Positions 1-64,000 of a stretch of DNA of 64,000 nucleotides are shown here, one piece after another (within the stretch, counting starts at the first letter, position 1; every line of letters begins with the position of its first letter). The notes below the pieces were generated by a model that was given only the letters and a program-made list of their open reading frames with translations, was not told the origin of the DNA and ran no database searches. Both the position numbers and the translations under genes were made by a program. The DNA is from Candidatus Binatia bacterium (lineage in GTDB: Bacteria; Desulfobacterota; Binatia; Bin18), in the NCBI GenBank assembly GCA_963664395.2, contig OY761159.2:3520001-3584000 (forward strand), given 5' to 3'.

Positions 1-50
1 TAAACCACCTGGAAAATATTTTTCATAAAATAAAACAGGAAGATCACTAG
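1..50 (+). CDS. 3' end of upstream gene, possibly rbfA (partial)
   Basis: Open frame ...NHLENIFHKIKQEDH* ends at TAG 48-50, overlapping the truB start; rbfA usually precedes truB. Confidence 0.3.
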   Translation, partial: NHLENIFHKIKQEDH

Positions 51-934
51 TGGCCGGACTTGATGGCATCCTCCTCATTGATAAGCCGGCAGGGCCTGCG
101 TCTGCGGAGGTTGTCCGTATTCTCAAAAAGGCGTTGCGGGTCAAAAAAATTGGTCATCTCGGGACGCTTGACCCCTTTGCCAGTGGCCTGCTGCCCCTAT
201 GTCTTGGTGCTGGAACCAAACTCTCGCAGTTTCTCATGGCGGAACGCAAGTCCTATGCAGGGACGTTACAGCTCGGCGTCGAGACCGATACGCTCGACTG
301 TACTGGGACGGTCACGCGCACAGTCCCTATTCCGGATTATACTCCGGCGCTGTTGAAAAAGCTCGAGCAGCGGTTTGTCGGCGCCTATTGGCAGACCCCG
401 CCTATGTATTCCGCGCTCAAACGACAAGGTGTCCCTCTGTATAAACTGGCCCGCCAGGGTATTGAAGTGGAGCGAGAGCCGCGGCAGGTGCAGGTGTACC
501 ACCTCGCGCTGGCACTCGGAGAGCAGCACGCTATTCATTTTTCTGTCTCGTGCTCAAAGGGAACATATATTCGGGTCCTGGCCGCAGATATCGGAGCGGC
601 TCTGAACAGTGTCGCCCATCTGACGAGTCTCCGTCGGACGACTTTTGGGTCGTTTACCATCGACCAAGCCATCCCGCTCTCTCGGGCCCAGGATCCACAC
701 CAGGGGCAGGTTCTCCCCCTGCTGTCATTAGTCCAAGCGACCCAGGCCTACCGGACCTTTTTCGTATCGGCCCAGGACGTAGCGCTCCTCCGGCGTGGAC
801 AGCAGTCCGTTTTACAGACCCTCCCGGCAGCCCAGGCTGCAGGAGAGACTGCCCGGATTCTTAGTTCAGACAGTGAATTGATTGCCATTGTCACATTTGA
901 GGCGATGGCGTGGAAGCTCGTCCGCGTCTTTTAA
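50..934 (+). CDS. truB: tRNA pseudouridine(55) synthase
   Basis: [20 protein letters not shown] and CSKGTYIR motifs. Confidence 0.97.
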
Positions 935-998
935 CTTTACACTAGGCAAACAGCGTGTTAAGAGCGGGAAAAGGAATAACCAAGGAGAAGGAAGAGAT

Positions 999-1265
999 AT
1001 GCAGGAGGCTGAACAGAAAAGCGAAACCATCAGTCAGTTTCGGGTGCATGACACGGATACGGGATCACCCGAAGTACAGATTGCCATTCTGACCAAACGG
1101 ATCGTACACCTCATCGAGCATTTCAAGATCCACAAAAAAGATCACCTCTCTCGGCGTGGCCTGCTCAAAATGGTTGGTCGTCGTCGTCGTTTGCTCGACT
1201 ACCTACGGCGTGAGGATGTGCAGCGGTATCAAAGTATGCTCCAACGCCTCGGACTGCGACGCTAG
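999..1265 (+). CDS. rpsO: 30S ribosomal protein S15
   Basis: [10 protein letters not shown]...[22 protein letters not shown]; AGGAG upstream of ATG 999. Confidence 0.98.
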
Positions 1266-1355
1266 GTCAACTCTCGCGTCCCTTTTGTCCAGCGTTGTGG
1301 AGAGAGCTGCCGCTGTGTCGTAAGGACCGCGGCGCGGAAAAAATTGAAGGAAGAT

Positions 1356-3449
1356 ATGTATAAAAAGATCGAAATGGAATATTACGGACGCCCGCTGTCC
1401 ATTGAAACCGGTCGTCTTGCCAAACAGACGAGTGGCGCGGCCCTCGTGCAATACGGGGAAACCGTTGTCCTTGTGACTGCGGTTGCATCACATTCGCCAC
1501 GTGAGGGGATCGACTTTTTCCCTCTGACTGTTGACTACCAGGAACGCACCTATGCGGCAGGAAAAATTCCTGGGGGATTTTTTAAGCGGGAAGGGCGTCC
1601 GGCAGAGCGCGAGGTTCTCACCTCGCGGGTTGTAGACCGAGCGATTCGGCCGCTCTTCCCAAAGGGCTTCGCCTGTGAGACCCAAATTGTCGCGTCTGTC
1701 TTATCGGTTGATCGAGAGAACGATGCCGATACGTTGGCCTTAATCGGTGCCTCTGCAGCCCTGCAAGTCTCCGATATCCCTTTCGGGGGGCCAATTGCCG
1801 GAATACGGGTTGGACGCTTGCAGGGGAAACTGGTGGTCAATCCGTTGCAGAGCCAATTCCAGGACAGCGATATTAACCTGTTTGTTGCCGCTGGCCGGGA
1901 TGCCATTGTCATGGTTGAGGGCGGCGCGCGCATGGTATCTGAAGAAGACATGCTTGAGGCACTGTTCCTTGCTCAGGAAGCCGCGGCTCCGGTTCTCGAC
2001 GTGCAGGACGAACTTGTCCGGGTCGCCGGAAAGCCAAAACGACAGTTCGCGGAGCCCGCGATTGATACCGAGCTGGCTGATCGTGTTCGGGCCGCAGCGA
2101 CCCAAAAGCTCAGTGCGGCTCTGACGATTGCGGCTAAACTGGAGCGCGGGGATGCCATCAAGTCCGCCAAGAAAGAAGCGACTGCGGCGCTCGGGGAAGA
2201 GTTCGCCGACCGAGGCGGGGAGGTTGCAGAAGCCCTGGAAAAGCTGACCGGCGAAATCATGCGCACGGCGATTGTTGACCAGAGCCAGCGCGTAGATGGG
2301 CGCGGATTGACTGATATTCGTCCCATCTCGTGTGAAGTCGGCATGCTGCCCCGAACGCATGGCTCGGCCCTTTTCACCCGAGGCGAAACGCAAGCCCTGG
2401 CGGTTGCGACGCTGGGTACATCCGCAGACGAGCAACGGGTGGATGCCTTGATCGGTGAGCAGTACAGGAAATTCATGCTGCATTACAACTTCCCTCCTTT
2501 TAGTGTGGGGGAAGCACGTCCGATGCGGAATCCCGGACGGCGAGAGATTGGGCACGGCGCACTTGCCGAACGGGCCCTGCTGGCCGTTCTCCCGGCGGGA
2601 AATGAATTCCCCTATACTATCCGGGTAGTGTCGGAAATCCTGGAATCAAACGGCTCTTCCTCCATGGCCACCGTGTGTAGCGGCGCGCTTTCACTGATGG
2701 ACGCTGGCGTCCCGATCGTGGCACCGGTCGCTGGCATTGCGATGGGACTGATCAAAGAAGGGGAAGAAGTCCGGATTCTCAGTGACATCCTGGGTGATGA
2801 GGATCATCTCGGCGATATGGACTTCAAGGTTGCGGGAACGGCTGACGGCATTACCGCGCTCCAAATGGATATCAAAATTGCCGGTGTAACGCGTGAGATT
2901 ATGCGCCAGGCCTTGTATCAGGCCCGTGACGGGCGTTTACACATTCTTGGGAAGATGGCCGAGTCGCTCGAAACTCCCCGTGAACATATCGCAGAACATG
3001 CCCCGAGGATTCTGACCCTTAAAATCAAGTCGGATAAAATTCGTGATCTCATTGGCCCGGGCGGGAAAATGATTCGCTCCATTGTCGAAGAGACTGGGGT
3101 GAAGATTGATGTCGAAGACGACGGGACGGTGTCTGTTGCCTCCTCCGACGGAGACTCAATGGATCGGGCGATCAGTAGAATCTATGCCGTCACGGCTGAT
3201 GCCGAGATAGGCAAGCTCTACACCGGAACGGTCAAGAAAGTGGTCGATTTCGGGGCTTTTGTCGAGATCCTACCCGGTAAAGAAGGGCTTGTGCACATCT
3301 CCCAACTTGCACCTGAACGCGTACGGCAGGTGACCGATATTGTTGATGAGGGGGATGAGATTATAGTCAAAGTCCTTGAGATCGATCGGCAGGGAAAAAT
3401 TCGTCTCAGTCGGCGTGAAGCATTGGCCGACCAGGATGCTGCACGCTAG
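1356..3449 (+). CDS. pnp: polyribonucleotide nucleotidyltransferase
   Basis: [28 protein letters not shown] and S1 domains; follows rpsO. Confidence 0.98.
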
Positions 3450-3482
3450 CAGTACAGAGCACCACTGAAGGAGCACTATCGG

Positions 3483-3995
3483 GTGAGCGCACAGATCGTC
3501 GTTCCCATTACGCGCGTGCGCCAGGCTGAACCGGGCGCGCCGTCGATCCCGCTTCCCCGCTATATGACTCCCGGCTCTGCCGGGATGGATATTGCCGCCG
3601 CTCTTACGGAAAGCGTCGTCCTTGCGCCGCTCCAACGGTGTGTGATTCCGACCGGATTCGCCTTGGCCCTGCCGCAGGATTACGAAGCCCAGATTCGCCC
3701 GCGCAGCGGACTCGCGCTGCGCCACGGGCTTACCATCCTGAATGCTCCGGGAACGATAGACGCCGACTATCGGGAAGAGGTGAAGGTCTTACTCATTAAT
3801 CTTGGCGACAAACCGGTTGAGGTCAAACGGGGCGACCGCGTCGCCCAGCTCATCGTCGCTCCAGTGGCACGTGTCTGTTGGGCTGAAGTCGATACGCTCG
3901 GTTCCACGCGACGGCAGGGAGGGTTTGGTCATACGGGGACGGCAGCCTGCGCAGACCAGGACCCGACCGAAAAGAGTAAACGTGTCCTCCAATAG
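3483..3995 (+). CDS. dut: dUTP diphosphatase
   Basis: [33 protein letters not shown] motifs. Confidence 0.96.
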
Positions 3996-4025
3996 ACATC
4001 AGATGCTGGACACGTTTACTCTTTT
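3970..4025. repeat. ~55-bp palindromic MITE-like element, family B (contains the dut stop codon)
   Basis: AAAGAGTAAACGTGTCC...GGACACGTTTACTCTTT inverted arms; related copies at 11325, 11429, 26745, 32395, 60902. Confidence 0.8.
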
Positions 4026-4031
4026 TTGCAG

Positions 4032-4059
4032 TTGACTCTCGGCTGAAGTGTGGTAAATT
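4032..4059 (+). promoter_or_regulatory. sigma70-like promoter for tRNA-Gly/polA
   Basis: TTGACT-16 bp-TAAATT with extended TG. Confidence 0.55.
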
Positions 4060-4083
4060 CAGCATCTAATTATTGCACTCAAC

Positions 4084-4157
4084 GCGGGTGTAGCTCAGCT
4101 GGCTAGAGCGTGTGCTTGCCAAGCACAAGGTCGCCGGTTCGACCCCGGTCACCCGCT
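4084..4157 (+). tRNA. tRNA-Gly(GCC)
   Basis: GCGGGTG acceptor stem, TGTGC-TTGCCAA-GCACA anticodon arm, GGTTCGA T-loop; no encoded CCA. Confidence 0.95.
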
Positions 4158-4183
4158 TTCTTCTCTCCTGCCCCAGTTGCGTT

Positions 4184-6880
4184 GTGACACCATTACCTAC
4201 ACCCGTTTTTCTCGTTGATGGGCAGTCGTATATCTATCGTGCCTTTTATGCGGTCCGGGATCTGACCAACTCCCAGGGGTTTCCAACCAACGCCATCTTT
4301 GGCTTTGTGAACATGCTCCAGCGTATTCATGACGAGCATGCGCCAAGTCATCTCGGGATGGTTCTTGACTCACCGGGAAAGAATTTTCGCCATGATATCT
4401 ATCCGGAGTATAAGGCCAACCGGACCACAATGCCGGATGAGTTGCGGGTCCAGATCCCCCGCATAAAAGAGATTATCCAAGCCTATAATATTCCCATTCT
4501 TGAACTGGCAGGCTACGAGGCGGATGACATTATCGCCACGCTGGCTACGCGTTGGGAGCAGGCCGGGGTAGAGGTGGTCATTGTTTCCGGGGATAAAGAC
4601 TTTATGCAGGTTGTCTCGGAGCGAGTGAGCATGCTCGACACCATGTGGGACAGGCGCATCGGCCCTGCCGAAGTGCACGCGAAATTCGGCGTCGAGCCGG
4701 GGCGCGTTGTCGAAGTGCAAGCGTTGATGGGCGACTCCACCGACAATATCCCCGGCATCCCCGGTATTGGTGAGAAGACCGCTATCAAGCTGATTACGCA
4801 GTGGCAGAACTTGGACGGCGTCCTGAATAATGCGGCCGCTATCAAAGGCAAGCTTGGCGAGCGTATCCGGGAGAACGCCGGGTTGGCTCGCCTTTCGAAA
4901 ACGCTGGCGACCCTGAAACAGGATGTGCCGTTGACTCCGGCTCTTGAAGAACTTGCGCTGACAGCGCCAGACCAAGACCGTTTACGTGAGCTTTTTACCG
5001 AGTTTGAATTCCGTCGCTTCCTGGCTGATTTGGACACGACCTGGGAGTTTTCCTTGGATGATGAGCGCACTGCACCCGCGGAACCACCCGGTGAATACGA
5101 ACCCGTGCGCAGCGTGCGGCAGCTCGACTCTCTCATCACAAACATTCAGGCAGCCAAAACCTACTGTCTCGATACGGAAACGACGGCGCTTAACCCGCTT
5201 GATGCCCAACTGGTCGGCGTTGCGCTGGCTATTGAAGAGCGGAAGGCGTGGTATATTCCGGTTGCGCACCGCTCAGACGATGCCGCCCCTCAAGTGCCAC
5301 CAGAAAAGACGCTTCACGCGCTCCGCACTCTTTTTGCTGATACCTCGCTGACACTCATTGGCCAGAATCTTAAATATGATCTCATGGTCCTAGCCAACTA
5401 TGGGCTGCAATCGCACAATCGTCTGGCTGACACCATGCTGGCCTCTTATCTATTAAACCCAGCCCACCGCCATAACCTGAACGCCCTCGCTCAAGAACAT
5501 CTTCATTACACCATGCTCACATATGAGGCGGTGACCGATGGCGCAAAAAAGAACTTTGCTGAAGTGCCGGTCGAGGACGCCACTCGCTATGCCGGGGAAG
5601 ACGCAGATATTACCCTGCGTCTTGCGCACCGGTTGTTCCCCCGTGTCGGAGAAGAAGGCATGGACAGCCTGTTCGCCGATATTGAAGCACCGCTCGTTCA
5701 GGTGCTGGCACAAATGGAACGGACCGGGATGCGGGTTGACCCCCAAGTGCTCGCAGGACTCTCTGACGAATTCGGGCAGCGGCGAGACCAGCTCGAAGCG
5801 GAAATCCACGCCCTGGCCGGGGAGCCGTTTAATATCGCCTCCCCGAAGCAGCTCCAGGCCATCCTGTTCGATAAGCTCGGACTGCCGCATGGTAAAAAGA
5901 CCAAGACGGGATTGTCGACCGATTCATCCGTACTTGAGCGTCTGGCTGAAGAATATCCTCTGCCGGAGAGGATATTAGTCTATCGGAGTTTTGCCAAACT
6001 CCAGAATACGTATGTTGACTCTTTGCCCAAGCTTATCCGTGCAGATACAGGCCGAGTGCATACGTCGTTCAATCAGGCAGTGACGGCTACGGGTCGGCTG
6101 TCTTCCAGCAATCCGAATTTACAGAATATTCCCATCCGGACTGAAGAGGGGCGTCGCATCCGAACGGCCTTTGTGCCGGAACCGGGCTGGCGCCTCCTCT
6201 CGGCAGACTACTCTCAGATTGAGTTGCGCCTCTTGGCCCATCTGAGTCAGGACCCCGTCCTGGTCGAATCCTTTCAAAAAGGTCAGGATGTCCATGCCCG
6301 AACCGCGGCAGAAATCTTTGCGACGTCCATACAGGATATTTCGAGTGACCAACGGCGTGAGGCCAAAACGATTAATTTCGGTCTGATCTACGGCATGGGA
6401 GCGAGGCGACTGGCTCGCACTTTACGCATTCCATTCAAGACCGCCCAAGCGTATATTGACCAGTATTTCAGTCGCTACGCTGGGATCAGGACCTATATGG
6501 AAGGAACGCTGGTCAGCGCCAAAGAATGCGGCTATGTCACGACGCTCTTTGGCCGCCGTCGCTATGTGCCGGACCTTGGGAGTAAAAGCCCACAACTGGC
6601 CAGTGCTGCGGAGCGGATCGCGATCAACACCCCCATCCAGGGAACGGCGGCTGATCTGATTAAAGGCGCAATGGTCACCATTGCGCGACAGCTCAGCCAG
6701 GAGCGGTTGCAGACGCGCATGCTCCTCCAAGTCCACGACGAGTTATTATTTGAAGTGCCGGACACAGAGCTTGCGCGCATACAAGCCCTCGTCCGTGAGC
6801 GCATGGAAGGGGTGATGGCACTCACCGTTCCACTCTGCGTTGATATCGGAGTTGGCGGCAATTGGGCCGAAGCACACTGA
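4184..6880 (+). CDS. polA: DNA polymerase I
   Basis: 5'-3' exonuclease (LVDG...YRAFYA, EADD), DTET 3'-5' exonuclease, SADYSQIELR, LLQVHDEL; start moved downstream of the tRNA. Confidence 0.98.
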   Translation: MTPLPTPVFLVDGQSYIYRAFYAVRDLTNSQGFPTNAIFGFVNMLQRIHDEHAPSHLGMVLDSPGKNFRHDIYPEYKANRTTMPDELRVQIPRIKEIIQAYNIPILELAGYEADDIIATLATRWEQAGVEVVIVSGDKDFMQVVSERVSMLDTMWDRRIGPAEVHAKFGVEPGRVVEVQALMGDSTDNIPGIPGIGEKTAIKLITQWQNLDGVLNNAAAIKGKLGERIRENAGLARLSKTLATLKQDVPLTPALEELALTAPDQDRLRELFTEFEFRRFLADLDTTWEFSLDDERTAPAEPPGEYEPVRSVRQLDSLITNIQAAKTYCLDTETTALNPLDAQLVGVALAIEERKAWYIPVAHRSDDAAPQVPPEKTLHALRTLFADTSLTLIGQNLKYDLMVLANYGLQSHNRLADTMLASYLLNPAHRHNLNALAQEHLHYTMLTYEAVTDGAKKNFAEVPVEDATRYAGEDADITLRLAHRLFPRVGEEGMDSLFADIEAPLVQVLAQMERTGMRVDPQVLAGLSDEFGQRRDQLEAEIHALAGEPFNIASPKQLQAILFDKLGLPHGKKTKTGLSTDSSVLERLAEEYPLPERILVYRSFAKLQNTYVDSLPKLIRADTGRVHTSFNQAVTATGRLSSSNPNLQNIPIRTEEGRRIRTAFVPEPGWRLLSADYSQIELRLLAHLSQDPVLVESFQKGQDVHARTAAEIFATSIQDISSDQRREAKTINFGLIYGMGARRLARTLRIPFKTAQAYIDQYFSRYAGIRTYMEGTLVSAKECGYVTTLFGRRRYVPDLGSKSPQLASAAERIAINTPIQGTAADLIKGAMVTIARQLSQERLQTRMLLQVHDELLFEVPDTELARIQALVRERMEGVMALTVPLCVDIGVGGNWAEAH

Positions 6881-6899
6881 CACACAAGGAGGAAGCAGA

Positions 6900-7709
6900 A
6901 TGGCATACCGAGAAAACTACGAACATCTTATCATCGAGAAGAACGACGGGATTGCGCTCTTGACGATTAACCGGCCTGAGTCCCTCAACTCGACGAATTT
7001 CCGCCTGCACTATGAACTGAGCAAGGTCTGGCTCGATATTGCAGACGACCCGGCAGTGCGGGTGGCGGTGATTACGGGCGCCGGGCGGGCGTTTTCGGCT
7101 GGCGGAGACTTTGACGTTGTTGAGAGATCAATAGATAACCTCGACGTGGTAGCCCAGACTATGAAAGAAGCCCGGGACATCGTCCACAATATGATCAACT
7201 GCGATAAACCTATTATCTCGGCGATTAACGGCGTTGCGGTCGGGGCAGGGCTGGCGGTCGCCCTGCTGGCCGATATCAGCATTGCCTCGGAGAAGGCGCG
7301 TTTCACTGACGGGCATACCCGGCTCGGGGTTGCCGCCGGAGACCACGCCGCGATTATCTGGCCCCTCCTGGTCGGCATGGCCAAGGCCAAATACTACCTG
7401 CTGACGTGTGACATGCTGGACGCCAAAGAAGCTGAGCGGATTGGTTTAGTCAGCATGGTTGTTCCACCGGACGAACTCATGCCTAAAGCGATGGAAGTGG
7501 CGAACAAATTGGCGACGGGCGCACAGCAAGCTATTCGTTGGACCAAGCAGTCGCTCAACCAGTGGCTTCGTGCGGCAGCGCATACGTCGTTCGATTACTC
7601 GCTCGCCCTGGAGATGTTGGGCTTCTTTGGCAAAGACGTGGGCGAGGGGCTGAGTGCGGTGAAAGAACGTCGCCCCCCGGTTTTTCCATCCGCGCAAGAT
7701 AACACATGA
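6900..7709 (+). CDS. enoyl-CoA hydratase/isomerase family protein
   Basis: [19 protein letters not shown] crotonase motifs; AGGAGG RBS. Confidence 0.92.
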
Positions 7710-7975
7710 CAACTCCGGAACGCATCGAGCACACGCTCCGACACGCGCTGTCCGCAACCGAGGTGCAGGTCGAAGACGAGAGTGCCCTGCACGCGGGTCA
7801 TGCCGGAGCTGCGTCCGGCGGCGGGCACTACCGGGTCACCGTGGTGTCTCCACTGTTTGCCGGCAAGAACCCCGTCCAGCGCCACCGTTTAGTCTACGCT
7901 GCGTTGGCGGAAGAAATGCAGCAGGCGATCCACGCCCTGGCGCTGACAACCCTCACGCCCTCCGAACGCACATAG
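7706..7975 (+). CDS. bolA: BolA family protein
   Basis: DESALHAGH...GGHY...F.GK..VQRHRLVY...IHAL. Confidence 0.93.
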   Translation: MTTPERIEHTLRHALSATEVQVEDESALHAGHAGAASGGGHYRVTVVSPLFAGKNPVQRHRLVYAALAEEMQQAIHALALTTLTPSERT

Positions 7976-8010
7976 ACGCAGAGCCACCCCGTCCGGGTGG
8001 CTCTGCGTCT
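7976..8010. terminator. hairpin between convergent genes
   Basis: GACGCAGAGCCACCC-loop-GGGTGGCTCTGCGTC inverted repeat. Confidence 0.6.
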
Positions 8011-8014
8011 GTCC

Positions 8015-9022
8015 TTAGACTTTGTAATACGTCCGGTACCATTCCACAAAGCGGGGAATGCCTTCCTCAATCGGCGTGGCCGGGCGAAAGCCCACGGCCT
8101 GCATGAGGTCCTCAACATCGGCGCACGTTGCCGGGACATCTCCAGCCTGCATGGGGAGGAGCCGTTTTTCGGCTTTCCGCCCGAGGGTTTTTTCCAGCAC
8201 CTCAATAAAATACAGCAGCTCAACCGGACTATGATTGCCGATATTATAGACGCGGTAGGGAGCCGTACTCGTTCCGGGGTCCGGTTTCATGCCTGACCAC
8301 TGTGGATTGGGTTGCGCGATACGGTCATGAACGCGCACGACCCCCTCAACAATATCGTCAATATAGGTAAAGGCACGCCGCATCCTGCCATGATTAAACA
8401 CCTCAATCGGTTCACCGGACAGAATAGCTTTGGTGAAGAGAAACAAGGCCATATCCGGCCTGCCCCAAGGGCCATAGACGGTGAAAAATCGCAGCCCCGT
8501 CGTCGGGAGAGCATGGACATGGCTATACGTATGGGCCATAAGCTCATTTGCCTTTTTTGAGGCCGCATATAAAGAAATCGGATGATCAACATTGTCATGG
8601 ACAGAGAAGGGCATATGCGTATTCGCGCCATACACCGAGCTGCTCGACGCATACGTCAGATGCTGCACGTTGGTATGCCGACAGCCCTCAAGAATGTTCA
8701 TGAACCCGATGAGATTGCTATCGATGTAGGCATGCGGGTTGGTGAGTGGGTAGCGTACCCCGGCCTGGGCCGCCAGATGGATAACCCGCTCGGGCGTATG
8801 CCGGACGAATAGGTCTTCCATGCCTGGTCGGTTAGCCAGGTCGAGACGCACAAATGCAAACTGTTCGGAATCGTTGAGCTGGGCTAAGCGGGCTTCTTTC
8901 AGACGCACATCATAATAGGTATTCAGGTTGTCGAGTCCGACGACGGTATCGCCTCGTTTGAGTAGATACCTGCTGACATGAAAGCCAATAAACCCGCCCA
9001 CGCCGGTCACGAGTACCTTCAT
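8015..9022 (-). CDS. UDP-glucuronate 4-epimerase-like NAD-dependent epimerase
   Basis: [34 protein letters not shown]. Confidence 0.93.
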
Positions 9023-9678
9023 GCTGAATTTCCTTGGCGCCGTATAGGGCTATCCTTTTGCGGCAGGGTCGAAGGCTGCGTGGCGGCGTGCTGCGCAGGG
9101 TCCGCAGACGTGCCGGGTACGGTCCGGTATTTGCCCAGGATATGGCGCGCCACTGTGACATGATAGGCAAGGCCCGACCACACGCCGACGACAAGGGCAA
9201 TCCACAAAAAATACATACCCACCAGATGAAAATCGATGAAGCCGTACTGATAGTGAATAATCAATCCGTGCAGGGCACACATTTGGAAGAGGGTCTTATA
9301 TTTGCCAAGTTGGTCAGCGGGTACTAGCAGGCCCTCTCCGGCGGCGATACTCCGCAACCCCGTCACCGCCATTTCCCGCCCGAGTATGACAACGACCATC
9401 CAGACCGGCAGGCGGGGAAAACGGTCGCTTGCCGCCAGCATAATCAGGGCTGCCATAACAAGCAGCTTATCGGCCAGAGGGTCGAGAAACGTGCCGAGGA
9501 GCGTCGTGTAGCCGTGCTTGCGGGCGAGATAGCCATCGAAATAATCAGTCAGACAGGCAATGAAAAAAATACCGGCCGCCATCAGGCTCGATACCGGGTC
9601 CGTATCAGCCAGGCAATAGACAAGAAAAGGAATGAGCGCAATGCGTAAGAGGCTCAAAAGATTTGGGAGAGCTGACAT
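9019..9678 (-). CDS. pgsA: CDP-diacylglycerol--glycerol-3-phosphate 3-phosphatidyltransferase
   Basis: [18 protein letters not shown]...G.FLDPLADK. Confidence 0.93.
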
Positions 9679-9898
9679 GCTGAGTTCCGGTCGTTCATAG
9701 CCCAGGTGTTAGCGAGATGATAGCCTACGATAAAAGATTTCTTGGGGAAGGGTCAAACGCCGGTCCCCTTGCCAGTCCAAATCATGCCGGCCCAGCTTGA
9801 CGTGGATACGCGGGCGTGCCAGCCGGCGCAAAGAGGGCCCCTGCCTGCCACGGTTGACTATCCTGACACGGATGAGGCCCACTGGCAGCGAGATACGG

Positions 9899-11407
9899 TC
9901 ATTGCCGCTCTCCAAACAGCTCTCCAAACAGCGACAGCTGACTCCCCTTCGGACGGCTGCCTAAAGCCAGAGGATAGCGGCCGGTAAAGCAGGCGGCGCA
10001 GAAATCGCTGCCGGGTGCTTGGAGTCCGGCGTACATGCCGGCTTCACTCAGATAGGCGAGACTATCGGCCGTGACGTAGCGTCTGATTTCTTCGACTGAA
10101 TGGGATGCCGCGATCAGCTCACTCCGGGTTGGCGTATCCACCCCGTAAAAGCATGGAGAAATAGTCGGCGGCGCACTGATGCGGACATGGATTTCGCGGG
10201 CGCCGGCCGCACGAATCATTTTAACAATTTTCCGGCTCGTCGTCCCGCGGACAAGGGAATCGTCTACCACGATGACCCGTTTGCCACGCAGAATCTCGGC
10301 CTGGGCATTGAGCTTGACCTTCACCCCAAAATGGCGGATGGACGATTGGGGTTCAATGAAAGTCCGACCCACATAGTGATTGCGGATCAGGCCCATTTCA
10401 AACGGCAGCCGGGCTTCTTTTGCATAGCCCAAGGCGGCCGGCACCCCGGAGTCCGGAACGGGAATGACGACATCCGCCTCGACCGGAGCCTCTTGCGCCA
10501 ATTGACGCCCAAACGCTTTCCGTGCGAGGTAGACATTCTGCCCGAACATGGTGCTGTCCGGTCGCGCAAAATACACATGCTCGAAAATACACTGGGCGGA
10601 CGGCGCCTGCGGGAACGGAGTGTAGGATGTCATGCCCTGGGCATTAAAGAGGAGGACTTCTCCGGCCCGGACTTCCCGCTCATATGTCGCCCCAATGAGG
10701 TCCAGGGCACAGGTTTCGGATGTGACCACATAGCCCAGATGGCCCGCGTGTTTGACGCGACCCAGCACCAGCGGACGAAAGCCGTAGGGGTCACGCGCCG
10801 CCACCATATGATCTTCGCTCAAGAAGACCAGCGAGTACGCCCCCCGCACTTGGGATAAGGCATCGATAATCCGGTCAATCGGGGGGGTGGCTTGTGAGGC
10901 GGCAATGAGATGCAGGATGACTTCGGTATCGACCGTAGACTGGAAAATCGAGCCGCCCGCTTCAAGCTGGGCGCGCAGTTCTTCGGCGTTGACCAGGTTG
11001 CCGTTATGCGCAATCGCCACCGAGCCATGCGTATACTTGGCCAGCAGGGGCTGCGTGTTTTTGAGCATCGTCGAGCCGGTGGTGGAATAGCGATTATGGC
11101 CAATGGCGCTTGCCCCTTCCAGGCGACGAATCAACTTTTCGTCAAAAATATCGGCCACCAGGCCCATGCCTTTATGCGTCAGCAGGGCCTGGCCGTTTGA
11201 AGAGGTAATGCCGGCAGACTCCTGGCCCCGATGTTGCAAAGCATACAAGGCCAGATAGGCCAGATTGGCCGCTTCCGGATGGCCATAGACGCCCACGACT
11301 CCGCACTCTTCATGGAAACCATCGAACTGAGTGAACGTGCCCTCAACAGACGTACGGCTGTCGGCGCGTTTATTCATTTTCACCACCTCGGCTGTGTCGT
11401 GCGCCAC
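9899..11407 (-). CDS. purF: amidophosphoribosyltransferase
   Basis: [26 protein letters not shown], Fe-S cysteines. Confidence 0.97.
11325..11380. repeat. family B element in frame in the purF propeptide
   Basis: TGAGTGAACGTGCC...GGCGCGTTTATTCA arms. Confidence 0.65.
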
Positions 11408-11428
11408 GCTGTCCCTCCCCGCTTATGC

Positions 11429-11478
11429 ATGAGTAAACGTGCCATCAACCATACGGCTGTCGGCGCGTTTATTCAGTT
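11429..11478. repeat. family B element supplying the purL stop codon
   Basis: TGAGTAAACGTGCC...GGCGCGTTTATTCA arms. Confidence 0.65.
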
Positions 11479-13688
11479 GTCAGTTTTTGGGCAAGAGCCG
11501 TTTGCCACTGCTGGCGTAACGCTGTTGTTGAGATTTTCATATAGCCCGAAATTTCGAGCTGTGTGTCGGCAACTTCACCGAGGACGGAAAAGGGTAAGTG
11601 ACTCGCCCGGAGGAGCGCTTCGAGTCGATCCCAGTCAGCCGGTTGGACCGAAACAATAGCGCGCGATTGGCTCTCTCCAAAGAGTAAGGCGTCAGGACGT
11701 ATATCGCCTGTCAGCCTCACACGCGCTCCAAGAGTCCGGGCGGGATTGCTGATGCAGGCTTCCGCCAGGGCCACTGCCAAGCCGCCTTCCGCAACATCAT
11801 GGGCAGAGGCAAAGAGCCCTTCTTGGGCGGCCTGCACACACACCTGCTGGAGGAGCCGTTCCCGTTCCAGGTCAAGCTGGGGGGGCCGGCCACATTCCTG
11901 CTTATGGATCGTGGCCAGATATTCACTCGCGCCAAGTTCTTCGTGGGTCTCTCCCAATAAGACGATGAGATCGCCCGCGTGCTTAAACCACTGGGTGACA
12001 TGCTGCGTAACATTGTCCACAATCCCGACCATAGCAACCGTCGGGGTCGGAGGAATCGCCTGACCATCGGTTTCATTATAGAAGCTAACGTTGCCGCTGA
12101 CTACCGCCACCTCCAGCGCCTCGCAGGCCGCCCGCAGGCCGTCAATTGCCTGGGTAAACTGCCACATCACCTCGGGCTTCTCGGGGTTGCCGAAGTTGAG
12201 GCAATCGGACAGGGCAACCGGCCTGGCCCCGCTGACGGCGAGATTGCGCGCACTCTCGGCGACGGCAATCGCCGCTCCTCGATAGGGGTCAAGCGCGCAG
12301 TAGCGGCTATTGCAATCGACACTGATGCCCAGGCCCTTATCCGATTCTTTCAGCCGAATGATGGCTGCATCCGAGCCGGGCTGCACAACCGTATTTCCGC
12401 CAACGAGGAAATCGTACTGCCGATAGACCCACTCCTTACTGGCAAGATTCGGCGTGGTGAGGAGTGCGGTCAGGACTGCGGCATAGTCGGTGGGCAGCGG
12501 CAGGGTGTCGAGGTCGAGCTGTTGTTTCGACGTCAGGTCGGCCGGTCTGGCCGCCGGGCGTTCGTAGGCCGGTGCCTGTGAGGTCAAGGCCGAGACCGGA
12601 ATGCGGACGACTTCCTCTCCCTGCCACGTGGTGCGGAAGAGGCCGTCAGCCGTGACTTCACCAATGACGACGGCCTGGAGGTCCCAGGTGGCAAACACGT
12701 CTTTGACCGCCTCTTCACAGCCTTCCTTGGCGACAATCAGCATGCGTTCCTGGGACTCGGACAGCAGCAGCTCGTAGGGAGTAATGCCCGCTTCGCGGGT
12801 GGGGACGGTGTCAAGATCGAGGACGATGCCGACTTTGCCCCGGTCGGCCATTTCAACCGAAGAACTGGTCAGGCCGGCGGCTCCCATGTCCTGAATACCG
12901 ATAATCAGGTCCTGTTGCATGAGGGCCAGGCAGGCTTCGATCAGTACATTCTCGGTGAACGGGTCGCCCACCTGAACGGCCGGGCGGAGCGCTTCGGACT
13001 TGTCATCAAATTCCCGTGAGGCCAGCAGGCTCGCGCCGTGAATCCCGTCTCGGCCGGTGCGGGAACCCACATAGATGACCGGATTGCCCACCCCCGCGGC
13101 GGTCGCCCGAAAAATCCGATCGGTCGGCGCGATACCCAAGGTAAAGGCATTGACGAGGATATTGCCATTATAGCCAGGGTTGAAATAGACCTCACCACCG
13201 ACGGTGGGCACGCCGACACTGTTCCCGTAGCCGCCAATACCGGACACCACACCGGCGATCAGGTGGGGCGTGCGGGGATGATCAACCGTCCCAAAGCGGA
13301 GCGAGTTCAGCGAGGCAACCGGGCGGGCGCCCATCGTAAAGACATCGCGTAAGATACCGCCCACGCCGGTTGCGGCCCCGTGATACGGCTCGATAAAAGA
13401 CGGATGGTTATGGCTTTCGATCTTGAAGACCGCGGCCAGCCCGTCGCCAATATCGACGATGCCGGCATTCTCACCCGGCCCCTGCAGGATGGCCGGTCCG
13501 GTGGTCGGCAGCCGCCCCAGAAAGCGCCGGGAACTTTTATAGCTACAGTGCTCCGACCACATCACGGAGAACACGCCCAGCTCTTCGAAGGTCGGCGTGC
13601 GCCCCAGGGTCTGGACGATGCGGTCGTATTCGTCGCTTGACAGACCGTGGTCGTGAGCGAGTTGCAGATCAACCGGTATGGATGCCAT
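11469..13688 (-). CDS. purL: phosphoribosylformylglycinamidine synthase subunit PurL
   Basis: [31 protein letters not shown]. Confidence 0.97.
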
Positions 13689-13692
13689 AGGG

Positions 13693-14373
13693 CTACGCAA
13701 AGGCTGAGGTAAAGAGTTTACGCCCGTCTTCGCCCCCCAGCAGGGCTTCAACCGCATGTTCGGGATGGGGCATGAGTCCGACCACGTTCCCGTTCGCGTT
13801 AGTCACGCCGGCGATATTCTGCACGGCCCCATTCGGGTTGGCCGAGTCCAGCGCTTCGCCGGCCTGGTTCACATAGCGGAAGACGATTTGATCGTTGTCG
13901 TGCAGCGCCTTGAGGGTCGCCTCGTCCGCCACATAGCAGCCTTCGCCGTGTTTAATCGGCAGGGACAGACACTCGCCCGCCGAATACTGGGCCGTAAAAC
14001 GGGTCCGCGTCGTTTCCACCCGTATGGAGACCCACTCGCAGATAAACGCCAGCGAGCGGTTGCGGACCAGCGCTCCCGGCAGGAGCCCGCTCTCACACAG
14101 AATCTGAAACCCGTTGCACATGCCCAGCACCGGACCGCCGGCTCGGGCAAACGCAAGCACGCTGGACATGACGGGCGAAAAGCGGGCGACCGCCCCACAG
14201 CGTAAATAGTCGCCATAGGAAAACCCGCCCGGCAGCACAATCGCTTCGACGCCGAGCAGGTCCTGGTCTTTATGCCAGAGCGCGACCGCTTCCTGCCCGA
14301 GCACGGCTTCGAGGCAGTATCGCGCGTCCCGATCGTCGTTTGAGCCTGGGAAGGTGACTACGCCCCACTTCAC
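13693..14373 (-). CDS. purQ: FGAM synthase glutaminase subunit
   Basis: [27 protein letters not shown]. Confidence 0.97.
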
Positions 14374-14379
14374 TTTGTG

Positions 14380-14625
14380 TTACTCCTCGATAATCTCAAA
14401 GCGAAAATCTTCAATGATGAGGTTGGCCAATAAACGCCGGCACATCTCTTCGACGCGCTGCTCGGCCTGCTGTTTGGAGAGACCCGTCAGCCGGACCTCC
14501 AGATACTTGCCCATGCGAACCTCGCTGACTTCCGCATAGTCGAGGGCGTGCAGGGAGTGCGCAATGGCCTTTCCCTGGGGATCGAGAATCGCTTTTTTAG
14601 GCGTAACGTATACTTTCGCCAGCAT
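14380..14625 (-). CDS. purS: FGAM synthase subunit PurS
   Basis: LDPQG, VRMGK, LLAN.IIE. Confidence 0.95.
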   Translation of the reverse strand: MLAKVYVTPKKAILDPQGKAIAHSLHALDYAEVSEVRMGKYLEVRLTGLSKQQAEQRVEEMCRRLLANLIIEDFRFEIIEE

Positions 14626-14629
14626 TACT

Positions 14630-14673
14630 CCGCCTCATGCCGCCTCATGCCGCCTCATGCCGCCTCATGCCGC
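14630..14673. repeat. 10-bp tandem repeat (CCGCCTCATG)x4
   Basis: Read directly; spans the purB stop and purS RBS. Confidence 0.9.
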
Positions 14674-15966
14674 AGGCGTAAACACGCGCTCGAAGATATG
14701 GTCGGTATGCCGCAGCGCGTGGCGCGCATCAAAGAGCTGATCGATTTCAGACGGACTCAGCAGCCGGGTAATATCCGGGTCTTGGCGGACCTCAAGGGCA
14801 AAAGAGGCATTGCGCTCCCAGACCTTCATGGCATTGCGCTGAACCCAGCCATACGCCTCTTCGCGGGAAATTCCTTTGCGGACTAACGCCAATAACAGAT
14901 GTTCGGAATAAATCGCTTCCCCGAGCATGGCCATATTGGTCTGCATCCGCTCGGGGTGAACAACCAGCCGGTCCGCGAGCGTGGTCAGCCGGGCCAACAT
15001 AAAGTCGAGCAGCGTGGTTGCATCCGGGCCAATCACGCGTTCGACCGAGGAATGGCTGATATCGCGCTCATGCCATAATGGGACATTCTCCAGGGCTGAG
15101 AGTGCGTAGCCGCGCAGCAGGCGCGCCAGTCCGCTCACATTTTCCAACTGCCACGGATTGCGTTTATGCGGCATGGCGGACGAACCCTTTTGGCCGGGGG
15201 TAAAGGGTTCTTGCACTTCAAAGACTTCGGTGCGTTGCAGATGGCGCAGCTCAGTCGCAATCCGGTCGAGCGAGCTGCCGATCAGCGCCAGCGTCGAGAA
15301 AAAGTGGGCATGCCGGTCACGCGGGATCACTTGGGTGGCAATGGTTTCCGGGGCGAGCCCCAAGCGCGCACAAATAGATGCTTCGACCGCGGGATCAATG
15401 TTGGCATACGTGCCAACCGCGCCTGAAATTTTGCCGACCGCAATCTCGCGCCGGGCGTGCACCAGGCGAGCCTTATTGCGCTCCATCTCGGCGAACCAGT
15501 GGGCGACTTTGAGGCCGAAGGTAATCGGCTCGGCATGCACGCCGTGGCTGCGTCCGATCATGACCGTGTGCCGATGTTCCTGGGCGCGCCGCTTCAGCAC
15601 GTCGAGTAAGGCATCCAGATCGGTCAGAATAACATCCGTTGCCTCGCACAGTTGAACGGCAAAGCCGGTATCGATCACATCGGACGAGGTCAGGCCAAGA
15701 TGCAGATAGCGTCCTTCTTGGCCCACACTCTCAGCCACCGCGGACACAAAGGCAACCACATCATGCTTGACCTCGGCTTCGATCTCTTGCATACGGCGAA
15801 TATCGACCTGCGCGTGTTGTCTCAGATGAGGAATCACTGCCGCTGGGATGTCACCGCGCTCAGCCAACGCTTCACACGCCAGCAGCTCGACTTCCAGCCA
15901 GGTGGAAAGCTTTTTCTCCTCTGACCAAATCCGGCGGAGGGCCGGACGGGTGTAGCGCTCGATCAT
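14665..15966 (-). CDS. purB: adenylosuccinate lyase
   Basis: HLGLTSSD, GRSHGVHAEP, GSSAMPHKRNP. Confidence 0.97.
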   Translation of the reverse strand: MIERYTRPALRRIWSEEKKLSTWLEVELLACEALAERGDIPAAVIPHLRQHAQVDIRRMQEIEAEVKHDVVAFVSAVAESVGQEGRYLHLGLTSSDVIDTGFAVQLCEATDVILTDLDALLDVLKRRAQEHRHTVMIGRSHGVHAEPITFGLKVAHWFAEMERNKARLVHARREIAVGKISGAVGTYANIDPAVEASICARLGLAPETIATQVIPRDRHAHFFSTLALIGSSLDRIATELRHLQRTEVFEVQEPFTPGQKGSSAMPHKRNPWQLENVSGLARLLRGYALSALENVPLWHERDISHSSVERVIGPDATTLLDFMLARLTTLADRLVVHPERMQTNMAMLGEAIYSEHLLLALVRKGISREEAYGWVQRNAMKVWERNASFALEVRQDPDITRLLSPSEIDQLFDARHALRHTDHIFERVFTPAA

Positions 15967-16100
15967 GAGCGCAGTGCTATCAGAACTTCAGCCGCGACCA
16001 AAGAGGGGCGCTGTTTCTTTCCTGGGAGCAGGTCATCAAAAGGGTGTTGCAATCAGGTGAGAGGCGGGGTAAGTCAGAAGGCCCTGCTCCAAAGCAACGC

Positions 16101-16173
16101 GGCGGCGTACCCAAGTGGCTAAGGGAGAGGTCTGCAAAACCTCCATTCACCGGTTCGAATCCGGTCGCCGCCT
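16101..16173 (+). tRNA. tRNA-Cys(GCA)
   Basis: GGCGGCG acceptor, GAGGT-CTGCAAA-ACCTC anticodon arm, U discriminator. Confidence 0.95.
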
Positions 16174-16175
16174 TG

Positions 16176-16973
16176 TCACTCTTCTTCATTCCGGCCCTGG
16201 CGCCGTGGCCCAAAACACACTCCCCTTTTCGAGTCTTGTATGAAACCCAGCAAGGCCCGGACATCTTGAGACGGAGCGGTCTCCCACAGTTGCGCGACTT
16301 TGTGTCGCATGTTTCCTCGCTGGCGGAACAACGTAGCAAACGCCTGTTTCAAGGCCGCAATCCGCTCTCGACTAAAGCCGGCGCGCCGCAGGCCGACGAC
16401 GTTTAAGCCCCGCACGGTATGGGTGCCGTCCATAATACAAAAGGGCGGGACATCCCGACTGGTCCGGGACAGCCCCCGCAGCAGGGCCAAGGTCCCGATC
16501 TTTACAAACTGGTGGACGACACAGTTGCCGGACACAAGGGCGCGGTCCGCGACCTCGACATAACCGGCCAGAAGCGCCCCTCCGGCAATGATCGTATTGT
16601 TCCCCAGCCGGCAATTATGCGCCACATGCGCATGCTGCATGAGATAATTATCGTTGCCGATAATCGTGGCACTCTCAGCCTGTGTCCCGCGGTGAATTTG
16701 GCTGTGCTCGCGCACGGTATTGCGGTGACCGATCCTGAGAAAACTTCTTTCACCCGAGTACGAGAAGTCCTGCGGGGCGTGGCCGATGACCGCCCCCATA
16801 TGGATTTCATTGTCTTCGCCGATTTCGGTCCAGCCGCTGAGTACGGCGTGGGCAAGAATCCGCGTTCCGCGTCCAATCCGGACAGCGCCGTCAATCACAA
16901 CATAGGGGCCGATGTCAACGCTGGGGTCAATGTCGGCTTGCGGGGAAATAATGGCTGTCGGATGGATCGCCAT
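16176..16973 (-). CDS. lpxA: acyl-ACP--UDP-N-acetylglucosamine O-acyltransferase
   Basis: Hexapeptide repeats, PQD, IHRGT, HVAHNC, VHQF, GLNVVGLRR. Confidence 0.9.
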   Translation of the reverse strand: MAIHPTAIISPQADIDPSVDIGPYVVIDGAVRIGRGTRILAHAVLSGWTEIGEDNEIHMGAVIGHAPQDFSYSGERSFLRIGHRNTVREHSQIHRGTQAESATIIGNDNYLMQHAHVAHNCRLGNNTIIAGGALLAGYVEVADRALVSGNCVVHQFVKIGTLALLRGLSRTSRDVPPFCIMDGTHTVRGLNVVGLRRAGFSRERIAALKQAFATLFRQRGNMRHKVAQLWETAPSQDVRALLGFIQDSKRGVCFGPRRQGRNEEE

Positions 16974-16991
16974 ACGTGACAAGCGACTGTA

Positions 16992-17177
16992 TCAAAGCTT
17001 GTTTGGCTCGGTGTCCTCCGAGGGCGTCAGGTCTGCCTGCTCGCCAGGGATGTGATACGTATCACTCGCCCACGCACCAAGGTCAAGCGTCCGACAGCGC
17101 TCCGAACAAAAAGGGCGGTAGGCGTTGTCCTGCCACGGGGTTTCTTTACGACACTGTGGACACTTGACCGTTTGCAT
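16992..17177 (-). CDS. yacG: DNA gyrase inhibitor YacG
   Basis: VKCPQC...RPFCSERC..LDLGAWA. Confidence 0.92.
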   Translation of the reverse strand: MQTVKCPQCRKETPWQDNAYRPFCSERCRTLDLGAWASDTYHIPGEQADLTPSEDTEPNKL

Positions 17178-17277
17178 AAGCGCACACCTGTAAAATGAAC
17201 AAGCGTACCAACATCCGCATGCATCCGCATGCATCCGCATGGCTGTTGGAGGGCGCGTTTGCTCATTGCAAGGGAAA

Positions 17278-17349
<72 letters not shown>

Positions 17350-17417
17350 TCAGGATTATAGTTTACCCTCCGTCCGACGAGACTGCGAAAGAGAAAGGGA
17401 GTTGCTGAAAAAGAAAA

Positions 17418-17535
17418 CCCCGGCCTCGTCCTACTCTCCCACAGCATTCCGCTGCAGTACCATCGGCGCTGGAGGGCTTAACGGCCGTGTTCGGGATGGG
17501 AACGGGTGTGGCCCCTCCGCCATTGAGACCGGGGA
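17418..17535 (-). rRNA. rrf: 5S rRNA (stand-alone)
   Basis: Reverse complement contains CACACCCGTTCCCATCCCGAACACGG, GCCGATGGTACTG, GGGAGAGTAGG; terminal helix CCCCGG/CCGGGG. Confidence 0.95.
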
Positions 17536-17551
17536 ATTTTCTTAGTCGCCT

Positions 17552-17580
17552 CTAATAACGGCCTCGGAGTGTGCTGTCAA
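17552..17580 (-). promoter_or_regulatory. promoter for 5S rRNA
   Basis: TTGACA-17 bp-TATTAG on the minus strand, about 16 nt before the 5S. Confidence 0.55.
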
Positions 17581-17695
17581 GCCTCCCAGCCGGCGTCGGT
17601 TGACGACCCCGGCATCCGCCGTTACCGTGATGCACGGTTCCTGTACGGGCATAGAGGGAGCAGAATGGAGCCTCCCGAGTGCGGCTTCGAGTTGC

Positions 17696-17724
17696 TTGAC
17701 TCAGTATAGACGGCCTCCTAAGAT
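17696..17724 (+). promoter_or_regulatory. sigma70-like promoter for gmhA
   Basis: TTGACT-17 bp-TAAGAT. Confidence 0.6.
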
Positions 17725-17738
17725 CAGCAGCCTTGCTC

Positions 17739-18335
17739 ATGAAGGAAGAAATAGCACAGATTTTTCAGGCCAGTATTGAGGTAAAAGAACAGTTCTTGCG
17801 GGCGCATGGCAACGAATTGGTCGCCGCAACCAAGACCGTTATCCGGACGCTGCGTACGGGTGGAAAAATTCTCCTGTTCGGGAATGGCGGCAGTGCTGCC
17901 GATGCGCAGCATATCGCCGCCGAGTTCGTGAATCGCTACCTGATCGATCGCCCTCCGCTGCCGGCGATTGCGCTGACAACCGACTCCTCGGCTTTGACCT
18001 CGATTGCGAACGATTACGGTCCCACTGAGATTTTTGCCAAGCAAATACAAGCACTTGGTAAAAATAAGGATGTCGCTATCGCACTCTCGACAAGTGGCAA
18101 TTCATCAAACGTTCTCCGAGGACTTGAGTGTTGCCGCAGCATAGGGATGCGGACCATTGGGCTGACGGGCGGGAGTGGCGGGGCGATGGCCGCTCTGGTC
18201 GATCATTGTCTGTGTGTCTCGGCAACAACCGTCACGCCTCGGATTCAGGAAACGCATATTCTCATCGGACATGTGATCTGCGAAATGGTTGACCTGAGCC
18301 TCTATGGGGCCGGGCGCCCGGAGAGTGAACAGTGA
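17739..18335 (+). CDS. gmhA: D-sedoheptulose 7-phosphate isomerase
   Basis: GNGGSAADAQH, ANDYG, STSGNS, RIQETH. Confidence 0.96.
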   Translation: MKEEIAQIFQASIEVKEQFLRAHGNELVAATKTVIRTLRTGGKILLFGNGGSAADAQHIAAEFVNRYLIDRPPLPAIALTTDSSALTSIANDYGPTEIFAKQIQALGKNKDVAIALSTSGNSSNVLRGLECCRSIGMRTIGLTGGSGGAMAALVDHCLCVSATTVTPRIQETHILIGHVICEMVDLSLYGAGRPESEQ

Positions 18336-18357
18336 AAAACCGAGCGTTCGGGGCCGG

Positions 18358-18469
18358 AACCCACCCCGCCGCTGCGCGGCACCCCTCCAGGGAGGGGAGT
18401 TGGAAGGGGCCCGGTTCTGTTTTCTCTATCCCCTCCTCGGAGGGGTGGCCCGAAGGGCCGGGGTGGGTT
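18358..18469. repeat. inverted pair of family A double-hairpin REP-like units
   Basis: AACCCACCCCGCCGCTGCGCGGCACCCCTCCAGGGAGGGG plus a reverse-oriented GGCC variant. Confidence 0.85.
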
Positions 18470-18477
18470 AGGGCGCA

Positions 18478-19443
18478 ATGAAATTCCCTCCTATCGACCC
18501 GAGACTCGCCTCAACCTATCCGCTCAGTCAACGCCGCAGTAAAGTCGCCGTGCAGGGATTGGGCAAGCCGTGGCGGGTGGGTGGCAGTCTGGAGGAATTT
18601 CTGCACTCTCTGCCGCGTATTCTGGCCGCTACCGACCTGGGTGAAATCGCCGGCCGCATTGCGACCGCCGTCCGGTCCGGGCGACCCGTTGTCCTGGGCA
18701 TGGGTGCCCATCCGCTCAAAGTCGGTCTTTCCCCGCTTATTATCGATCTTCTGGAGCGGGGCATTATTGCCGCCGTTGCGCTCAACGGTGCCTGCATTAT
18801 CCACGATTTTGAACTGGCCTATCAGGGGGCGACTTCCGAGGATGTCGCCGCCAGTCTGGAGACGGGCCAGTTTGGCATGGCGCAGGAAACCGGAGAATTT
18901 TTGAACACTGCCATACAAACCGGGGTGACGCAGCAGGGGGTGGGTATTGGGCGAGCCGTTGGCGCGCGCATTCTGGCGGAACAATTGCCGTATGCCTCGC
19001 TGAGTGTGCTGGCCGCGTGCGCCCGGCTTGAGGTGCCGGCTTGTGTCCATGTCGCGATCGGGACGGATATTATTCATATGCATCCCAGCGTTGACGGGCG
19101 GGCAATCGGACAAGGCAGCCTGCGCGACTTTCACCTGCTGACTTCGGTTGTGGCCCAATTGGAAGGCGGGGTGTTTATCAACCTGGGCTCGGCCGTCATC
19201 ATTCCCGAAGTGTTTCTCAAAGCGCTCTCGCTGGCCAGAAATCTCGGCCATCCGGTGAAGACCCTGACTACGGTTGATATTGATTTCATCCGGCAGTATC
19301 GACCGACGGTCAACGTGGTGCATCGCCCCACCCAACAGGGCGGGCGCGGTTTTCAGCTAACCGGCCACCATGAAATTCTCTTCCCGCTGCTGTGTGCCGC
19401 GGTTTTGGAAGAACTGGGAACCGACGCGCCGGACAGGGCGTAA
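18478..19443 (+). CDS. conserved deoxyhypusine-synthase-like protein next to gmhA
   Basis: MGAHPLKVG, NGACIIHDFE, GTDIIHMHP, GSAVIIPEVFLKA, GHHEILFPL. Confidence 0.65.
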   Translation: MKFPPIDPRLASTYPLSQRRSKVAVQGLGKPWRVGGSLEEFLHSLPRILAATDLGEIAGRIATAVRSGRPVVLGMGAHPLKVGLSPLIIDLLERGIIAAVALNGACIIHDFELAYQGATSEDVAASLETGQFGMAQETGEFLNTAIQTGVTQQGVGIGRAVGARILAEQLPYASLSVLAACARLEVPACVHVAIGTDIIHMHPSVDGRAIGQGSLRDFHLLTSVVAQLEGGVFINLGSAVIIPEVFLKALSLARNLGHPVKTLTTVDIDFIRQYRPTVNVVHRPTQQGGRGFQLTGHHEILFPLLCAAVLEELGTDAPDRA

Positions 19444-19825
19444 CCGCGCGTTCGACTGCCGGGGCTCCAAAAGATGTCCGGCAGATGCACGTCTGGCGGA
19501 AGAGGGCATGGTCGGAGTAGGATATAAACGTTTCTGGGGCTATTTCGGGTTTTGGGAAGCGTTCCGGTTTCCCGAAGATGAACTCGAATATCCGAGTGGA
19601 AAGCAACGTCTTCCTCTACATGAATGGACGGTTGAGCGTATGATACGGGCGAATTACCTGTATGCCGGGCCTGTGGATGAGGTGGTGCAAGGGATGGATG
19701 CCTTGGCCGACGCGGTAAACCCGGAATGGTTTGCGTGGCTGTTTGACCAGGGGCTCCTGCCTCGGACAGAACTGAGGAAGCAGCTTGAACTATTCGGCAA
19801 ACATATTTTGCCACGCTATCGTTAA
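19444..19825 (+). pseudogene. C-terminal fragment of an LLM-class flavin-dependent oxidoreductase
   Basis: AGPVDEV...LELFGKHILPRYR is a typical luciferase-like C-terminus; no N-terminal two-thirds. Confidence 0.65.
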
Positions 19826-19892
19826 CGCCGAAAACGACGAAGAAAACACGCGCCCGCAACACGCGCAGGACAGAAATCAGACGGACCGCAGC

Positions 19893-21125
19893 ATGCCACA
19901 GTTCCAATACCAGGCGACCACCCCGCAAGGAAAAATCATTGAAGGCGTGCGGGAAGCGGGAGAGGAGCGGGCGGTCGTGGCGTGGCTCCATAAGCAGGGC
20001 TATATACCCCTCAGCGTCGCACTGCCGCACCGCCGGGAAGCCGCCCCCACGCGGAAATGGTTGTCTCTGCCGGCGCTGCCGTGGAGTGGCCACATCTCGC
20101 AGCGTGACTTGCTGCTCCTGACCCGCGAGCTGGCGACCATGCTCTCGGCCGGGTTGCCGCTGGACCGGGCGCTGGCGATCCTGGTCGGGCTCACTGAAAA
20201 AGCCGCACTCAGCCACGTGGTGGCTGAAGTGTTGAAGGCCGTCCAGCAAGGCCAATCGCTGGCAGAAGCTTTGGCCGAGTATCCCCACATCTTTCCGCCT
20301 CTGTATATTAATATGGCGCGGGCAGGAGAAGCCGGCGGCTTTCTGGAGACGGCCTTGCAGCGCGTAGCGGAATATCTTGAGCGTGCCCAAGAGGTCCAGG
20401 AGGAAGTGAAGTCAGCCCTCGCCTACCCCGTTATTCTGGTGCTCTTTGGCACTGGGGCTATTGTTTGCATGTTCATATTTGTCCTGCCGCGCTTTGCCGG
20501 CTTATTCGCCGATAGCGGCCAGACGCTCCCGGCTTCAACCCAGTTCATGTTGACGACCAGTGAGGTCCTGCGTGCCTATTGGTGGGGATTCCTGTTGTTC
20601 GGGGTTGGCAGCGTCTTCGGCTGGCGGCGCTACGTCGCCACTCCCCAGGGTCGCCTGACGTGGGACGGATTCTGTCTCCGCCTGGTGCTCCTCGGTCCCT
20701 TACTCCAAAAGCGCGAGGTGGGTCGTTTTTCCCGCACTCTGAGTACCCTGCTCAGCAGTGGGGTGCCGTTGCTCCAGGGACTTGAGATCGTGGAGGCCGT
20801 TATTGAGAATAAGGTCATTGGTCAGGCCGTCAAGGAAGTCCGGGCCGGGGTCCGGGAAGGGCAGGGGATTGCCGCACCGCTCGGACGAACCGGGGTGTTC
20901 CCGACGATGGCGCTTCAGCTGATCGGGGTGGGCGAGGAAACCGGTCGTCTGGATGAAATGCTGAAACAAGTTGCCGATTACTTTGAGCGCGAGACGCAGC
21001 AGCAGATCAGGCGAATGACCTCGCTGGTTGAACCGGTCCTGTTGCTGACCATGGGACTGATTATCGGCTTTGTCGTGATTTCCATGCTGGTCGGCATCTT
21101 CAGTATGAACGACATGGCCCTGTAA
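19893..21125 (+). CDS. gspF: type II secretion inner-membrane platform protein F
   Basis: AGLPLDRAL, AGEAGG.L, SALAYP, VGEETGRLDEML, EP. Confidence 0.93.
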   Translation: MPQFQYQATTPQGKIIEGVREAGEERAVVAWLHKQGYIPLSVALPHRREAAPTRKWLSLPALPWSGHISQRDLLLLTRELATMLSAGLPLDRALAILVGLTEKAALSHVVAEVLKAVQQGQSLAEALAEYPHIFPPLYINMARAGEAGGFLETALQRVAEYLERAQEVQEEVKSALAYPVILVLFGTGAIVCMFIFVLPRFAGLFADSGQTLPASTQFMLTTSEVLRAYWWGFLLFGVGSVFGWRRYVATPQGRLTWDGFCLRLVLLGPLLQKREVGRFSRTLSTLLSSGVPLLQGLEIVEAVIENKVIGQAVKEVRAGVREGQGIAAPLGRTGVFPTMALQLIGVGEETGRLDEMLKQVADYFERETQQQIRRMTSLVEPVLLLTMGLIIGFVVISMLVGIFSMNDMAL

Positions 21126-21146
21126 CGGACAGAAAGGAGACGGCGT

Positions 21147-21581
21147 ATGCAGCCCAACAAAAAGACTCTACTCAATCAAGCTGGCCAATCCGGCTTTACA
21201 CTTATTGAACTCCTGGTCGTGATGGTGATTATCGGTTTGCTGGTTGCGCTGGTTGGGCCGAACGTGATGGGCCGCGCCGAGAAAGCCAAGCCGCAGGCCG
21301 CCCGGGTGCAAATCGAAAATCTGTCCAGCGCGCTTGAGATGTTCAAGTTGGACGTCGGCAGGTATCCGACCGAAGAGGAAGGGCTGGCCGCGCTCCGTGA
21401 AGGGCTGTCCGGAGTGGCCCGCTGGGATGGCCCTTATCTCAGAAAAAAGGTGCCCAAGGACCCCTGGGACCAGGCCTATGTCTATCGCCGCTCAGGAAGA
21501 GAATTCGAGGTGCTCTCCTATGGGGCCGATGGTGTGACGGGCGGTTCCAGCGTTGACGCCGATATCCTCAGTTCCGAATAA
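21147..21581 (+). CDS. gspG: T2SS major pseudopilin
   Basis: GFTLIELLVV, LDVGRYP...GL.AL, WDGPYL, DPW, SYGADG. Confidence 0.96.
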   Translation: MQPNKKTLLNQAGQSGFTLIELLVVMVIIGLLVALVGPNVMGRAEKAKPQAARVQIENLSSALEMFKLDVGRYPTEEEGLAALREGLSGVARWDGPYLRKKVPKDPWDQAYVYRRSGREFEVLSYGADGVTGGSSVDADILSSE

Positions 21582-21618
21582 GAGGCGGGGTCAGAGGCCG
21601 AATAATGAGGATGAGTGG

Positions 21619-23097
21619 GTGAATATAACAAAGAGTGTGCAACGCCTCACCAGGGTTGACTATCTCGACGGTCTCGGGATAGCGGTTGGCACGCACGATA
21701 TCAGCTTGGTGCAGAGTACCAAGCGCTTCTTTCAGGTTGCGCTCAAAGAAGTCCGCACGATCCCCCTGCCGGAATTCTCCGAACGCCAGCCGGACCGGTT
21801 GGATCAGCCGGACCAGCCGAACCAGCCGAACCAGCCGGACCAGCTGGATCGGCCCGCCTTCGTGCGGCGTGCAGTCGCGGACTTTCTGAAAGACATCGGA
21901 ACAATCCCGGACCAGACAGTCCTGTGTCTTCCCCGCAAAGAGGCCAGCGTGAGCCGGCTCGTCGTGCCGGAAACCGCGCGCGACTCGCTGGAACAGGTCA
22001 TCCGCTATGAAGTGGAACGCCTGCTGCCCTTCCGTGAGGAGGAGATTTATTACGATTACCTGCTCACTGAGGAGGGAGGGGAAGAGCGGCGGCTGGGAGT
22101 CGTCATTTTTTGTCTGCCCCGCCAGACCGTCGATCCGCTGGTAGAACTCCTGGCCGAGCAAAACCTGCGCCCGCAGAGTGTCACCCTGAGCAGTGCGGGG
22201 CAAACCACAACCCTGCTCGCCTGTTGTCCGGCCGAGCACGGGCGGCAGATCCTTGCCGCCCGGGAAGACGGCAGCCTGGAGCTGAACTTTCTGAGTGAGC
22301 AGCAGCTTGTGGCAAGTCAAACAGTACCGGCCGGGCGGGTTGCCGAGGCCGACGCCTTGGCCGATATACTCGCCCGGAGTGTTGCCAGGAATTTCCCCGG
22401 CCGTGCCCCGGACACGACGCCGGTCTTTACCTGGGACGAGCAGGGGAGGCTGCCCCTCAGCGTGGAGCCGGACCGCGACCTGGTGCATTTGGCCCGAGAG
22501 CGGTTTCCGGTATTAGAGGCGGGCAGGTCGCTGTCTGTCTCCACCTGCGCCGCCATTGGAGCCGCCCTCCAGGCTGTGGGGGAGGGCGGAGAGGTCAATG
22601 TCCTGCCGGCTGAAAACCGGGCGCATCGGGAAAAACTGCTCACCCCCCTCACCGTAGTGTTTGTTGGCTGCATCCTGCTCTTCAGCCTTGTCTGGGCGAC
22701 TGGAATTGTGATCCAGGATCGCCGCACCCTCAACCATGTCCAAGACCGGATTCAGACCCTGGCCCCGGACGTGCACAGCGTCCAGGATCAGGAAGAAGAA
22801 GCGCACCGCCTCCAGGCACAACTCCAGACCCTGCGGTCCGAGACACGCATCCGGCTGACACCGCTCCTGGAGGATATATCCGAGCGCATCCCCCAGCAGG
22901 TCTACCTCACCGCGTTCCGTTTTAAGAATGGCCGCGTTGAACTCACGGGCGTTGCCAAGACGGGATCGGCCTCCGATCTGGTCGGGGTCCTTGAGGGGTC
23001 GCCCTGCCTTCAGAACGTTGCGCCAAAATCGCCATTCAAGAAAACGGGAGCGGGCGAAACCTTCACGCTGGGCGCACGGGTGCAGACATGCGGCTAG
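21619..23097 (+). CDS. GspL-like (PilM/PilN-domain) protein
   Basis: Actin-like cytoplasmic part (RLLPF..EEIYYDY), VNVLP, one TM helix, coiled coil, PilN-like C-terminus. Confidence 0.8.
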   Translation: MNITKSVQRLTRVDYLDGLGIAVGTHDISLVQSTKRFFQVALKEVRTIPLPEFSERQPDRLDQPDQPNQPNQPDQLDRPAFVRRAVADFLKDIGTIPDQTVLCLPRKEASVSRLVVPETARDSLEQVIRYEVERLLPFREEEIYYDYLLTEEGGEERRLGVVIFCLPRQTVDPLVELLAEQNLRPQSVTLSSAGQTTTLLACCPAEHGRQILAAREDGSLELNFLSEQQLVASQTVPAGRVAEADALADILARSVARNFPGRAPDTTPVFTWDEQGRLPLSVEPDRDLVHLARERFPVLEAGRSLSVSTCAAIGAALQAVGEGGEVNVLPAENRAHREKLLTPLTVVFVGCILLFSLVWATGIVIQDRRTLNHVQDRIQTLAPDVHSVQDQEEEAHRLQAQLQTLRSETRIRLTPLLEDISERIPQQVYLTAFRFKNGRVELTGVAKTGSASDLVGVLEGSPCLQNVAPKSPFKKTGAGETFTLGARVQTCG

Positions 23098-23723
23098 CCG
23101 CAATTCGGGCCGCCTGGCAACGATTCTCTCCCCGAGAGCGCACCTTGGCCGGTCTCGCCCTGGGCGCGTTGGTCGTGGTTGGTCTCCGCTATGGTATTGT
23201 CACCCCATACCTGGCGTATACAACCCGGCTCGAAGAGATGATCGACCGGGACGTGCAGCGTATTGCAAAAATGCAACGCCAGTGGGACCGGGCTGAAGAA
23301 GTCCGGAAGCGCGCGCGCACCCTGGAGAGGCGCTTTGCTGCGGCCTATAAACAACTGATCCCAGGGGAAACTCCTACACTCGCTGCCGCCCAGCTCCAGG
23401 AACGGGTCCAAACCCTGGCCGGTCAAAGTGGGCTGACAGTGGTCACGACTCAGGTGCGGAAAGAGAAATCGCTCGGATCATTGCGCAAGACCGCAGTCCA
23501 AATGACTCTTCGGGGGGACACGCCCGCTATTGCAGATTTTCTTTCACGCGTTGAGTATGGGAAGTGGTTGCTGTCCGTGTCCCGTTTAGAGGTCGGCCGG
23601 GGTACTACCCGCCGGAGAAGAAGAAAGCGGGCGGCGGCGGCACGCCCCCCACTCACGATTACGCTTGAGGTAGAGGGCGTCATGCAGGGAGCGCGGGCGA
23701 CACAGACGGCGCGGGCGGAGTAA
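23088..23723 (+). CDS. GspM/PilO-like protein
   Basis: SPRER + TM helix + coiled coil + ferredoxin-like domain; position in operon. Confidence 0.8.
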   Translation: MRLAAIRAAWQRFSPRERTLAGLALGALVVVGLRYGIVTPYLAYTTRLEEMIDRDVQRIAKMQRQWDRAEEVRKRARTLERRFAAAYKQLIPGETPTLAAAQLQERVQTLAGQSGLTVVTTQVRKEKSLGSLRKTAVQMTLRGDTPAIADFLSRVEYGKWLLSVSRLEVGRGTTRRRRRKRAAAARPPLTITLEVEGVMQGARATQTARAE

Positions 23724-23732
23724 AACGCAGTC

Positions 23733-24466
23733 ATGCGGGTTCGACGATTTTTACATGCTATTCTGGCGGTCACGGCCCTATGCCTGGCCTGGCAAATTAT
23801 TGCGACCTGGAACCGGACTCCGCCCATTCCCGGCGTTTCGCCGAGCCCGACTCAAGAAGAGGCTGTGGCCCTCATTTCCCTGCCGGTCCGCTCTCCTCAG
23901 ACGGGACAACGTTTAGTCAAACAGATCACTGCCAAAGACCTGTTTTCGCCGGAACGCAAGCCGCGGGAGGTTGTCGTGCAAACCGCTCCGACAGCGCCTG
24001 TCGAACCGCCTTCTCATCTCAAGCTAGTCGGCGTCCTGCTGATACCGGGCCGGGAAGAAGCCTTTCTGGCGGACTCCAAACAGAAGAATAAAGTCACGCG
24101 GGTGCGGAAAGGGGAGTACATCGGCGAGTATTATCTCGCCACCCTGACCGCCGCGCACGCCACCCTCTCGCGTAGCTCGGACGGCGAAGAATTCGCCGTG
24201 CCGTTAACGCTGCTCGACAGTCAAAGCGCAAAGAAGCTCCCCCGGCTGACGCCCAAGAAAGCATCGGTCCGGAAAACGTCGGGACAAGCCCGGCAGGCTG
24301 GTCAGGCCGGTGGGGACGCCGCCCAACAAAAAGGCGAGGATGCGGGGCAGATTCGACAGAATATTCGACAATTGCAAAAACGACTGCGCCAGCTCCGGCG
24401 ACAGGCGGCGCGTGATCGTCAGCCCAAGTCAGAGCCAGAGGCCAAGCCAAGTCAGAGGAACGCTAA
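23733..24466 (+). CDS. GspC-like protein (probable 1-bp frameshift near 24447)
   Basis: TM helix, DLFSPER, LKLVGV HR-domain; adding one C gives ...KPKSEER* ending just before gspD. Confidence 0.65.
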
Positions 24467-24484
24467 CGAGTGCGAGAGGCATAC

Positions 24485-26713
24485 ATGCGGATATGGCAGA
24501 CACGGGAGAGGATGGTATGGACGAGGTGCCGGGCGGTTCTGCTCGCAGGTGTTTTCCTGCTGAGTTCTTTCCTGCCGGGCCTTCCAGCGTCGGGCCGTGC
24601 TCAGACCGCTCCACCGGATCAACTTGATCAACTTGATCAACTTGATCGGATTGATTCCGGTGATCCGGCTGAGGTAACTGACAGTGAGGAAATGACCGAC
24701 AGTGCTGAGGAGTGTGTCCCTGTTGGCGAGACGGAATTCATTGAGTTCAACTTTGAAGGGGCCGACATTCGAGAAGTGATCCAGGGGATGGCCGCCGGGC
24801 TGTGCATTCACTATTCGATTGATCCTCGGGTGCAGGGAACGGTGACCATTCGGACGGCGAGCAAAATCAGTGGCCAGGATCTGTTCCCGCTGTTCCATCA
24901 GATCCTGCGTATCAATGGGATAGCCGCGGTGAAGGCCGGCGAAATCTACCATATTGCTCCGGTTGGAGAGGCAAAAACCAGGGTGCTGCTCATGCAGGAA
25001 AACACCCAGCGGTACGAAGCCTCCGCGCAGGACGAGTTCGTTATTGAACTGGTCAAGGTAGAGCATGTTGCGGTACAGAAAATCGTTGAAATCCTGCAAC
25101 CCTTTGTCTCGCCCGGTGGCGGGGCGGTCGCGTACGCGCGTGGCAATCTGATCATCCTGACGGACCTGGCGTCGAACGTGGTGCGCCTCCGAGACCTGAT
25201 CGCGACTTTTGATACCGATACGTTCCGGGAACTCCGCGCCCAGATATACCGGATTGAGCATGCCAATATCGAAGATATCGGCAAGGAGCTGGCCGCGATC
25301 CTCGAGCCCTACGGTGTGACGGTACAGAACATGGAAGAACGCGGGGTATATATTATTCCGCTCACTCGGCTGGACGCTATCGTCGTCATTGGCTTTAATG
25401 ACGAGATTTTCAGTCAGATTGAGAAATGGATCAAAGTCCTTGACGTCCCACCCGAAAAAGGCGGCAGTCGCGTAGTCCAGGTCTATTCGGTCGAGAATAC
25501 CAAGGCCGCCGACCTGGCCGGGGTGCTGGGTAATTTATACGGCGGCGGCGGAGGCCGAAGCAGCAGCGGGCGTGACCGGAAGAACGAGAATCGCCAGAAT
25601 GAATCGGGGGAGGGGCTGGGCCGCAGCGGTGGGCTCGGGGGGCGAGGGTCACGAGGGGGCGGAACCCAGAGTCTCCTGATCGATCCCAAAGAAGACGAGA
25701 ACCTGATATTCAAGGAAGAAGTCAGAATTGTCGCGGACGAGATCTCGAACTCACTCATTATTCTCGCCACCCCCCGCGATTACGACAGAATCCGGGACGT
25801 GCTGGTCCGCATCGACGTGGTTCCGCGGCAGGTGCTGATTGAAGCCATCATTGCGGAGATAACGCTCAATGACGACTTGCAGTTCGGGCTCGAATACGCC
25901 TTTGCCAGCGGGGGCTTGAAGAACCTGTTCGGCTCCGTAGGAGGGGGCGGCTCAAGTGGCATTGGGGTCGGAGAAGAAGGGGGTCTGAGCATCGGCAATA
26001 GTGCGCTGCTCCAGTCCGGAGCAAAGCGGGCGGTCAATATCGGCAAGAATGGGCTTTTTTCTTTTATCACCGACCAGGAGCATTTTCTGGCCCTGATACA
26101 CGCCGTCCACGCCCGCTCCAAGGTGAATATCCTGGCGACGCCGCATGTGATTGCCGCAGATAATCGTGAGGCGCATATCCTGATCGGTGAAGAGGTGCCG
26201 ATTCTGACCTCCACCCAACAGAGCACCCTGGCCAGCGCGAACATTGTGTCCAGCATCCAATATCGTGATACCGGCACGATCCTGACCATCCTGCCCCAGG
26301 TCAACTCGGCCGGGCTGGTGAATATGGAGATTCGCCAGGAAGTCAGCAACGTCGGGGTGACCTCGTTTGGCGATACCAACTCGCCCAGCTTCACTTCGCG
26401 TGAAACAGAAACAACCGTCGTCGTGCGCGACCGCGAGTCTGTCCTGATTGGCGGCATTATTGACGAACGGGTCGAGCGTTCCCGCAACGGCATTCCTTTT
26501 CTGATGGACGTACCGGTCCTGGGCCGCCTCTTCCGGGTCGAACAGGACAAACGGGAACGGACCGAACTGATCATTCTCATTACGCCCTACGTCATTCGAG
26601 ACCGGAACGAAGCACAAGCTGTGACTCAGGAGTTTACGAATCGGGTCGGCCGACTCCGAAAAATGATTGAAGGCGCCCGCCAGACCCAGCAGCCCGGCGC
26701 CGGCAAGAAGTAG
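24485..26713 (+). CDS. gspD: T2SS secretin
   Basis: FNFEGADIREVI N0 domain, QVLIEAIIAE, PFLMDVPVLG.LF, TELIILITP. Confidence 0.95.
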   Translation: MRIWQTRERMVWTRCRAVLLAGVFLLSSFLPGLPASGRAQTAPPDQLDQLDQLDRIDSGDPAEVTDSEEMTDSAEECVPVGETEFIEFNFEGADIREVIQGMAAGLCIHYSIDPRVQGTVTIRTASKISGQDLFPLFHQILRINGIAAVKAGEIYHIAPVGEAKTRVLLMQENTQRYEASAQDEFVIELVKVEHVAVQKIVEILQPFVSPGGGAVAYARGNLIILTDLASNVVRLRDLIATFDTDTFRELRAQIYRIEHANIEDIGKELAAILEPYGVTVQNMEERGVYIIPLTRLDAIVVIGFNDEIFSQIEKWIKVLDVPPEKGGSRVVQVYSVENTKAADLAGVLGNLYGGGGGRSSSGRDRKNENRQNESGEGLGRSGGLGGRGSRGGGTQSLLIDPKEDENLIFKEEVRIVADEISNSLIILATPRDYDRIRDVLVRIDVVPRQVLIEAIIAEITLNDDLQFGLEYAFASGGLKNLFGSVGGGGSSGIGVGEEGGLSIGNSALLQSGAKRAVNIGKNGLFSFITDQEHFLALIHAVHARSKVNILATPHVIAADNREAHILIGEEVPILTSTQQSTLASANIVSSIQYRDTGTILTILPQVNSAGLVNMEIRQEVSNVGVTSFGDTNSPSFTSRETETTVVVRDRESVLIGGIIDERVERSRNGIPFLMDVPVLGRLFRVEQDKRERTELIILITPYVIRDRNEAQAVTQEFTNRVGRLRKMIEGARQTQQPGAGKK

Positions 26714-26727
26714 AATCAGCCTTACAC

Positions 26728-26921
26728 ATCCCCTCCTTGGAGGGAAAGAGGAAACGTGTCCTCAACAGAGTAGGCAGATGTTGACACGTTTCCTCTTTGT
26801 GCCGCGTGAGCGGCGGGGTGGGTTTCTTCTGGGTTTCTTCTCTGGGGGGAAGCTAAGACAAAAGAGGCAGGGGGCAACCCACCCCGGCCCTTCGGGCCAC
26901 CCCTCCAAGGAGGGGAGCAGA
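26728..26921. repeat. family A REP pair, left unit interrupted by a family B element (26745-26798)
   Basis: TCCCCTCCTTGGAGGG[AAAGAGGAAACGTGTC...GACACGTTTCCTCTTT]GTGCCGCG...GGGGTGGG, then a forward GGCC unit. Confidence 0.85.
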
Positions 26922-26925
26922 GATT

Positions 26926-27315
26926 ATGAAGCGGAAGATCGTGCCGTATAACCCGCGATTGAAGGAACTCGCTCGGCAACTTCGGAAGCAGATGACGCGG
27001 GCGGAGGCTCTGTTGTGGCAACAGCTCAAGGCACGGCAGATGGAGGGCTGTGACTTTGACCGACAGCGCCCTATCGATGAGTATATCGTGGACTTTTTTA
27101 GTAAGGACCTCATGCTGGCCATTGAGATTGATGGAGTAACACACGATACCGAAGCTGGACAGAAAAACGATCAGCGGAGGCAGAAACGCCTGGAAGCTCT
27201 GGGTGTCCGATTTTTGCGCTTTCAGGATGAGGAGGTCAAGCAGAATCTGGAAGGAGTGTTGACGGTCATTCGGGGGTGGATCGGGAAGAATAAACCCACC
27301 CCTCCGAGGAGCTAA
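26926..27315 (+). CDS. DUF559 (Vsr-like PD-(D/E)XK) endonuclease-domain protein
   Basis: ARQLRKQMTRAE.LLW, FDRQ, YIVDF, IEIDG.TH, DQRR...G.RFLRF. Confidence 0.9.
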   Translation: MKRKIVPYNPRLKELARQLRKQMTRAEALLWQQLKARQMEGCDFDRQRPIDEYIVDFFSKDLMLAIEIDGVTHDTEAGQKNDQRRQKRLEALGVRFLRFQDEEVKQNLEGVLTVIRGWIGKNKPTPPRS

Positions 27316-27642
27316 GACAAAGGGGCAACCCACCCCGGCCTACGGCCACCCCTCCAAGGAGGGGAGCAGAACACATCCCCTCTCGGTCAAGGCTCTCACT
27401 ATCACCATAAGTGACATTTTTATCCCCTCCTCGGAGGGGTGGCCCGCAGGGCCGGGGTGGGTTCCTGGCACGCCCTCACGAGGAAACCCACCCCGCCGCT
27501 ACGCGGCACCCCTCCTGGGAGGGGATGGTGAAGGGAGCGCTACGCGGCACCCCTCCTGGGAGGGGATGGTGAAGGGAGCGCTGCGCGGCACCCCCTTCGA
27601 CTGGGCTCAGGACAGGCCCCCAAGAGGGGATGGTGAAGGGGG
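27310..27642. repeat. cluster of family A REP units, including three tandem ~41-bp units and a family C insert
   Basis: Units at 27327(+), 27422(-), 27485(+) and tandem copies; CCTTCGACTGGGCTCAGGACAGG at 27594-27616. Confidence 0.85.
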
Positions 27643-27692
27643 ATGCGGGTGACTGCTTGACAACCGAAACCGGGTTTGAACTAATACGCCAC

Positions 27693-28001
27693 ATGGCCGC
27701 CGCCGAAGACACAAGCTGGGAATACACGTTAGGCCGCATTGATGAGCGGACCGAGAACCTGGAGAAGCGCGTTGATGAACGGTTCGAGAACCTGGAGAAG
27801 CGCATTGATGAACGGTTCGAGAACCTGGAGAAGCGCATTGACGAGCGGTTCGAGCATGTGGAACAGCGTCTTGGACGTGTGGAGTTTGATGTGAAGGGTA
27901 TTCAGAAGACGATTGACGAGAAGATGCTCAACAAGACAACCTTCTTCACGTTTACCAGCGTTGGCGCCGGTCTCCTGGCCGCGATGATCGCGCTGAAGTA
28001 G
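27693..28001 (+). CDS. small coiled-coil protein with C-terminal membrane anchor
   Basis: 11-aa repeat RIDERFENLEK x3-4, hydrophobic C-terminus. Confidence 0.75.
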   Translation: MAAAEDTSWEYTLGRIDERTENLEKRVDERFENLEKRIDERFENLEKRIDERFEHVEQRLGRVEFDVKGIQKTIDEKMLNKTTFFTFTSVGAGLLAAMIALK

Positions 28002-28101
28002 CTGTTGTGAAACACTCCTGACTCAAGCCAACCCCTTTGCTATTGACACCTTTTCCAAGAGTACACTATAGTAATTTCATAATGCGCAAGGCTTTACGGG
28101 A

Positions 28102-28578
28102 GTGGGAAACGAGCACGTGGTGATGGAAAAGTCCGGACGCTACCAGCCAGCCATACGCGGCATCGTGGGGGGAGTTGTCCTAGTAGCAGCCCTGGCCGCA
28201 TTCCTTGGGTCGAGTCAGTCCGAAGCCGGGATTAAACAACGGGCCACGGCGTTCTGGGAAGCCCGTATCCAGGGTGACGACTTGACAGCCTATCAATACG
28301 AAACCTATGCCCACACCGGAGAGCTGACCGCCACGCAATATATCCAGGCCCTGTCGCCGATGCTGAAATACATGGCTTACACCATCGACACCATCCAGGA
28401 GCAGGAAAACGAAGCCTCGGTCACGGTCAATGTGCGATGCCGGATAGACATTCCGGGCATGCTTGACGTGCCCTTATCTATGCCGATAAAGGAGCGTTGG
28501 GTGCGTCTTGACGATAGCCAGTGGTACCGCAACGTCAAACCCGAAAAGCTCGGCAAGGCCGCCCGTCGGCAGGGCTGA
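28102..28578 (+). CDS. exported or membrane-anchored hypothetical protein
   Basis: N-terminal hydrophobic segment; TTGACA-18-TATAGT promoter at 28043-28072. Confidence 0.75.
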   Translation: MGNEHVVMEKSGRYQPAIRGIVGGVVLVAALAAFLGSSQSEAGIKQRATAFWEARIQGDDLTAYQYETYAHTGELTATQYIQALSPMLKYMAYTIDTIQEQENEASVTVNVRCRIDIPGMLDVPLSMPIKERWVRLDDSQWYRNVKPEKLGKAARRQG

Positions 28579-28586
28579 ATGTTTGC

Positions 28587-28615
28587 TTGACAGGGTATGG
28601 GATATTCACTATGGT
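28587..28615 (+). promoter_or_regulatory. near-consensus sigma70 promoter with ~190-nt leader
   Basis: TTGACA-17 bp-TATGGT; AAGGAG RBS before ATG 28810. Confidence 0.7.
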
Positions 28616-28809
28616 GCTCAGCAATCACGCCACACGGGGAAAATCGAAAGGCAATATTGATGTTCGGGCCGGACCGGAAAGGGCCATATGAAGGAGGCGA
28701 GGTATTGGCGAACACTAACGAAAACAAGTCCCCGGTGCCAGGTGGATATATGAGCAACACGACACATAAAACAGAAGAAAGAAGTTTTCAGGAAGAAAGG
28801 AGAGACGTG

Positions 28810-30328
28810 ATGAAGATGAATAAAATGTTTACGGGCCTAATCGCGTTGGTGGCGGGCGTTGCCCTCTCGGCGGGGAGTGCCTTTGCAACCAAGGGTTACT
28901 ACCATAGGTGACCCGGCCAGGATGAAACTGGTCCCTTATTATGAGACCGGAGAGCTCGCTGACCGCGATTGTCAATGTCCAGAACCTGTCGCCGCAAGAG
29001 GCCACTACTGCGGCTCTGCAATGGCTGTTACGGCTGCTCAGGCTGCATTGGATGCTCTTAATGATATGGAGTTGAGCCTGACCATGCAGATACAATGCGG
29101 GCTGATGCTGAGATGGCCCTTGCGGATGCTATGGATGCGCTTTACACCGAACACCTCTTCGTTGTCGTGAATGTCCACGACGCAATGGGTATGATGATGG
29201 AGGATGCGTCAGAGAACTGTGTCTGGCAGAGAACCAGTTCGGATATGTCATTCTCACGGGGTTTGAGATGATGCATGGCGGAGATATCCCCAACCGCAGC
29301 GCTTGGTGCTCTCGATGGGCTGGTGACATCCCCGCATACGGCTATGTGAAGTCATGGCGGAGGGTCAGAAATGGTACGGCTGCGAGGGCCGCCCCGGCGA
29401 CCTGACGGATGGAGGCAGGTTACTGAGCCAGATTGCTGAGTAGCGGATTGTAGGCACTGAGTCCATTTGGCCAGCTCGCCGCCTGGACCATGTCCAGGAC
29501 ACTGGCACTGGTGCTTCTTCGGGACGGAAGTGATCGACCCTGCTCGATGGACCATTCTCCAGGACGTTGGGAGTGGTTTCTTCGGGACGGAATTGCATGC
29601 CCGACTGGCCTGCTATACAATTACAATGATGGCGGATGAGATGCTGAGCCACTCGATGATGCTACTGCCTGCCCGAATGATGCTACCGCTAAGTGTGACC
29701 CAGCAATATGACAATAGGAATCCGACTTCATGATCCGGTGCGGCTTGATTCCCGAACGGCATGATAACAGGGGCGATCTACCAATGCATGCGACGGTACT
29801 GGGACTGACTATGCCGCTGTCTGATGATGCGAGGCAACCACTCCTCGACTCCATGGTCATGCCATCGCCCGGTACGATACTGGGGCTGATGATTCCATGT
29901 CTTTGTGTGGTTGGCAACAGGCCACGACGATGAGGATGCCCCATGCGAGCGATGTCCCGGCCCGCTTGCGTAATCGTGATGCGAAGACGGGACGATGGCA
30001 TGATTCCAGGGGACCATGTATCGCCGGGTGATGATGGCCCATCGCAAGTCCCCGCCCCGACCATAAGGTCACCATGATAGACCCGATGGTGATGCTGGGT
30101 CATGTACACCGACATGTGATGCGGGCGACCGCGGTGTGCTGCGAATCACGATGCCGGATGGCAGCCACGCCGGCATGGTGTGGACCCATATCTCTCAGAT
30201 GAATGGAACAACTTCCGCATGAACTTCCCTGGGTACAACATGGCCAATCCGATGCCTGATGAGATGGGTGTTGCTGACGTGAGGCTGATGGAAACTGAGG
30301 TGGCTGCGGCCGCCTGCATGGCCCGTAA
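28810..30328 (+). pseudogene. multiply frameshifted secreted protein (~500 aa), candidate S-layer protein
   Basis: Sec signal MKMNKMFTGLIALVAGVALSAGSAFA; protein-like fragments continue across frames (KLVPYYETG, AQAALDAL, ENQFGYVIL); strong terminator after TAA. Confidence 0.6.
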
Positions 30329-30391
30329 CTCATCGTAACACGGCTCTAACAGAAGGAGGCAAGGGTTTCGGCCCTTGCCTCCTTTTTTTGT
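30326..30391 (+). terminator. ~67-bp stop+terminator repeat, copy 1
   Basis: TAAC...AACACGGCTC...GGAGGCAAGGG-TTTCGG-CCCTTGCCTCC-T7. Confidence 0.85.
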
Positions 30392-30430
30392 GTGTGATTG
30401 TCGGGCAGGACGAGGAGAAGGGGGTATGCG

Positions 30431-30529
30431 ATGACCGGCTATGAAGAACCGGCCATGCGTGCGGCCCTGGCCCTGGAAGCGGCCAACCAATCCAATTGGG
30501 CAGAGATTGCCGGCGTCATGCTCATATAA
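30431..30529 (+). pseudogene. truncated small membrane-protein gene
   Basis: MTGYEEPAMRAALALEAANQSNWAEIAGVMLI* resembles the N-terminus of the 32007 protein (AALQALVAPNWVDIGG); ends at a repeat boundary. Confidence 0.4.
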
Positions 30530-30671
30530 ACTCCCCCCCCCCCCAGATATTTTCGATTAAAAGGCAGATAGATTCTCCATCCCCTCTTGGGAGGGGTGCC
30601 GCGTAGCACCTGTCCTGAGCCGAGTCGAAGCCTGTCCTGAGCCCTAGTCGAAGGGGGGCGGGGTGGGTTTC
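30528..30671. repeat. shared linker + family A REP with two tandem family C inserts
   Basis: AACTCCCC...CAGATAT.TTCGATTAAAAGGCAGATAGATT also at 31743; CCTGTCCTGAGCC...GTCGAAG x2 at 30609-30654. Confidence 0.8.
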
Positions 30672-30781
30672 GTCATCTCGCACCACCGGGCTGTCTTCAC
30701 GTAAGCCCTCTAGCCCTTGACGCTGTTTTGTGCTCTGCTCTATTCTCAAATGCACAGAAGGAGAAAGGGAGGACGTACCGT

Positions 30782-31006
30782 ATGACCCGTAAACGACCTG
30801 ATGGCACGACGGAAGGAATGCGGGCGCTCAGTGTGTCGGAGGGGAGGGGTGAAGCAGAAGCAAAAAAAATAGGGCGGAAGGCCCCTGTGGATTCCACGGA
30901 AGACGATTACGATTACATGATTGGGCAGGCGTGCGTTCGGGATTTGAAAGCTGGGCGCACCCACATCGTTCCTGACGAAGAATGGTTGCTGCGATTGATG
31001 AGCTGA
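30782..31006 (+). CDS. putative antitoxin
   Basis: Small protein with acidic EDDYD...LKAGRTHIVPDEE tail, overlaps a RelE-like gene; TTGACG-18-TATTCT promoter. Confidence 0.55.
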   Translation: MTRKRPDGTTEGMRALSVSEGRGEAEAKKIGRKAPVDSTEDDYDYMIGQACVRDLKAGRTHIVPDEEWLLRLMS

Positions 31007-31176
31007 AGTCTCCTGACGTGAGTCATAAGAAGGTGAAGAAGCTCAAAGGGCGGAAGAAGGGAGAACCACCGATCTACCGAGTCCGTGCTGGAAATTATCG
31101 GGCGTTGTACACGGTTGATGAGAATGATGGCGTGACCATCCTGCATATCCGTCACAGAAGCGACGCCTACAAGTAG
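30982..31176 (+). CDS. RelE/ParE-family toxin, N-terminally short
   Basis: VKKLKG...YRVRAGNYRALY...ILHIRHRSDAY. Confidence 0.8.
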   Translation: MVAAIDELKSPDVSHKKVKKLKGRKKGEPPIYRVRAGNYRALYTVDENDGVTILHIRHRSDAYK

Positions 31177-31182
31177 AATACC

Positions 31183-31209
31183 AAAAGCCCGGTCACATGG
31201 CCGGGCTTT
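31183..31209 (+). terminator. intrinsic terminator
   Basis: AAAGCCCGG-TCACATGG-CCGGGCTTT. Confidence 0.7.
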
Positions 31210-31252
31210 CTATCTCCACCACCTCCCATGGGCTAGGGTGGGCAGAAGCTAC

Positions 31253-31320
31253 TAACATCACCCCTAACACGGCTCAGACACACGGAGGCAAGGGTTGCGG
31301 CCCTTACCTCCTTTTTTTGT
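31253..31320 (+). terminator. ~67-bp stop+terminator repeat, copy 2
   Basis: TAACATCACCCCTAACACGGCTCAGACACACGGAGGCAAGGGTTGCGGCCCTTACCTCC-T7. Confidence 0.85.
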
Positions 31321-31422
31321 CCGCGATCAGACGCGTATTTTGCTGGCAATAAAGACTTGGTGGCGGAGGAGAAATGAAAAAGCCCGGCTGATTGGCCGGG
31401 CTACAATGTTCGCAATGCCTGT

Positions 31423-31662
31423 CTACTCTGGTAGAAACTTTGCCGCCAGGGCGCCGAGAGAGAGCAACAAGGCTATCACGCTCACAAAAACACTGTTCTT
31501 GCCTTTGGTCGCCTCGTGTTTCGCCTCTTCCACTTCTGCTTTCGTCGCAATATGAGGGAGGGTCGCTTCTATTTTGGCAAGGCTCACTTTTATATCAGTG
31601 ACATCCGCCTTCATTTCATGGATGTCTGTTTCTATCCGCTGAAGGCGTTCATCTGTCTCCAT
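31423..31662 (-). CDS. small coiled-coil protein with C-terminal TM helix
   Basis: ERLQRIETDI...ATKAEV, hydrophobic tail; AGGGAAGAG RBS; hairpin terminator at 31377-31402. Confidence 0.75.
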   Translation of the reverse strand: METDERLQRIETDIHEMKADVTDIKVSLAKIEATLPHIATKAEVEEAKHEATKGKNSVFVSVIALLLSLGALAAKFLPE

Positions 31663-31742
31663 GATCTCTTCCCTCTATCACATTATTCATCCGCATACCT
31701 TATAATACATAAACTATTGTGCAAGAACCTGCTATGCGGTCC

Positions 31743-31981
31743 AACTCCCCCCAGATATCTTCGATTAAAAGGCAGATAGATTCCCCATCCCCTCTTTGTG
31801 CCGCGTAGGGGCGGGGTGGGTTTCGTAGTTTCGCCGCGCTGCCCGAACGAAGAGGGAACCCACCCCGGCCTGCGGCCACCCCTCCAAGGAGGGGAGTATC
31901 CACCCCGGCCTGCGGCCACCCCTCCAAGGAGGGGAGCTGGAGGGTCTTGGCTTTGTGTTCTGCCGGGCGAGTTGGTAGGGT
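31743..31981. repeat. linker + family A REP units + repeated promoter segment
   Basis: Reverse unit 31786, forward units 31857 and 31899, then TTGTGT-17-TAGGGT shared with 32564-32592. Confidence 0.8.
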
Positions 31982-32006
31982 GAGCGTCAAGGGTTGGGAG
32001 GGAACT

Positions 32007-32243
32007 ATCAACAATCTTACATTCTCGCCGGAAGCGGTTGCGGCTCTGCAAGCGCTGGTCGCCCCGAACTGGGTGGACATCGGGGGGCTTATCATCGGGC
32101 TGGCGCAATGTGGCTTGATTTATTACGGCCTGAGACTAATGAACCTGGGGTCCGCGGAACGCACAGCGCAACTCACGGCCCAGCACGAAGAAGCCATGAC
32201 GGCCCTCAAGGAACTCATCCACCGGACCACTTCTCGTCCATAA
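32007..32243 (+). CDS. small single-TM hypothetical protein (ATC at the expected start)
   Basis: GGAGGG RBS then ATC; NWVDIGGLIIGLAQCGLIYYGL TM, HEEAMTALKELI coiled tail. Confidence 0.55.
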   Translation: MNNLTFSPEAVAALQALVAPNWVDIGGLIIGLAQCGLIYYGLRLMNLGSAERTAQLTAQHEEAMTALKELIHRTTSRP

Positions 32244-32301
32244 ACGCCAGACACCCGCCGAATCCCCTGCGGTTATAGCCCTTCTTATCGACGATTGGGT
32301 G

Positions 32302-32369
32302 TAACATCACCCAGAACACGACTCAGACAGCAGAAGACAAGGGTTTCGGCCCTTGCCTTCTTTTTTTGT
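32302..32369 (+). terminator. ~67-bp stop+terminator repeat, copy 3
   Basis: TAACATCACCCAGAACACGACTCAGACAGCAGAAGACAAGGGTTTCGGCCCTTGCCTTC-T7. Confidence 0.85.
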
Positions 32370-32377
32370 CCTGAACA

Positions 32378-32592
32378 ATCCCCTCTTGGGAGGGAAAGAG
32401 GAAACGTGTCCTTAATAGAGCAGGTAGATGTTGACACGTTTCCTCTTTGTGCCGCGTAGCGGCGGGGTGGGTTTCGTAGTCTCGCCGTGCTGCGCTGGCC
32501 GAACAGGAACCCACCCCGGCCTTCGGCCACCCCTCCAAGGAGGGGAGCTGGAGGGTCTTGGCTTTGCGTTTTGCCGGGCGAGTTGGTAGGCT
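32378..32592. repeat. family A REP pair with family B insert (32395-32448) + promoter segment
   Basis: Same composite as 26728-26826; TTGCGT-17-TAGGCT ends 9 nt before ATG 32602. Confidence 0.85.
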
Positions 32593-32601
32593 GGGTGCCC
32601 T

Positions 32602-33109
32602 ATGGCGAGCGCAACATTTGATACCTTACACGCGGCCAAGGCGCTGACGGCGGCGGGCTTTGAGGCACAGCAAGCCGAGGCAATCACGGACACGATCCGA
32701 GAGGCGTTTACCGAGAGTGTAGCCACCAAGGCCGATATCGCCGGCCTGGAAGCAGCCGTAACCGCAGATATCGCCGAGGTCAAGGCGGAGTTGAAGGCCG
32801 ATATCGCCGGCCTGGAAGCAGCCGTAACCGCAGATATCGCCGAGGAAGGCGGAGTTGAAGGCCGATATTGCTGAGGTAAGGACGGAAATCGCCGAGGTGA
32901 AGGCCGAGTTGAAGGCAGATATCGCCGAGGTGAAGGCGGAGTTGAAGGCCGATATTGCCGAGGTAAGGACGGAAATCGCCGAGGTGAAGACGGAAATCGC
33001 CGAGTTGAAGGCCGAATTGAAAGCCGACATCGCGGGCATATACAAGCAGCTCTGGCTGGTAGCGCTGGGCATCGTGACGGCAGTCGCGGCGATTGTGAAA
33101 CTGTTGTAA
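32602..33109 (+). CDS. DUF1640/CCDC90-like coiled-coil membrane protein, copy 1 (frameshift ~32846)
   Basis: FDTLHAAKALTAAGF..QQAEAI head, ATKADI neck, ADIAEVKAELK repeats, TM anchor. Confidence 0.8.
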
Positions 33110-33119
33110 GGGACAGGCT

Positions 33120-33388
33120 ATGGCGAGCGCAACGTTTGATACCTTACACGCGGCCAAGGCGCTGACCGCGGCGGGCTTTGAGTCCCAACAAGCCGAGGCG
33201 ATCACGACACGATCCGGGACGCCTTCACCGAGAGTGTCGCCACCAAGGCCGACATCGCCGAGGTGAAGACGGAAATCGCCGAGTTGAAGGCCGAGTTGAA
33301 AGCCGACATCGCGGGCATATACAAGCAGCTCTGGCTGGTAGCGCTGGGCATCGTGACGGCCGTCGCGGCGATTGTGAAACTGTTGTAA
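33120..33388 (+). CDS. DUF1640/CCDC90-like protein, copy 2 (frameshift ~33207)
   Basis: Near-identical head and anchor DNA to copy 1, short stalk. Confidence 0.75.
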
Positions 33389-33402
33389 GCAGGACAGGTT
33401 CT

Positions 33403-33705
33403 ATGGCAACGGCGACGTTTGATACCTTACACGCGGCCAAGGCGCTGACCGCGGCGGGCTTTGAGGCCCAACAAGCCGAGGCGATCACCGATACGATCCG
33501 GGACGCCTTCACCGAGAGCGTGGCCACCAAGGCCGACATCGCCGAGTTGAGGGCGGATATAGCGAGCCTGGAAACGCGGCTGGTCGAACGGATAGACGCG
33601 GTGGAAACGCGGGTGGCAGAGCGTTTTGAGGCGCTCTACAAGCAGCTCTGGCTGATGGCGCTGGGCATCGTGACGGCAGTCGCGGCGATTGTGAAACTGT
33701 TGTAG
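33403..33705 (+). CDS. DUF1640/CCDC90-like protein, copy 3
   Basis: Intact 100-aa ORF, same head and anchor, different stalk. Confidence 0.85.
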   Translation: MATATFDTLHAAKALTAAGFEAQQAEAITDTIRDAFTESVATKADIAELRADIASLETRLVERIDAVETRVAERFEALYKQLWLMALGIVTAVAAIVKLL

Positions 33706-33835
33706 ATGTCCGGGAACCCCTCAGTCCTCCTTGCTCAGGGGGAATTCAAGGATATCAAAGGATATCAAAGGATATCATCGGATATCATCCGTGTGTTCCA
33801 ACTGAGACCACGCAGAAACTATTGCCAACAGAACC

Positions 33836-35038
33836 ATGAGCGAGCAGGCAGAGCCGATTATCCACAGCTACGACCTGGGCAAGTGCTATAAGCTGTACGC
33901 CCGCCCGTTTGACCGGCTCAAAGAACTCTTTGCCTGGCGTGGCCGCCACTATTCCCAGGATTTCTGGGCGCTCCAGGCCGTCAACTTTAGCGTGCAGCCG
34001 GGCGAGTCGTGGGGCATTATCGGGCGTAACGGGGCAGGCAAATCGACCCTGCTCAAACTCATCAGCGGCGTCACCCGACCGTCCACCGGCACGCTGACCG
34101 TCTCGGGCCGCATCGGGGCGCTGTTGGAACTCGGCACCGGCTTCCACCCGGAATACACCGGGCGGGAGAACATCTATTTTTCCGCGGCCATGCTGGGGCT
34201 TGAGCAGGCCGAAATCGAATCCGTCCTGCCCGACATTCTGGACTTTGCCGATATCACCGAGTTTATCGACCGCCCGGTCAAAACCTATTCGTCCGGCATG
34301 TTCATGCGCCTCGGATTTGCCGTGGCGACCAGTATTCGACCGGATATCCTGATTACCGACGAAGTCCTGGCCGTTGGGGATGAGGCCTTTCAGAAGAAGT
34401 GCATTCGCCGCATGGAAGCGTTTCTCGAACAGGGCAAGAGCCTGCTGTTCTGTTCCCACAGCACCTACCATGTGCGCAAGCTGTGCCAAAAAGCGTTGTG
34501 GATCGACCACGGCGAGGTGCGCCTGTCAGGAGCAGCGGCTGAGGTCACCCTGGCGTATGAAGATTATCTGCGCGACATTGAGGCCCAAGCGGCAGAAGAG
34601 CACGCGGAAGCCCGTCACGCGCCCGACCTGTCGGCCTACAGTCGGCTGCAACAGGTGCGGTTGCTGAACAGCGACGATCAGGAGGTCACGACTTTTGCCA
34701 TGGGCGACACGGCGCGGCTTGAAATTATTGCAGAGACACCGGACGGGGAGGCGCCGGTCATCGCGGTCGGCTTGGTGCGGAACGATCTGACCTCTATCTA
34801 TGGCGTCTTTAGTGATATGGATCAGGTCGAACCGCAGCGCCTTGACGCCCACACGTTTCGGATCGTGTACGAATTGTACGACCTGAGCCTCCTGCCGGGC
34901 AGCTACACCCTCCGGGCGCACGTCCTTGACCGGCAGGGTCTACGCATGTTTGATACCGTGGAAAAGGACTTTTCGGTGCGGGGCGACACGCGCGAGCTGG
35001 GGCTGTGTCGCTTGCCGCATCGCTGGACGTTTGAGTAG
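33836..35038 (+). CDS. wzt: polysaccharide ABC transporter ATPase with C-terminal carbohydrate-binding domain
   Basis: GRNGAGKST, YSSGMFMRL, DEVLAVGD, ~150-aa C-terminal extension. Confidence 0.93.
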   Translation: MSEQAEPIIHSYDLGKCYKLYARPFDRLKELFAWRGRHYSQDFWALQAVNFSVQPGESWGIIGRNGAGKSTLLKLISGVTRPSTGTLTVSGRIGALLELGTGFHPEYTGRENIYFSAAMLGLEQAEIESVLPDILDFADITEFIDRPVKTYSSGMFMRLGFAVATSIRPDILITDEVLAVGDEAFQKKCIRRMEAFLEQGKSLLFCSHSTYHVRKLCQKALWIDHGEVRLSGAAAEVTLAYEDYLRDIEAQAAEEHAEARHAPDLSAYSRLQQVRLLNSDDQEVTTFAMGDTARLEIIAETPDGEAPVIAVGLVRNDLTSIYGVFSDMDQVEPQRLDAHTFRIVYELYDLSLLPGSYTLRAHVLDRQGLRMFDTVEKDFSVRGDTRELGLCRLPHRWTFE

Positions 35039-35049
35039 AAAATCGTCCT

Positions 35050-35832
35050 ATGTTTGCCGTCCTGACGACGCATCGCTATCTCTTGGTGACCATGGTCCGG
35101 CGTGAGATCGGCGCGCGCTTCGCCGGTACGAGTCTGGGCGGCCTGTGGTCCTTGATCCAGCCGGCCATCCTGTTGGGCCTGTACACCATGGTGTTCTCGG
35201 TCATCTACCGGGTGGGCGAGGTCGAAGGCGGGCATGGCTTTCCGGAGTTTGTCTTCTGTGGCCTGTGGCCGTGGCTGGCGTTTCAGGAAGCCTGCCTACG
35301 CTCCGTTGCTGCAATCACGGCCAATGCGAATCTGGTGAAAAAATTGCAATTCCCGTCAGAACTGCTGGTCGTGGCTGCGGTGCTCTCCAGCTTTCTGGTG
35401 CAGGGAGTTGGTTTCCTCCTCTTTCTGATCGGTCTGATGGTGTGGAAAGGCACGCTCATAGGTGCTGCCGGGCTGCTGCTGTGTATTCCCCTCGGTCTTT
35501 CTCTGCTCCTGGCGATTGGGCTGGGCATGCTGCTCGCCTGTGGCAATGTCTTCTTTCGGGATGTCGAACAACTCACCACCGCGGGTTTTACGCTCTGGTT
35601 TTTTCTGACGCCGATTCTGTATCCGGCCAGTCTCATCCCGGAATCCATCGGCCCGCTGTTCGTATTGAACCCCATGGTCGCGATTACCGATGCCTACCGT
35701 TCTATTATTCTGTCGGGGAGCTTTACCCCAGGCGGCACGTTCGTGTACAGCGTGTGTTGTGCGGTTGGATTCTTCTGTTTTGGCCAGTATGCGTTCCAGC
35801 GCTGCCGCGGGTTTTTTGCCGATTATCTCTAA
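35050..35832 (+). CDS. wzm: polysaccharide ABC transporter permease
   Basis: LGGLWSLIQP, LVKKLQFP, FFRD, FLTPILYP, LNP. Confidence 0.93.
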   Translation: MFAVLTTHRYLLVTMVRREIGARFAGTSLGGLWSLIQPAILLGLYTMVFSVIYRVGEVEGGHGFPEFVFCGLWPWLAFQEACLRSVAAITANANLVKKLQFPSELLVVAAVLSSFLVQGVGFLLFLIGLMVWKGTLIGAAGLLLCIPLGLSLLLAIGLGMLLACGNVFFRDVEQLTTAGFTLWFFLTPILYPASLIPESIGPLFVLNPMVAITDAYRSIILSGSFTPGGTFVYSVCCAVGFFCFGQYAFQRCRGFFADYL

Positions 35833-35850
35833 GAACGTGAGAAAACCGCT

Positions 35851-36693
35851 ATGGCTGATCGTTTTGATTACGCCGACTACGAATTCACGCTGCGTGACAG
35901 GCAGTGGAACCGTGATGCGCTTGCCGTGCATGTCTCCCATTTCCAGGGCTGTCGTAAAGTCCTGGACCTCGCCTGCGGCTCGGGTATTTTCCTGGAACTG
36001 TTGGCCGAGCAGGATATTCCCGCCATTGGCGTTGAACGCAACCCAGACGTTGTGGCCTGGGTGAAACAGCACGGCTGGGATATCATTGAGCAGGATGTCT
36101 TTCCTTTCTTGGAACAGACGCAGGAGACCTATGACGGCATTTTTTGCTCGCATTTTCTTGAGCACTTGCCCTTTGCCGAGGTCCTGCGTTTTTTTGAATT
36201 ACTTGCGCCTCGCGTCAGTGCAGCGGGAACCGTGGTGATTGTTGTGCCGAATCCCGAGTCGGTCCGTATGCAGTTGTTCGGATTTTGGCGCGATCCTGAG
36301 CATGTCCGTTTCTATCACCCTGAGCTGCTTGAAGCGGTCTTGCGGCACTTCGACTTTCAGGTGACGCACACAAATCGCGCAGACATCCCCTTTGCCATTG
36401 CCCCGCCCGCATTGCTTCCATTTTCCCATCGGTCGGAATCGAGCACGCGGCAGCCCGACCCGCGGCGGAGTTGGTTGAAAGAAAAAGCGAGAGCCACCTA
36501 CTTTCGATTTTTACGTCTGTTACGGATCACCCCCTATTCGGACCTGTTAGCTGTGGAGGAACACATTCGCCAACAGATGGAAGTTCAACGAGGGACCCTC
36601 GTCGGGTGGGCAGACAAAACAAATGAGGCCGTCAACCAGATGTGGGCTTGGCCCGACGATGTGTATATTGTCTGTCGCAAGACGGAAGCCTAG
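35851..36693 (+). CDS. class I SAM methyltransferase (WbbD/WsaE-like glycan-capping type)
   Basis: VLDLACGSG, SHFLEHL, VPNPE, FWRDPEH; next to wzm. Confidence 0.85.
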   Translation: MADRFDYADYEFTLRDRQWNRDALAVHVSHFQGCRKVLDLACGSGIFLELLAEQDIPAIGVERNPDVVAWVKQHGWDIIEQDVFPFLEQTQETYDGIFCSHFLEHLPFAEVLRFFELLAPRVSAAGTVVIVVPNPESVRMQLFGFWRDPEHVRFYHPELLEAVLRHFDFQVTHTNRADIPFAIAPPALLPFSHRSESSTRQPDPRRSWLKEKARATYFRFLRLLRITPYSDLLAVEEHIRQQMEVQRGTLVGWADKTNEAVNQMWAWPDDVYIVCRKTEA

Positions 36694-36722
36694 CTTCTGT
36701 ATCCTACCGCTGGCTATACGCT

Positions 36723-37690
36723 ATGACTGATCTTCCGCGCGTGTCCGTTCTTTTGGTCACGAAGAATGGTGAACGCTATCTTGCTGAAGCTCCTCCAAAG
36801 CATCCGGGCTCAGCAGGGGGGCTTCCGTCTCGCCGAGATTATTGCCGTTGATTCCGGCTCGCGCGACCGAACCCTGGCTATTCTTGAGTCGCACGCGGTG
36901 CGCGTCATACGGATTCCGCCCCAGGAATTTGGCCACGGTAAAACCCGTAACCTGGCCGCGGCATACGCCCACGGCGACTATCTGGTGTTTCTCACCCAGG
37001 ACGCGACCCCCGCCAATGCGGACTGGCTGGCGTCGCTGCTGGCACCCTTACTGGCCGAGCCGTCAATTGCCGGGGCGTATAGCCGCCAGCTCCCCCGACC
37101 GCACTGTCACCCCATGGAATGGCGGCGCATTGTTGAGGATGAGCTGTCAGGCCGGTCGGAATCTTGCCTGAACAGCCAGGCTGACCCCGACTATATCGCA
37201 CAATCCGGCCTCCTTTTATTTCTTCTCTAACGTCAGCTCGGTACTGCGTCGTAGCGTGTGGCAGCAATTCCCTTTCCCCGAGGTGGAATTTGCCGAAGAT
37301 CAACTCTGGGCAAAGGCCGTTCTTGAAGCCGGTTATCAGACCGCTTATCGAGCGGATTCGCTGGTGTATCATTCCCACGGCTATGGTCCCTGGATGAACC
37401 TCAGACGGCATTTCGACCACGCGTGCGCGGTGAACGATTTCAAGCAGGCCGCCCGTCTGTCGGTGTGGAGTCTCCTGCCTATGGCATGGCGCGCCGCCCG
37501 CCGCGATCTGTCCTTTTGGCGCTGGCTCAAAAACCAGGGACGGCTGCGCGTGGGACTCCGCTGGGGGGGCATAGCCCTGGCCTGGAATTTTGCGGCACTA
37601 TGGGGTATCTGGCTCGGCGAACGAAAGCAGGTTCTGGCTCCCTCTCTGGTATGTCGGATTTCTCTGCAAGAGAGTATTAAACGGAAATAA
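36723..37690 (+). CDS. GT2 (rhamnosyltransferase-like), two frameshifts (~36790, ~37200)
   Basis: KNGERYL, VDSGSRD, FGHGKTRN, FLTQDA, FAEDQ, VYHSH spread over three frames. Confidence 0.8.
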
Positions 37691-37697
37691 ACGATTC

Positions 37698-40112
37698 ATG
37701 CGTATTCTTCAGGTCGTACATGGCTATCCACCCCAGGAGTGGGGTGGGGCGGAACTGGTCACCGCGACCCTGGCCCAGGCGCTTGCGGAGCGTGGCCATC
37801 GTGTCACCGTCTTCGCTCGTACCGCCGACACCACAGCCGAGGAATTCTCGCTGCGAGACGATGAACCCGACGCGCCTGCCGACACGGACGCCCAGGTGCA
37901 TATGGTGCGTATGGTGCGTGTGGTGCGCGTTGTCAACAATCTCAGCCATGTCTCACACTTCCGCCTGGAGTATGACAGTCCGTTTCTCAACGAGGCATTC
38001 CAGCGGGTACTGGCCGACACCCGACCCGACATCGTTCATATTCAGCATGTCGGGCATCTGTCCGGCAGCCTGATCCAAGTTCCGGTCCAACTCGGCTATC
38101 CGGTTGTCCTCAGCCTGCACGATTTCTTTTTCGCCTGTTACCGCATCCACCTGATAGACAACCACACCCGCCTATGTCCGGGACCGGACCGGGGCGAGCG
38201 CTGTGTTGCCTGCTTACAGGTGGAGACAAGCGCGGATGAGGCGCGCCGGCGTTTTGCCTATTTTGAGCAACTCCTTCATATGCCGCAGCGCGTGATTGTT
38301 CCGTCCCAATTTCTGGCCGACAGAATGCAAGAGATTTTCCCTTTTGTGGAGCCGCGTCTCCACATTGTTGCACCCGGCATCGTTCCCGTCCGGCAGATAC
38401 GGCAAGAAGGCTGGAAAGATCAGCAGCCCGGTCCGCTCCGGGTGTTGTACATTGGCGTGCTCATGCCGCATAAAGGCCCGCACCTGCTCATTGAAGCAAC
38501 GCGCGGATTACCAAGTGGTAGCCTTGCCGTCTCCCTGTACGGTGGCCGCGTAGCGGCCTGGCAAGCCTATGCCGACCAACTGGAGGCAGACGCGGCAGAC
38601 CTGCCTGTCCGTTTTTGCGGAACCTACGAACATAATCAGTTGGGTACGATTCTGGCTCAGCACGATGTGTTGGTTGTTGCCAGCATGTGCGAGGAAACCT
38701 TTTCACTGGTTACGCGGGAGGCTCTTCAGGCCGGTCTGCCGGTCATTGCCGCCAGGCGTGGCGCCCTGCCCGAAGTCATTCGGGACGGGGTGAACGGTCT
38801 GCTGTTTGAACCCGAGAACGCCGACGACCTGCGGCGCTGCCTGGAGCGACTGCGAACCGACACCCGGCTGCGTGAACAGCTCACACCCGCCGCGACGCCA
38901 ATCCGAGACCCGGCGGCATACGCCCAGGATATGGAAGCCGTATATGAGGCCGTGCGGGCCAAGCCTGTGGAAGAAATCCCGTCCCCCGGCCCTCTCTCGG
39001 CGGGTGCGGAGAGGCCGAAACTGACAACGATACGGCCTGTGAGTGTGTGTGTGCCCACGTATAACGGTGCGGCGTTTATCGAAGAAACGCTGCGTAGTAT
39101 CGTGAACCAAAGCTATCAGGATTTTGAACTCCTGATTGTTGATGACGGCTCAACCGACGCCACGCTCGATATCGTCCAGTCGTTCTCTGACCCGAGGATA
39201 CAAGTACACCGGAATCCGGAACGGCTTGGCATCCCGGCCAATTGGAACCGTTGCCTTGAACTCGCCGGTGGAGAGTTTGTATGTCTCTTTCATCAGGACG
39301 ACGTCATGCTGCCCGAAAATTTGGAGCGCAAAGTCCAACTGCTGAGTGCAGACCCGACGCTCGGCTTTGTCCATTCTGCGGTAGAAACGCTGGTTGATGA
39401 GTCGGCGCCAAGCTCGTTTGCCGACTGGATTGAGGACGCGACCGAAGACACGGTCTGGGGCGGACCGGAGTATTTTCGGACCCTGCTCCTCCGGGGGAAT
39501 CGGGTGTGTGCGCCGACAGTAATGGCCCGGCGCCGCGCCCTGCTCGAACAGGGCGGGTTTGACCGGGACCTGGGCTTTGCCTGTGACTATGCAATGTGGC
39601 TCAGGCTGTGTATGACGCAGCGGGTTGGCTTTCTGGCCAGCCCCTTGGTCCGCTATCGCTGGCATGGCGGCAACGCCTCGCATGCCTACCAGTTTGAGCG
39701 TGGCGTGGAGGAAATTACTGAAGCCGGTCGCCGTGCACTCAAACTCTCTCAAGACCAGGTCAGGCAGTCCGACGGGCTAGTGTTGGGCGAAGCCTTCAGC
39801 ACGTTGACCAAGCTCCGCCGCTGGATTGGCGAACTGGAACGCGGCAAAGCCTGGCTGGAAGCCCAACAGGCCAGTTGGCGTAGTGTGGTCGAAACCCAGA
39901 ACACCCTCATTCACGAACTCAAGGGCTGGATAGAAGAACTCGAAACAGGCAACTCGAAACAAGCCGCAAAAGACATGGTTGGAAGAGCAGCGGAACAACT
40001 GGGAGAAAATTGCTCGGCAGCACGGAGAACAAGCCGAACACTGGCAGGCGCAGACACGCCACTGGCAAGAGAGTTTTTGGGGTCGCCTGGGAACCCGTTT
40101 GAAACTGGTTAA
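37698..40112 (+). CDS. GT4-GT2 fusion with coiled-coil tail (C-terminus garbled ~39950)
   Basis: MRILQVVHGYPP, EETFSLV.REA, VPTYNG, VDDGSTD, HQDD, WIGELERGKAWLE. Confidence 0.88.
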   Translation: MRILQVVHGYPPQEWGGAELVTATLAQALAERGHRVTVFARTADTTAEEFSLRDDEPDAPADTDAQVHMVRMVRVVRVVNNLSHVSHFRLEYDSPFLNEAFQRVLADTRPDIVHIQHVGHLSGSLIQVPVQLGYPVVLSLHDFFFACYRIHLIDNHTRLCPGPDRGERCVACLQVETSADEARRRFAYFEQLLHMPQRVIVPSQFLADRMQEIFPFVEPRLHIVAPGIVPVRQIRQEGWKDQQPGPLRVLYIGVLMPHKGPHLLIEATRGLPSGSLAVSLYGGRVAAWQAYADQLEADAADLPVRFCGTYEHNQLGTILAQHDVLVVASMCEETFSLVTREALQAGLPVIAARRGALPEVIRDGVNGLLFEPENADDLRRCLERLRTDTRLREQLTPAATPIRDPAAYAQDMEAVYEAVRAKPVEEIPSPGPLSAGAERPKLTTIRPVSVCVPTYNGAAFIEETLRSIVNQSYQDFELLIVDDGSTDATLDIVQSFSDPRIQVHRNPERLGIPANWNRCLELAGGEFVCLFHQDDVMLPENLERKVQLLSADPTLGFVHSAVETLVDESAPSSFADWIEDATEDTVWGGPEYFRTLLLRGNRVCAPTVMARRRALLEQGGFDRDLGFACDYAMWLRLCMTQRVGFLASPLVRYRWHGGNASHAYQFERGVEEITEAGRRALKLSQDQVRQSDGLVLGEAFSTLTKLRRWIGELERGKAWLEAQQASWRSVVETQNTLIHELKGWIEELETGNSKQAAKDMVGRAAEQLGENCSAARRTSRTLAGADTPLAREFLGSPGNPFETG

Positions 40113-40147
40113 GCCGGTCCAGGAGTTTCCAACCAAAGCAGAAAACA

Positions 40148-42472
40148 ATGATTGATCCGAACAGTCCCGATTACACCAACACCCCGGCCTCGGACCGGCG
40201 TCCGGGCTATGGCTATCGCCCGGTTGATCCGACCGCCCCGCCGGTCGTGACCATCGTGACGCCGTATTGCAACACCGGGGCGATTTTTCATGAGACGGCG
40301 CGGTCCGTCTTGCGGCAGTCTTTCCAGCAGTGGGAATGGATCATTGTCAACGACGGTTCTACCGACCCGGAAGCGCTGGCTGTTCTCGACTCCTACCGCA
40401 ACACAGACACAAGGATTCGGATTATTGATCACAAGGTCAACCAGGGGCCCAGCGCCGGACGGAATACTGCGTATCGGGCCGCCCGTGCAGAGTACATCGT
40501 CCAGCTCGATACGGACAATATGCTGGAGCCAACAGCTATAGAAAAATGGATCTGGCTATTGGAATCCTATCCCGAATTCGCGTTTGTGAAAGGCTACTCG
40601 GTCGGCTTTGATGCCCGTGAATATCTCTGGGATCAGGGATTCCACAACGGTGGCGTCTTCCTTGAACAGAATCTGGTGGACATCACCAGCGCGCTGCGGC
40701 GCAGCGTGCATACTGCCGTCGGCGGCTATGACGAAACGATTCGAGGCGGACTGGAAGACTGGGACTTCTGGCTGCACTGCGCCAGTCAGGGCCATTGGGG
40801 CACAACGCTGCCGGAGTATCTCGACTGGTACCGCCGCCGCGATAATCACGGCGAGCGCTGGGATAACTGGGATGGTGGGAAGCGCGAGGCTGACTTTCGG
40901 AAACAACTGCGTCAGCGCTACCCGCGTCTCTGGGAAGATTTTCCTACCCCCCAAGCCGCGCCGCTTACGCCGTATGAAACCGTCTCCGATACCTTGCCGT
41001 GGGATAATCGACTCCAAAAGGAAAAACCCCGCCTGTTATTGATCGTGCCGTGGCTGGCCATGGGCGGGTCGGACAAGTTCAATCTGGATTTGCTCGGCCA
41101 ACTCGTCCGGCGAGGCTGGGAAGTGACCATTGCCACAACGCTCAGCGGCGATCATCCCTGGCTGGCCCAATACGCTGGCTTGACGCCCGATATTTTTATC
41201 CTGTACCATTTTCTTCGACCGGCGGACTATCCGCGCTTTGTGCGCTATCTGATCCACAGCCGGGAGATGGACGCCGTGCTCGTCTCGCATAGCGAATTCG
41301 GCTACCAACTCCTGCCCTATCTGCGAGCGTATTTCCCCAGGCTGCCCTTGCTCGATTTTTGTCATATTGAAGAAGAGGCGTGGAAGAACGGCGGCTATCC
41401 GCAGATGTCGGTCACCTACCAGGAAACGCTTGATCGTAGCCTGGTTTCGTCGGAACATCTGAAAGGCTGGATGGCAGGGCGGGGTGCGGACCCGGCTGCC
41501 ATCCAAGTCTGTCATACGAATATCGACGCCGACTATTGGCAGCCCGACGCCGAGCGGGGCCGCCGTGCCCGCCAGCAATACGATATTGCTGCATCAACGC
41601 CGCTGATTGTGTTTGTCGGACGCATCTGTGCGCAAAAACAACCGAAAGTACTGGCGCAGACAGCCCTCCGCCTTGCTCAGGACCGGACGGATTTCGTACT
41701 GGTGGTTGCCGGCGACGGGCCGGATTTTGGGTGGCTCAAGACTTTTATTCGCAAGCACCGGCTGGAGCGACAGGTCCGCCTTGTTGGGGCGTTGTCCAAT
41801 ACAGACATTAGGGACCTGCTGGCCGCGGCGGACATGTTCTTTCTCCCCTCCGAATGGGAGGGCATTGCGCTTTCGGTCTATGAAGCCCTGGCCTGCGGGG
41901 TGCCGGTTGTGGGGGCTGATGTGGGCGGACAGCGTGAGCTGGTCACGCCCGAATGCGGGGTGCTGATTGACCGTGAGTCGGAAGAAGACGAAGCCCGGCA
42001 GTATGCGACCGTCCTGGCCCGACTGCTGGACGAGCCGGAGCAACGGAAAAGCATGGGCCGGCAGGGGCGTCAGCGTATTCTGGATCACTTTCGACTGGAG
42101 CAGATGACCGAGAACATTCTGGCAGCATACGAAGCAGCACGGCAGGAACGGGGCGCGGCCACCGCGCCGGTTCCCGGCCTTGGTCTCGGGCGCGCCTGTG
42201 CAACCCAAGCGGTGGAGTATCTGCGGATCACAACCGTGACGGACTGGCTCTGGCAGGAACAGGAGCAGGGCACTGGACAAGGGCAGGGAACGAGCTTGAT
42301 TCCGGCCCACCTTGTGGCCGCGTATGGCCACTCCTGGCGTACGGTATTGTATTTTTCGGTCCGGCGGATGTTCTTGCCGGTGTATACGGCCTTGCTCAAG
42401 ACAAACCGTCCGTGGCTGTTATCCCTGAAAAATCGTCTCAAACGGCGCTTGCTCCGTGAGGGAACTCCATGA
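40148..42472 (+). CDS. GT2-GT4 fusion glycosyltransferase
   Basis: VNDGSTD, LDTDN, EDWDFW, PSEWEGIALSVYEA. Confidence 0.9.
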   Translation: MIDPNSPDYTNTPASDRRPGYGYRPVDPTAPPVVTIVTPYCNTGAIFHETARSVLRQSFQQWEWIIVNDGSTDPEALAVLDSYRNTDTRIRIIDHKVNQGPSAGRNTAYRAARAEYIVQLDTDNMLEPTAIEKWIWLLESYPEFAFVKGYSVGFDAREYLWDQGFHNGGVFLEQNLVDITSALRRSVHTAVGGYDETIRGGLEDWDFWLHCASQGHWGTTLPEYLDWYRRRDNHGERWDNWDGGKREADFRKQLRQRYPRLWEDFPTPQAAPLTPYETVSDTLPWDNRLQKEKPRLLLIVPWLAMGGSDKFNLDLLGQLVRRGWEVTIATTLSGDHPWLAQYAGLTPDIFILYHFLRPADYPRFVRYLIHSREMDAVLVSHSEFGYQLLPYLRAYFPRLPLLDFCHIEEEAWKNGGYPQMSVTYQETLDRSLVSSEHLKGWMAGRGADPAAIQVCHTNIDADYWQPDAERGRRARQQYDIAASTPLIVFVGRICAQKQPKVLAQTALRLAQDRTDFVLVVAGDGPDFGWLKTFIRKHRLERQVRLVGALSNTDIRDLLAAADMFFLPSEWEGIALSVYEALACGVPVVGADVGGQRELVTPECGVLIDRESEEDEARQYATVLARLLDEPEQRKSMGRQGRQRILDHFRLEQMTENILAAYEAARQERGAATAPVPGLGLGRACATQAVEYLRITTVTDWLWQEQEQGTGQGQGTSLIPAHLVAAYGHSWRTVLYFSVRRMFLPVYTALLKTNRPWLLSLKNRLKRRLLREGTP

Positions 42473-43155
42473 GAGATGTGCGGGATACCTATATTAGCCA
42501 GGTTGCGGCTGGAAAATCGTTTGCCGATGTTGGCGGGCTGTGGGGGACCGTGAATGAAAAGGTTTCGGTTGCCCATACCCACGGCGCGCGGGCGCTGACC
42601 ATGATCGATGTCTCACCGCACGACAGTGAGCTGTGGGCATTGTTTGATGAGCGGCGGCGCACGCTCCGGCTGCCGACTGTTGAGTGTGTGAGCGGAGATA
42701 TTCTGACCTTGGCAGAGGCAGACCCCCGCCCGCAGTTCGATGTCGTGCACTGTTCCGGAGTGCTGTATCACATGCCTGAGCCCATGCAGTTTTTACGTGC
42801 CCTACGCAAGATAACCCGTGAGGCCCTCGTCCTCACTTCGGCGATCACCGCGACTCGGGTCGAAAGCGCAAAAGGGATCCTTGAGATTCCTGCCGCGGCC
42901 ATGCTGTGTATCCCGGCCCTTCAAGGCCGAGAGCGTGAGATCGTGCAATCCTATTGGCGGGGCATTGTCGGCGATGGGGCGTTCGGCATCACTCAGGAGG
43001 TGGCGGAGTGGAGTTTTGAGGATTTCGGCCCCTGGTGGTGGCTGCCGACGGCTGAGGCGCTCAGAGCTATGTGTGAGGTGGCCGGGTTCCGCCATGAAGC
43101 CGGAGCGCCAAGTTGGAATGGTAATGCCTACACCTTGCGGCTGTCTGTGCGGTAG
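42469..43155 (+). CDS. class I SAM methyltransferase
   Basis: FADVGGLWG, FDVVHCSGVLYH, WWLP. Confidence 0.8.
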   Translation: MRDVRDTYISQVAAGKSFADVGGLWGTVNEKVSVAHTHGARALTMIDVSPHDSELWALFDERRRTLRLPTVECVSGDILTLAEADPRPQFDVVHCSGVLYHMPEPMQFLRALRKITREALVLTSAITATRVESAKGILEIPAAAMLCIPALQGREREIVQSYWRGIVGDGAFGITQEVAEWSFEDFGPWWWLPTAEALRAMCEVAGFRHEAGAPSWNGNAYTLRLSVR

Positions 43156-43197
43156 AACATTCCGGTTTGTATTACATTGTAGGGGGGGAGTTTCAAA

Positions 43198-45849
43198 TCA
43201 TGGCTCTTCAGCAGCGAGTTTATCGCCCACATGAAGCCTAATGGCCGGAGGGAGTAACCTGTCGTCGCGGAGCATGGGTGGATACTGAAGCTCGGAGACA
43301 CGCCCGTCTTCTGACACAGCAAAGACACGCAGGGTCAGGGGAGAGCTTTTCGAGAAATTATCCAATGGCAAGGTATAGCGGAAGCCGGATTGGCGAAGTG
43401 CCGGTTTTCTAAAGTGGCTGGCTACGTCCGGTCGAACAACACCAAACCCACCAGCGTGAAAAAATTCTCCATTGACATAAACCCAGATCTCTTTAGCGAT
43501 TTGAGTCTGTTCAACATCGGCCGCCCAGCCGGCCAACTCAAAATGTCCATCATGTATTTTGCCCAGATCGACCCAGCCTTGGAGGGAAGAGACGACTACC
43601 GGGTGAAGAGTTCCCTGTGGAGACATGATCATAGGTTGATTGGGAGAAGGATATGGGGGCAACTGGTCAAAAATTCCCGTGGGTCGTAGCAATGTAATCT
43701 TTTCGGCCGTCTTCGAAATAATAAATATTTCGATATCATTTGCGCCCTGCTGAAATGCTTCTTCTGCCACAATTGCAGACCAAGCTCCTGACTCACCTTT
43801 GACCGAGAATTGCCATGGCCGGGTTACGGCCTGAATTGTGCCATTCACTGCGACCGCCAAGGTATGGGTAGTCTTGGCGTCTTCTTGCGAACGGATTCGG
43901 CCGGTGATGTGAGCGGGAATAAAGGCTGATTCAATATCGACAGCAGCAAAGAGATCAGGAGAGTCATACTTGATAGAGATCGTATGGTCCTCTCTATGGT
44001 TAAAATCGGAGAGTGGACGACCGGTGAGAGAACGGGACTCGCCGTTGTGAATAAGCCCCAAATCCCGGGGAGATACATCCCCCGAAGTAAGACTAAGCTT
44101 ATAGTCAACGGACTCTTGCAGTATCTGCTGTGAAATAGGCACAAGGCTCAGGCGTTTGTCTATATCCTTGAACGAGAAAAAGGAGAGAGCTTCTCGCTTG
44201 TTGTTAGCATTCAAGGCGGATTGTCCATCTGTTGGCCAGGGGAGTGTAACGCCTAAAAGCTCTGCCACGGTCGGCAAGATATCAGTTGTTTCGACGGAAG
44301 ATTCGATCAGGAGTGCTTCCTGCTGGTATGGTGCCTTAATAAAGAATGGGACCAGGGCAATATCACCGTGATTAGTATCTGTCATTTGGCGATGAAACCC
44401 ACCGGCTCGAAAATTGACTCCGTGGTCGGAGGTAATAATGATGAGAGAACGATCATAGAGGCCAACTTGACGAAGGTGAGCAAGTAGCTGTCCCAAAAGA
44501 TTATCTACAAATTTGACTTGGAGAAGATAGCGTTGGTAGTTCTGCGCAATCGCCCATGTGTCATTCCCCCATTGAGCTTTACTGTGCTCAGAAAGCCCAG
44601 CGAGGTCTCTATCTCTGCTGTACAGTTTTCCTGACGGCAAATAGTTGTAAAGGACATGGGGGAGAAGAATATGAAGATAATGGAGGGTTGGTTGTGGTTG
44701 GGGCTTAATGGCATTCGCAAATTCGGCAAACTGTTCAAAACGGTCAACCCACATACCCTCGGTTATGGAATCCCAAATATCTTTTTTGATTCGTGCTTTC
44801 CCCTTTTTGTCAATAGGAGAAGAAACAGGAATGTAGGGAGAAGGCGTTCCGCCAAAGTTCATCCAATTTTGGGTAATAGGGGGAAGCCATACACGTAGGT
44901 CCGACGGAAGGAGCAGATGAAGATAGACAATTGATAGGTCGGAGCCAAGGGCCACGAGGTGTTGAGGCAGACTGTCCTTCCTGGGCTTATTACAGAGTGC
45001 ATCGGGACAGAGCATGGTGAAGGTACCGAATGTTTTAATTGTATAGGCGTCTTGCAAGAGGGTAAAAATGTTGTGGGGATGATCATTTGCTATAGGCAGA
45101 AGAGAAGAATCTGGATATCGCCCTGTTAGTATAGCCGGGATCGCGTACAGTGTTGTGTCACTCACGGTGGTGGTATTTTTGAACCACGTTGCATTCTTCG
45201 CAAAAGCCGCGAAATTCGGATATTGAGCAGGGTCAATCTGCAAATCCTTGTCAAGCAGAGAGACCAAAGAGAACTCGTCAAAAACCACCATGACGATAGG
45301 CGGTGGATTGTCAATCTCGACTCCCGTAACAGCAACTTCTTCTTGAGAAAAAAGAATATTCGAGACCGGAGAGAAGAAGAGAAAGAGGGCTGGCACGAGC
45401 ACCAGGCCGGGCGAGAGCAGGGTGAAAAATGTCCGTATCACGGGGAAGCGGTAATAGCCGACGACCGTGAGCAGGCCAATCAGACTAGCACTGGCAACGA
45501 GAATGGCACCTGGCACATGTGGTACTGCCTGCACGACTTGAACTGCGAGGGCAGCCAAGCAAACTGCTAATAGACACAACAGCAGCCCAAGACTTACCCC
45601 TCTATGAATCCAACTCATCACCCATGCCGGGAGCAGGAGCAGGGTAGGGAAGCCCAGGAACAGGAGCAGGACAAACAGGATGATATCGAGCGGGGCAGAC
45701 TGGCGGATGACAAAGAATTCAGCGTGACGAGACAGGAGATCGAATAACGGCTGCGTCACTGCGAAATTCCACACTATCAGGAAGTGCAGGCTGCACAGTG
45801 CAAGCCCTGGATAGCGGGATATGGGGAAGGCTGGTTGATGCTGGCTCAT
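43198..45849 (-). CDS. membrane-bound alkaline-phosphatase/sulfatase-superfamily protein
   Basis: About 5 N-terminal TM helices, VVFDEF, T..AIPAILTG, LLPH, TSDHG, DILPT. Confidence 0.85.
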   Translation of the reverse strand: MSQHQPAFPISRYPGLALCSLHFLIVWNFAVTQPLFDLLSRHAEFFVIRQSAPLDIILFVLLLFLGFPTLLLLPAWVMSWIHRGVSLGLLLCLLAVCLAALAVQVVQAVPHVPGAILVASASLIGLLTVVGYYRFPVIRTFFTLLSPGLVLVPALFLFFSPVSNILFSQEEVAVTGVEIDNPPPIVMVVFDEFSLVSLLDKDLQIDPAQYPNFAAFAKNATWFKNTTTVSDTTLYAIPAILTGRYPDSSLLPIANDHPHNIFTLLQDAYTIKTFGTFTMLCPDALCNKPRKDSLPQHLVALGSDLSIVYLHLLLPSDLRVWLPPITQNWMNFGGTPSPYIPVSSPIDKKGKARIKKDIWDSITEGMWVDRFEQFAEFANAIKPQPQPTLHYLHILLPHVLYNYLPSGKLYSRDRDLAGLSEHSKAQWGNDTWAIAQNYQRYLLQVKFVDNLLGQLLAHLRQVGLYDRSLIIITSDHGVNFRAGGFHRQMTDTNHGDIALVPFFIKAPYQQEALLIESSVETTDILPTVAELLGVTLPWPTDGQSALNANNKREALSFFSFKDIDKRLSLVPISQQILQESVDYKLSLTSGDVSPRDLGLIHNGESRSLTGRPLSDFNHREDHTISIKYDSPDLFAAVDIESAFIPAHITGRIRSQEDAKTTHTLAVAVNGTIQAVTRPWQFSVKGESGAWSAIVAEEAFQQGANDIEIFIISKTAEKITLLRPTGIFDQLPPYPSPNQPMIMSPQGTLHPVVVSSLQGWVDLGKIHDGHFELAGWAADVEQTQIAKEIWVYVNGEFFHAGGFGVVRPDVASHFRKPALRQSGFRYTLPLDNFSKSSPLTLRVFAVSEDGRVSELQYPPMLRDDRLLPPAIRLHVGDKLAAEEP

Positions 45850-45864
45850 CTATACTCGTGCGCC

Positions 45865-47283
45865 TCACGCCTGGCGTTTACTCCGCGCGTAGTAGAGCCG
45901 GCGCGTGCCTGATTCGAGCGTCTCTTGCTGGTCAATTTCAAATGCGTCGGCCAGACAGCGCTCGAAATAGGTGGTCTCATAGTCCGTATAATGATCGGCC
46001 TTGTGCCGCAGCAGGGTTTGGACCATGGGGTCGTCTCGGGTGACGAATTCTATGACCAGATCAGAGCCGAGACTTGCCAGCCAAGAGACGAATTCTCCAA
46101 GTGGAATATGAGCGCTGATAACCACATGGTGGAGCAAGGCCAGACATAAGGTCAGGTCGGGCGTGCCGCGCTCGATAAGTGCCTTGCGTTCCAGACCACG
46201 CCAGCCGAGATTCGGGGTGGGGTCGGCCACGTTGCTGATGAGCGGCAGGATATTGGGCGCGTGTTCTTGCTTGAGCGCGTTATAGAAGCGTTCAATCACC
46301 AGAGCATCGATATCCATTGCCAGCACATACTCCGCATTTTCCGCGGCAATGCGCGAAAACGTGCCGGTATTGCAGCCCAGGTCCCAGACCAGATTCCAGG
46401 GTCGGGAGTGGCTGATACGCCGCACGAAATCGGCCTTCTGCGCTTGCTCACGTTGCGTGTAGGGGAGGGCTTCTGTGTAGTCGGACCAGGTTGAGCGCGT
46501 CTGCTGCCAGGTCAGCTTGGCAACCTGTTTCCGCAGCCGACTGACATTGGCCTGGATCAACGCCTTATGAAAGCCGGCCTGGCGTAAATCTTTCTTGAGG
46601 TTGCGCTCCGTGTGGGCATAGGACGATTGGGCTTTGGCCTGGAGGATGACATGGGAAAGAATGCCCGGACGAAGCATATCTCTGAGCGACATGAGTTGCG
46701 CGCACTGGGCTGGTTCAATGCCTTCCAGATTGCCACGCAGCCAGGGCTGAAAGGGCACGTCTTTGTAGGCTTGCAGAAAGAGCGGATAGAGAAACAGTTG
46801 ACAGAACTGGCGGTAGCCGACCCACGGTTCGCCGGGCCGCAGCCGCTCGAACGAGGGAATATCGATAAAGACCGGCCGGCTGCCGAACCATTGGACGTTG
46901 AAGGGCGTCGCGTCTTTGAGTGTCATGTCGGTACGCAGCGCGGCGTCCTGGAGTTCGAGGGTCAGCAGCGCGGCGTCCTGCAACATGCTGAACGACCACT
47001 CGTAGGGATAGGAAATAAAGGGAATCGGCTGATGTTGTAAGACGACGGACCATTGTTCGTCTTTGGCCAAGGGCGAGGCGGCCAACTCAATCTGTTCGGT
47101 CCGGACCAGCTTGCCGGCTGTCATGAACTGCTGAAAAAAAGGCTTTGAGGTGAGGGCTTCCCACTCTTGGGCGGCATGCGGGTTGAGGCCGCGCAGGACC
47201 GCTCCGTCCCGGTAAAAGACCCGGTTGGTGCGGTCGCGGAACGAACCCGGCTCGAAGTCAGTCAAGTCGGTCAAGTCGGTCAT
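45865..47283 (-). CDS. NoeA-like kinase-fold + SAM methyltransferase fusion
   Basis: GSFRD, SYPYEW, LKDATPFN, FIDIPSF; C-terminal WDLGCNTG, LALLHH. Confidence 0.8.
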   Translation of the reverse strand: MTDLTDLTDFEPGSFRDRTNRVFYRDGAVLRGLNPHAAQEWEALTSKPFFQQFMTAGKLVRTEQIELAASPLAKDEQWSVVLQHQPIPFISYPYEWSFSMLQDAALLTLELQDAALRTDMTLKDATPFNVQWFGSRPVFIDIPSFERLRPGEPWVGYRQFCQLFLYPLFLQAYKDVPFQPWLRGNLEGIEPAQCAQLMSLRDMLRPGILSHVILQAKAQSSYAHTERNLKKDLRQAGFHKALIQANVSRLRKQVAKLTWQQTRSTWSDYTEALPYTQREQAQKADFVRRISHSRPWNLVWDLGCNTGTFSRIAAENAEYVLAMDIDALVIERFYNALKQEHAPNILPLISNVADPTPNLGWRGLERKALIERGTPDLTLCLALLHHVVISAHIPLGEFVSWLASLGSDLVIEFVTRDDPMVQTLLRHKADHYTDYETTYFERCLADAFEIDQQETLESGTRRLYYARSKRQA

Positions 47284-47310
47284 GGTGAGCGGGGAGAGAG
47301 GGGGGATGAT

Positions 47311-47580
47311 TTACTGCTGTTCAGGCGGAGCTTTAATCTCGATTTCCGAATCAACGGCTGGCGGTTCGGAGGCGGTGTCGGCTTCGGCCCGGCGCAGGCC
47401 AAACATTACCAAGAGCTGCTGCCAGTAGAGTTTGAGCAACACGGCGAAGCCGGCCAGTCCGCCCAGCACGATCTGGAGCAGCATACTGCCGCTGCCCGGA
47501 TCGAGATAGGCAAGGGCCGCAGGAGGCGCTACCAGGCTGAGGAACAAAACAATGAGGCTACAATGTCCAAGCTGTTGCAC
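47311..47580 (-). CDS. small signal-peptide + TM protein (AYLDPGSGS motif)
   Basis: ALA-YLDPGSGS followed by a Gly-rich TM helix. Confidence 0.75.
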   Translation of the reverse strand: MQQLGHCSLIVLFLSLVAPPAALAYLDPGSGSMLLQIVLGGLAGFAVLLKLYWQQLLVMFGLRRAEADTASEPPAVDSEIEIKAPPEQQ

Positions 47581-47683
47581 GCGCTACTCCCCCCGTGTGT
47601 CACGGCTATTCGCATATCTGGCATATACATGTAACACGCGTGTAATAACTGATCCCGGACGTTTTCTCAATGGCGAGGATACT

Positions 47684-47739
47684 GAGGGGATGTGTTCTGC
47701 TCCCCTCCTTGGAGGGGTGGCCGTAGGCCGGGGTGGGTT
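47684..47739 (-). repeat. family A REP unit identical to 27327-27382
   Basis: 56-bp exact inverted match, including the flank CAGAACACATCCCCTC. Confidence 0.85.
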
Positions 47740-47858
47740 CCTTAGGACAGGTGCATGTTGACTGTTTGGCGGTGGCTCTGGTAAATGTGGATACTGTGGA
47801 AAGATGGAAAAGTCGTATGTGGCAAGAGCGTGTATCACCGAGGGGTGAGGGGGAGAAA

Positions 47859-50483
47859 ATGAAAGCAATATTGACAGCAAAAGTAGGCATGTTCCTGGTT
47901 GTTTCCTCAGTCCTCGCAATATGGACGCTCCTGGCCGCCCAGCATGTTCAGGCGCACACGACAAGGAGTCTCTGTCCACTCCTAGTTGTAGCAGCCTTCC
48001 TAACGGCTGACTGGATTTTTTGATGAGGGCAGATGGCCCGTATGCCTCAAGTAGCAGCACTTAACCAGCATTCCCCAGTCTCAACAAAGAAAGGAACCGG
48101 TGAAACCGGAGGGGTAATAAAAACTATTATCACTACGCCAAGATTACGGTCCCCGCACTGACGGCAGGGGAGCTGATGGTGTCTGATGCAACGAACCCCT
48201 GATGGTCCCTCGGACTGGATTCTCTGTCGGGGAAGACAAAGGATTGCGGAATCTCGACCGAGCTACACGACGGCCCATTGCCGAAAAACCAAGCCGACGC
48301 TAATGCCGCGGCCCAAGACCGAGCGCCGAAACCGGCCTTGTTAAGTGATTGCCGGATTCCTAACCCGCTGACCGGCTGACCAAACCGAGTGACATGCATA
48401 GCGCCGCTGCCGATGACGCCTTAAGCACAGCCGCCACCGCCTTGCTCGCCTCCGCCTTAAGGAAGCCGGACGCTGACCATGCGCCGCTGACGCCGACGCC
48501 GACGCTACGACTGCTGCCGACCGCCGAGGGGCCGAAATGCCAGCACTGACGCTGGTCGCCGATACCGCCGGATGTCGCCACCGTGAACGGACTAAGCTCC
48601 GCGGCTCGCCTTGGAACCGCCGCCACCGCCTTACCACTGCCGCCACCGCCTTAGACCGCCGCCGACGCCTTAGACAGCCGTCATATGGATGTCGCATGTC
48701 CATTAACACATTGATCTCGTCGGGAGATGAAGAATATGTGGTGGTCGTTTCGGTCCCGGCAGGTAACCATGCCCTGCCATTGACCGTCTCGTTCGAAAGG
48801 CGTGATGGCTACTGCCGCGTGGATGATCAGAACGGACAGGACGAAGGCTCGTTTACGAGCCCGAATAATCAGCGGATTATCCGCACCCTCGATGACCACC
48901 GCCACCGACCCTGGGCTCCTGACCGTGAAGACGACAGGGAGCGCGGTGGATACGAAGGAACACTTGCGGCTGTACCACCGGCTAGATCGTTGATGGACGA
49001 GGGTAGTGGGGGCAATTTTGAGATTGTTCTCACCAGTAAAGGCCGGATGCTACTACTTATACCTGTGATTGTAGAGGGGACAGACCCGCAGTGAGAGAGG
49101 GGATTACGGCCTGAAGGTGGAGTTCGGAGTCGCAACTTAGGTAATGATAGCGCCCCAGGTTCGAGTCATCGAAAGCGGACCAATACGCTCTGACGCCCGG
49201 TACCGATAATGATGATCTTGAGATGCAGGGATTCCGGACGCGCGGATTACTTCTTTTTTACTTCTGAAGACCGGCTACGGATTCCTGACCGTAGAGACCA
49301 GAGGAAGCCCACGACGGTGTTACAACGGAGACGAACACCACAGGGACGCTCTTTTCACAACTGAAGGGCAGGTTGTGACGGACACTGATAGTGGCACTGG
49401 CAACAATTTCCTGATTCGTGCGCCAATCTCGCCGGGGATTACATTGTAGAGGTGAAGGGGTCGAGTTCATCCACGACAACAACGGACGAGGGGACTACGT
49501 GTTGGTGAACGACCTCCGAAACGGCTACCACTCCTCGGGGATTGCCCTCATCGATGGGAGGCGGTACTACGGGATGCGACTGCGCAAGGCTGTTATTGCG
49601 CTACTGGAGCGGAGTGTGAACCCCCTACTCAATCAATGTCGACAAAGCAGGCACCCTGCAAGTGAAGACGACAGGGACATCGATACGATTGGGGTTCTCT
49701 ATGGGCCGGATGGCCAGCAGATTGCTGAGGACGATGATAGTGGCGACGGACATGAATTTCATGATTCACTCAGGCTGTCGAGGCCGGACAGTATATTGTG
49801 ACGGTAGAGGGGAAGGCCGAGATACGGTGGGTGCTTACACCTTAGTGGTGAACTTCGTAGAGAGCATTGTTGTTGGGACGACAAACCAAGTGGCGGAGTT
49901 GGAGCAGGAGCGGGATACTGCGCTGGCAGAGCGGAATTGCGCGGACTGAGCGGGATGATTTGAGGAGGTGGATGATTTGAGGGACGAGGTCGCTCCGGTT
50001 ACGGTCGATGCGACGGGTAACTTGGGGAATCCTCCCAATGACGGTGGAGTCAGAAGCGGCATTGGGCTCATCTCGGGCTGGGTGTGTGCGGCCAATGAGT
50101 GTCGAGATTCGTATTTCTAATGCCCAAGGATTCTCAACAAGGCAACCCTGAATGCCGCGTATGGCACGACCCGACCCGATACGGTCGGGCAGTGTGGCAT
50201 CAAGAGCCCCAATACCGGGTTTGGGATGACGTACAACTTCAATCATCTGGACGAGGGACATATACGATCGGAGCCTATGCGGACGGTCTCGACGAGCAGA
50301 TTGGCCCGAGCCGCTACTTTTGAGGTCGTCCATCTCATGGACTTTGCAGCCATTGATGACGATAGATTCCTGCGAGGATTGAAGGGTGAGTGTCGCGCGG
50401 ATGATTTCCCTGAAATGGGAGACAAGACGATTCTGGAGTGGGAACAGAGTATCCAGAACTTCGTGATTAGCGACGTGCAGTAA
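47859..50483 (+). pseudogene. multiply frameshifted secreted multidomain protein (Ala-rich region, PPC-like domains, Cys-containing C-terminal domain)
   Basis: Signal peptide MKAILTAKVG...HVQA; DTIGVLYGPDGQQIAEDDDSGDG; GLISGWVC; EWEQSIQNFVI*. Confidence 0.6.
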
Positions 50484-50534
50484 ACCCTTCGGGGCAGGCC
50501 CCTGCGCCTGCCCTCATTCCTCTGCCGTAAAACA

Positions 50535-50562
50535 AGGCCGGCTGAGTAATCAGCCGGCCTTT
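50535..50562 (+). terminator. intrinsic terminator
   Basis: AAGGCCGGCTGA-GTAA-TCAGCCGGCCTTT. Confidence 0.75.
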
Positions 50563-50657
50563 CTGCATCTGAGGATAACAGTTCTTTTATCCCCTCTTGG
50601 GACGTGTGATACCCATTGCGGCGTGGAGGCAATCACAGAACCGGGCTTCTGTCAGCC

Positions 50658-51143
50658 TCAGCCCTGTAGCAATTTGAGCAGAGCCACAACCACCCCACCC
50701 TGGGCAATCAGCGCCCCCATCATCCACTTGAGCAGATCGGATTTGACCTCGGCCATATCAGCCTTGGTCCCCAGGCGCAGGGCTTCAATATCGGCCTTGG
50801 TCCCCAGGCGCAGGGCTTCAATATCAGCCTTGGTTTCTTGGCGCAGGGCTTCAATATCCCGCTGGACCCCGGCGATACTGGTCTTGGTTTCTTGGCGCAG
50901 GGCTTCAATATCCCGTTTGACCCCGACGATACTGGTCTTGGTCTCCTGGCGCAGGACTTCAATATCCCGTTTGACCCCGACGATCTCTCGTTGGATTGCG
51001 GCAACATCGGCTTGGGTGGCAAGATTGGTGTTGAGCAGATGGACCTGCTCGTCGGCCAGGACTTCGGCCTGCTGCTCGGTAAAGCCGTTCTCGGTCAAAT
51101 GCTTGACGAACCGATGGGTGTCAAAGGCAATCGCTTCGGACAT
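50658..51143 (-). CDS. DUF1640/CCDC90-like protein, probably leaderless
   Basis: FDTHRFVKHLTENGFTEQQAE head, DIEALRQETK repeats, LLKWMMG TM; TG-C-TATAGT 7 nt before ATG. Confidence 0.88.
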   Translation of the reverse strand: MSEAIAFDTHRFVKHLTENGFTEQQAEVLADEQVHLLNTNLATQADVAAIQREIVGVKRDIEVLRQETKTSIVGVKRDIEALRQETKTSIAGVQRDIEALRQETKADIEALRLGTKADIEALRLGTKADMAEVKSDLLKWMMGALIAQGGVVVALLKLLQG

Positions 51144-51369
51144 GGGGCGGGACTATAGCATATTCCAAGCGAGCGGGGCAGCCCCGTAGGCTGCCCTACT
51201 CCCCGGAAAAACGGCTGATATCGATCACCGCGCGTTCGTGCAGACCCTCACCAATCTTGGTACCTTCAGGGGGCCGGGGTGGGTTCTTTTTTGCACCAGA
51301 CGTTGACATGCGAGTGTCTATACAGAGAAGCTCTACTGTAGGGACGTGAGAGGACGGTTGAGAGGCTCA

Positions 51370-52710
51370 ATGCGTATTGTCCAGGTTGTCAACGGTTTGC
51401 CGCCGGAATATCTGGGGGGGACCGAAACCTATGCCGATTCTCTGGCAAAAGAACTCGTTCGGCAGGGCCATGCGGTCTCGGTTTTTGCGCGTCGTGAGAA
51501 CCAGCCTGAGTATCAGGTGGAAACGACCACGGTTGAGAATGTCGAGATTACGCGCGTCAATCATACCGAGAGCAAAACATTTGCGGATAGTTACCGCAAT
51601 GAACGTATTGCGGCCCGTTTTGGGGAGTTCCTGGACCGTTTCAGGCCGGATGTGGTTCACTTCCAACATCTGGTCTATCTGTCAACAACGTGCGTTCAGG
51701 AGGCAGTCCGGCGTCAGATTCCGGTGGTGATGACGCTGCATGACTACTGGCTGATCTGTCAACGTGGCCGGTTTCTGAAACCGGATTTATCGGTGTGCCC
51801 CGGACAAACCGATACCGGCTGTGCTCAATGCTTCAGCCATTTGCTCGATAGAAAAATTTCGACCATTCATCACTGGCTGAAACCAGTTCTCGGCCAACAA
51901 TCCCGGCTCAGAGAGCAGTTGCGGCGTTGGTACGGCAAACACGCCGGCTCGTGGCCCGTCTCGCTTGCGGCCCGGCAACAGGTTCAGACCCGTATGGCTC
52001 ATATCCGTGCGCTGTGTGAGGCGGTCTCGCTGTTTTTGGCTCCCTCGCGTTTCCTGCGCGAACAGTTTGTGGCTTTTGGCGTGCCGGAAGAGAAAATTCT
52101 GTTTCACGAGTGCGGCTTGCAGACGGAACATATTCGTCCGGTTGAGAAAAGCGTGGGGAAAGCGCCGCTCGTCTTTGGCTATATCGGCGTGGTTGACCCG
52201 GTGAAAGGCGTCCATCTGTTGGTTGAAGCCTTTCAGACTTTGCCTCACGCACAGCTGCGTATTTACGGAGGGGAGGCGTCCTATGCGCCCTATCCTGATG
52301 AAAAACACTTTCGCTCCCAGCTTGCCAACTCGCCCCATATTCGGTGCATGGGACGCTACGCACAGCATGAACTCAGTCGCATTCTGGCCGAGGTGGATGT
52401 CGTCATCGTGCCTTCGATCTGGTATGAAAATGCTCCGCTCGTGATTCGGGAGGCATTTCTGGCGCAGAAGCCGGTTATTACTGCCGACTTTGGGGGTATG
52501 CGCGAGTGGGTAACGGATGGGGTAAACGGACTCCTGTTTCAGCCGCGTGATATCGATGACCTGCGTCAAAAGATGAACCGTTTTATTACAGAACCGGATT
52601 TGGTCGCTCGGCTCTCACAAGCATTTCCAGATGTCAGATCAATTGCCGAAGACGCCGCGCTGCTCGAACAACACTATCGGCGTCTTCTGCAGGACTCCCG
52701 GTGCTCATGA
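51370..52710 (+). CDS. GT4 glycosyltransferase
   Basis: GGTETY, TLHDYWLIC, PSIWYENAPLVIREA. Confidence 0.9.
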   Translation: MRIVQVVNGLPPEYLGGTETYADSLAKELVRQGHAVSVFARRENQPEYQVETTTVENVEITRVNHTESKTFADSYRNERIAARFGEFLDRFRPDVVHFQHLVYLSTTCVQEAVRRQIPVVMTLHDYWLICQRGRFLKPDLSVCPGQTDTGCAQCFSHLLDRKISTIHHWLKPVLGQQSRLREQLRRWYGKHAGSWPVSLAARQQVQTRMAHIRALCEAVSLFLAPSRFLREQFVAFGVPEEKILFHECGLQTEHIRPVEKSVGKAPLVFGYIGVVDPVKGVHLLVEAFQTLPHAQLRIYGGEASYAPYPDEKHFRSQLANSPHIRCMGRYAQHELSRILAEVDVVIVPSIWYENAPLVIREAFLAQKPVITADFGGMREWVTDGVNGLLFQPRDIDDLRQKMNRFITEPDLVARLSQAFPDVRSIAEDAALLEQHYRRLLQDSRCS

Positions 52711-53738
52711 CGCTCTCGCTGACCATTCCGTGCCGAGCGGATGAACCGGACCTGGGCAGCACGCTGGAGAGCCTGTTGACGGCCTGTCTCTCCCCGCAAC
52801 TTCCGGTCGGCTGTGTCCGAGAACTGCTCATCTGCATCAATGGGGTCGGCCCGGACCGGGCCTGTCCTGAGCCGAGTCGAAGGGCCTGTCCGCCACTGTT
52901 GGCGGTTCGGGATTTTTGTACTCGTCACGCCCTGCCGGTACAGGAGATTGAACTTTCTTCTCAAAGTCAACCAGCTCAACCAGCTCAACAAGAGCAGGCT
53001 CACCAGTCTTCTCCGGGGGCTGATGGGGCCTTGACGTGTCGCATCCTGCTGGCGGCCTGGCGGGGGAAACCCAGGGCCATGAACGCCTTGTGGCAGTGGG
53101 CCTGCGGAGAGCTGCTGCTGTTCTGTGATGCCGATGTTCGGGTTGACCCGCAGGCGCTTGCACACTTGTACGCCCAATTGCAGACAGAACCGCAGGTGGG
53201 GCTTGTGGCCGCGCGTGAAACCCCGATTCTGGAGGCTGGGTCAAGTATCTGGAGCCGGATGGGCGCACTGCCGTATCGATTTAACTTTGGCAATGCCGGC
53301 GGACGCCTCTTCCTGATACGCAAAGACGCCCTGAGCGGACCCATGCCGGAAGACTTGCTGCTGGAAGATGCCTGGCTGACGGTTGCGGTCGGCAAACAGC
53401 GCGTGCGTAAAGCCATGCAGGCGCAGGTGTTCTTTGTGCTTCCGCGGACCTGGCGCGATTATTTTGCTGAGCGGGTGCGCGCCGAGGGCGGCAAAATACA
53501 GCTCCGGCGGCAGCATGCCCACTTGCTCGAAAACGGCCCGGTCGCCGAGTATCCCTGGGCCGAGTTCCTGCGCAAAATTCGGATTCGTGAGTACGGGCTG
53601 GCTCTGGTAGCATTGTGCATCCGTGGCTTGGCCAGGGTATGGGCCTGGGGACGTTTGCAGCGGTCCGGGTTTTACACTTTGTACCGGCCCTTTGCGTCAA
53701 CCAAACGCTGGGGTTCAGCAATCCGGTCCCAAAAATGA
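52707..53738 (+). CDS. GT2 glycosyltransferase
   Basis: GKPRAMN, FCDADV, LEDAWL. Confidence 0.8.
   Translation: MTLSLTIPCRADEPDLGSTLESLLTACLSPQLPVGCVRELLICINGVGPDRACPEPSRRACPPLLAVRDFCTRHALPVQEIELSSQSQPAQPAQQEQAHQSSPGADGALTCRILLAAWRGKPRAMNALWQWACGELLLFCDADVRVDPQALAHLYAQLQTEPQVGLVAARETPILEAGSSIWSRMGALPYRFNFGNAGGRLFLIRKDALSGPMPEDLLLEDAWLTVAVGKQRVRKAMQAQVFFVLPRTWRDYFAERVRAEGGKIQLRRQHAHLLENGPVAEYPWAEFLRKIRIREYGLALVALCIRGLARVWAWGRLQRSGFYTLYRPFASTKRWGSAIRSQK
52860..52883. repeat. family C element inserted in frame
   Basis: GCCTGTCCTGAGCCGAGTCGAAGG encodes ACPEPSRR. Confidence 0.75.
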
Positions 53739-54556
53739 AGGTCTCGGTTGTCATCCTGGTTTGGAATTCTGCGTCTACGATTGAGACCTGTCTGGCCTCG
53801 CTGCCTGCCGGTTTGACGGTCAGCCACGAGGTGATTGTGGTGGATAATGGCTCACAGGATCAGACGGTGTCCTTGTTGAGAGGCCGCTTCCCGCAGGTCC
53901 GTATTATTGCGAATCGGAAAAACCGTGGGGTTGCGCCTGCGCGGAATCAGGGCCTGCGCTGCGCGCGCGGAGAATACGTCCTCATCCTGGATGACGATAC
54001 GATTATTCACCCCAGCGCGTTGGACCGGCTCGTTCAGGTGCTCGACTCCCAGCCGCAGGTTGGTCTGTGCGGCCCCAAACTCATTGATGCCGAGGGGCGG
54101 CTCAGTCTGTCGTGTCGCCTGTTTCCGACGCTCCCGGACAAACTCGGGCGTCGTTTTCCGTCCGTTCTCACCCGTAAGGCTGCCCGTCAAATAGAGTTGG
54201 CCGAGTTGGCGGACTGGGCGCATGATACGCTGCGTCCGGTTGACTATGTGATTGGTGCCTGCCAACTCATCCGCCGGCGGGCGCTTGAGGAGGTCGGCTT
54301 GCTGGACGAACGCATCTTTTACGGCCCGGAAGACGTGGATTTGTGTGTGCGTATGTACCAGGCCGGCTGGCAGGTGGTGTACCAGCCGGCTGCGGTGGTG
54401 ACGCATGCCGAGCAACGCCGCGCCCGGTCAGCCTTCTCGCGTCTGGGCTGGAAACATCTGCGCGGCCTTGCCTACTACTTCTGGAAGCATAGGTATATAT
54501 TCTCTCGTCAGACCCTGTACGCGCGATTTCCAAACGAGCAGAGTGACACGCTGTGA
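53735..54556 (+). CDS. GT2 (WbbL-like)
   Basis: VDNGSQD, NRG...ARNQG, LDDD, GAC, FYGPEDVDLC. Confidence 0.9.
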   Translation: MKVSVVILVWNSASTIETCLASLPAGLTVSHEVIVVDNGSQDQTVSLLRGRFPQVRIIANRKNRGVAPARNQGLRCARGEYVLILDDDTIIHPSALDRLVQVLDSQPQVGLCGPKLIDAEGRLSLSCRLFPTLPDKLGRRFPSVLTRKAARQIELAELADWAHDTLRPVDYVIGACQLIRRRALEEVGLLDERIFYGPEDVDLCVRMYQAGWQVVYQPAAVVTHAEQRRARSAFSRLGWKHLRGLAYYFWKHRYIFSRQTLYARFPNEQSDTL

Positions 54557-55980
54557 AACTCGTACACCGGTTACGACGAAGAAATGACCAGGCCGTTCTG
54601 TTGCTGCTTGTGCTGGCCGACCTGGCGTGGGCCGGCATTGCGTATGGGAGTGCCTTTTCCCTGCGCGTCTATCTGCCCTTTCCGTTGACGGCCGATCTCC
54701 TGCCGGCGTCCCGTTTTACCGAGGTCACTCACCCGTTCCTTTTTCTCCTGGGTACGCAGGTTGCGTTACTGTATTTTTTCGGCTTTTACGACCGGCCGGT
54801 ACTCAGCCCCCGCGCCCGTCTGGCGACGCGGGTGGCGACCGCCCTTGGGGTCCAACTGCTGGCCACCGCGTCCTGGTATTTTTTTCGCGGTGACCTGTCC
54901 TTCCCGCGCTCCGTCCTGGTTGTCTTTTGGGTATTTAATACCCTGGGCGTTGTTGGGGTGCGGCTCTGGGTGCAGCAGCGTCTGGGGCAATCCAGTCCGG
55001 TGCGTATCCTGCTGATTGGCACGGCGCGGGACGTGCGGATGTTTCTCACCAGCCTGACGGACCTCCGCCCGTTTCCAAGCCCGGCTGTTGTTGGCGCAAT
55101 CGGGTTGGAGGAATCCGCCTGTCATCCGCCTGAAGAGGTGGGTATTCCGTGGCTGGGCAGGATGGATCATCTGCCCCGGATTCTCGAACAGATAGAGGTC
55201 GATGAGGTGATTCTCCTGTCGCCCACAAGTTGGAAGGATACGCTGGTTGATCGGCTGTTGAATCTGCCGACCGGCCACCTGGCATCCGAACGCCCGCGCG
55301 TACTGGTGGTCCCCTCGGTCTATGACATTCTGGTCGGGCGCGTTTCGTCCGTGCGTCTGCACGATGTCCCCCTGGTCGAGGTGCTGAAAAATCCGCGTGA
55401 AGAAATGGCCTTTCTCCTGAAAAGTGTCAGCGATCGTTTTGCCGTCGGCGTCCTGCTGGTCCTGTGTTTGCCGCTGGTATGTGTGGCCGCCGGCCTGGTC
55501 AAGCTCTCGTCGTCAGGACCGATGCTGTACCGGCAACGCCGGGTGGGGAGACATGGAAAAGAATTTACCCTGTATAAACTGCGCACGATGGTCCATGAGG
55601 CCGAAGCCCGGACCGGACCGGTGCTGGCCCGCTCGGATGATAACCGGGTGACGCCGGTTGGTCGTCTGCTGCGTGCCACCCGGATTGACGAAATCCCTCA
55701 GCTCTTCAATGTCCTCAACGGCTCCATGAGTCTGGTCGGCCCCCGCCCGGAGCGGCCTGAATTCGTGGCCGAGTTTCAGCAGACTATTCCCGGTTATGCG
55801 GAACGCTTGCAGGTCAAACCGGGCCTGACCGGTCTGGCCCAGGTCAACGGGGGATACCACACCACGCCCGAGTATAAGCTGAAATACGATTTGGCCTATA
55901 TCTATAATTATTCGCTGTGGTTGGACGTCCGGGTGTTGACGGAGACAGTCAAGGTCATCCTGACCAAGCGGGGCGTATAG
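54553..55980 (+). CDS. undecaprenyl-phosphate sugar-1-phosphate transferase (WcaJ/WbaP family)
   Basis: YKLRTM, IDEIPQLFNVL.G.MSLVGPRPE, KPGLTGLAQV. Confidence 0.93.
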   Translation: MKLVHRLRRRNDQAVLLLLVLADLAWAGIAYGSAFSLRVYLPFPLTADLLPASRFTEVTHPFLFLLGTQVALLYFFGFYDRPVLSPRARLATRVATALGVQLLATASWYFFRGDLSFPRSVLVVFWVFNTLGVVGVRLWVQQRLGQSSPVRILLIGTARDVRMFLTSLTDLRPFPSPAVVGAIGLEESACHPPEEVGIPWLGRMDHLPRILEQIEVDEVILLSPTSWKDTLVDRLLNLPTGHLASERPRVLVVPSVYDILVGRVSSVRLHDVPLVEVLKNPREEMAFLLKSVSDRFAVGVLLVLCLPLVCVAAGLVKLSSSGPMLYRQRRVGRHGKEFTLYKLRTMVHEAEARTGPVLARSDDNRVTPVGRLLRATRIDEIPQLFNVLNGSMSLVGPRPERPEFVAEFQQTIPGYAERLQVKPGLTGLAQVNGGYHTTPEYKLKYDLAYIYNYSLWLDVRVLTETVKVILTKRGV

Positions 55981-55982
55981 GA

Positions 55983-57260
55983 GTGGCCCCAGCGCAATGT
56001 CAGCCGCAACGGTGGCAGTGGGAGGAATCTCTCCGGGCCGGCCTGCTGGTCCTGTTCTTTGCAACCTGGAATCTGCCCATTGCCTTTCAGCAAACCGCGC
56101 TGGGCTGTCTGCTGGCCTTCCTGGGCTATACGCTGTGGCAGACTCGGGCTCTTCCCCGGACTCCGTTGCAGCGGCCCTTCTTGTTTTTTTTGGGTGCCCT
56201 CCTGGTCTCAACGGTCTTGAGCCCTGACCCGTTTCAGTCCCTCCTCGCGTATCGGAAACTGTGGCTCATGGGCGGCTGTCTGGCGGTCTTTGTGCTGGTC
56301 CGGGACAGGCGGGAGGTGGAAAAAGTGCTGACCGTGGCGCTCTGGGTGGCCGGCGTGGTGGCCGCGTACAGCATTGTGCAGCATTTTAGCGGGCTTGATC
56401 TGGCCAAAACCCTGGTTGGCAAAGAGTCGAATCTCGATCCGTTCTGGTTTGGCCGCCAGGAAGGCTACCGGGTGAAAGGGCTGCATCCGTCCGGGATTAC
56501 CTATGCGCATGCCCTGCTCTTTCCGCTCGGCCTGATCACCGCCTGGGGACTGTCTCCCCGGCTGCCCAAAGCGCAGCGCCTCCTGCTTGGGGTGGGGTGG
56601 GCGCTCATGCTGTTTGCCCTGTTTTTCTCCCTCACACGCGGAGTCTGGGTCGCCTACGGCGTGCTGCTGCTGCTGTGTGGGCTGGTGCGGGGCCGCCGCG
56701 CCTGGCTGGTTGGCGGCGTGGCGGTGTGCGGTCTGATCTTCGTCAGTGCCGGGCCGGGGGTGCGCGAACGTGGCCTCTCGATCCTGGACTTTCAGGCCAA
56801 TACCGGCCGCAGCCAGATCTGGCTGGCGAATATGGATATGATCAAAGAACGTCCGCTCACCGGCTGGGGGTTTGGGAACTACAGGCAGTTTCGGGAGGAT
56901 TTTTATCAGCGCTATCCCGACGCGGACACGGATGCGCACGCGCACAATAATTTTCTTCAGATGTGGGTTGATGCCGGTCTTATCGGCCTGGTGGCATTTC
57001 TCTTTCTGGTCGGCTCGATTATCGTAATGGGCTGGCGTGCCTATGCGAGACAACGCGCCGAGCCGCTGAAAAGCCTGACCTTGGGCTGCTGGCTCGGCCT
57101 GGTCGGTTTTCTGATTGGCGGCCTGACCCAGTATAACTGGGGGGATGCCGAAGTCGCGCTGGTGTGGTGGGCGCTGGTCGGGCTGATGATGCGGGTGTCA
57201 AATTTTGTTGAGGAGACTGAAAAAAGGGCCTTGTCAGAGACAGCCGCCCCGATAAGCTGA
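55983..57260 (+). CDS. O-antigen ligase / oligosaccharyltransferase (Wzy_C) family
   Basis: Multi-TM, SLTRG, R.QIW, P.TGWG, HAHNNFLQ. Confidence 0.88.
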   Translation: MAPAQCQPQRWQWEESLRAGLLVLFFATWNLPIAFQQTALGCLLAFLGYTLWQTRALPRTPLQRPFLFFLGALLVSTVLSPDPFQSLLAYRKLWLMGGCLAVFVLVRDRREVEKVLTVALWVAGVVAAYSIVQHFSGLDLAKTLVGKESNLDPFWFGRQEGYRVKGLHPSGITYAHALLFPLGLITAWGLSPRLPKAQRLLLGVGWALMLFALFFSLTRGVWVAYGVLLLLCGLVRGRRAWLVGGVAVCGLIFVSAGPGVRERGLSILDFQANTGRSQIWLANMDMIKERPLTGWGFGNYRQFREDFYQRYPDADTDAHAHNNFLQMWVDAGLIGLVAFLFLVGSIIVMGWRAYARQRAEPLKSLTLGCWLGLVGFLIGGLTQYNWGDAEVALVWWALVGLMMRVSNFVEETEKRALSETAAPIS

Positions 57261-57270
57261 AACGTGACGC

Positions 57271-59059
57271 ATGCAACGTCTGTGGGGCTATATTTATCAA
57301 TACCGGTATCGGTATTTGCGAGGAATCGCATGTCTCGTTATGACGGCTACCCTGGCCATGTCCATCCCGTGGCTGCTCAAGCAGGCGGTCGAAGGGATCG
57401 AGCACGGCCGGCCGTTCAGCGAGGTCTCGTCTACGGTGCTGCTCATTATCGGGATTGCCCTGCTACAGGGTGTTGTCCGCTCCTTTTCGCGCTTTCTCAT
57501 CTTCAACGTTGGGCGTGATATCGAGTACCAACTCCGCAACGAGCTGTTTGCCCATTTGCAGACCCTCTCCCTGAGCTATTACCAGCGCCAGCCCATTGGC
57601 GACCTCATGTCACGCCTGGTCAATGACGTGACCGCGGTGCGTCTGCTGCTCGGCCTGGGCATCATTAACATCCTGAATACCCCCCTGTATTACGTGTATG
57701 CCATGTCGGCCATGCTGGCCATGGACCCGGTCCTGACCCTGTTGGCGGTGGCTCCCTATCCCTTCATGTTTCTGCTGGTCAGAACGATGAGCCGCCAACT
57801 CATGGAGCGAACGCTCAACGTCCAGGCCGGTCTCGCCGACCTGTCGAGTCGCGTCCAGGAAAGCGTCAGCGGCATCCATGTCATTCGGGCCTATGTGCGT
57901 GAGGCGTGGCAGAATGACGTGTTTGCCAGGCTGAATGACGGCTTCAAGACTGAGAGTATCGCCCTGGCGCGCATCCGCGGCCTGTTTCCGCCGCTGATGA
58001 AAGGCGTGTCCGGAACGGGGCTGTGCGTGGTGTTATGGTACGGCGGCTCAAAAGTCATTGCCGGTCAGCTCAGTCTGGGTGACCTGGTTGCGTTTATGGG
58101 CTATCTCCACCTGCTGGCCTGGCCGACCATGGCTATGGGCTGGCTGATCTCCCTCTATCAGCGTGGCAAGGCCGCCATGCAGCGCCTGGAGGTGATTTGG
58201 CAAACCCAGCCTGACCTCGTAGACGGCACGGGGAACGGCGTGCGTCCGGAGTGCACACCCGGTGCGCGGCGAGATTGGGTTTCGGCACGTGGATTTTGCC
58301 TATCCGTCCGACGGGCAGCAGCCGGGCAGTGGCATGGGCAACGGACATCCATCTGACCGGCGCCCCGTCCTGCACGATATTACGTTCACTGTCCCGGCCG
58401 GAAAAACGGTTGCCATTGTCGGTCGTATGGGAGCGGGCAAGAGTAGCCTGGTCAATCTGCTGCCGCGTTTGTTCGATGTCTCACACGGCGCTATCACTAT
58501 TGACGGCCGCGATATTCGGCTCTTCTCACTGGCCGAGCTCCGGCGCTGTATCGGTTTTGTGCCCCAGGAGCCTTTTCTCTTTTCGACCCGCATTCAGGAT
58601 AATATTGCCTTTTCTCAACCTGAGGTAGAAGTCGCCGGCGTCCGCCGGGCGGCTGCCTTGGCGAGTGTTGACGGCGAGGTTGAGGAGTTGCCCAAAGGCT
58701 ATGAGACCGTCATTGGTGAGCGGGGGATGACGCTGTCGGGCGGGCAAAAGCAGCGCCTGACGCTGTCTCGGGCCTTATTGGCTGACACGCCTATACTCGT
58801 CCTGGATGACGCACTGTCCAGTGTGGATACGAAAACCGAGCGTGATATTCTCCAGGCGTTACGGACCGGTACCACGGAAAAGACGGTGCTCATCATTTCG
58901 CACCGGGTGTCTGCCGTACGCGATGCCGACCTCATCGTCGTCCTGGACGAGGGCCGGGTCGTCGAGAGGGGAACGCACGCGGACTTGGTCGATCAGGGGG
59001 GGATCTATACCGAATTATTTCAATATCAGGCCCTGGAAGAGGAACTGGCTGAACTGTGA
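57271..59059 (+). CDS. ABC exporter subunit (TMD+NBD), frameshift ~58255
   Basis: GDLMSR TMD in 57271-58250; GRMGAGKS, LSGGQKQR, LDD in 58262-59059. Confidence 0.85.
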
Positions 59060-60867
59060 ACGAAGGACAACACGAAGCCGCGCTCGGCAAAACCTATGAC
59101 CTGGCGCTCTTGCGCCGCCTGTGGGGCTATGTCCAGCCGTACCGCGCTAAATTCATTATCGCTTTGGTCTGTCTGCCGCTGACCTCTGCCTGTCTCCTGG
59201 CCCAACCGTATCTCCTCAAGTTGGGCGTGGATTGGTATATTGAGCAGGGTGATGCCGCGGGGCTGACGCGCATTGGTCTGCTCTTTGCCGGCGCTTTGCT
59301 CGGGGAGTTTCTTTTCTTCTACGTGCAGTTCCAGGCCACGATGCTGGTCGCCCAGCACAGCCTGGCCGATTTGCGGCGTGACCTGTTTGCCCACGTGCAG
59401 GAACTGCCTTCGAGCTTTTTTGAGCGCACTCCGGTCGGTCGTCTGGTCACCCGTCTGACCACTGATGTGGATGCGATTAACGAAGCGTTTTCTGCCGGGA
59501 CGCTGACCATCTTCATGGACCTCCTGACCTTGACTGGCATTGTCGTCATTATGCTGTCCATCGATTTTCATCTGGCGGTCGTGACGCTGGCCTTACTGCC
59601 GCCCCTGTTGATTGCCCTTAATTTTTTTCGCGTGCGGACGCGGGTGACGTATCGGGTCATCCGGGCCCGCCTGGCGCGCATCAACGCTTTTCTTCAGGAA
59701 ACATTGTCCGGGATCATGGTCGTGCAGGTGTTTGCGCAGGAACGAAAAATGTTTGCCGAGTTTGACCAGCGCAACAGCGATCATCGCGATGCCAACCACT
59801 TGTCCAATATTTATGAGGCCAGTCTGTTTTCCATTGTTGAGGCAATGAGTGTCGTCTCTATTGCGCTCATGCTGTGGTATGGCGCCGGCCAGGTCGGCCA
59901 GGGCCTGGTCGCCCTGGGGACGCTGGTGGCTTTTATCGAATACATCCAGAAGTTCTTTGTGCCTATCCGGGAATTCAGTACAAAATACACGACCATGCAG
60001 TCTGCCATGACGGCCATTGAGCGCGTGTTTCAACTGCTTGACACGCCGGTGACTATTACGTCTCCGCAGGCTGCGTATCAGCCGCCCGAGGTGACGGGAC
60101 GCATAGAATTTGACCACGTCTGGTTTGCGTACACACAAGAGGAGTGGGTGCTGCGGGACGTGTCATTCTCGGTTGCCCCCGGTGAGAGTATTGCCCTGGT
60201 CGGGGCGACCGGCGCCGGCAAGACCACGATCAGCAAGCTGCTCAATCGCTGTCATGACATTCAGCGCGGCCGGATACTGGTGGAGGGCGTAGACATTCGC
60301 GCGTGGGATGTGCACGCCCTGCGCAGCCGGATTGGCGTTGTTTTACAGGACGTCTTCCTGTTTGTTGGCGATGTGGCAACCAATATGAGCCTGGGCCGGA
60401 CCGACCTGGCCCTGGACGACTTGAAGCGCGCCGCGCGGCATGTGAATGCCGCGCACTTTATTCGTGAACTGCCAAACGGCTATCACCAACATCTGTATGA
60501 GCGGGGCGCTAACCTGTCTGCCGGCCAGCGCCAGCTTTTGTCGTTTGCCCGCGCCTTGGCGTATGACCCGGCCATCCTGGTATTGGATGAAGCCACCTCA
60601 AGCGTTGACCCGGAGACCGAAGTGCTCATTCAGGATGCGCTGACGAAGCTGATGCGGAACCGCACGACGCTGGTGATTGCGCATCGATTCTCCACGATTC
60701 GGAATGCCGATCGCATATTAGTCATACACAAGGGGAAGCTGCGAGAAGTCGGCACCCATCAGGAATTGATGCTGCAACGCGGCATCTACTGGCGCTTATA
60801 CCAGTTGCAGTACGCGCGCAGGGTCGATACCCCACAGCCGGGTGGATCTGTCCTGGAAGAAGCCTAA
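59056..60867 (+). CDS. ABC exporter subunit (heterodimer partner)
   Basis: GATGAGKT, LSAGQRQLL, LDEATS, IAHR. Confidence 0.93.
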   Translation: MNEGQHEAALGKTYDLALLRRLWGYVQPYRAKFIIALVCLPLTSACLLAQPYLLKLGVDWYIEQGDAAGLTRIGLLFAGALLGEFLFFYVQFQATMLVAQHSLADLRRDLFAHVQELPSSFFERTPVGRLVTRLTTDVDAINEAFSAGTLTIFMDLLTLTGIVVIMLSIDFHLAVVTLALLPPLLIALNFFRVRTRVTYRVIRARLARINAFLQETLSGIMVVQVFAQERKMFAEFDQRNSDHRDANHLSNIYEASLFSIVEAMSVVSIALMLWYGAGQVGQGLVALGTLVAFIEYIQKFFVPIREFSTKYTTMQSAMTAIERVFQLLDTPVTITSPQAAYQPPEVTGRIEFDHVWFAYTQEEWVLRDVSFSVAPGESIALVGATGAGKTTISKLLNRCHDIQRGRILVEGVDIRAWDVHALRSRIGVVLQDVFLFVGDVATNMSLGRTDLALDDLKRAARHVNAAHFIRELPNGYHQHLYERGANLSAGQRQLLSFARALAYDPAILVLDEATSSVDPETEVLIQDALTKLMRNRTTLVIAHRFSTIRNADRILVIHKGKLREVGTHQELMLQRGIYWRLYQLQYARRVDTPQPGGSVLEEA

Positions 60868-60901
60868 CGGGGCGGCTATGGGAGTGCGGCGCTGGGTCCT
60901 G

Positions 60902-60957
60902 AAATGAGTAAACGTGTCCTCAATAAGACATGAAAATGTTGGCACGTTTACTCATTT
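60902..60957. repeat. family B element containing the predicted start codon of the next gene
   Basis: AAATGAGTAAACGTGTC...GGCACGTTTACTCATTT. Confidence 0.8.
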
Positions 60958-61970
60958 TCGCCTGGGTGTGTTTTCTCCCGGCTTGCTCTCCGTTGTACAT
61001 CCTGCGGGCCGGCTATGAAGAAGCAAAAATTCTGTGGTATCGCCGACCCATTGCCGACATCCTGCGGGAGCCCGGTCAGCTTGATCTTTCCACCCGAGAA
61101 AAACTCCGGATCGTCCTGCGTGTGCGCGCCTTTGCCGCTCAGGACCTCGGCTTCCGGGTTGGCGGGAGTTATGGCAGCGTGTCCGAACTCCCCTCTCCAC
61201 TCACCATTCAGGTGGTCACCGCGGCCCACCGGACGCATTTGGAAGCCTATACCTGGTGGTTCCCCATTGTCGGCAGCGTCTCGTACAAAGGGTATTTTGA
61301 CAGCGCGGAAGCACACGCAGAGGCACGGCGTTTAGAGGCGCAGGGATTTGACACCTATATTCGGACCGCCGCAGCCTTCAGCACCCTGGGCTGGTTTGCC
61401 GACCCGCTGCTGCCCCACCTGTTGCGTTATGACCGGGCAACCTTGGCCAATATCGTGCTGCACGAGCTGTTTCATAATACGTTTTATCTGTCCGGGCAGA
61501 CGGCCTTTAACGAATCGCTCGCCAACTTTGCCGGCCATCGGGGCGCCATCGCCTTTTTTGCGAAAGCGCACGGCGAGACCCATGCCCTGACACAACGCCT
61601 GCGGGCCACCTGGGAAAAGGAGCTGGCTGTTTCACAATTTCTTGAACAGGCCCGTCAGCGGCTGACGACGTTATACGCGTCTGCGTTACCCGAAGCGGAA
61701 AAGCTGAGGCAACGAAAAGAATTATTCACGCAGCTACAGGCAGAATTTCGCCAACTGCCCGGAATTATTCCTCAAACCGCCGACTTTGCTTCCGTACAGC
61801 TCAATAACGCGGTCATCCTCCACTATTCGACCTATCTCAGAGATTTGAGCCTCTTCGAGCGGTTGTACGAGCAGCACAATCACGACCTGCGGCGCACATT
61901 GGACGCCATCACCTCGATTGCCGCGGACGCAGAGCAGCCGTTTGAGGCGGTGAGAGGAATGTCTTATTGA
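60930..61970 (+). CDS. putative zinc aminopeptidase lipoprotein (DUF2265-like)
   Basis: LPAC lipobox-like, WWFPIVG.V.YKGYF, STLGWF.DP, HELFH, FNESLA. Confidence 0.85.
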   Translation: MKMLARLLIFAWVCFLPACSPLYILRAGYEEAKILWYRRPIADILREPGQLDLSTREKLRIVLRVRAFAAQDLGFRVGGSYGSVSELPSPLTIQVVTAAHRTHLEAYTWWFPIVGSVSYKGYFDSAEAHAEARRLEAQGFDTYIRTAAAFSTLGWFADPLLPHLLRYDRATLANIVLHELFHNTFYLSGQTAFNESLANFAGHRGAIAFFAKAHGETHALTQRLRATWEKELAVSQFLEQARQRLTTLYASALPEAEKLRQRKELFTQLQAEFRQLPGIIPQTADFASVQLNNAVILHYSTYLRDLSLFERLYEQHNHDLRRTLDAITSIAADAEQPFEAVRGMSY

Positions 61971-62063
61971 GGAGGCTGGGGTCCTGGATTCCTGCCCCTG
62001 TTTTCACAGGGGTGACGTTCTTTCGCCGGAATGCCGGGCGGCTACACAGCATCGTAATTTGCG

Positions 62064-62690
62064 CTAGGTCTGCTGAAGAAATGCGACCGCGGCTTGGGCG
62101 ACTTCGCTCTCTCTGGCCATAAGGAAATGGTCTGCACCGCTAATGGTCTCAAGCTGCGCTGGCATTTTTGAGACAAGTTCAGTCAGGTCAGGCAGGGGAG
62201 AGTAGGTGTCCCGGTCGCCACTGATGAACAGGGTCGGTTTGGTCACGTTCACAAGAAACGAGGGGTCGCGAACTCCAAGCGGAAAAGCCACGCCAATAAG
62301 ACTGTGAACCCGGTCGTCTTCTGCCCCGGCTCGCAGACCGACCATCGAGCCAAACGAGTAGCCGGCAACAACGACGGTCGAGACGGCCTGACGGTCGAGG
62401 AGAGCCGTGACGGCTGCTTTCACATCCTGGCACTCGGCCACGCCTTCGTCGTGTGCCCCTTCACTGTGTCCAACCCCGCGGAAATTAAATCGCAGCGTGG
62501 CAATGTTCTCCTTTTGGAAGGCGTGTGCTAACGCTGACACCACGTTGTTGTGCATTTCGCCACCGTACAGCGGGTGGGGATGACACAGCACCGCCCCTAT
62601 TGCGGGAGCCTGAGGTACTGTCGAAAGGAGACCTTCTAAGGTGAGGGCGGTGCTGTCATCGCCAACCGGAAAGGTGATGTGCTCTTCCAT
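62064..62690 (-). CDS. alpha/beta hydrolase
   Basis: HPHPLYGG, FNFRGVG, GYSFG, GADHF. Confidence 0.9.
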   Translation of the reverse strand: MEEHITFPVGDDSTALTLEGLLSTVPQAPAIGAVLCHPHPLYGGEMHNNVVSALAHAFQKENIATLRFNFRGVGHSEGAHDEGVAECQDVKAAVTALLDRQAVSTVVVAGYSFGSMVGLRAGAEDDRVHSLIGVAFPLGVRDPSFLVNVTKPTLFISGDRDTYSPLPDLTELVSKMPAQLETISGADHFLMARESEVAQAAVAFLQQT

Positions 62691-62835
62691 ACGTTCCTCC
62701 GTGTCTCACACGGGTAGGCGAAAACCCGGTGGAACACAAGTGGGAAACGCGCTTGCAACCGAGCACGCTGAGCGAAAGAATTTCTGGCGACATATCGGAT
62801 TCCGCCCTATAGGATATATGAGGATATATGGCCGT

Positions 62836-64000
62836 ATGAACCAGATGAAGCAGGAGTCCCGCGTCAAAAAAGTCCGGAGTTTCGATCTCCGGCAGCTGCG
62901 TACCGCCCTTACGCAGTGGCTGCCGCAGTGCTGCCACTTTTTTTCAGTTGTCCGCAAAAAGGTTCAGGACGATGCGCTCAGCCTGCGGGCCATGGGGCTC
63001 ACCTATGTGACCCTGTTGGCATTGGTGCCGCTCTTGGCGGTGATGTTTGCCGTTCTCAAGGCATTTGGGGTACAAAACCTTATCGAACCGTCACTGTCCC
63101 AAGCCCTGGAGCCGTTGGGCGAGCGGGGGGCTGAAATTACTCAGCGCGTCCTGGAGTTTGTGAACAACCTGCGGGTCGGTGTGCTGGGCACGGTAGGGGT
63201 GGCGACCTTGTTCTATACCGTCATCTCGCTCATCAGCAAAATTGAAGACTCGCTCAATCACGTCTGGCAAGTGCGTCGTTCCCGTACCTGGGGCAAGAAG
63301 TTCAGTGACTATCTGAGTGTGGTATTGGTTGGTCCGGTTCTCGTCTTTACCTCATTGACCGTCATTGCCTCGGCCCAGAGTCACACGATTGTGCAATATA
63401 TGGTTGCGAACGAGCTGCTTGGCCCGCTCGTTCTGGTCGCTACGCGACTGATGCCGTTCGCCTGTTTATGTATTGCCTTCACGTTTCTGTACACCTTCGT
63501 CCCCAACACGGCTGTTCGTTTTGGCTCAGCACTCATAGGCGGCGCGGTCGCGGCTCTTTTGTGGCAGTTGGCCGGGACCGGTTTTGCAACCTTTGTTGCC
63601 AGCTCCGGGCGCTATGCGGCCATCTACTCGAGCTTTGCCATACTGGTTTTCTTTTTTATTTGGTTGTACGCTAACTGGCTTATTATCCTGATTGGCTCCG
63701 AAGTTGCCTATTTTCATCAATATCCAAGCGCCTACCGAGCCGAACTGGATGGCAAAACTCCGTTGTCGCAGGAGCGCCTCGCGTTGACTGCCCTGGTTGA
63801 AATTACGCGGCGCTATCTCGCCGAACAAACGCCGTGGTCGGTGACCGCTCTTGCCACAAGTATGCGCGTTCAGCTCTCCGTGCTGGAGCCGCTGATTGAC
63901 ACGCTGCTGGCACAAGGCGTTCTCTTGCAGACCACCCAGCCGGAGGGCATTGTGCTTGGCCGTCCGCCCGAGCAGATTGAGGTTGTGACTGTGCTGGATA
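62836..64000 (+). CDS. YihY/virulence factor BrkB family membrane protein (runs off window)
   Basis: Frame from ATG 62836 reads LSLRAMGLTYVTLLALVPLLAV...LNHVW...YTFVPN...IYSSFA; no stop seen. Confidence 0.88.
   Translation, partial: MNQMKQESRVKKVRSFDLRQLRTALTQWLPQCCHFFSVVRKKVQDDALSLRAMGLTYVTLLALVPLLAVMFAVLKAFGVQNLIEPSLSQALEPLGERGAEITQRVLEFVNNLRVGVLGTVGVATLFYTVISLISKIEDSLNHVWQVRRSRTWGKKFSDYLSVVLVGPVLVFTSLTVIASAQSHTIVQYMVANELLGPLVLVATRLMPFACLCIAFTFLYTFVPNTAVRFGSALIGGAVAALLWQLAGTGFATFVASSGRYAAIYSSFAILVFFFIWLYANWLIILIGSEVAYFHQYPSAYRAELDGKTPLSQERLALTALVEITRRYLAEQTPWSVTALATSMRVQLSVLEPLIDTLLAQGVLLQTTQPEGIVLGRPPEQIEVVTVLD

Follow-up and report, generated by a model that had tools for sequence, protein, structure and literature searches.

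Short palindromic repeats of the REP, BIME and REPIN kind go together with RAYT (TnpA-REP) transposases, by the accounts given in PMC2817692, PMC3116915 and PMC3733652. The locus described here raises the question of whether a nuclease of a different kind can live with a repeat family in a comparable way. Specifically, in a stretch of 64,000 nucleotides (the window), a gene for a small DUF559 endonuclease is embedded in short hairpin repeats, here termed REP-A, and a sequence-only reading of this DNA proposed a RAYT/REPIN-like system with a different nuclease, which would recognise and spread the hairpins.

The REP-A unit is about 42 nt long and is built from a ACCCACCCC box, a small hairpin (hairpin 1) and a CCCCTCC-NN-GGAGGGG palindrome. 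Read on the G-rich strand, this is a hairpin of C arm and G arm (the CCCCTCC-NN-GGAGGGG palindrome), then a short loop, and then a G box, GGGGTGG, that mirrors the G arm; in the Binatia lineage the small hairpin replaces the short loop, and in this genome this second loop consists of an 11-14-nt hairpin plus 1-2 nt, or of up to ~60 nt of inserted DNA. A strict regular expression finds 41 copies genome-wide (nine within the window) and an nhmmer profile finds 103 units at E<=0.01, 98 of which are near full length and 11 of which lie within the window, while the reversed pattern, searched as a control, had no match in 41 genomes. Since six further copies, interrupted or truncated, can be read by eye (26728-26826, ~27291-27312, 27579-27640, 30580-30669, 31787-31824 and 32378-32474), the earlier estimate of about 15 copies in the window is a fair one.

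Two types of hairpin 1 account for most of the 103 units (49 GGCC and 37 GCCGC, with 17 unclassified), and their pairing is not random. Tail-to-tail doublets occur 19 times in the genome, 16 of them with a gap of 9-12 nt, and all but one of the 17 that can be classified are heterotypic (16/17; binomial p 1e-4). Head-to-head pairs occur eight times, with gaps from 0 to 146 nt. The sequence-only reading had stated that head-to-head pairs mix both hairpin types, which is correct for all four pairs that it named, but across the genome it is the tail-to-tail doublet that is tight and regular.

Single units have z-scores of -1.6 and -3.0 when folded as single-stranded DNA (-0.5 for the short cyanobacterial form), and pairs reach -3.9 and -5.8, the latter for the head-to-head pair 27423-27466/27483-27525, which folds at -41.3 kcal/mol. 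Folding energy alone therefore does not mark units out, and a reading of single units as exceptional single-stranded hairpins was rejected. A G-quadruplex reading of the G-rich strand, which several of the clade spellings suggest, was likewise set aside, as the spelling found here has one two-G run. Rfam gave nothing above the gathering score over 25500-33000, so REP-A is not a described RNA family.

The gene amid these repeats encodes a protein of 129 aa, which matches PF04480/DUF559 at E 6.3e-31 (profile positions 3-104 of 109; 106.9 bits against a curated cut-off of 20.6) and is the sole match to this family in the 5.04-Mb genome, with seven candidates scored. In the PDB its sequence matches 3hrl (E 1.2e-18). 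An AlphaFold2 model (pLDDT 87.9), searched with Foldseek, retrieves 3hrl at a TMt of 0.91, 3r3p at 0.79-0.80 and 1vsr at rank 7 with a probability of 0.92; the model points to a Vsr-type restriction-endonuclease-like fold that matches 3hrl and the catalytic domain of I-Bth0305I. Residues D56, E67, D69 and H73 are invariant across 48 subfamily sequences and align with the stretch of 3r3p that contains the mutated active-site positions, and catalytic roles are assigned to them by homology. With a median dN/dS of 0.097 over 45 pairs, the gene is intact, conserved and under strong purifying selection, and its product is a predicted endonuclease. As described in PMC3239194 and PMC3424549, the Vsr family comprises repair nickases, and I-Bth0305I, a homing nuclease, acts as a dimer to nick or cut a pseudopalindromic site (PMC3239194).

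Gene and repeats are closely interwoven (Table 1). The densest 1-kb cluster of REP-A in the genome is the DUF559 locus itself, with five units (the next clusters hold four and three, and the rest at most two), and the units nearest to the gene start are 52, 399 and 497 nt away. The 60-70-bp direct repeats that had been noticed on both sides of the gene are real, containing stretches of 19 nt (family D4) and 27 nt (family D1) that are 100% identical. The first copy stops 5 nt before the start codon, and its unit folds as single-stranded DNA into two hairpins at -10.6 kcal/mol, while the truncated unit at the other end of the gene codes for the final residues of the protein. Further downstream, the unit 27483-27525 is followed by identical 41-nt copies of its 3′ two-thirds (27497-27537 and 27538-27578) and then by a degenerate third copy. 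The repeat had also been credited with supplying the ribosome binding site of the gene. A GGGGAG word is indeed found inside the upstream unit, 8 nt before the ATG, but this placement is not conserved, because most orthologues carry an AGGAG-like word in the spacer after the unit.

Table 1. The DUF559 gene, the REP-A copies around it and those elsewhere in the window (window coordinates; D and I numbers are repeat families)
Feature	Position	Strand	Evidence
REP-A unit, GCCGC-type hairpin 1	26728..26826	-	D2, I7, I12; partial profile matches 26799-26826, 26729-26744
Direct-repeat copy 1, containing GGCC-type unit 26874-26916	26851..26921	+	D1, D4; 45.4 bits
DUF559/Vsr-like (EDxHD-type) endonuclease gene	26926..27315	+	PF04480, 3hrl, structure model, dN/dS
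Truncated REP-A unit, box fused to palindrome, without hairpin 1	27291..27312	+	D1 copy 27294-27320, I9, I13
Direct-repeat copy 2, containing GGCC-type unit 27325-27365, then decayed inverted partner	27310..27370	+	D1, D4; 38.6 bits
REP-A unit, GGCC-type, head-to-head with unit 27483-27525	27423..27466	-	44.4 bits; I1, I2
GCCGC-type unit 27483-27525 and tandem partial copies	27483..27640	+	D3, D5, D6
Tail-to-tail heterotypic pair: 18356-18398 (+) and 18429-18469 (-), 30-nt gap	18356..18469	.	regular expression and profile; fold -37.7 kcal/mol, z -3.9
REP-A unit with long insertion at hairpin-1 position	30580..30669	-	read by eye; partial profile match 30580-30607
Deleted (-) unit 31787-31824, (+) unit 31855-31895, tandem partial (+) unit 31900-31935	31787..31935	.	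profile and eye
(-) unit 32378-32474 facing (+) unit 32505-32546	32378..32546	.	profile and eye
REP-A unit with decayed partner	47701..47742	-	regular expression and profile

The sequence-only reading had proposed enrichment of the repeat at DUF559 genes as a check, and relatives within the genus bear it out. Eight of 40 relatives carry DUF559 orthologues with at least 70% identity, and all 10 places where these occur have 2-17 units within 1.5 kb on each side, as against 0/19 distant DUF559 loci (<=47% identity), which establishes the specificity of the association. In every orthologous place the ATG is preceded, at a distance of at most a few tens of nt, by the end of a unit; in most of them the C-terminal tail is encoded by a unit, and the 3′ end of orthologous ORFs consists of a complete unit. 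These places occupy at least two unrelated genomic contexts; six of the 11 genus places (that of this genome included) are one and the same inherited site, and those six are therefore not independent. At a site downstream of a secretin gene, gene and cluster are both present in six genomes, and no unit is found there in five genomes that lack the gene.

By a strict pattern, the genomes of the genus that keep the gene hold 12-168 copies of the motif (69 in this genome), and six genomes without an orthologue keep 25-66 copies. The copies in the genus are mostly gene-less, occurring as singlets, heterotypic tail-to-tail doublets and alternating arrays, and they look like REP/BIME/REPIN elements. 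Rearrangements in this material begin and end in units: indels between close genomes start and stop inside them or take extra flank, and such indels fit recombination as well as transposition. Neither a clean pair of filled and empty sites nor a target-site duplication was found in the F6-F9 intergenic region of this genome and five relatives or in a 13-kb alignment of two close genomes, L034 and L035.

The site downstream of the secretin gene also holds, in G001, a RAYT with a different repeat, and RAYT-like genes adjoin the secretin gene in G004 and G006; the site may be no more than a place where repeats accumulate. More generally, units could be moved by some other function of the host or of another element and pile up at the gene by chance, by a preference for ends or at an intergenic hot spot, the nuclease having an unrelated job. 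The RAYT genes and the other repeat family at this site would agree with such a pile-up, as would the repeat-rich character of the whole window (11/103 units in 1.3% of the genome) and the fact that the gene was originally picked for lying within a cluster. It is difficult to reconcile with the empty distant DUF559 loci of the same genomes.

A RAYT as the mobiliser of REP-A was considered separately and rejected. REP-A is absent from 30 RAYT-like loci of relatives, save for one 20-nt partial match, and in this genome (one PF01797 match at 24.2 bits and three NF047646 matches) the three RAYT-like places are at least 36 kb from any unit. Thus the outcome that the sequence-only reading had named as counting against it, a RAYT flanked by the same motif, was not encountered at these 30 loci or in this genome. 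GTAG-type hairpins, which are a separate family, accompany the RAYT-like gene of this genome, and the RAYT-like genes of relatives carry other repeats. A GTAG/CGTC tag marks one end of REP repeats in the description of PMC3733652; neither tetranucleotide is present in the REP-A consensus.

Outside the genus, the association takes a more compact form. The system is not private to this genome: in other phyla, too, genes of this protein subfamily are framed by this motif. At 78 subfamily loci (56-86% identity; Cyanobacteria, Bacteroidota and other phyla), 72 have a unit at most 150 nt upstream of the gene or between -60 and +100 of its stop codon; a unit stands at both ends of the gene in 45 loci, two loci have none, and the linkage of gene and motif is thereby established. 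Upstream and downstream flanks match each other with at least 30 bits in 50 of 70 loci, and 61 control pairs never exceeded 22.3 bits. Where one genome holds several copies at different sites, their likeness is confined to the stretch from -67/-54 to +9/+37 relative to the gene (479 nt at 86%, 463 nt at 87%), which demonstrates discrete ends and multiple copies at unrelated sites. What emerges is a cassette of ~460-480 bp, usually with the motif as terminal inverted repeats, whose only ORF is DUF559; no transposase of a known class is found in it, and no target-site duplication at the 14 cassette ends that were read.

The ancestral form is such a discrete cassette with terminal inverted repeats. 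The sharp shared ends and the inverted repeats are seen in the copies of relatives, and the arrangement is modified in the window, where the gene is framed by two same-strand units and not by the canonical inverted pair. Specifically, a nested 54-nt palindromic element (26745-26798) splits the unit at 26728..26826 between palindrome and hairpin 1, as the same palindrome does in the unit 32378-32474, and the unit at 26728..26826 probably represents the original left cassette end, now displaced.

Whole-genome counts of the motif in five other genomes are 2, 3, 17, 65 and 125, with none for the reversed-pattern control. Both copies in G042 are the two ends of a cassette, and two of the three in G045 are near the gene. 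In a blind sample of 301 genomes of the cyanobacterial phylum, the motif occurs in nine, the subfamily gene in seven and both in six (6/1/3/291; Fisher p 5.9e-10), while 137 of these genomes have some DUF559; three of the nine motif-bearing genomes are without the subfamily gene.

These observations bear on two further explanations. Firstly, the gene could be a free-standing parasite of the homing type, which lands in inverted motif pairs through break repair, with the repeats spreading by other means or only by recombination and slippage. The relation of fold and sequence to the EDxHD homing nuclease I-Bth0305I, the position of the gene exactly between two motif copies and the existence of gene-less genomes with repeats would all suit this, as would a doublet that holds a different ORF between its arms in one genome and is bare in a close relative. 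However, the motif is present only or mostly as cassette ends in G042 and G045, where the gene carries the motif along and does not find it; the spelling of the motif, moreover, co-varies with the protein clade over many lineages (see below), and we consider such a parasite quite unlikely. Secondly, the protein could guard the host, as a domesticated Vsr-like repair or processing nickase that resolves or repairs lesions at hairpin or triplex repeats, is retained beside them out of need and limits their spread instead of causing it. Repair nickases are what the Vsr family is described as in PMC3239194 and PMC3424549, PMC4666352 ties the motif to genomic instability, and the genus has a single copy of the gene per genome, for the most part at one inherited site, constrained at the dN/dS given above. 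A guardian, however, needs neither motif framing at fixed distances nor a stop codon inside the motif, and neither does it need a discrete multi-copy unit of ~470 bp at unrelated sites, patchily spread across phyla, so that this role is also unlikely.

The association extends beyond the subfamily. Motifs with this architecture but another spelling frame further small clades of DUF559 (35-49% identity), and in each the G box mirrors the G arm, which establishes the co-variation of spelling and clade. At 31 of the 39 loci a generic motif finder places such motifs no more than 200 nt from the gene, with a density of 77 per 28.9 kb close to it as against 29 per 97.2 kb farther away. For one clade, with members in this genus and in cyanobacteria, the framing motif is the TM_ECO pattern itself, and in E. 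coli K-12 the DUF559 gene ycjD ends within a degenerate hairpin, with a BoxC ~190 nt downstream. Linkage that runs across phyla, AT-rich genomes, many unrelated sites and several clades, each with its own spelling, speaks against a chance or hot-spot accumulation of units at the gene, which we regard as improbable.

The motif belongs to the published class of BoxC, PIT or 'intrastrand triplex motif' repeats. This class is defined by a C arm, a G arm and a third block that mirrors the G arm (an A may face A or T), a rule that CCCCTCC/GGAGGGG/GGGGTGG satisfies, as do the motifs of the other clades. The accompanying short-loop rule (1-6 nt in the ITxF search; 3 nt for TM_ECO loop 2) does not hold for this genome and does hold for the cyanobacterial and Bacteroidota relatives, whose loop-2 linker is 2-4 nt. 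Holder et al. 2015 (PMC4666352) describe the motif as abundant in some Enterobacteria and Cyanobacteria, connect it with rearrangements and genomic instability, and report that they found no remnants of a transposase or integrase near TM_ECO sites.

Taken together, we lean with modest confidence towards the nuclease being the cognate enzyme of the motif, which would drive the spread and rearrangement of both the cassette and its gene-less copies through a putative binding, cleavage and copying activity. The locus would then hold a compact selfish cassette as a resident copy that has been rearranged; such a cassette comprises a gene for a Vsr-like nuclease of the EDxHD type (~125 aa) and ends that are inverted copies of one structured G/C-rich motif. 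The nuclease may recognise this motif as a sequence or in a folded form and nick or cut there; repair and recombination at the breaks would copy the cassette and the gene-less units, and the same breaks may cause local inversions, deletions and the growth of arrays. We know of no strand-transfer chemistry in Vsr-like nucleases.

Repeats of the BoxC/PIT/triplex-motif class have been catalogued since the 1990s, and no enzyme associated with them is known to us. It is conceivable, and is put forward tentatively as the less probable extension, that small DUF559 genes with structured inverted ends form an unrecognised class of autonomous mobile elements of ~0.5 kb, with a Vsr-like nuclease as their sole protein, hairpin- or triplex-forming DNA as their ends, and the BoxC/PIT/TM repeats of E. 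coli, of cyanobacteria and of many further bacteria, as well as the REP-like arrays seen here, as their gene-less progeny. A dedicated Vsr-like nuclease would (i) give an origin and a testable mechanism for these repeats, (ii) add a second and chemically different case, beside REP-RAYT, of a nuclease that lives with its own repeat population and (iii) assign a role to the very large DUF559 family, which includes YcjD of E. coli and thus makes the idea testable in a model organism. The clade-specific spellings are a natural set of matched protein-DNA pairs for the recognition of structured DNA. A literature search of main texts found no published description of the pairing of DUF559 and repeat; gene contexts may be listed in the supplementary tables of PMC4666352.

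Among known systems, REP-RAYT is the one that the sequence-only reading had invoked, and the part of it that stands is a specific partnership of a repeat with a non-HUH nuclease, as seen in close orthologues, cross-phylum framing and co-occurrence. The two systems share a short GC-rich palindromic repeat in ~100 copies, inverted doublets and alternating arrays of two unit types, and one gene per genome embedded in repeat clusters, with mostly vertical inheritance within the genus. In contrast, the flanked gene here is a Vsr-like PD-(D/E)XK-type nuclease and not an HUH Y1 (IS200-like) transposase, the unit is without the GTAG or CGTC tag, and outside the genus the gene and its two ends form a discrete multi-copy cassette scattered over phyla. 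Insertion sequences and MITEs offer another comparison, as both have inverted repeats at their termini, sharply defined ends, several copies in a genome and numerous derivatives that lack the gene and are built from the ends, but the cassette has no DDE, HUH, serine or tyrosine recombinase and no target-site duplication was found, and at ~460-480 bp it is small for an autonomous element.

With the EDxHD homing endonucleases and Vsr, the protein shares the catalytic fold and the conserved acidic and His residues, and I-Bth0305I is, in the description of PMC3239194, a selfish nuclease, acting as a dimer on a symmetric site. Unlike these homing endonucleases, the DUF559 cassette includes neither an intron or intein nor a separate DNA-binding domain; its gene lies between inverted repeats of its own, which multiply as gene-less copies. 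The closest likeness of the motif is to BoxC/PIT/TM_ECO as set out in PMC4666352, with which it shares the order of its parts: a C arm and a G arm separated by a loop and, after a short second loop, a G box that mirrors the G arm. It differs in its spelling with 7-nt arms (CCCCTCC/GGAGGGG/GGGGTGG) and in a loop 2 outside the 1-6-nt rule, and the partner gene is the new element.

The DUF559 gene sits among copies of a unit of ~42 nt which, read 5′ to 3′ on its C-rich strand, consists of the box AACCCACCCC, hairpin 1, one A and the palindrome CCCCTCC-NN-GGAGGGG. The two direct repeats of 60-70 nt that the sequence-only reading saw around the gene are real, each being one unit plus common flank; the upstream copy stops 5 nt short of the start codon, and a truncated unit forms the final codons. 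Single-strand folds of units contain both expected hairpins (-10.6 and -11.4 kcal/mol) and inverted pairs fold into long stems (z-scores -3.9 and -5.8); Rfam has no family at threshold in the repeat region (25500-33000). Within the 5.04-Mb assembly (57% G+C), where the window occupies C1:3520001-3584000, the strict pattern retrieves 41 units and a profile derived from them 103 at E<=0.01 (11 in the window), and the pattern read backwards has no match in 41 genomes. The proposed enrichment at the gene is borne out, as the 5 units in the surrounding 1 kb are the largest cluster of the genome (the next hold 4 and 3). Hairpin 1 is of the GGCC type in 49 units and of the GCCGC type in 37. Units combine most regularly as tail-to-tail doublets, with a spacer of 9-12 nt in 16 of 19 such pairs, and 16 of the 17 pairs that can be classified are heterotypic (p 1e-4).

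Several smaller features accompany the units (see the table). A third small repeat, a perfect-stem palindrome of ~54 nt (AAAGAGGAAACG...CGTTTCCTCTTT), occurs at 13 places in the genome; two copies lie within units, precisely where the palindrome meets hairpin 1, and relatives show such nesting too. Local duplications running roughly 55-60 nt past the units are found alongside the copies at 30.5-32.6 kb, a stretch enlarged by segmental duplication. What looks like a truncated type II toxin-antitoxin pair (30728-31176) lies between units. The 123-aa ORF, which relatives keep beside the repeat cluster, carries 3 tandem 11-residue repeats (ERFENLEKRID-type) and a hydrophobic tail, with only weak coiled-coil-like Pfam matches.

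Features discussed in the text, with window coordinates unless another stretch or genome is named (L, extracted stretch; G000, own genome; G001, G004, G006, relatives)
Feature	Position	Strand	Details
GspD-type secretin gene	24470-26713		212 nt upstream of DUF559 ORF
Opposite-strand unit	~100 nt upstream of DUF559 gene		interrupted by unrelated 54-nt palindrome
DUF559 ORF	26926-27315	+	129 aa; Pfam DUF559, E 6.3e-31
123-aa ORF	27630-28001	+	directly 3′ of repeat cluster
~54-nt palindrome copies	3971-4024, 26745-26798, 32395-32448		
Duplicated stretch pairs	30540-30600 + 31750-31810; 31936-31990 + 32546-32600		
92-aa ORF	30728-31006	+	no family match; 3′ end overlapped by 64-aa ORF
64-aa ORF	30982-31176	+	Pfam ParE_toxin, C-terminal half only, E 5e-9, profile 45-89/89
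RAYT-like gene	L002:1393-2064 = G000:C1, ~400 kb upstream of window	-	223 aa, HUH + Y motifs; best of own genome
RAYT-like gene by secretin	G001 L145:3825-5003	-	
RAYT-like gene by secretin	G004:C3:982061-982381		
RAYT-like gene by secretin	G006:C1:2912250-2912588		
E. coli K-12 ycjD	L146:6040-6840 (ycjD region)		DUF559

The DUF559 gene is the only one of its kind in the whole assembly. Median dN/dS is 0.097 (10 orthologues), and D56, E67, D69 and H73 are invariant in 48 sequences of the subfamily of close DUF559 proteins. The predicted fold (pLDDT 87.9) matches the Neisseria DUF559 structure 3hrl (TMt 0.91) and also the catalytic domain of the homing endonuclease I-Bth0305I (TMt 0.79-0.80), with Vsr a weaker match. 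A 2012 survey groups Vsr, DUF559 and DUF2726 in one PD-(D/E)XK clade (PMC3424549), and I-Bth0305I is described as a stable dimer whose pseudopalindromic site is nicked or cut (PMC3239194).

Among 40 relatives' genomes, orthologues (at least 70% identity) occupy 10 places in 8 relatives, and all 10 have 2-17 units within 1.5 kb on each side, against none of 19 loci whose DUF559 genes are distant (at most 47% identity) in the same genome set. At every place a unit stops no more than a few tens of nt before the ATG, and the C-terminal tail is unit-encoded at most of the 11 places, own included. These 11 are non-independent: six share one site, flanked by the secretin gene and a conserved gene downstream of it, another three sit at a second site unrelated to the first, and the remaining two are rearranged. 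At the shared site our gene is oriented opposite to the other five, as would follow from an inversion between the inverted units on its two sides; a 2023 survey names 'DUF559 domain-containing protein' in one passage as a family enriched in predicted targets of inversion (odds ratio 14.3; PMC9881135). The post-secretin region of five genus genomes lacking the orthologue contains no unit.

Strict-pattern copies in this comparison number 12-168 per genome in the eight genus genomes with the gene (own: 69) and 23 in G025, a gene-bearing genome of another family. Genus genomes lacking the gene comprise six in which the repeat is present (25-66 copies) and eleven in which it is rare or absent (0-6), and 15 more distant genomes have none. 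For copy number in genus genomes with and without the gene, the Mann-Whitney p of 1.5e-4 overstates the case because kin are not independent. A passive association of gene and repeat is quite improbable beside the 10 of 10 against 0 of 19 loci.

Two close relatives, G012 and G018, differ by a ~500-nt segment with a small signal-peptide-like ORF, lying in G012 between the arms of a tail-to-tail doublet that is bare in G018 (stretches L034 of G018 and L035 of G012, alignment columns 7256-7816). Their other indels (34-1457 nt) start and stop inside units, and one is exactly one array period extra.

A RAYT flanked by the same motif was sought as well. In our genome the single PF01797 match (24.2 bits) and two weaker RAYT-like matches lie at least 36 kb from any unit, and 30 RAYT-like loci in relatives hold no unit, bar one 20-nt partial match, which rules out a RAYT as partner of the unit. 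The PF01797 match is the 223-aa RAYT-like gene, which has GTAG-type hairpins inside and adjoining it; these repeats encode an in-frame proline-rich insert, because of which the gene scores 59.5 bits, under the family cut-off of 80. Hairpins of the form GTAGGGGC...GCCCC number about 47 genome-wide. RAYT-like genes adjoin the secretin gene in three (G001, G004 and G006) of the five genus genomes without a DUF559 orthologue, and thus one intergenic site serves either repeat-plus-enzyme system. The G001 gene (96.5 bits for the NCBIfam REP-associated tyrosine transposase, 42.7 bits for Pfam Y1_Tnp) lies within arrays of another repeat (...GGGAGCGCGGCCATCTTGGCCGC... type), through which its open frame continues.

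The association extends well beyond the genus. A one-genome-per-species scan gave 262 stretches encoding relatives, of which the best 78 loci (56-86% identity) were examined; their hosts are Candidatus Binatia and otherwise mainly Cyanobacteria and Bacteroidota, with Ignavibacteriota, Victivallales and others. A unit lies at most 150 nt upstream or at -60 to +100 of the stop in 72 of the 78 and at both positions in 45; 2 loci have no unit. The usual form in other phyla is an inverted pair with ACCCACCCC boxes pointing at the gene, the left unit stopping 5-30 nt before the ATG and the right one beginning inside or at the final codons; the TAA linker of the motif doubles as the stop codon in several loci, and outside our lineage a linker of 2-4 nt mostly stands in for hairpin 1. 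Upstream and downstream flanks match at 30 bits or more in 50 of 70 loci, against a maximum of 22.3 bits in 61 control pairs 1.25-1.5 kb away. Same-genome copies at different sites share similarity only between about -60 and +10/+37 of the gene (86% over 479 nt; 87% over 463 nt), and the unit of inheritance is therefore a cassette of ~460-480 bp. In a blind test on 301 genomes of the cyanobacterial phylum, 9 contain the exact motif, 7 a subfamily gene (at least 52% identity, E<=1.6e-37) and 6 both (Fisher exact p 5.9e-10), with units at the gene in 6 of the 7 subfamily loci; 137 of the 301 have some DUF559 gene at E<=1e-15. The suggestion of a RAYT/REPIN-like system with a different nuclease thus stands as to specific linkage and the exclusion of RAYTs, and has to be amended in that the system reaches other phyla as a discrete cassette.

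Whole-genome motif counts are 2 in a Cyclobacteriaceae genome (exactly both cassette ends), 3 in Fulvivirga, 17 in Leptolyngbya PCC 6406, 65 in Leptothoe and 125 in Anabaena azotica, so gene-less units have proliferated more than once. A homing parasite of pre-existing repeats, to which the likeness to I-Bth0305I may point, is a doubtful reading beside a genome whose only motifs are the cassette's own ends; a guardian nickase, which could draw on the kinship with Vsr, seems unlikely beside a gene that the motif frames at fixed distances and that forms a multi-copy cassette.

Small DUF559 genes at 35-49% identity to the window protein also have inverted repeats on both sides, built of a C-rich arm and its G-rich complement with a loop between them, followed by a linker of 2-4 nt (often TTA/TAA) and a G-rich box, and their ORFs likewise tend to finish inside the right-hand repeat. 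Searched with a generic finder of this architecture, 31 of 39 loci show one or more motifs no farther than 200 nt from the DUF559 domain (close to the gene, 77 motifs over 28.9 kb; elsewhere, 29 over 97.2 kb); the other eight comprise seven DUF559 domains in proteins of 495-790 aa and one 64-aa remnant. The spelling of the motif depends on the clade, and every clade's box mirrors its G arm, A standing opposite A or T. This co-variation of spelling and clade is the strongest argument that the protein may recognise the motif directly. DUF559 domains in open frames of 310 to ~1270 aa, in relatives and a cyanobacterium, also have triplex-type motifs on both sides (stretches L018, L026 and L133), a pattern consistent with cassettes inserted in frame into larger genes. 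The ycjD gene of E. coli K-12 has its stop codon in a degenerate hairpin's loop, and the next ~190 nt contain a duplicated part of its 3′ end and a BoxC/TM_ECO copy; no motif was found upstream.

The cassette resembles a minimal selfish element whose non-autonomous progeny would be the gene-less units, doublets and arrays. We lean towards the nuclease being the cognate enzyme, which would act at the motif and so drive the copying and rearrangement of cassette and gene-less units. Against this proposal, units persist in genomes without the gene, the relatives' indels and sites compared offer no clean insertion footprint, RAYTs occupy the secretin-downstream site too and Vsr-like enzymes are not known to move DNA. 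Full-text searches turned up no paper connecting DUF559 or Vsr-like nucleases with REP, BoxC or triplex repeats.

BIMEs alternate two unit types, an arrangement that the heterotypic doublets of our genome resemble. In architecture the window motif matches the published 'intrastrand triplex motif' repeats (BoxC/PIT/TM_ECO). TM_ECO, defined as CCCTCNCCC-N3-6-GGGNGAGGG-N3-GGGNGAGGG (Holder et al. 2015, PMC4666352), has 3610 occurrences in 262 proteobacterial genomes, and passages of the same paper record numerous G/C-rich motifs for Microcystis, Anabaena and Nostoc, rearrangements linked to the triplex motif and, near TM_ECO sites, no transposase or integrase remnants. Its exact pattern frames one DUF559 clade among the loci studied. 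The window motif shares the arm and the mirror rule, but its second loop is a hairpin of 11-14 nt (with 54-60 nt of inserted DNA in some copies) and therefore falls outside the loop limits that this paper applied. The window contributes within-genus data on gene and copy number, a blind test of co-occurrence, direct evidence excluding RAYTs, a single site used alternately by both kinds of system, and a lineage with a hairpin in the motif's second loop that has grown into BIME-like heterotypic doublets.

Follow-up and report, generated by a model that had tools for sequence, protein, structure and literature searches.

How could small genes of unrelated families come to lie one behind another, separated by copies of the same short repeats? 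The question is raised by a 64,000-nucleotide stretch of a Candidatus Binatia genome (hereafter the window), in which such modules occupy part of the interval between gspD and wzt. A sequence-only reading had proposed an integron-like array of captured cassettes, and we followed it up by comparing the window with 15 homologous loci of the same genus. The sequencing runs which contain the stretch are sponge metagenomes.

Repeat modules and genes of the window

The module that we call T is a 70-nt unit present in three + strand copies: T_A behind the sec gene (30324-30393), T_B (31253-31322) and T_C (32302-32371), matching the ~67-bp terminator-containing repeats first noticed at 30326, 31253 and 32302. 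Each consists of a short 5' motif, an 11-12-bp GC hairpin and a T-run; the hairpin has an asymmetric 6-nt centre between 11-bp arms, and ~20 nt on its 5' side are conserved, though dispensable for termination. Pairwise identity among the copies is 74-84% over 70 nt, with E-values of 1.6e-11 to 6e-8 (blastn-short, 5.04-Mb assembly), and the longest exact runs that they now have in common are just 12-21 nt. Selection maintains base pairing in the hairpin: paired cells make up 93.6%, 37 double-sided changes fall in 4 of 12 pairs, and 0 of 500 shuffled controls match this. A terminator scan of the window lists all three hairpins, and with its canonical hairpin and T-run, T is probably an intrinsic terminator.

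Two further modules were delimited by repeat comparison. The 57-nt linker occurs as L1 (30532-30588, +) and L2 (31740-31796, +), which are 91% identical and confirm a ~55-bp repeat reported at 30528 and 31743; L1 opens with a C12 tract (30533-30544), one of the genome's 7 homopolymers of at least 10, for which run X9 has a +CC variant. P occurs as P1, 5' of the sTM gene (31933-31985, +), and P2 (32544-32600, +), which ends 2 nt from a DUF1640 ATG. It looks promoter-like (TTGCGT, 17 nt, TGG-TAGGCT) and ends 2-3 nt 5' of the start codon, so its mRNA would be near-leaderless. P belongs to a longer REP+P segment, repeated at 31791-31896 and 32442-32547 (88% identity) and at 31900-31982 and 32511-32593 (95%); the promoter-like segment with REP noted at 31933-31981 and 32544-32592 is thus indeed found twice. 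These 190-nt REP+P repeats flank the sTM unit and share a 43-nt exact run.

The REP parts belong to a genome-wide family and lie, as pairs, at most module borders: 30575-30700 (33 blastn-short matches; inverted-repeat pairs I5 and I7-I9), REP pair 1 at 31791-31932 (direct repeats D6, D7 and D10) and REP pair 2 at 32442-32546 (D6 and D7). A second repeat family, hp32, with a perfect 16-bp inverted repeat (I13), lies at 32372-32448; it has another copy at 26728-26798 (92%) and matches in the window and in relatives. Across the genome, REP parts match 33-73 times by blastn-short (73 for the REP+P segment), whereas T, linker and P are locus-restricted, with 3, 2 and 2 copies in the whole 5.04-Mb assembly. 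The recurrence of T, linker and P is not due to chance. The proposal that the REP pair carries the promoter is not supported: the genome has 111 REP cores vs 2 copies of P, and in four relatives the homology to P begins only at window position 32561-32562, i.e., past the REP part.

The conserved left landmark is the secretin gene gspD (24470-26713, +; Pfam Secretin, Secretin_N and GspD N0), 76-84% identical in nucleotides to that of relatives. Next come a DUF559 endonuclease-like gene with REPs on its flanks (26926-27315, +; Pfam DUF559, 6.3e-31), the sole copy in the genome and inverted or missing in relatives, and cc27 (27630-28001, +), whose ORF translation is conserved in relatives and has a coiled coil, a C-terminal membrane helix and weak Pfam matches of coiled-coil type. 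The left anchor of the array is sec (28804-30338, +), a conserved gene for a secreted Met-rich protein. Here it is multiply frameshifted, as seen by tblastn, which gives pieces in several frames, and by comparison of all three reading frames with the 474-aa gene of locus L011, which is intact; 12 relatives have intact sec ORFs of 417-608 aa that end 9-21 nt 5' of T.

Directly 3' of T_A lies a 43-aa ORF (30398-30529, +; leader 'gtgtgtgattgtc') which clusters with 28 other sTM-family ORFs from 11 loci (29 in all). It is a truncated member of that family, to which the 'single-TM gene' of the sequence-only reading also belongs; its homology to L016 stops at 30513. The leader and ribosome-binding site follow T_A by 8 nt with no promoter-like site between, so expression would need read-through. 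The antitoxin/ParE pair behind it (30728-31176, +; ParE_toxin profile positions 45-89 of 89) has decayed: a 105-nt deletion, with a 'gaatgg'-like short repeat (microhomology) at its junction, has taken away the end of the antitoxin together with toxin codons 1-26. Contigs of runs X9 and X11 have 105 extra letters in the pair, and L014 has the full 90-aa toxin.

The ccTM gene (31423-31662, −) encodes 79 aa with a coiled coil, a C-terminal membrane helix and an ATK motif; it has its own terminator at 31381-31402 and is 90-92% identical to L027 and L019. The sTM gene (31947-32243, +; putative start) encodes a single membrane helix and the C-terminus ..ALKELIHRTTSRP; it is 88% identical to L020 and has no family in Pfam, PADLOC or Atlas. 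Three DUF1640 copies follow on the + strand: copy 1 (32602-33109; ORFs 32602-32874 and 32855-33109, Pfam CCDC90-like), frameshifted and with internal 21/33-nt repeats (D1, D4); copy 2 (33120-33388, by ORF reading), with a frameshift near 33206, where X9 and X11 have a +A variant; and copy 3 (33403-33705; Pfam CCDC90-like, 6.4e-08), intact. The conserved right landmark is the ABC exporter wzt and wzm (33836-35832, +; Pfam ABC_tran plus Wzt_C, and ABC2_membrane). The cargo genes are as first described, except that the toxin-antitoxin (TA) pair is decayed, two of the three DUF1640 genes are frameshifted, the 43-aa ORF belongs to the sTM family and sec, the gene ending at T_A, is multiply frameshifted. 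Compared with the arrays of relatives, that of the window is small and has decayed in part.

The same modules in relatives

The homologous loci contain 19 copies of P and 8 of the linker, all on the + strand, and T has 46 copies, all co-oriented on the gene strand, in 14 of 16 stretches (0-6 per locus). By BLAST, T is present in 12 of 28 genomes of the genus, to which it is restricted within the collections scanned; of its matches in those collections, 7 of 8 from genome contigs and 0 of 3 from metagenomes align to the locus. T, P, the linker and scattered REPs recur as co-oriented direct repeats.

Gene order between sec and P-DUF1640-wzt is unique to each of the 15 loci, and the variable part spans about 1.3 to 25 kb. 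The predicted mosaic of gene content and order between gspD and wzt is thus borne out, and no two relatives have the identical cargo order that would have spoken against it. Cargo also recurs in other combinations. For example, the TA+T+ccTM block is 90-94% identical in L027, an sTM gene lies immediately 5' of wzt in L020, and in L019 the ccTM gene leads directly into linker-P. Further units in relatives comprise TA pairs (ParE and YafQ types at this locus), a gene for a large secreted protein, remnants of IS1595 and the abortive-infection gene AbiU.

T follows at least eight unrelated families. By manual reading, the gene 5' of the 46 copies is sec (14), sTM (12), ccTM (6), ParE (2), YafQ (2), AbiU (1), C13 (1), a 73-aa ORF (2), a 119-aa ORF (1) or none (5), and some gaps from stop codon to T are as large as 70-90 nt. 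P precedes DUF1640 in 13 of 19 copies (the P2-DUF1640 arrangement recurs in 10 other loci) and sTM-family ORFs in 4, also by manual reading. In L019 a C16 ORF lies 3' of P with a gap of 51, and the L027 copy at 16385 was assigned to C16 from the locus map, although the P listing names another ORF. In support of the sequence-only reading, P stands 5' of three unrelated families.

Breakpoints are located at T, P, linker and REP, as had been expected of them, and blocks of genes come or go where direct repeats flank them. A 3.6-kb block in the G018 stretch, missing from L012, has on both sides a 188-nt direct repeat made of the ccTM 3' end plus T. Single genes are bracketed too: in L016, two T copies with ~25 nt of common downstream flank enclose AbiU, and in L020 two whose 57-nt core rows are identical enclose C13. 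Shuffled order, T behind unrelated families and repeat-bracketed blocks together support cassette-like shuffling.

The T copies themselves appear to have spread within arrays, since T_B and T_C are closest to sec-type T of other species, not to T behind ParE or sTM elsewhere. T_A is likewise nearest to sec-type T of relatives (90-92%); T_B is 89% identical to that of L022, its identity to the T which follows ParE in L027 is 82%, and T_C is 84% identical to sec-type T of other species. Both T_B and T_C begin at TAACATCACC, and they and one L020 copy match sec-type T from the same TAAC, a sharp left end common to three unrelated upstream contexts.

Imprecise joins and decay of cargo are common: the sTM ORF is truncated at L1, L013 has a 40-aa internally deleted sTM, and ccTM and sTM remnants lie 5' of T in G018, L012 and L027. 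Contigs from four studies have the same modules with small variants only, so turnover is slow and runs at species scale; recombination was not caught in progress. Neither circles nor excision joints were observed, and the few joints found fall within REPs and have sides shorter than 30 nt.

Explanations for the array

We favour, with slightly better than even confidence, a genus-specific hypervariable islet, bordered by the secreted-protein gene on the left and P-DUF1640-wzt-wzm on the right, whose shared promoter/terminator modules would supply general recombination with portable homology. The islet would be made of small expression units, most of them encoding putative tail- or head-anchored coiled-coil membrane proteins (sTM, ccTM, DUF1640) and having two short locus-restricted regulatory modules, P and T, in common. 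T, P, linker and REPs could then support unequal crossing-over, Campbell-type insertion of excised circles, gene conversion and homology-facilitated illegitimate joins, by which units would be added, lost, swapped or truncated; a dedicated recombinase would not be needed. Exact runs of 12-21 nt are short for RecA-type exchange, so T-to-T crossing-over would be rare, or would have used formerly closer copies. The sharp TAAC left end of T counts against general recombination, as a site-defined element predicts it, and unrelated genes (AbiU, ParE) sitting 9-12 nt 5' of T also count against this explanation.

Alternatively, the locus may be purely an array of small membrane-protein genes duplicated in tandem, with T and P as their native 3' and 5' untranslated regions, kept for function and without a role in recombination; foreign genes (TA, AbiU) would have inserted between them. 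We consider this rather unlikely. The sTM, ccTM and DUF1640 families are multi-copy in arrays, T is slightly more alike across genomes within a gene family (72%) than between families (67-69%), and P is more conserved (85-97%) than adjacent coding DNA (72-82%), all as this explanation expects. However, T also follows sec, ParE, YafQ, AbiU and C13, P precedes unrelated families, T_B and T_C are of sec type, unlike the T of their upstream genes elsewhere, and the G018/L012 indel ends in a direct repeat that contains T.

A dedicated system, with T as the recombination site of integron-analogous cassettes and the recombinase encoded elsewhere, is distinctly improbable. Gene-plus-T units would be cut out in circular form and integrated at the T nearest sec, with which the sec type of T_B and T_C agrees, as do the fixed TAAC end and the bracketing of single genes. 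All 46 T lie co-oriented 3' of ORFs, as attC does behind cassette ORFs, T is locus-bound rather than dispersed, and the cargo (TA pairs, an Abi gene, small ORFs of unknown function) is typical of chromosomal cassette arrays. Moreover, 11-bp arms around a 6-nt centre are the geometry of tyrosine-recombinase core sites. Candidate enzymes would be a hairpin-binding enzyme or the genome's five tyrosine recombinases, which include a XerC/D-like pair; none of the five is within 148 kb of the window. Searches of the window for tyrosine recombinases, resolvases, rve and IS1595 transposases found none, in agreement with the sequence-only reading, and no recombinase is conserved beside the arrays of homologous loci. 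Covarying arms with a T-run behind them are more in keeping with an RNA terminator than with a site bound by protein, and the imprecise junctions with truncated genes, the long stop codon-to-T gaps and the absence of any observed circle or excision joint also tell against such a system.

The strict integron reading is not supported. The integron-integrase model scores at best 70.9 bits in the genome vs a cut-off of 265, T is a covarying terminator in which attC end motifs were not found, much cargo is decayed, and junctions that truncate genes are unlike those of a precise cassette system. Nor is the DUF559 nuclease supported as the starter of recombination: it was seen in 5 genomes; in 6, none was observed next to gspD, and three of these 6 hold 2-4 T copies.

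T might instead be chiefly a regulatory RNA element, giving rise to sibling 3'-UTR-derived small RNAs or acting as an intra-operon attenuator, with its conserved 5' motif a functional RNA sequence that explains why the repeats persist. The ~20 conserved nt before the hairpin, unneeded for termination, and the read-through implied behind T_A favour this; an Rfam search matched no family, and the shuffled gene order is left unaccounted for. We regard it as improbable in its own right, and as compatible with the islet explanation rather than a substitute for it. An assembly artefact, i.e., alternative haplotypes of a strain mixture joined at common repeats, is barely credible: the genome is metagenome-assembled with 5.4% contamination, the locus has unusual frameshifts, and public contigs end wherever a REP occurs, which leaves the order of modules uncheckable in them, but 11 other assemblies, from different species and several of them single-contig, also have multi-T arrays, the order TA-T-ccTM recurs in L027, TA-T_B-ccTM-L2 and P1-sTM-T_C-hairpin are seen without difference in runs from 3-4 studies, and by a rough measure module contigs of X9, X11 and X7 have about the word depth of the gspD, DUF559 and wzm contigs (in X9, 47.1 and 40.2 vs 46.8, 45.6 and 43.6).

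Comparison with known systems

The islet resembles chromosomal integrons and CALINs, which are attC clusters without an integrase, in its short repeats, which can fold into hairpins, share one orientation and each follow a small ORF, its cargo rich in TA pairs and small genes of unknown function, its variable content between relatives and its shared promoter piece. It differs in that IntI is absent, T has a T-run and arms that covary like an RNA terminator but no attC end motifs, units come with predicted promoters of their own, many junctions lack precision, and T would also terminate the conserved anchor gene sec.

Genome-wide REP pairs at most module borders recall REP/REPIN elements with RAYT transposases and BIME-type mosaics, and the genome has one weak Y1 transposase-like ORF (G000:C1:3119393; 24.2 bits, cut-off 23). 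However, T, P and linker are not REPs, are confined to the locus and do not form inverted pairs, and REPs elsewhere in the genome lack P. The pdif modules of Acinetobacter plasmids are bounded by Xer sites, often carry toxin-antitoxin genes and move without their own integrase; small modules of this kind and short 11-6-11 sites are likenesses. Their sites are dif-like, plasmid-borne and alternate in orientation, whereas T is chromosomal, always co-oriented, variable in its arms and a probable terminator.

Flexible genomic islands include defence or variable islets beside O-antigen/glycan export clusters, and here too the islet adjoins wzm/wzt and relatives carry AbiU, ParE and YafQ, although the cargo is mostly small coiled-coil membrane proteins of unknown role. 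A search of the literature found no description of a modular promoter-plus-terminator frame for such islands. Like Neisseria minimal mobile elements, the islet has conserved flanking genes (sec on one side, DUF1640-wzt on the other) with different gene sets between them and no element-encoded recombinase. Unlike those elements, it differs between species rather than strains, and homology is also internal (the repeated T, P, linker and REP), so units are added in tandem beside those already present (as many as 6 T, ~25 kb) rather than displacing them.

Modules and genes of the array

The landmarks of the locus, gspD on the left and wzt/wzm on the right, were confirmed. Within it, a repeat finder returned everything that the sequence-only reading had listed as recurring: a 70-nt terminator-like repeat, here called T (T_A, 30324-30393; T_B, 31253-31322; T_C, 32302-32371; 74-84% identity over 70 nt), a linker (L1, 30532-30588; L2, 31740-31796; 91% identical), and a segment joining REPs to a promoter-like module, P (31791-31982 and 32442-32593; 88-95% identical). 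The observation of an array of terminator, linker and REP modules is confirmed, and it extends to the whole genus. A search of our genome's whole assembly (5.04 Mb, 14 contigs; the window is C1:3520001-3584000) found three matches to T, two to the linker and two to P, every one at this locus. Parts of the REPs had 33-73 matches across the genome and the REP core motif had 111; at the locus, REPs form inverted pairs. An Rfam scan of 26000-36000 (E up to 1) gave four weak matches only, none to T, P or the linker.

A second repeat family, at 32372-32448 and 26728-26798, has a perfect 16-bp inverted repeat and many copies in relatives' loci, and is distinct from the GGGGTGGGTT-type REPs. L1 starts with a C12 tract (30533-30544), one of only seven homopolymers of at least 10 in the 5-Mb genome. 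This tract, which could be prone to slippage, is 2 C longer in public run X9, and its counterpart in L2 is C6.

T_A ends the left anchor gene, sec (28804-30338), which encodes a signal-peptide-bearing, Met-rich protein and is intact at 417-608 aa in 12 relatives. The window copy has no long ORF, and a three-frame reading against the intact 474-aa gene of one relative (L011) found that its frame shifts several times. Over 28122-29047, a stretch reaching into sec, a contig from run X1 differs by 38 letters and 7 gaps, and 28908-30111 has hardly any cover at 90% likeness in runs X7, X9, X11 and X1, which is uninformative by itself. The window's sec may have become a pseudogene, may be a highly variable allele, or may reflect a consensus that was poorly resolved. 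Atlas placed sec in unnamed clusters only, at 0.94.

Directly after T_A, a 43-aa ORF of the same family as the 98-aa single-membrane-helix (sTM) gene is cut off at the linker start. The toxin–antitoxin (TA) pair named in the earlier reading does include a ParE-family ORF, but its toxin is not full-length: the ORF covers profile positions 45-89 of 89 only, and the pair is short by 105 nt at 30980-30982. Intact forms occur in relatives' loci L014 and L027 and in contigs of runs X9 and X11; relative to these, the junction of the loss lies at a short 'gaatgg'-like repeat, and the toxin lacks its first 26 codons.

Three copies of DUF1640 are present as claimed, but each of copies 1 and 2 falls into two ORFs. 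Two ORFs match the CCDC90-like Pfam family PF07798, one just over and one just under the cut-off (33.8 and 33.1 bits vs 33.5), and in translation the proteins have a VATKAD motif and a hydrophobic tail. According to PMC4786415, DUF1640 proteins are coiled-coil stalks that are anchored in the membrane and carry an ATK beta-layer motif. The same ATK motif occurs in the protein of the ccTM gene (coiled coil with a C-terminal membrane helix). Copy 1 (32602-33109) contains 21/33-nt repeat runs (a 42-nt family in 14 copies); its frameshift is caused by 2 nt missing from the second 88-nt repeat, and stalk length differs among copies and species.

In PADLOC, the sTM, ccTM and DUF1640 proteins of the window had no match, and cc27 (coiled coil, C-terminal membrane helix) had weak coiled-coil matches only. 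Pfam and NCBIfam gave no match for sTM, a 158-aa ORF or the antitoxin, and in Atlas sTM fell into no family, its best value of 0.81 being below lead level.

The DUF559 nuclease gene (26926-27315), single-copy in the genome and with REPs on both sides, had been proposed as the starter of the array. It lies at the locus in five genomes (our own, G000, and G018, G002, G016 and G011) in either orientation, opposite to the window in the latter four, and inversion between REPs is suggested. It was not seen beside gspD in six other genomes, including L027, L011 and L016, which carry 4, 2 and 3 T copies. Only nearness ties DUF559 to the array, and the proposal is not supported.

Nine relatives' arrays hold a large secreted protein that the window array lacks. 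Its C-terminal ~150-270 residues belong to a hugely expanded family, with 130 tblastn pieces at 67 places in our genome, one of them in the window (47796-50477).

The predicted terminator and promoter-like modules

A consensus scan listed all three window T hairpins as terminator-like. Relatives' loci were oriented and then searched with profiles built from the window copies, which gave 46 non-overlapping T copies in the 15 homologous loci, with 0-6 in each; every copy shares its strand with the flanking genes, and weaker opposite-strand matches are the palindrome itself. In the 46-copy alignment, T opens with a conserved 5' motif, continues with a 12-pair helix around a small conserved loop (which we take to be of the stable UUCG kind), and closes with a T-run and then GT. 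The T-run is present in most copies, with exceptions that include L027 13868, L014 13493 and L016 8383. Helix cells are paired in 93.6% of cases, and four pairs carry 37 double-sided changes, a figure equalled by 0 of 500 shuffles; sliding the partner columns drops pairing to 34-64%. The hairpin is evidently a structure maintained by selection. Since a T-run comes after this selected hairpin on the sense strand, downstream of genes, we predict that T is an intrinsic (Rho-independent) terminator.

The genes that T follows are diverse. Reading the ORF lists upstream of the 46 copies, we found sec before 14, sTM-family genes before 12 (some of them remnants), ccTM-family genes before 6, ParE, YafQ and a 73-aa ORF before 2 each, and an AIPR/AbiU protein, another coiled-coil gene (C13) and a 119-aa ORF before 1 each; 5 copies had no ORF. 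The stop codon mostly lies 5-27 nt from the T profile start, and 70-90 nt in some cases, including T_B and T_C. A remnant of the sec C-terminus was sought upstream of T_B, where hand translation in frame with the TAA was unlike any relative's sec tail; the idea of such a remnant was dropped. The likeness between the downstream flank of T_B and the leader of the relatives' large secreted-protein gene is only 6-9 nt and was given no weight.

T is also narrowly distributed. With T_B as the BLAST query, 12 of 28 genus genomes (ours included) had 1-4 matches each, nearly all at the homologous locus; the exception is a second locus in G011 (L029), which has a sec paralogue. A search with the hairpin pattern returned eight genome-contig records, from Candidatus Binatia (5), Thermodesulfobacteriota (1), Dehalococcoidia (1) and Obscuribacterales (1). 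Seven align to this locus, and the Obscuribacterales record (L043) is unrelated. The Dehalococcoidia record (L042, a 5575-nt contig of a MAG) carries o28 (an ORF left of sec), sec and T at 73-77% identity; because it is homologous to the Binatia locus, it is probably misbinned. The same pattern gave three matches in a metagenome scan, none aligning to the locus.

P has the sequence TTGCGT, 17 nt, TGG-TAGGCT. It occurs in 19 copies across the 15 loci and the linker in 8, all on the + strand. The sequence-only reading called P sigma70-like: the segment does recur and is promoter-like, but it matches the plain sigma-70 consensus weakly and is absent from the promoter scan list. P is 85-97% conserved across species, vs 72-82% for adjoining coding DNA. 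Next after P come DUF1640 (13 copies), sTM-family ORFs (4) and C16, an unrelated 118-aa gene (2: in L019 from the module/ORF listing, in L027 from the locus map). Only 2-3 nt separate the end of P from the DUF1640 ATG in 11 loci (ours, at window 32544-32604, and those of 10 relatives). No ribosome-binding site lies in between, which suggests that DUF1640 is translated leaderless. An extended -10 element with a start site ~7 nt after it would yield a near-leaderless mRNA from P.

The REP pair had also been seen as the carrier of a portable promoter. We reject this, because the genome has 111 REP cores vs 2 copies of P, and because homology to P in four relatives begins only at window 32561-32562, past the REP part. 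P is, on these counts, not a passenger of the REP pair.

Cargo turnover among relatives, and matches in other samples

We searched the DNA of 41 genomes, used T_B on the 28 genus genomes, and retrieved 15 homologous loci for comparison. The frame gspD ... sec-T ... P-DUF1640-wzt-wzm is kept, with sec and T on the left in 13 of the 15, and on the right P-DUF1640-wzt in 14 and P-sTM-wzt, without DUF1640, in L020. The content between differs in all 15 (a comparison between species, not strains), so the gspD-wzt interval, whose comparison the sequence-only reading had proposed, does not hold an identical cargo order in all relatives. Its variable part ranges from ~1.3 kb (L023) to ~25 kb (G018).

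Identity to the window's TA pair is 92-95% in L014 and L027, and identity to its ccTM gene is 90-92% in L027 and L019, whereas for wzt it is 74-88% across all relatives and 76-79% in these three. The order TA-T-ccTM is retained in L027. L019 has no sTM unit, and its ccTM gene leads to linker-P and C16, then to a second linker-P and DUF1640. The cargo of the array evidently moves. L016 holds an AIPR/AbiU abortive-infection gene between two T copies (6656-8377; Pfam 6.3e-51, PADLOC AbiU 1.2e-50), so the islet takes up defence genes too. Eight relatives' arrays (e.g., L015 10660-11289) hold an IS1595 zinc-ribbon protein of 210-310 aa without a DDE domain, conserved just upstream of P-DUF1640. It is absent from arrays with 2-5 T copies, the window's among them; its closest relative in our genome is at C1:637405-638310, and the G018 array has two full IS1595-type transposase genes. 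The names YafQ, AbiU and IS1595 come from protein-family searches of relatives' ORFs.

Parts of the stretch occur in public runs from sponge metagenomes or coded host organisms in six studies; Binatota in sponges are the subject of published papers. REP-TA-T_B-ccTM-L2 was matched without difference by X9 record 27, X11 records 11-12, X7 record 20 and X1 record 5, and P1-sTM-T_C-hairpin by X7 record 21, X9 record 28 and X11 record 13 (P1 being the first P copy). These contigs come from four runs in four studies, and all those listed end at REPs, so the matches cover single modules. Their word depth, a rough measure, is about that of flanking-gene contigs. X9 and X11 carry 105 extra letters at 30980/30982, i.e., the intact TA form. 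In X7 one contig ends and another begins exactly at this site, and both forms appear to coexist there. A +A variant at 33206 would, judged against copy 3, restore the frame of DUF1640 copy 2. Some joints, among them 27365>30580 and 31932>32509, fall within REPs and have sides of 24-26 letters; they probably stem from REPs elsewhere and were set aside. Within the species the array seems stable in the samples covered, with shuffling visible between species.

Mechanism and comparison with known systems

The cassette-like, additive, shuffling nature of the locus, part of what had been called integron-like gene capture, is supported by these comparisons. Its mechanism is most likely general recombination, both homologous and homology-assisted illegitimate, at the promoter, terminator, linker and REP modules. 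The array would have originated from duplicated small membrane-protein genes and later gained TA, Abi and other genes, with the locus-restricted promoter, terminator, linker and REP modules serving as sites for general recombination.

Several loci hold possible footprints of such events. L012 and G018 share blocks that are 96-98% identical, and a 3.6-kb block found only in G018 is flanked by a 188-nt direct repeat consisting of the ccTM 3' end and T. The T copies around the AbiU gene of L016 also share ~25 nt of downstream flank, the two T copies on either side of the C13 gene of L020 agree over their whole 57-nt core rows, and REP+P repeats of 190 nt, sharing a 43-nt exact run, flank the window unit P1-sTM-T_C. 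Among the T copies of other species, those behind sec come closest to T_B (89%) and T_C (84%); in both cases homology starts at the same TAAC, the one after the stop codon of sec. T_B resembles the ParE-associated T of L027 less (82%). The terminator of the anchor gene has thus spread, in further copies, within the array.

The alternative is that T acts as attachment site for a cassette system not seen before, either integrase-less or served in trans; recombination would then take place at a terminator hairpin whose 5' end is fixed at TAAC. Gene+terminator units would then be captured at the 3' end of one anchor gene, ready for expression and termination. Many joins in the arrays are imprecise: L1 interrupts an sTM-family ORF, the TA pair has its gap, L013 has a 40-aa internally deleted sTM, and G018, L012 and L027 have gene remnants before T. 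These count against a precise cassette mechanism. We consider site-specific capture at T improbable and keep it in view because general recombination accounts neither for the sharp left end of T in unrelated contexts nor for the first joining of foreign genes to T. If true, it would make the locus a functional integron analogue that arose independently in sponge-associated Binatia.

If general recombination is correct, short regulatory modules would do double duty, with a functionally kept terminator and promoter also giving internal homology, and a gap between core genes would become an additive, shuffling array without mobile-element machinery. This would bear on the growth of flexible islets and defence hotspots in genomes with few mobile elements (here five tyrosine recombinases and no rve transposase), on the possible beginnings of cassette systems such as integrons, and on how sponge symbionts vary small envelope proteins next to a glycan exporter. 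T and P could also serve as practical markers for retrieving variable cargo from sponge metagenomes. Within the search terms used, no description of terminator-bounded arrays of this kind was found in the literature.

Integrons have intI beside the array, whereas here the best TIGR02249 match in the whole genome scores 70.9 bits vs a cut-off of 265. The absence of an integrase or transposase from the window held up for the families searched: the genome's five tyrosine recombinases (Phage_integrase matches at 1.59, 2.79, 2.92, 3.32 and 3.37 Mb vs the window at 3.520-3.584 Mb) and one resolvase fragment lie outside it, and rve is absent from the genome. An attC site is an R''/L''...L'/R' imperfect palindrome whose GTTRRRY end pairs with RYYYAAC, and a CALIN needs at least two. 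In contrast, the 46 aligned T copies, read by eye against this consensus, end in a T-run and GT(C/G), never GTTRRRY, and nothing at the 3' end is complementary to their 5' TAAC. Integron cassettes are promoter-less and rely on attI and a single Pc, whereas here units have their own P copies or other promoter-like sites, and the ccTM gene lies on the opposite strand. Integron membership is unsupported because the defining features that were looked for differ here.

REPIN/RAYT systems have genome-wide inverted REP doublets, as here for the REPs alone and not for T, P or the linker; the one genome match to RAYT (a Y1 transposase) scores 24.2 bits vs a cut-off of 23 and covers profile positions 60-120 only. 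MITEs have terminal inverted repeats, a target duplication and dispersed copies, whereas the ends of T (TAAC... / ...TTTTTTTGT) are not inverted repeats and T is confined to this locus and the paralogous sec locus in G011. Minimal mobile elements are taken up by homologous recombination; the 3.6-kb indel and the T-bracketed genes would fit such uptake here, although exact runs between window T copies are only 12-21 nt. Such elements have two conserved flanking genes, as here, and different whole-gene cassettes between the flanks, as here in 15 of 15 loci (between species rather than strains).
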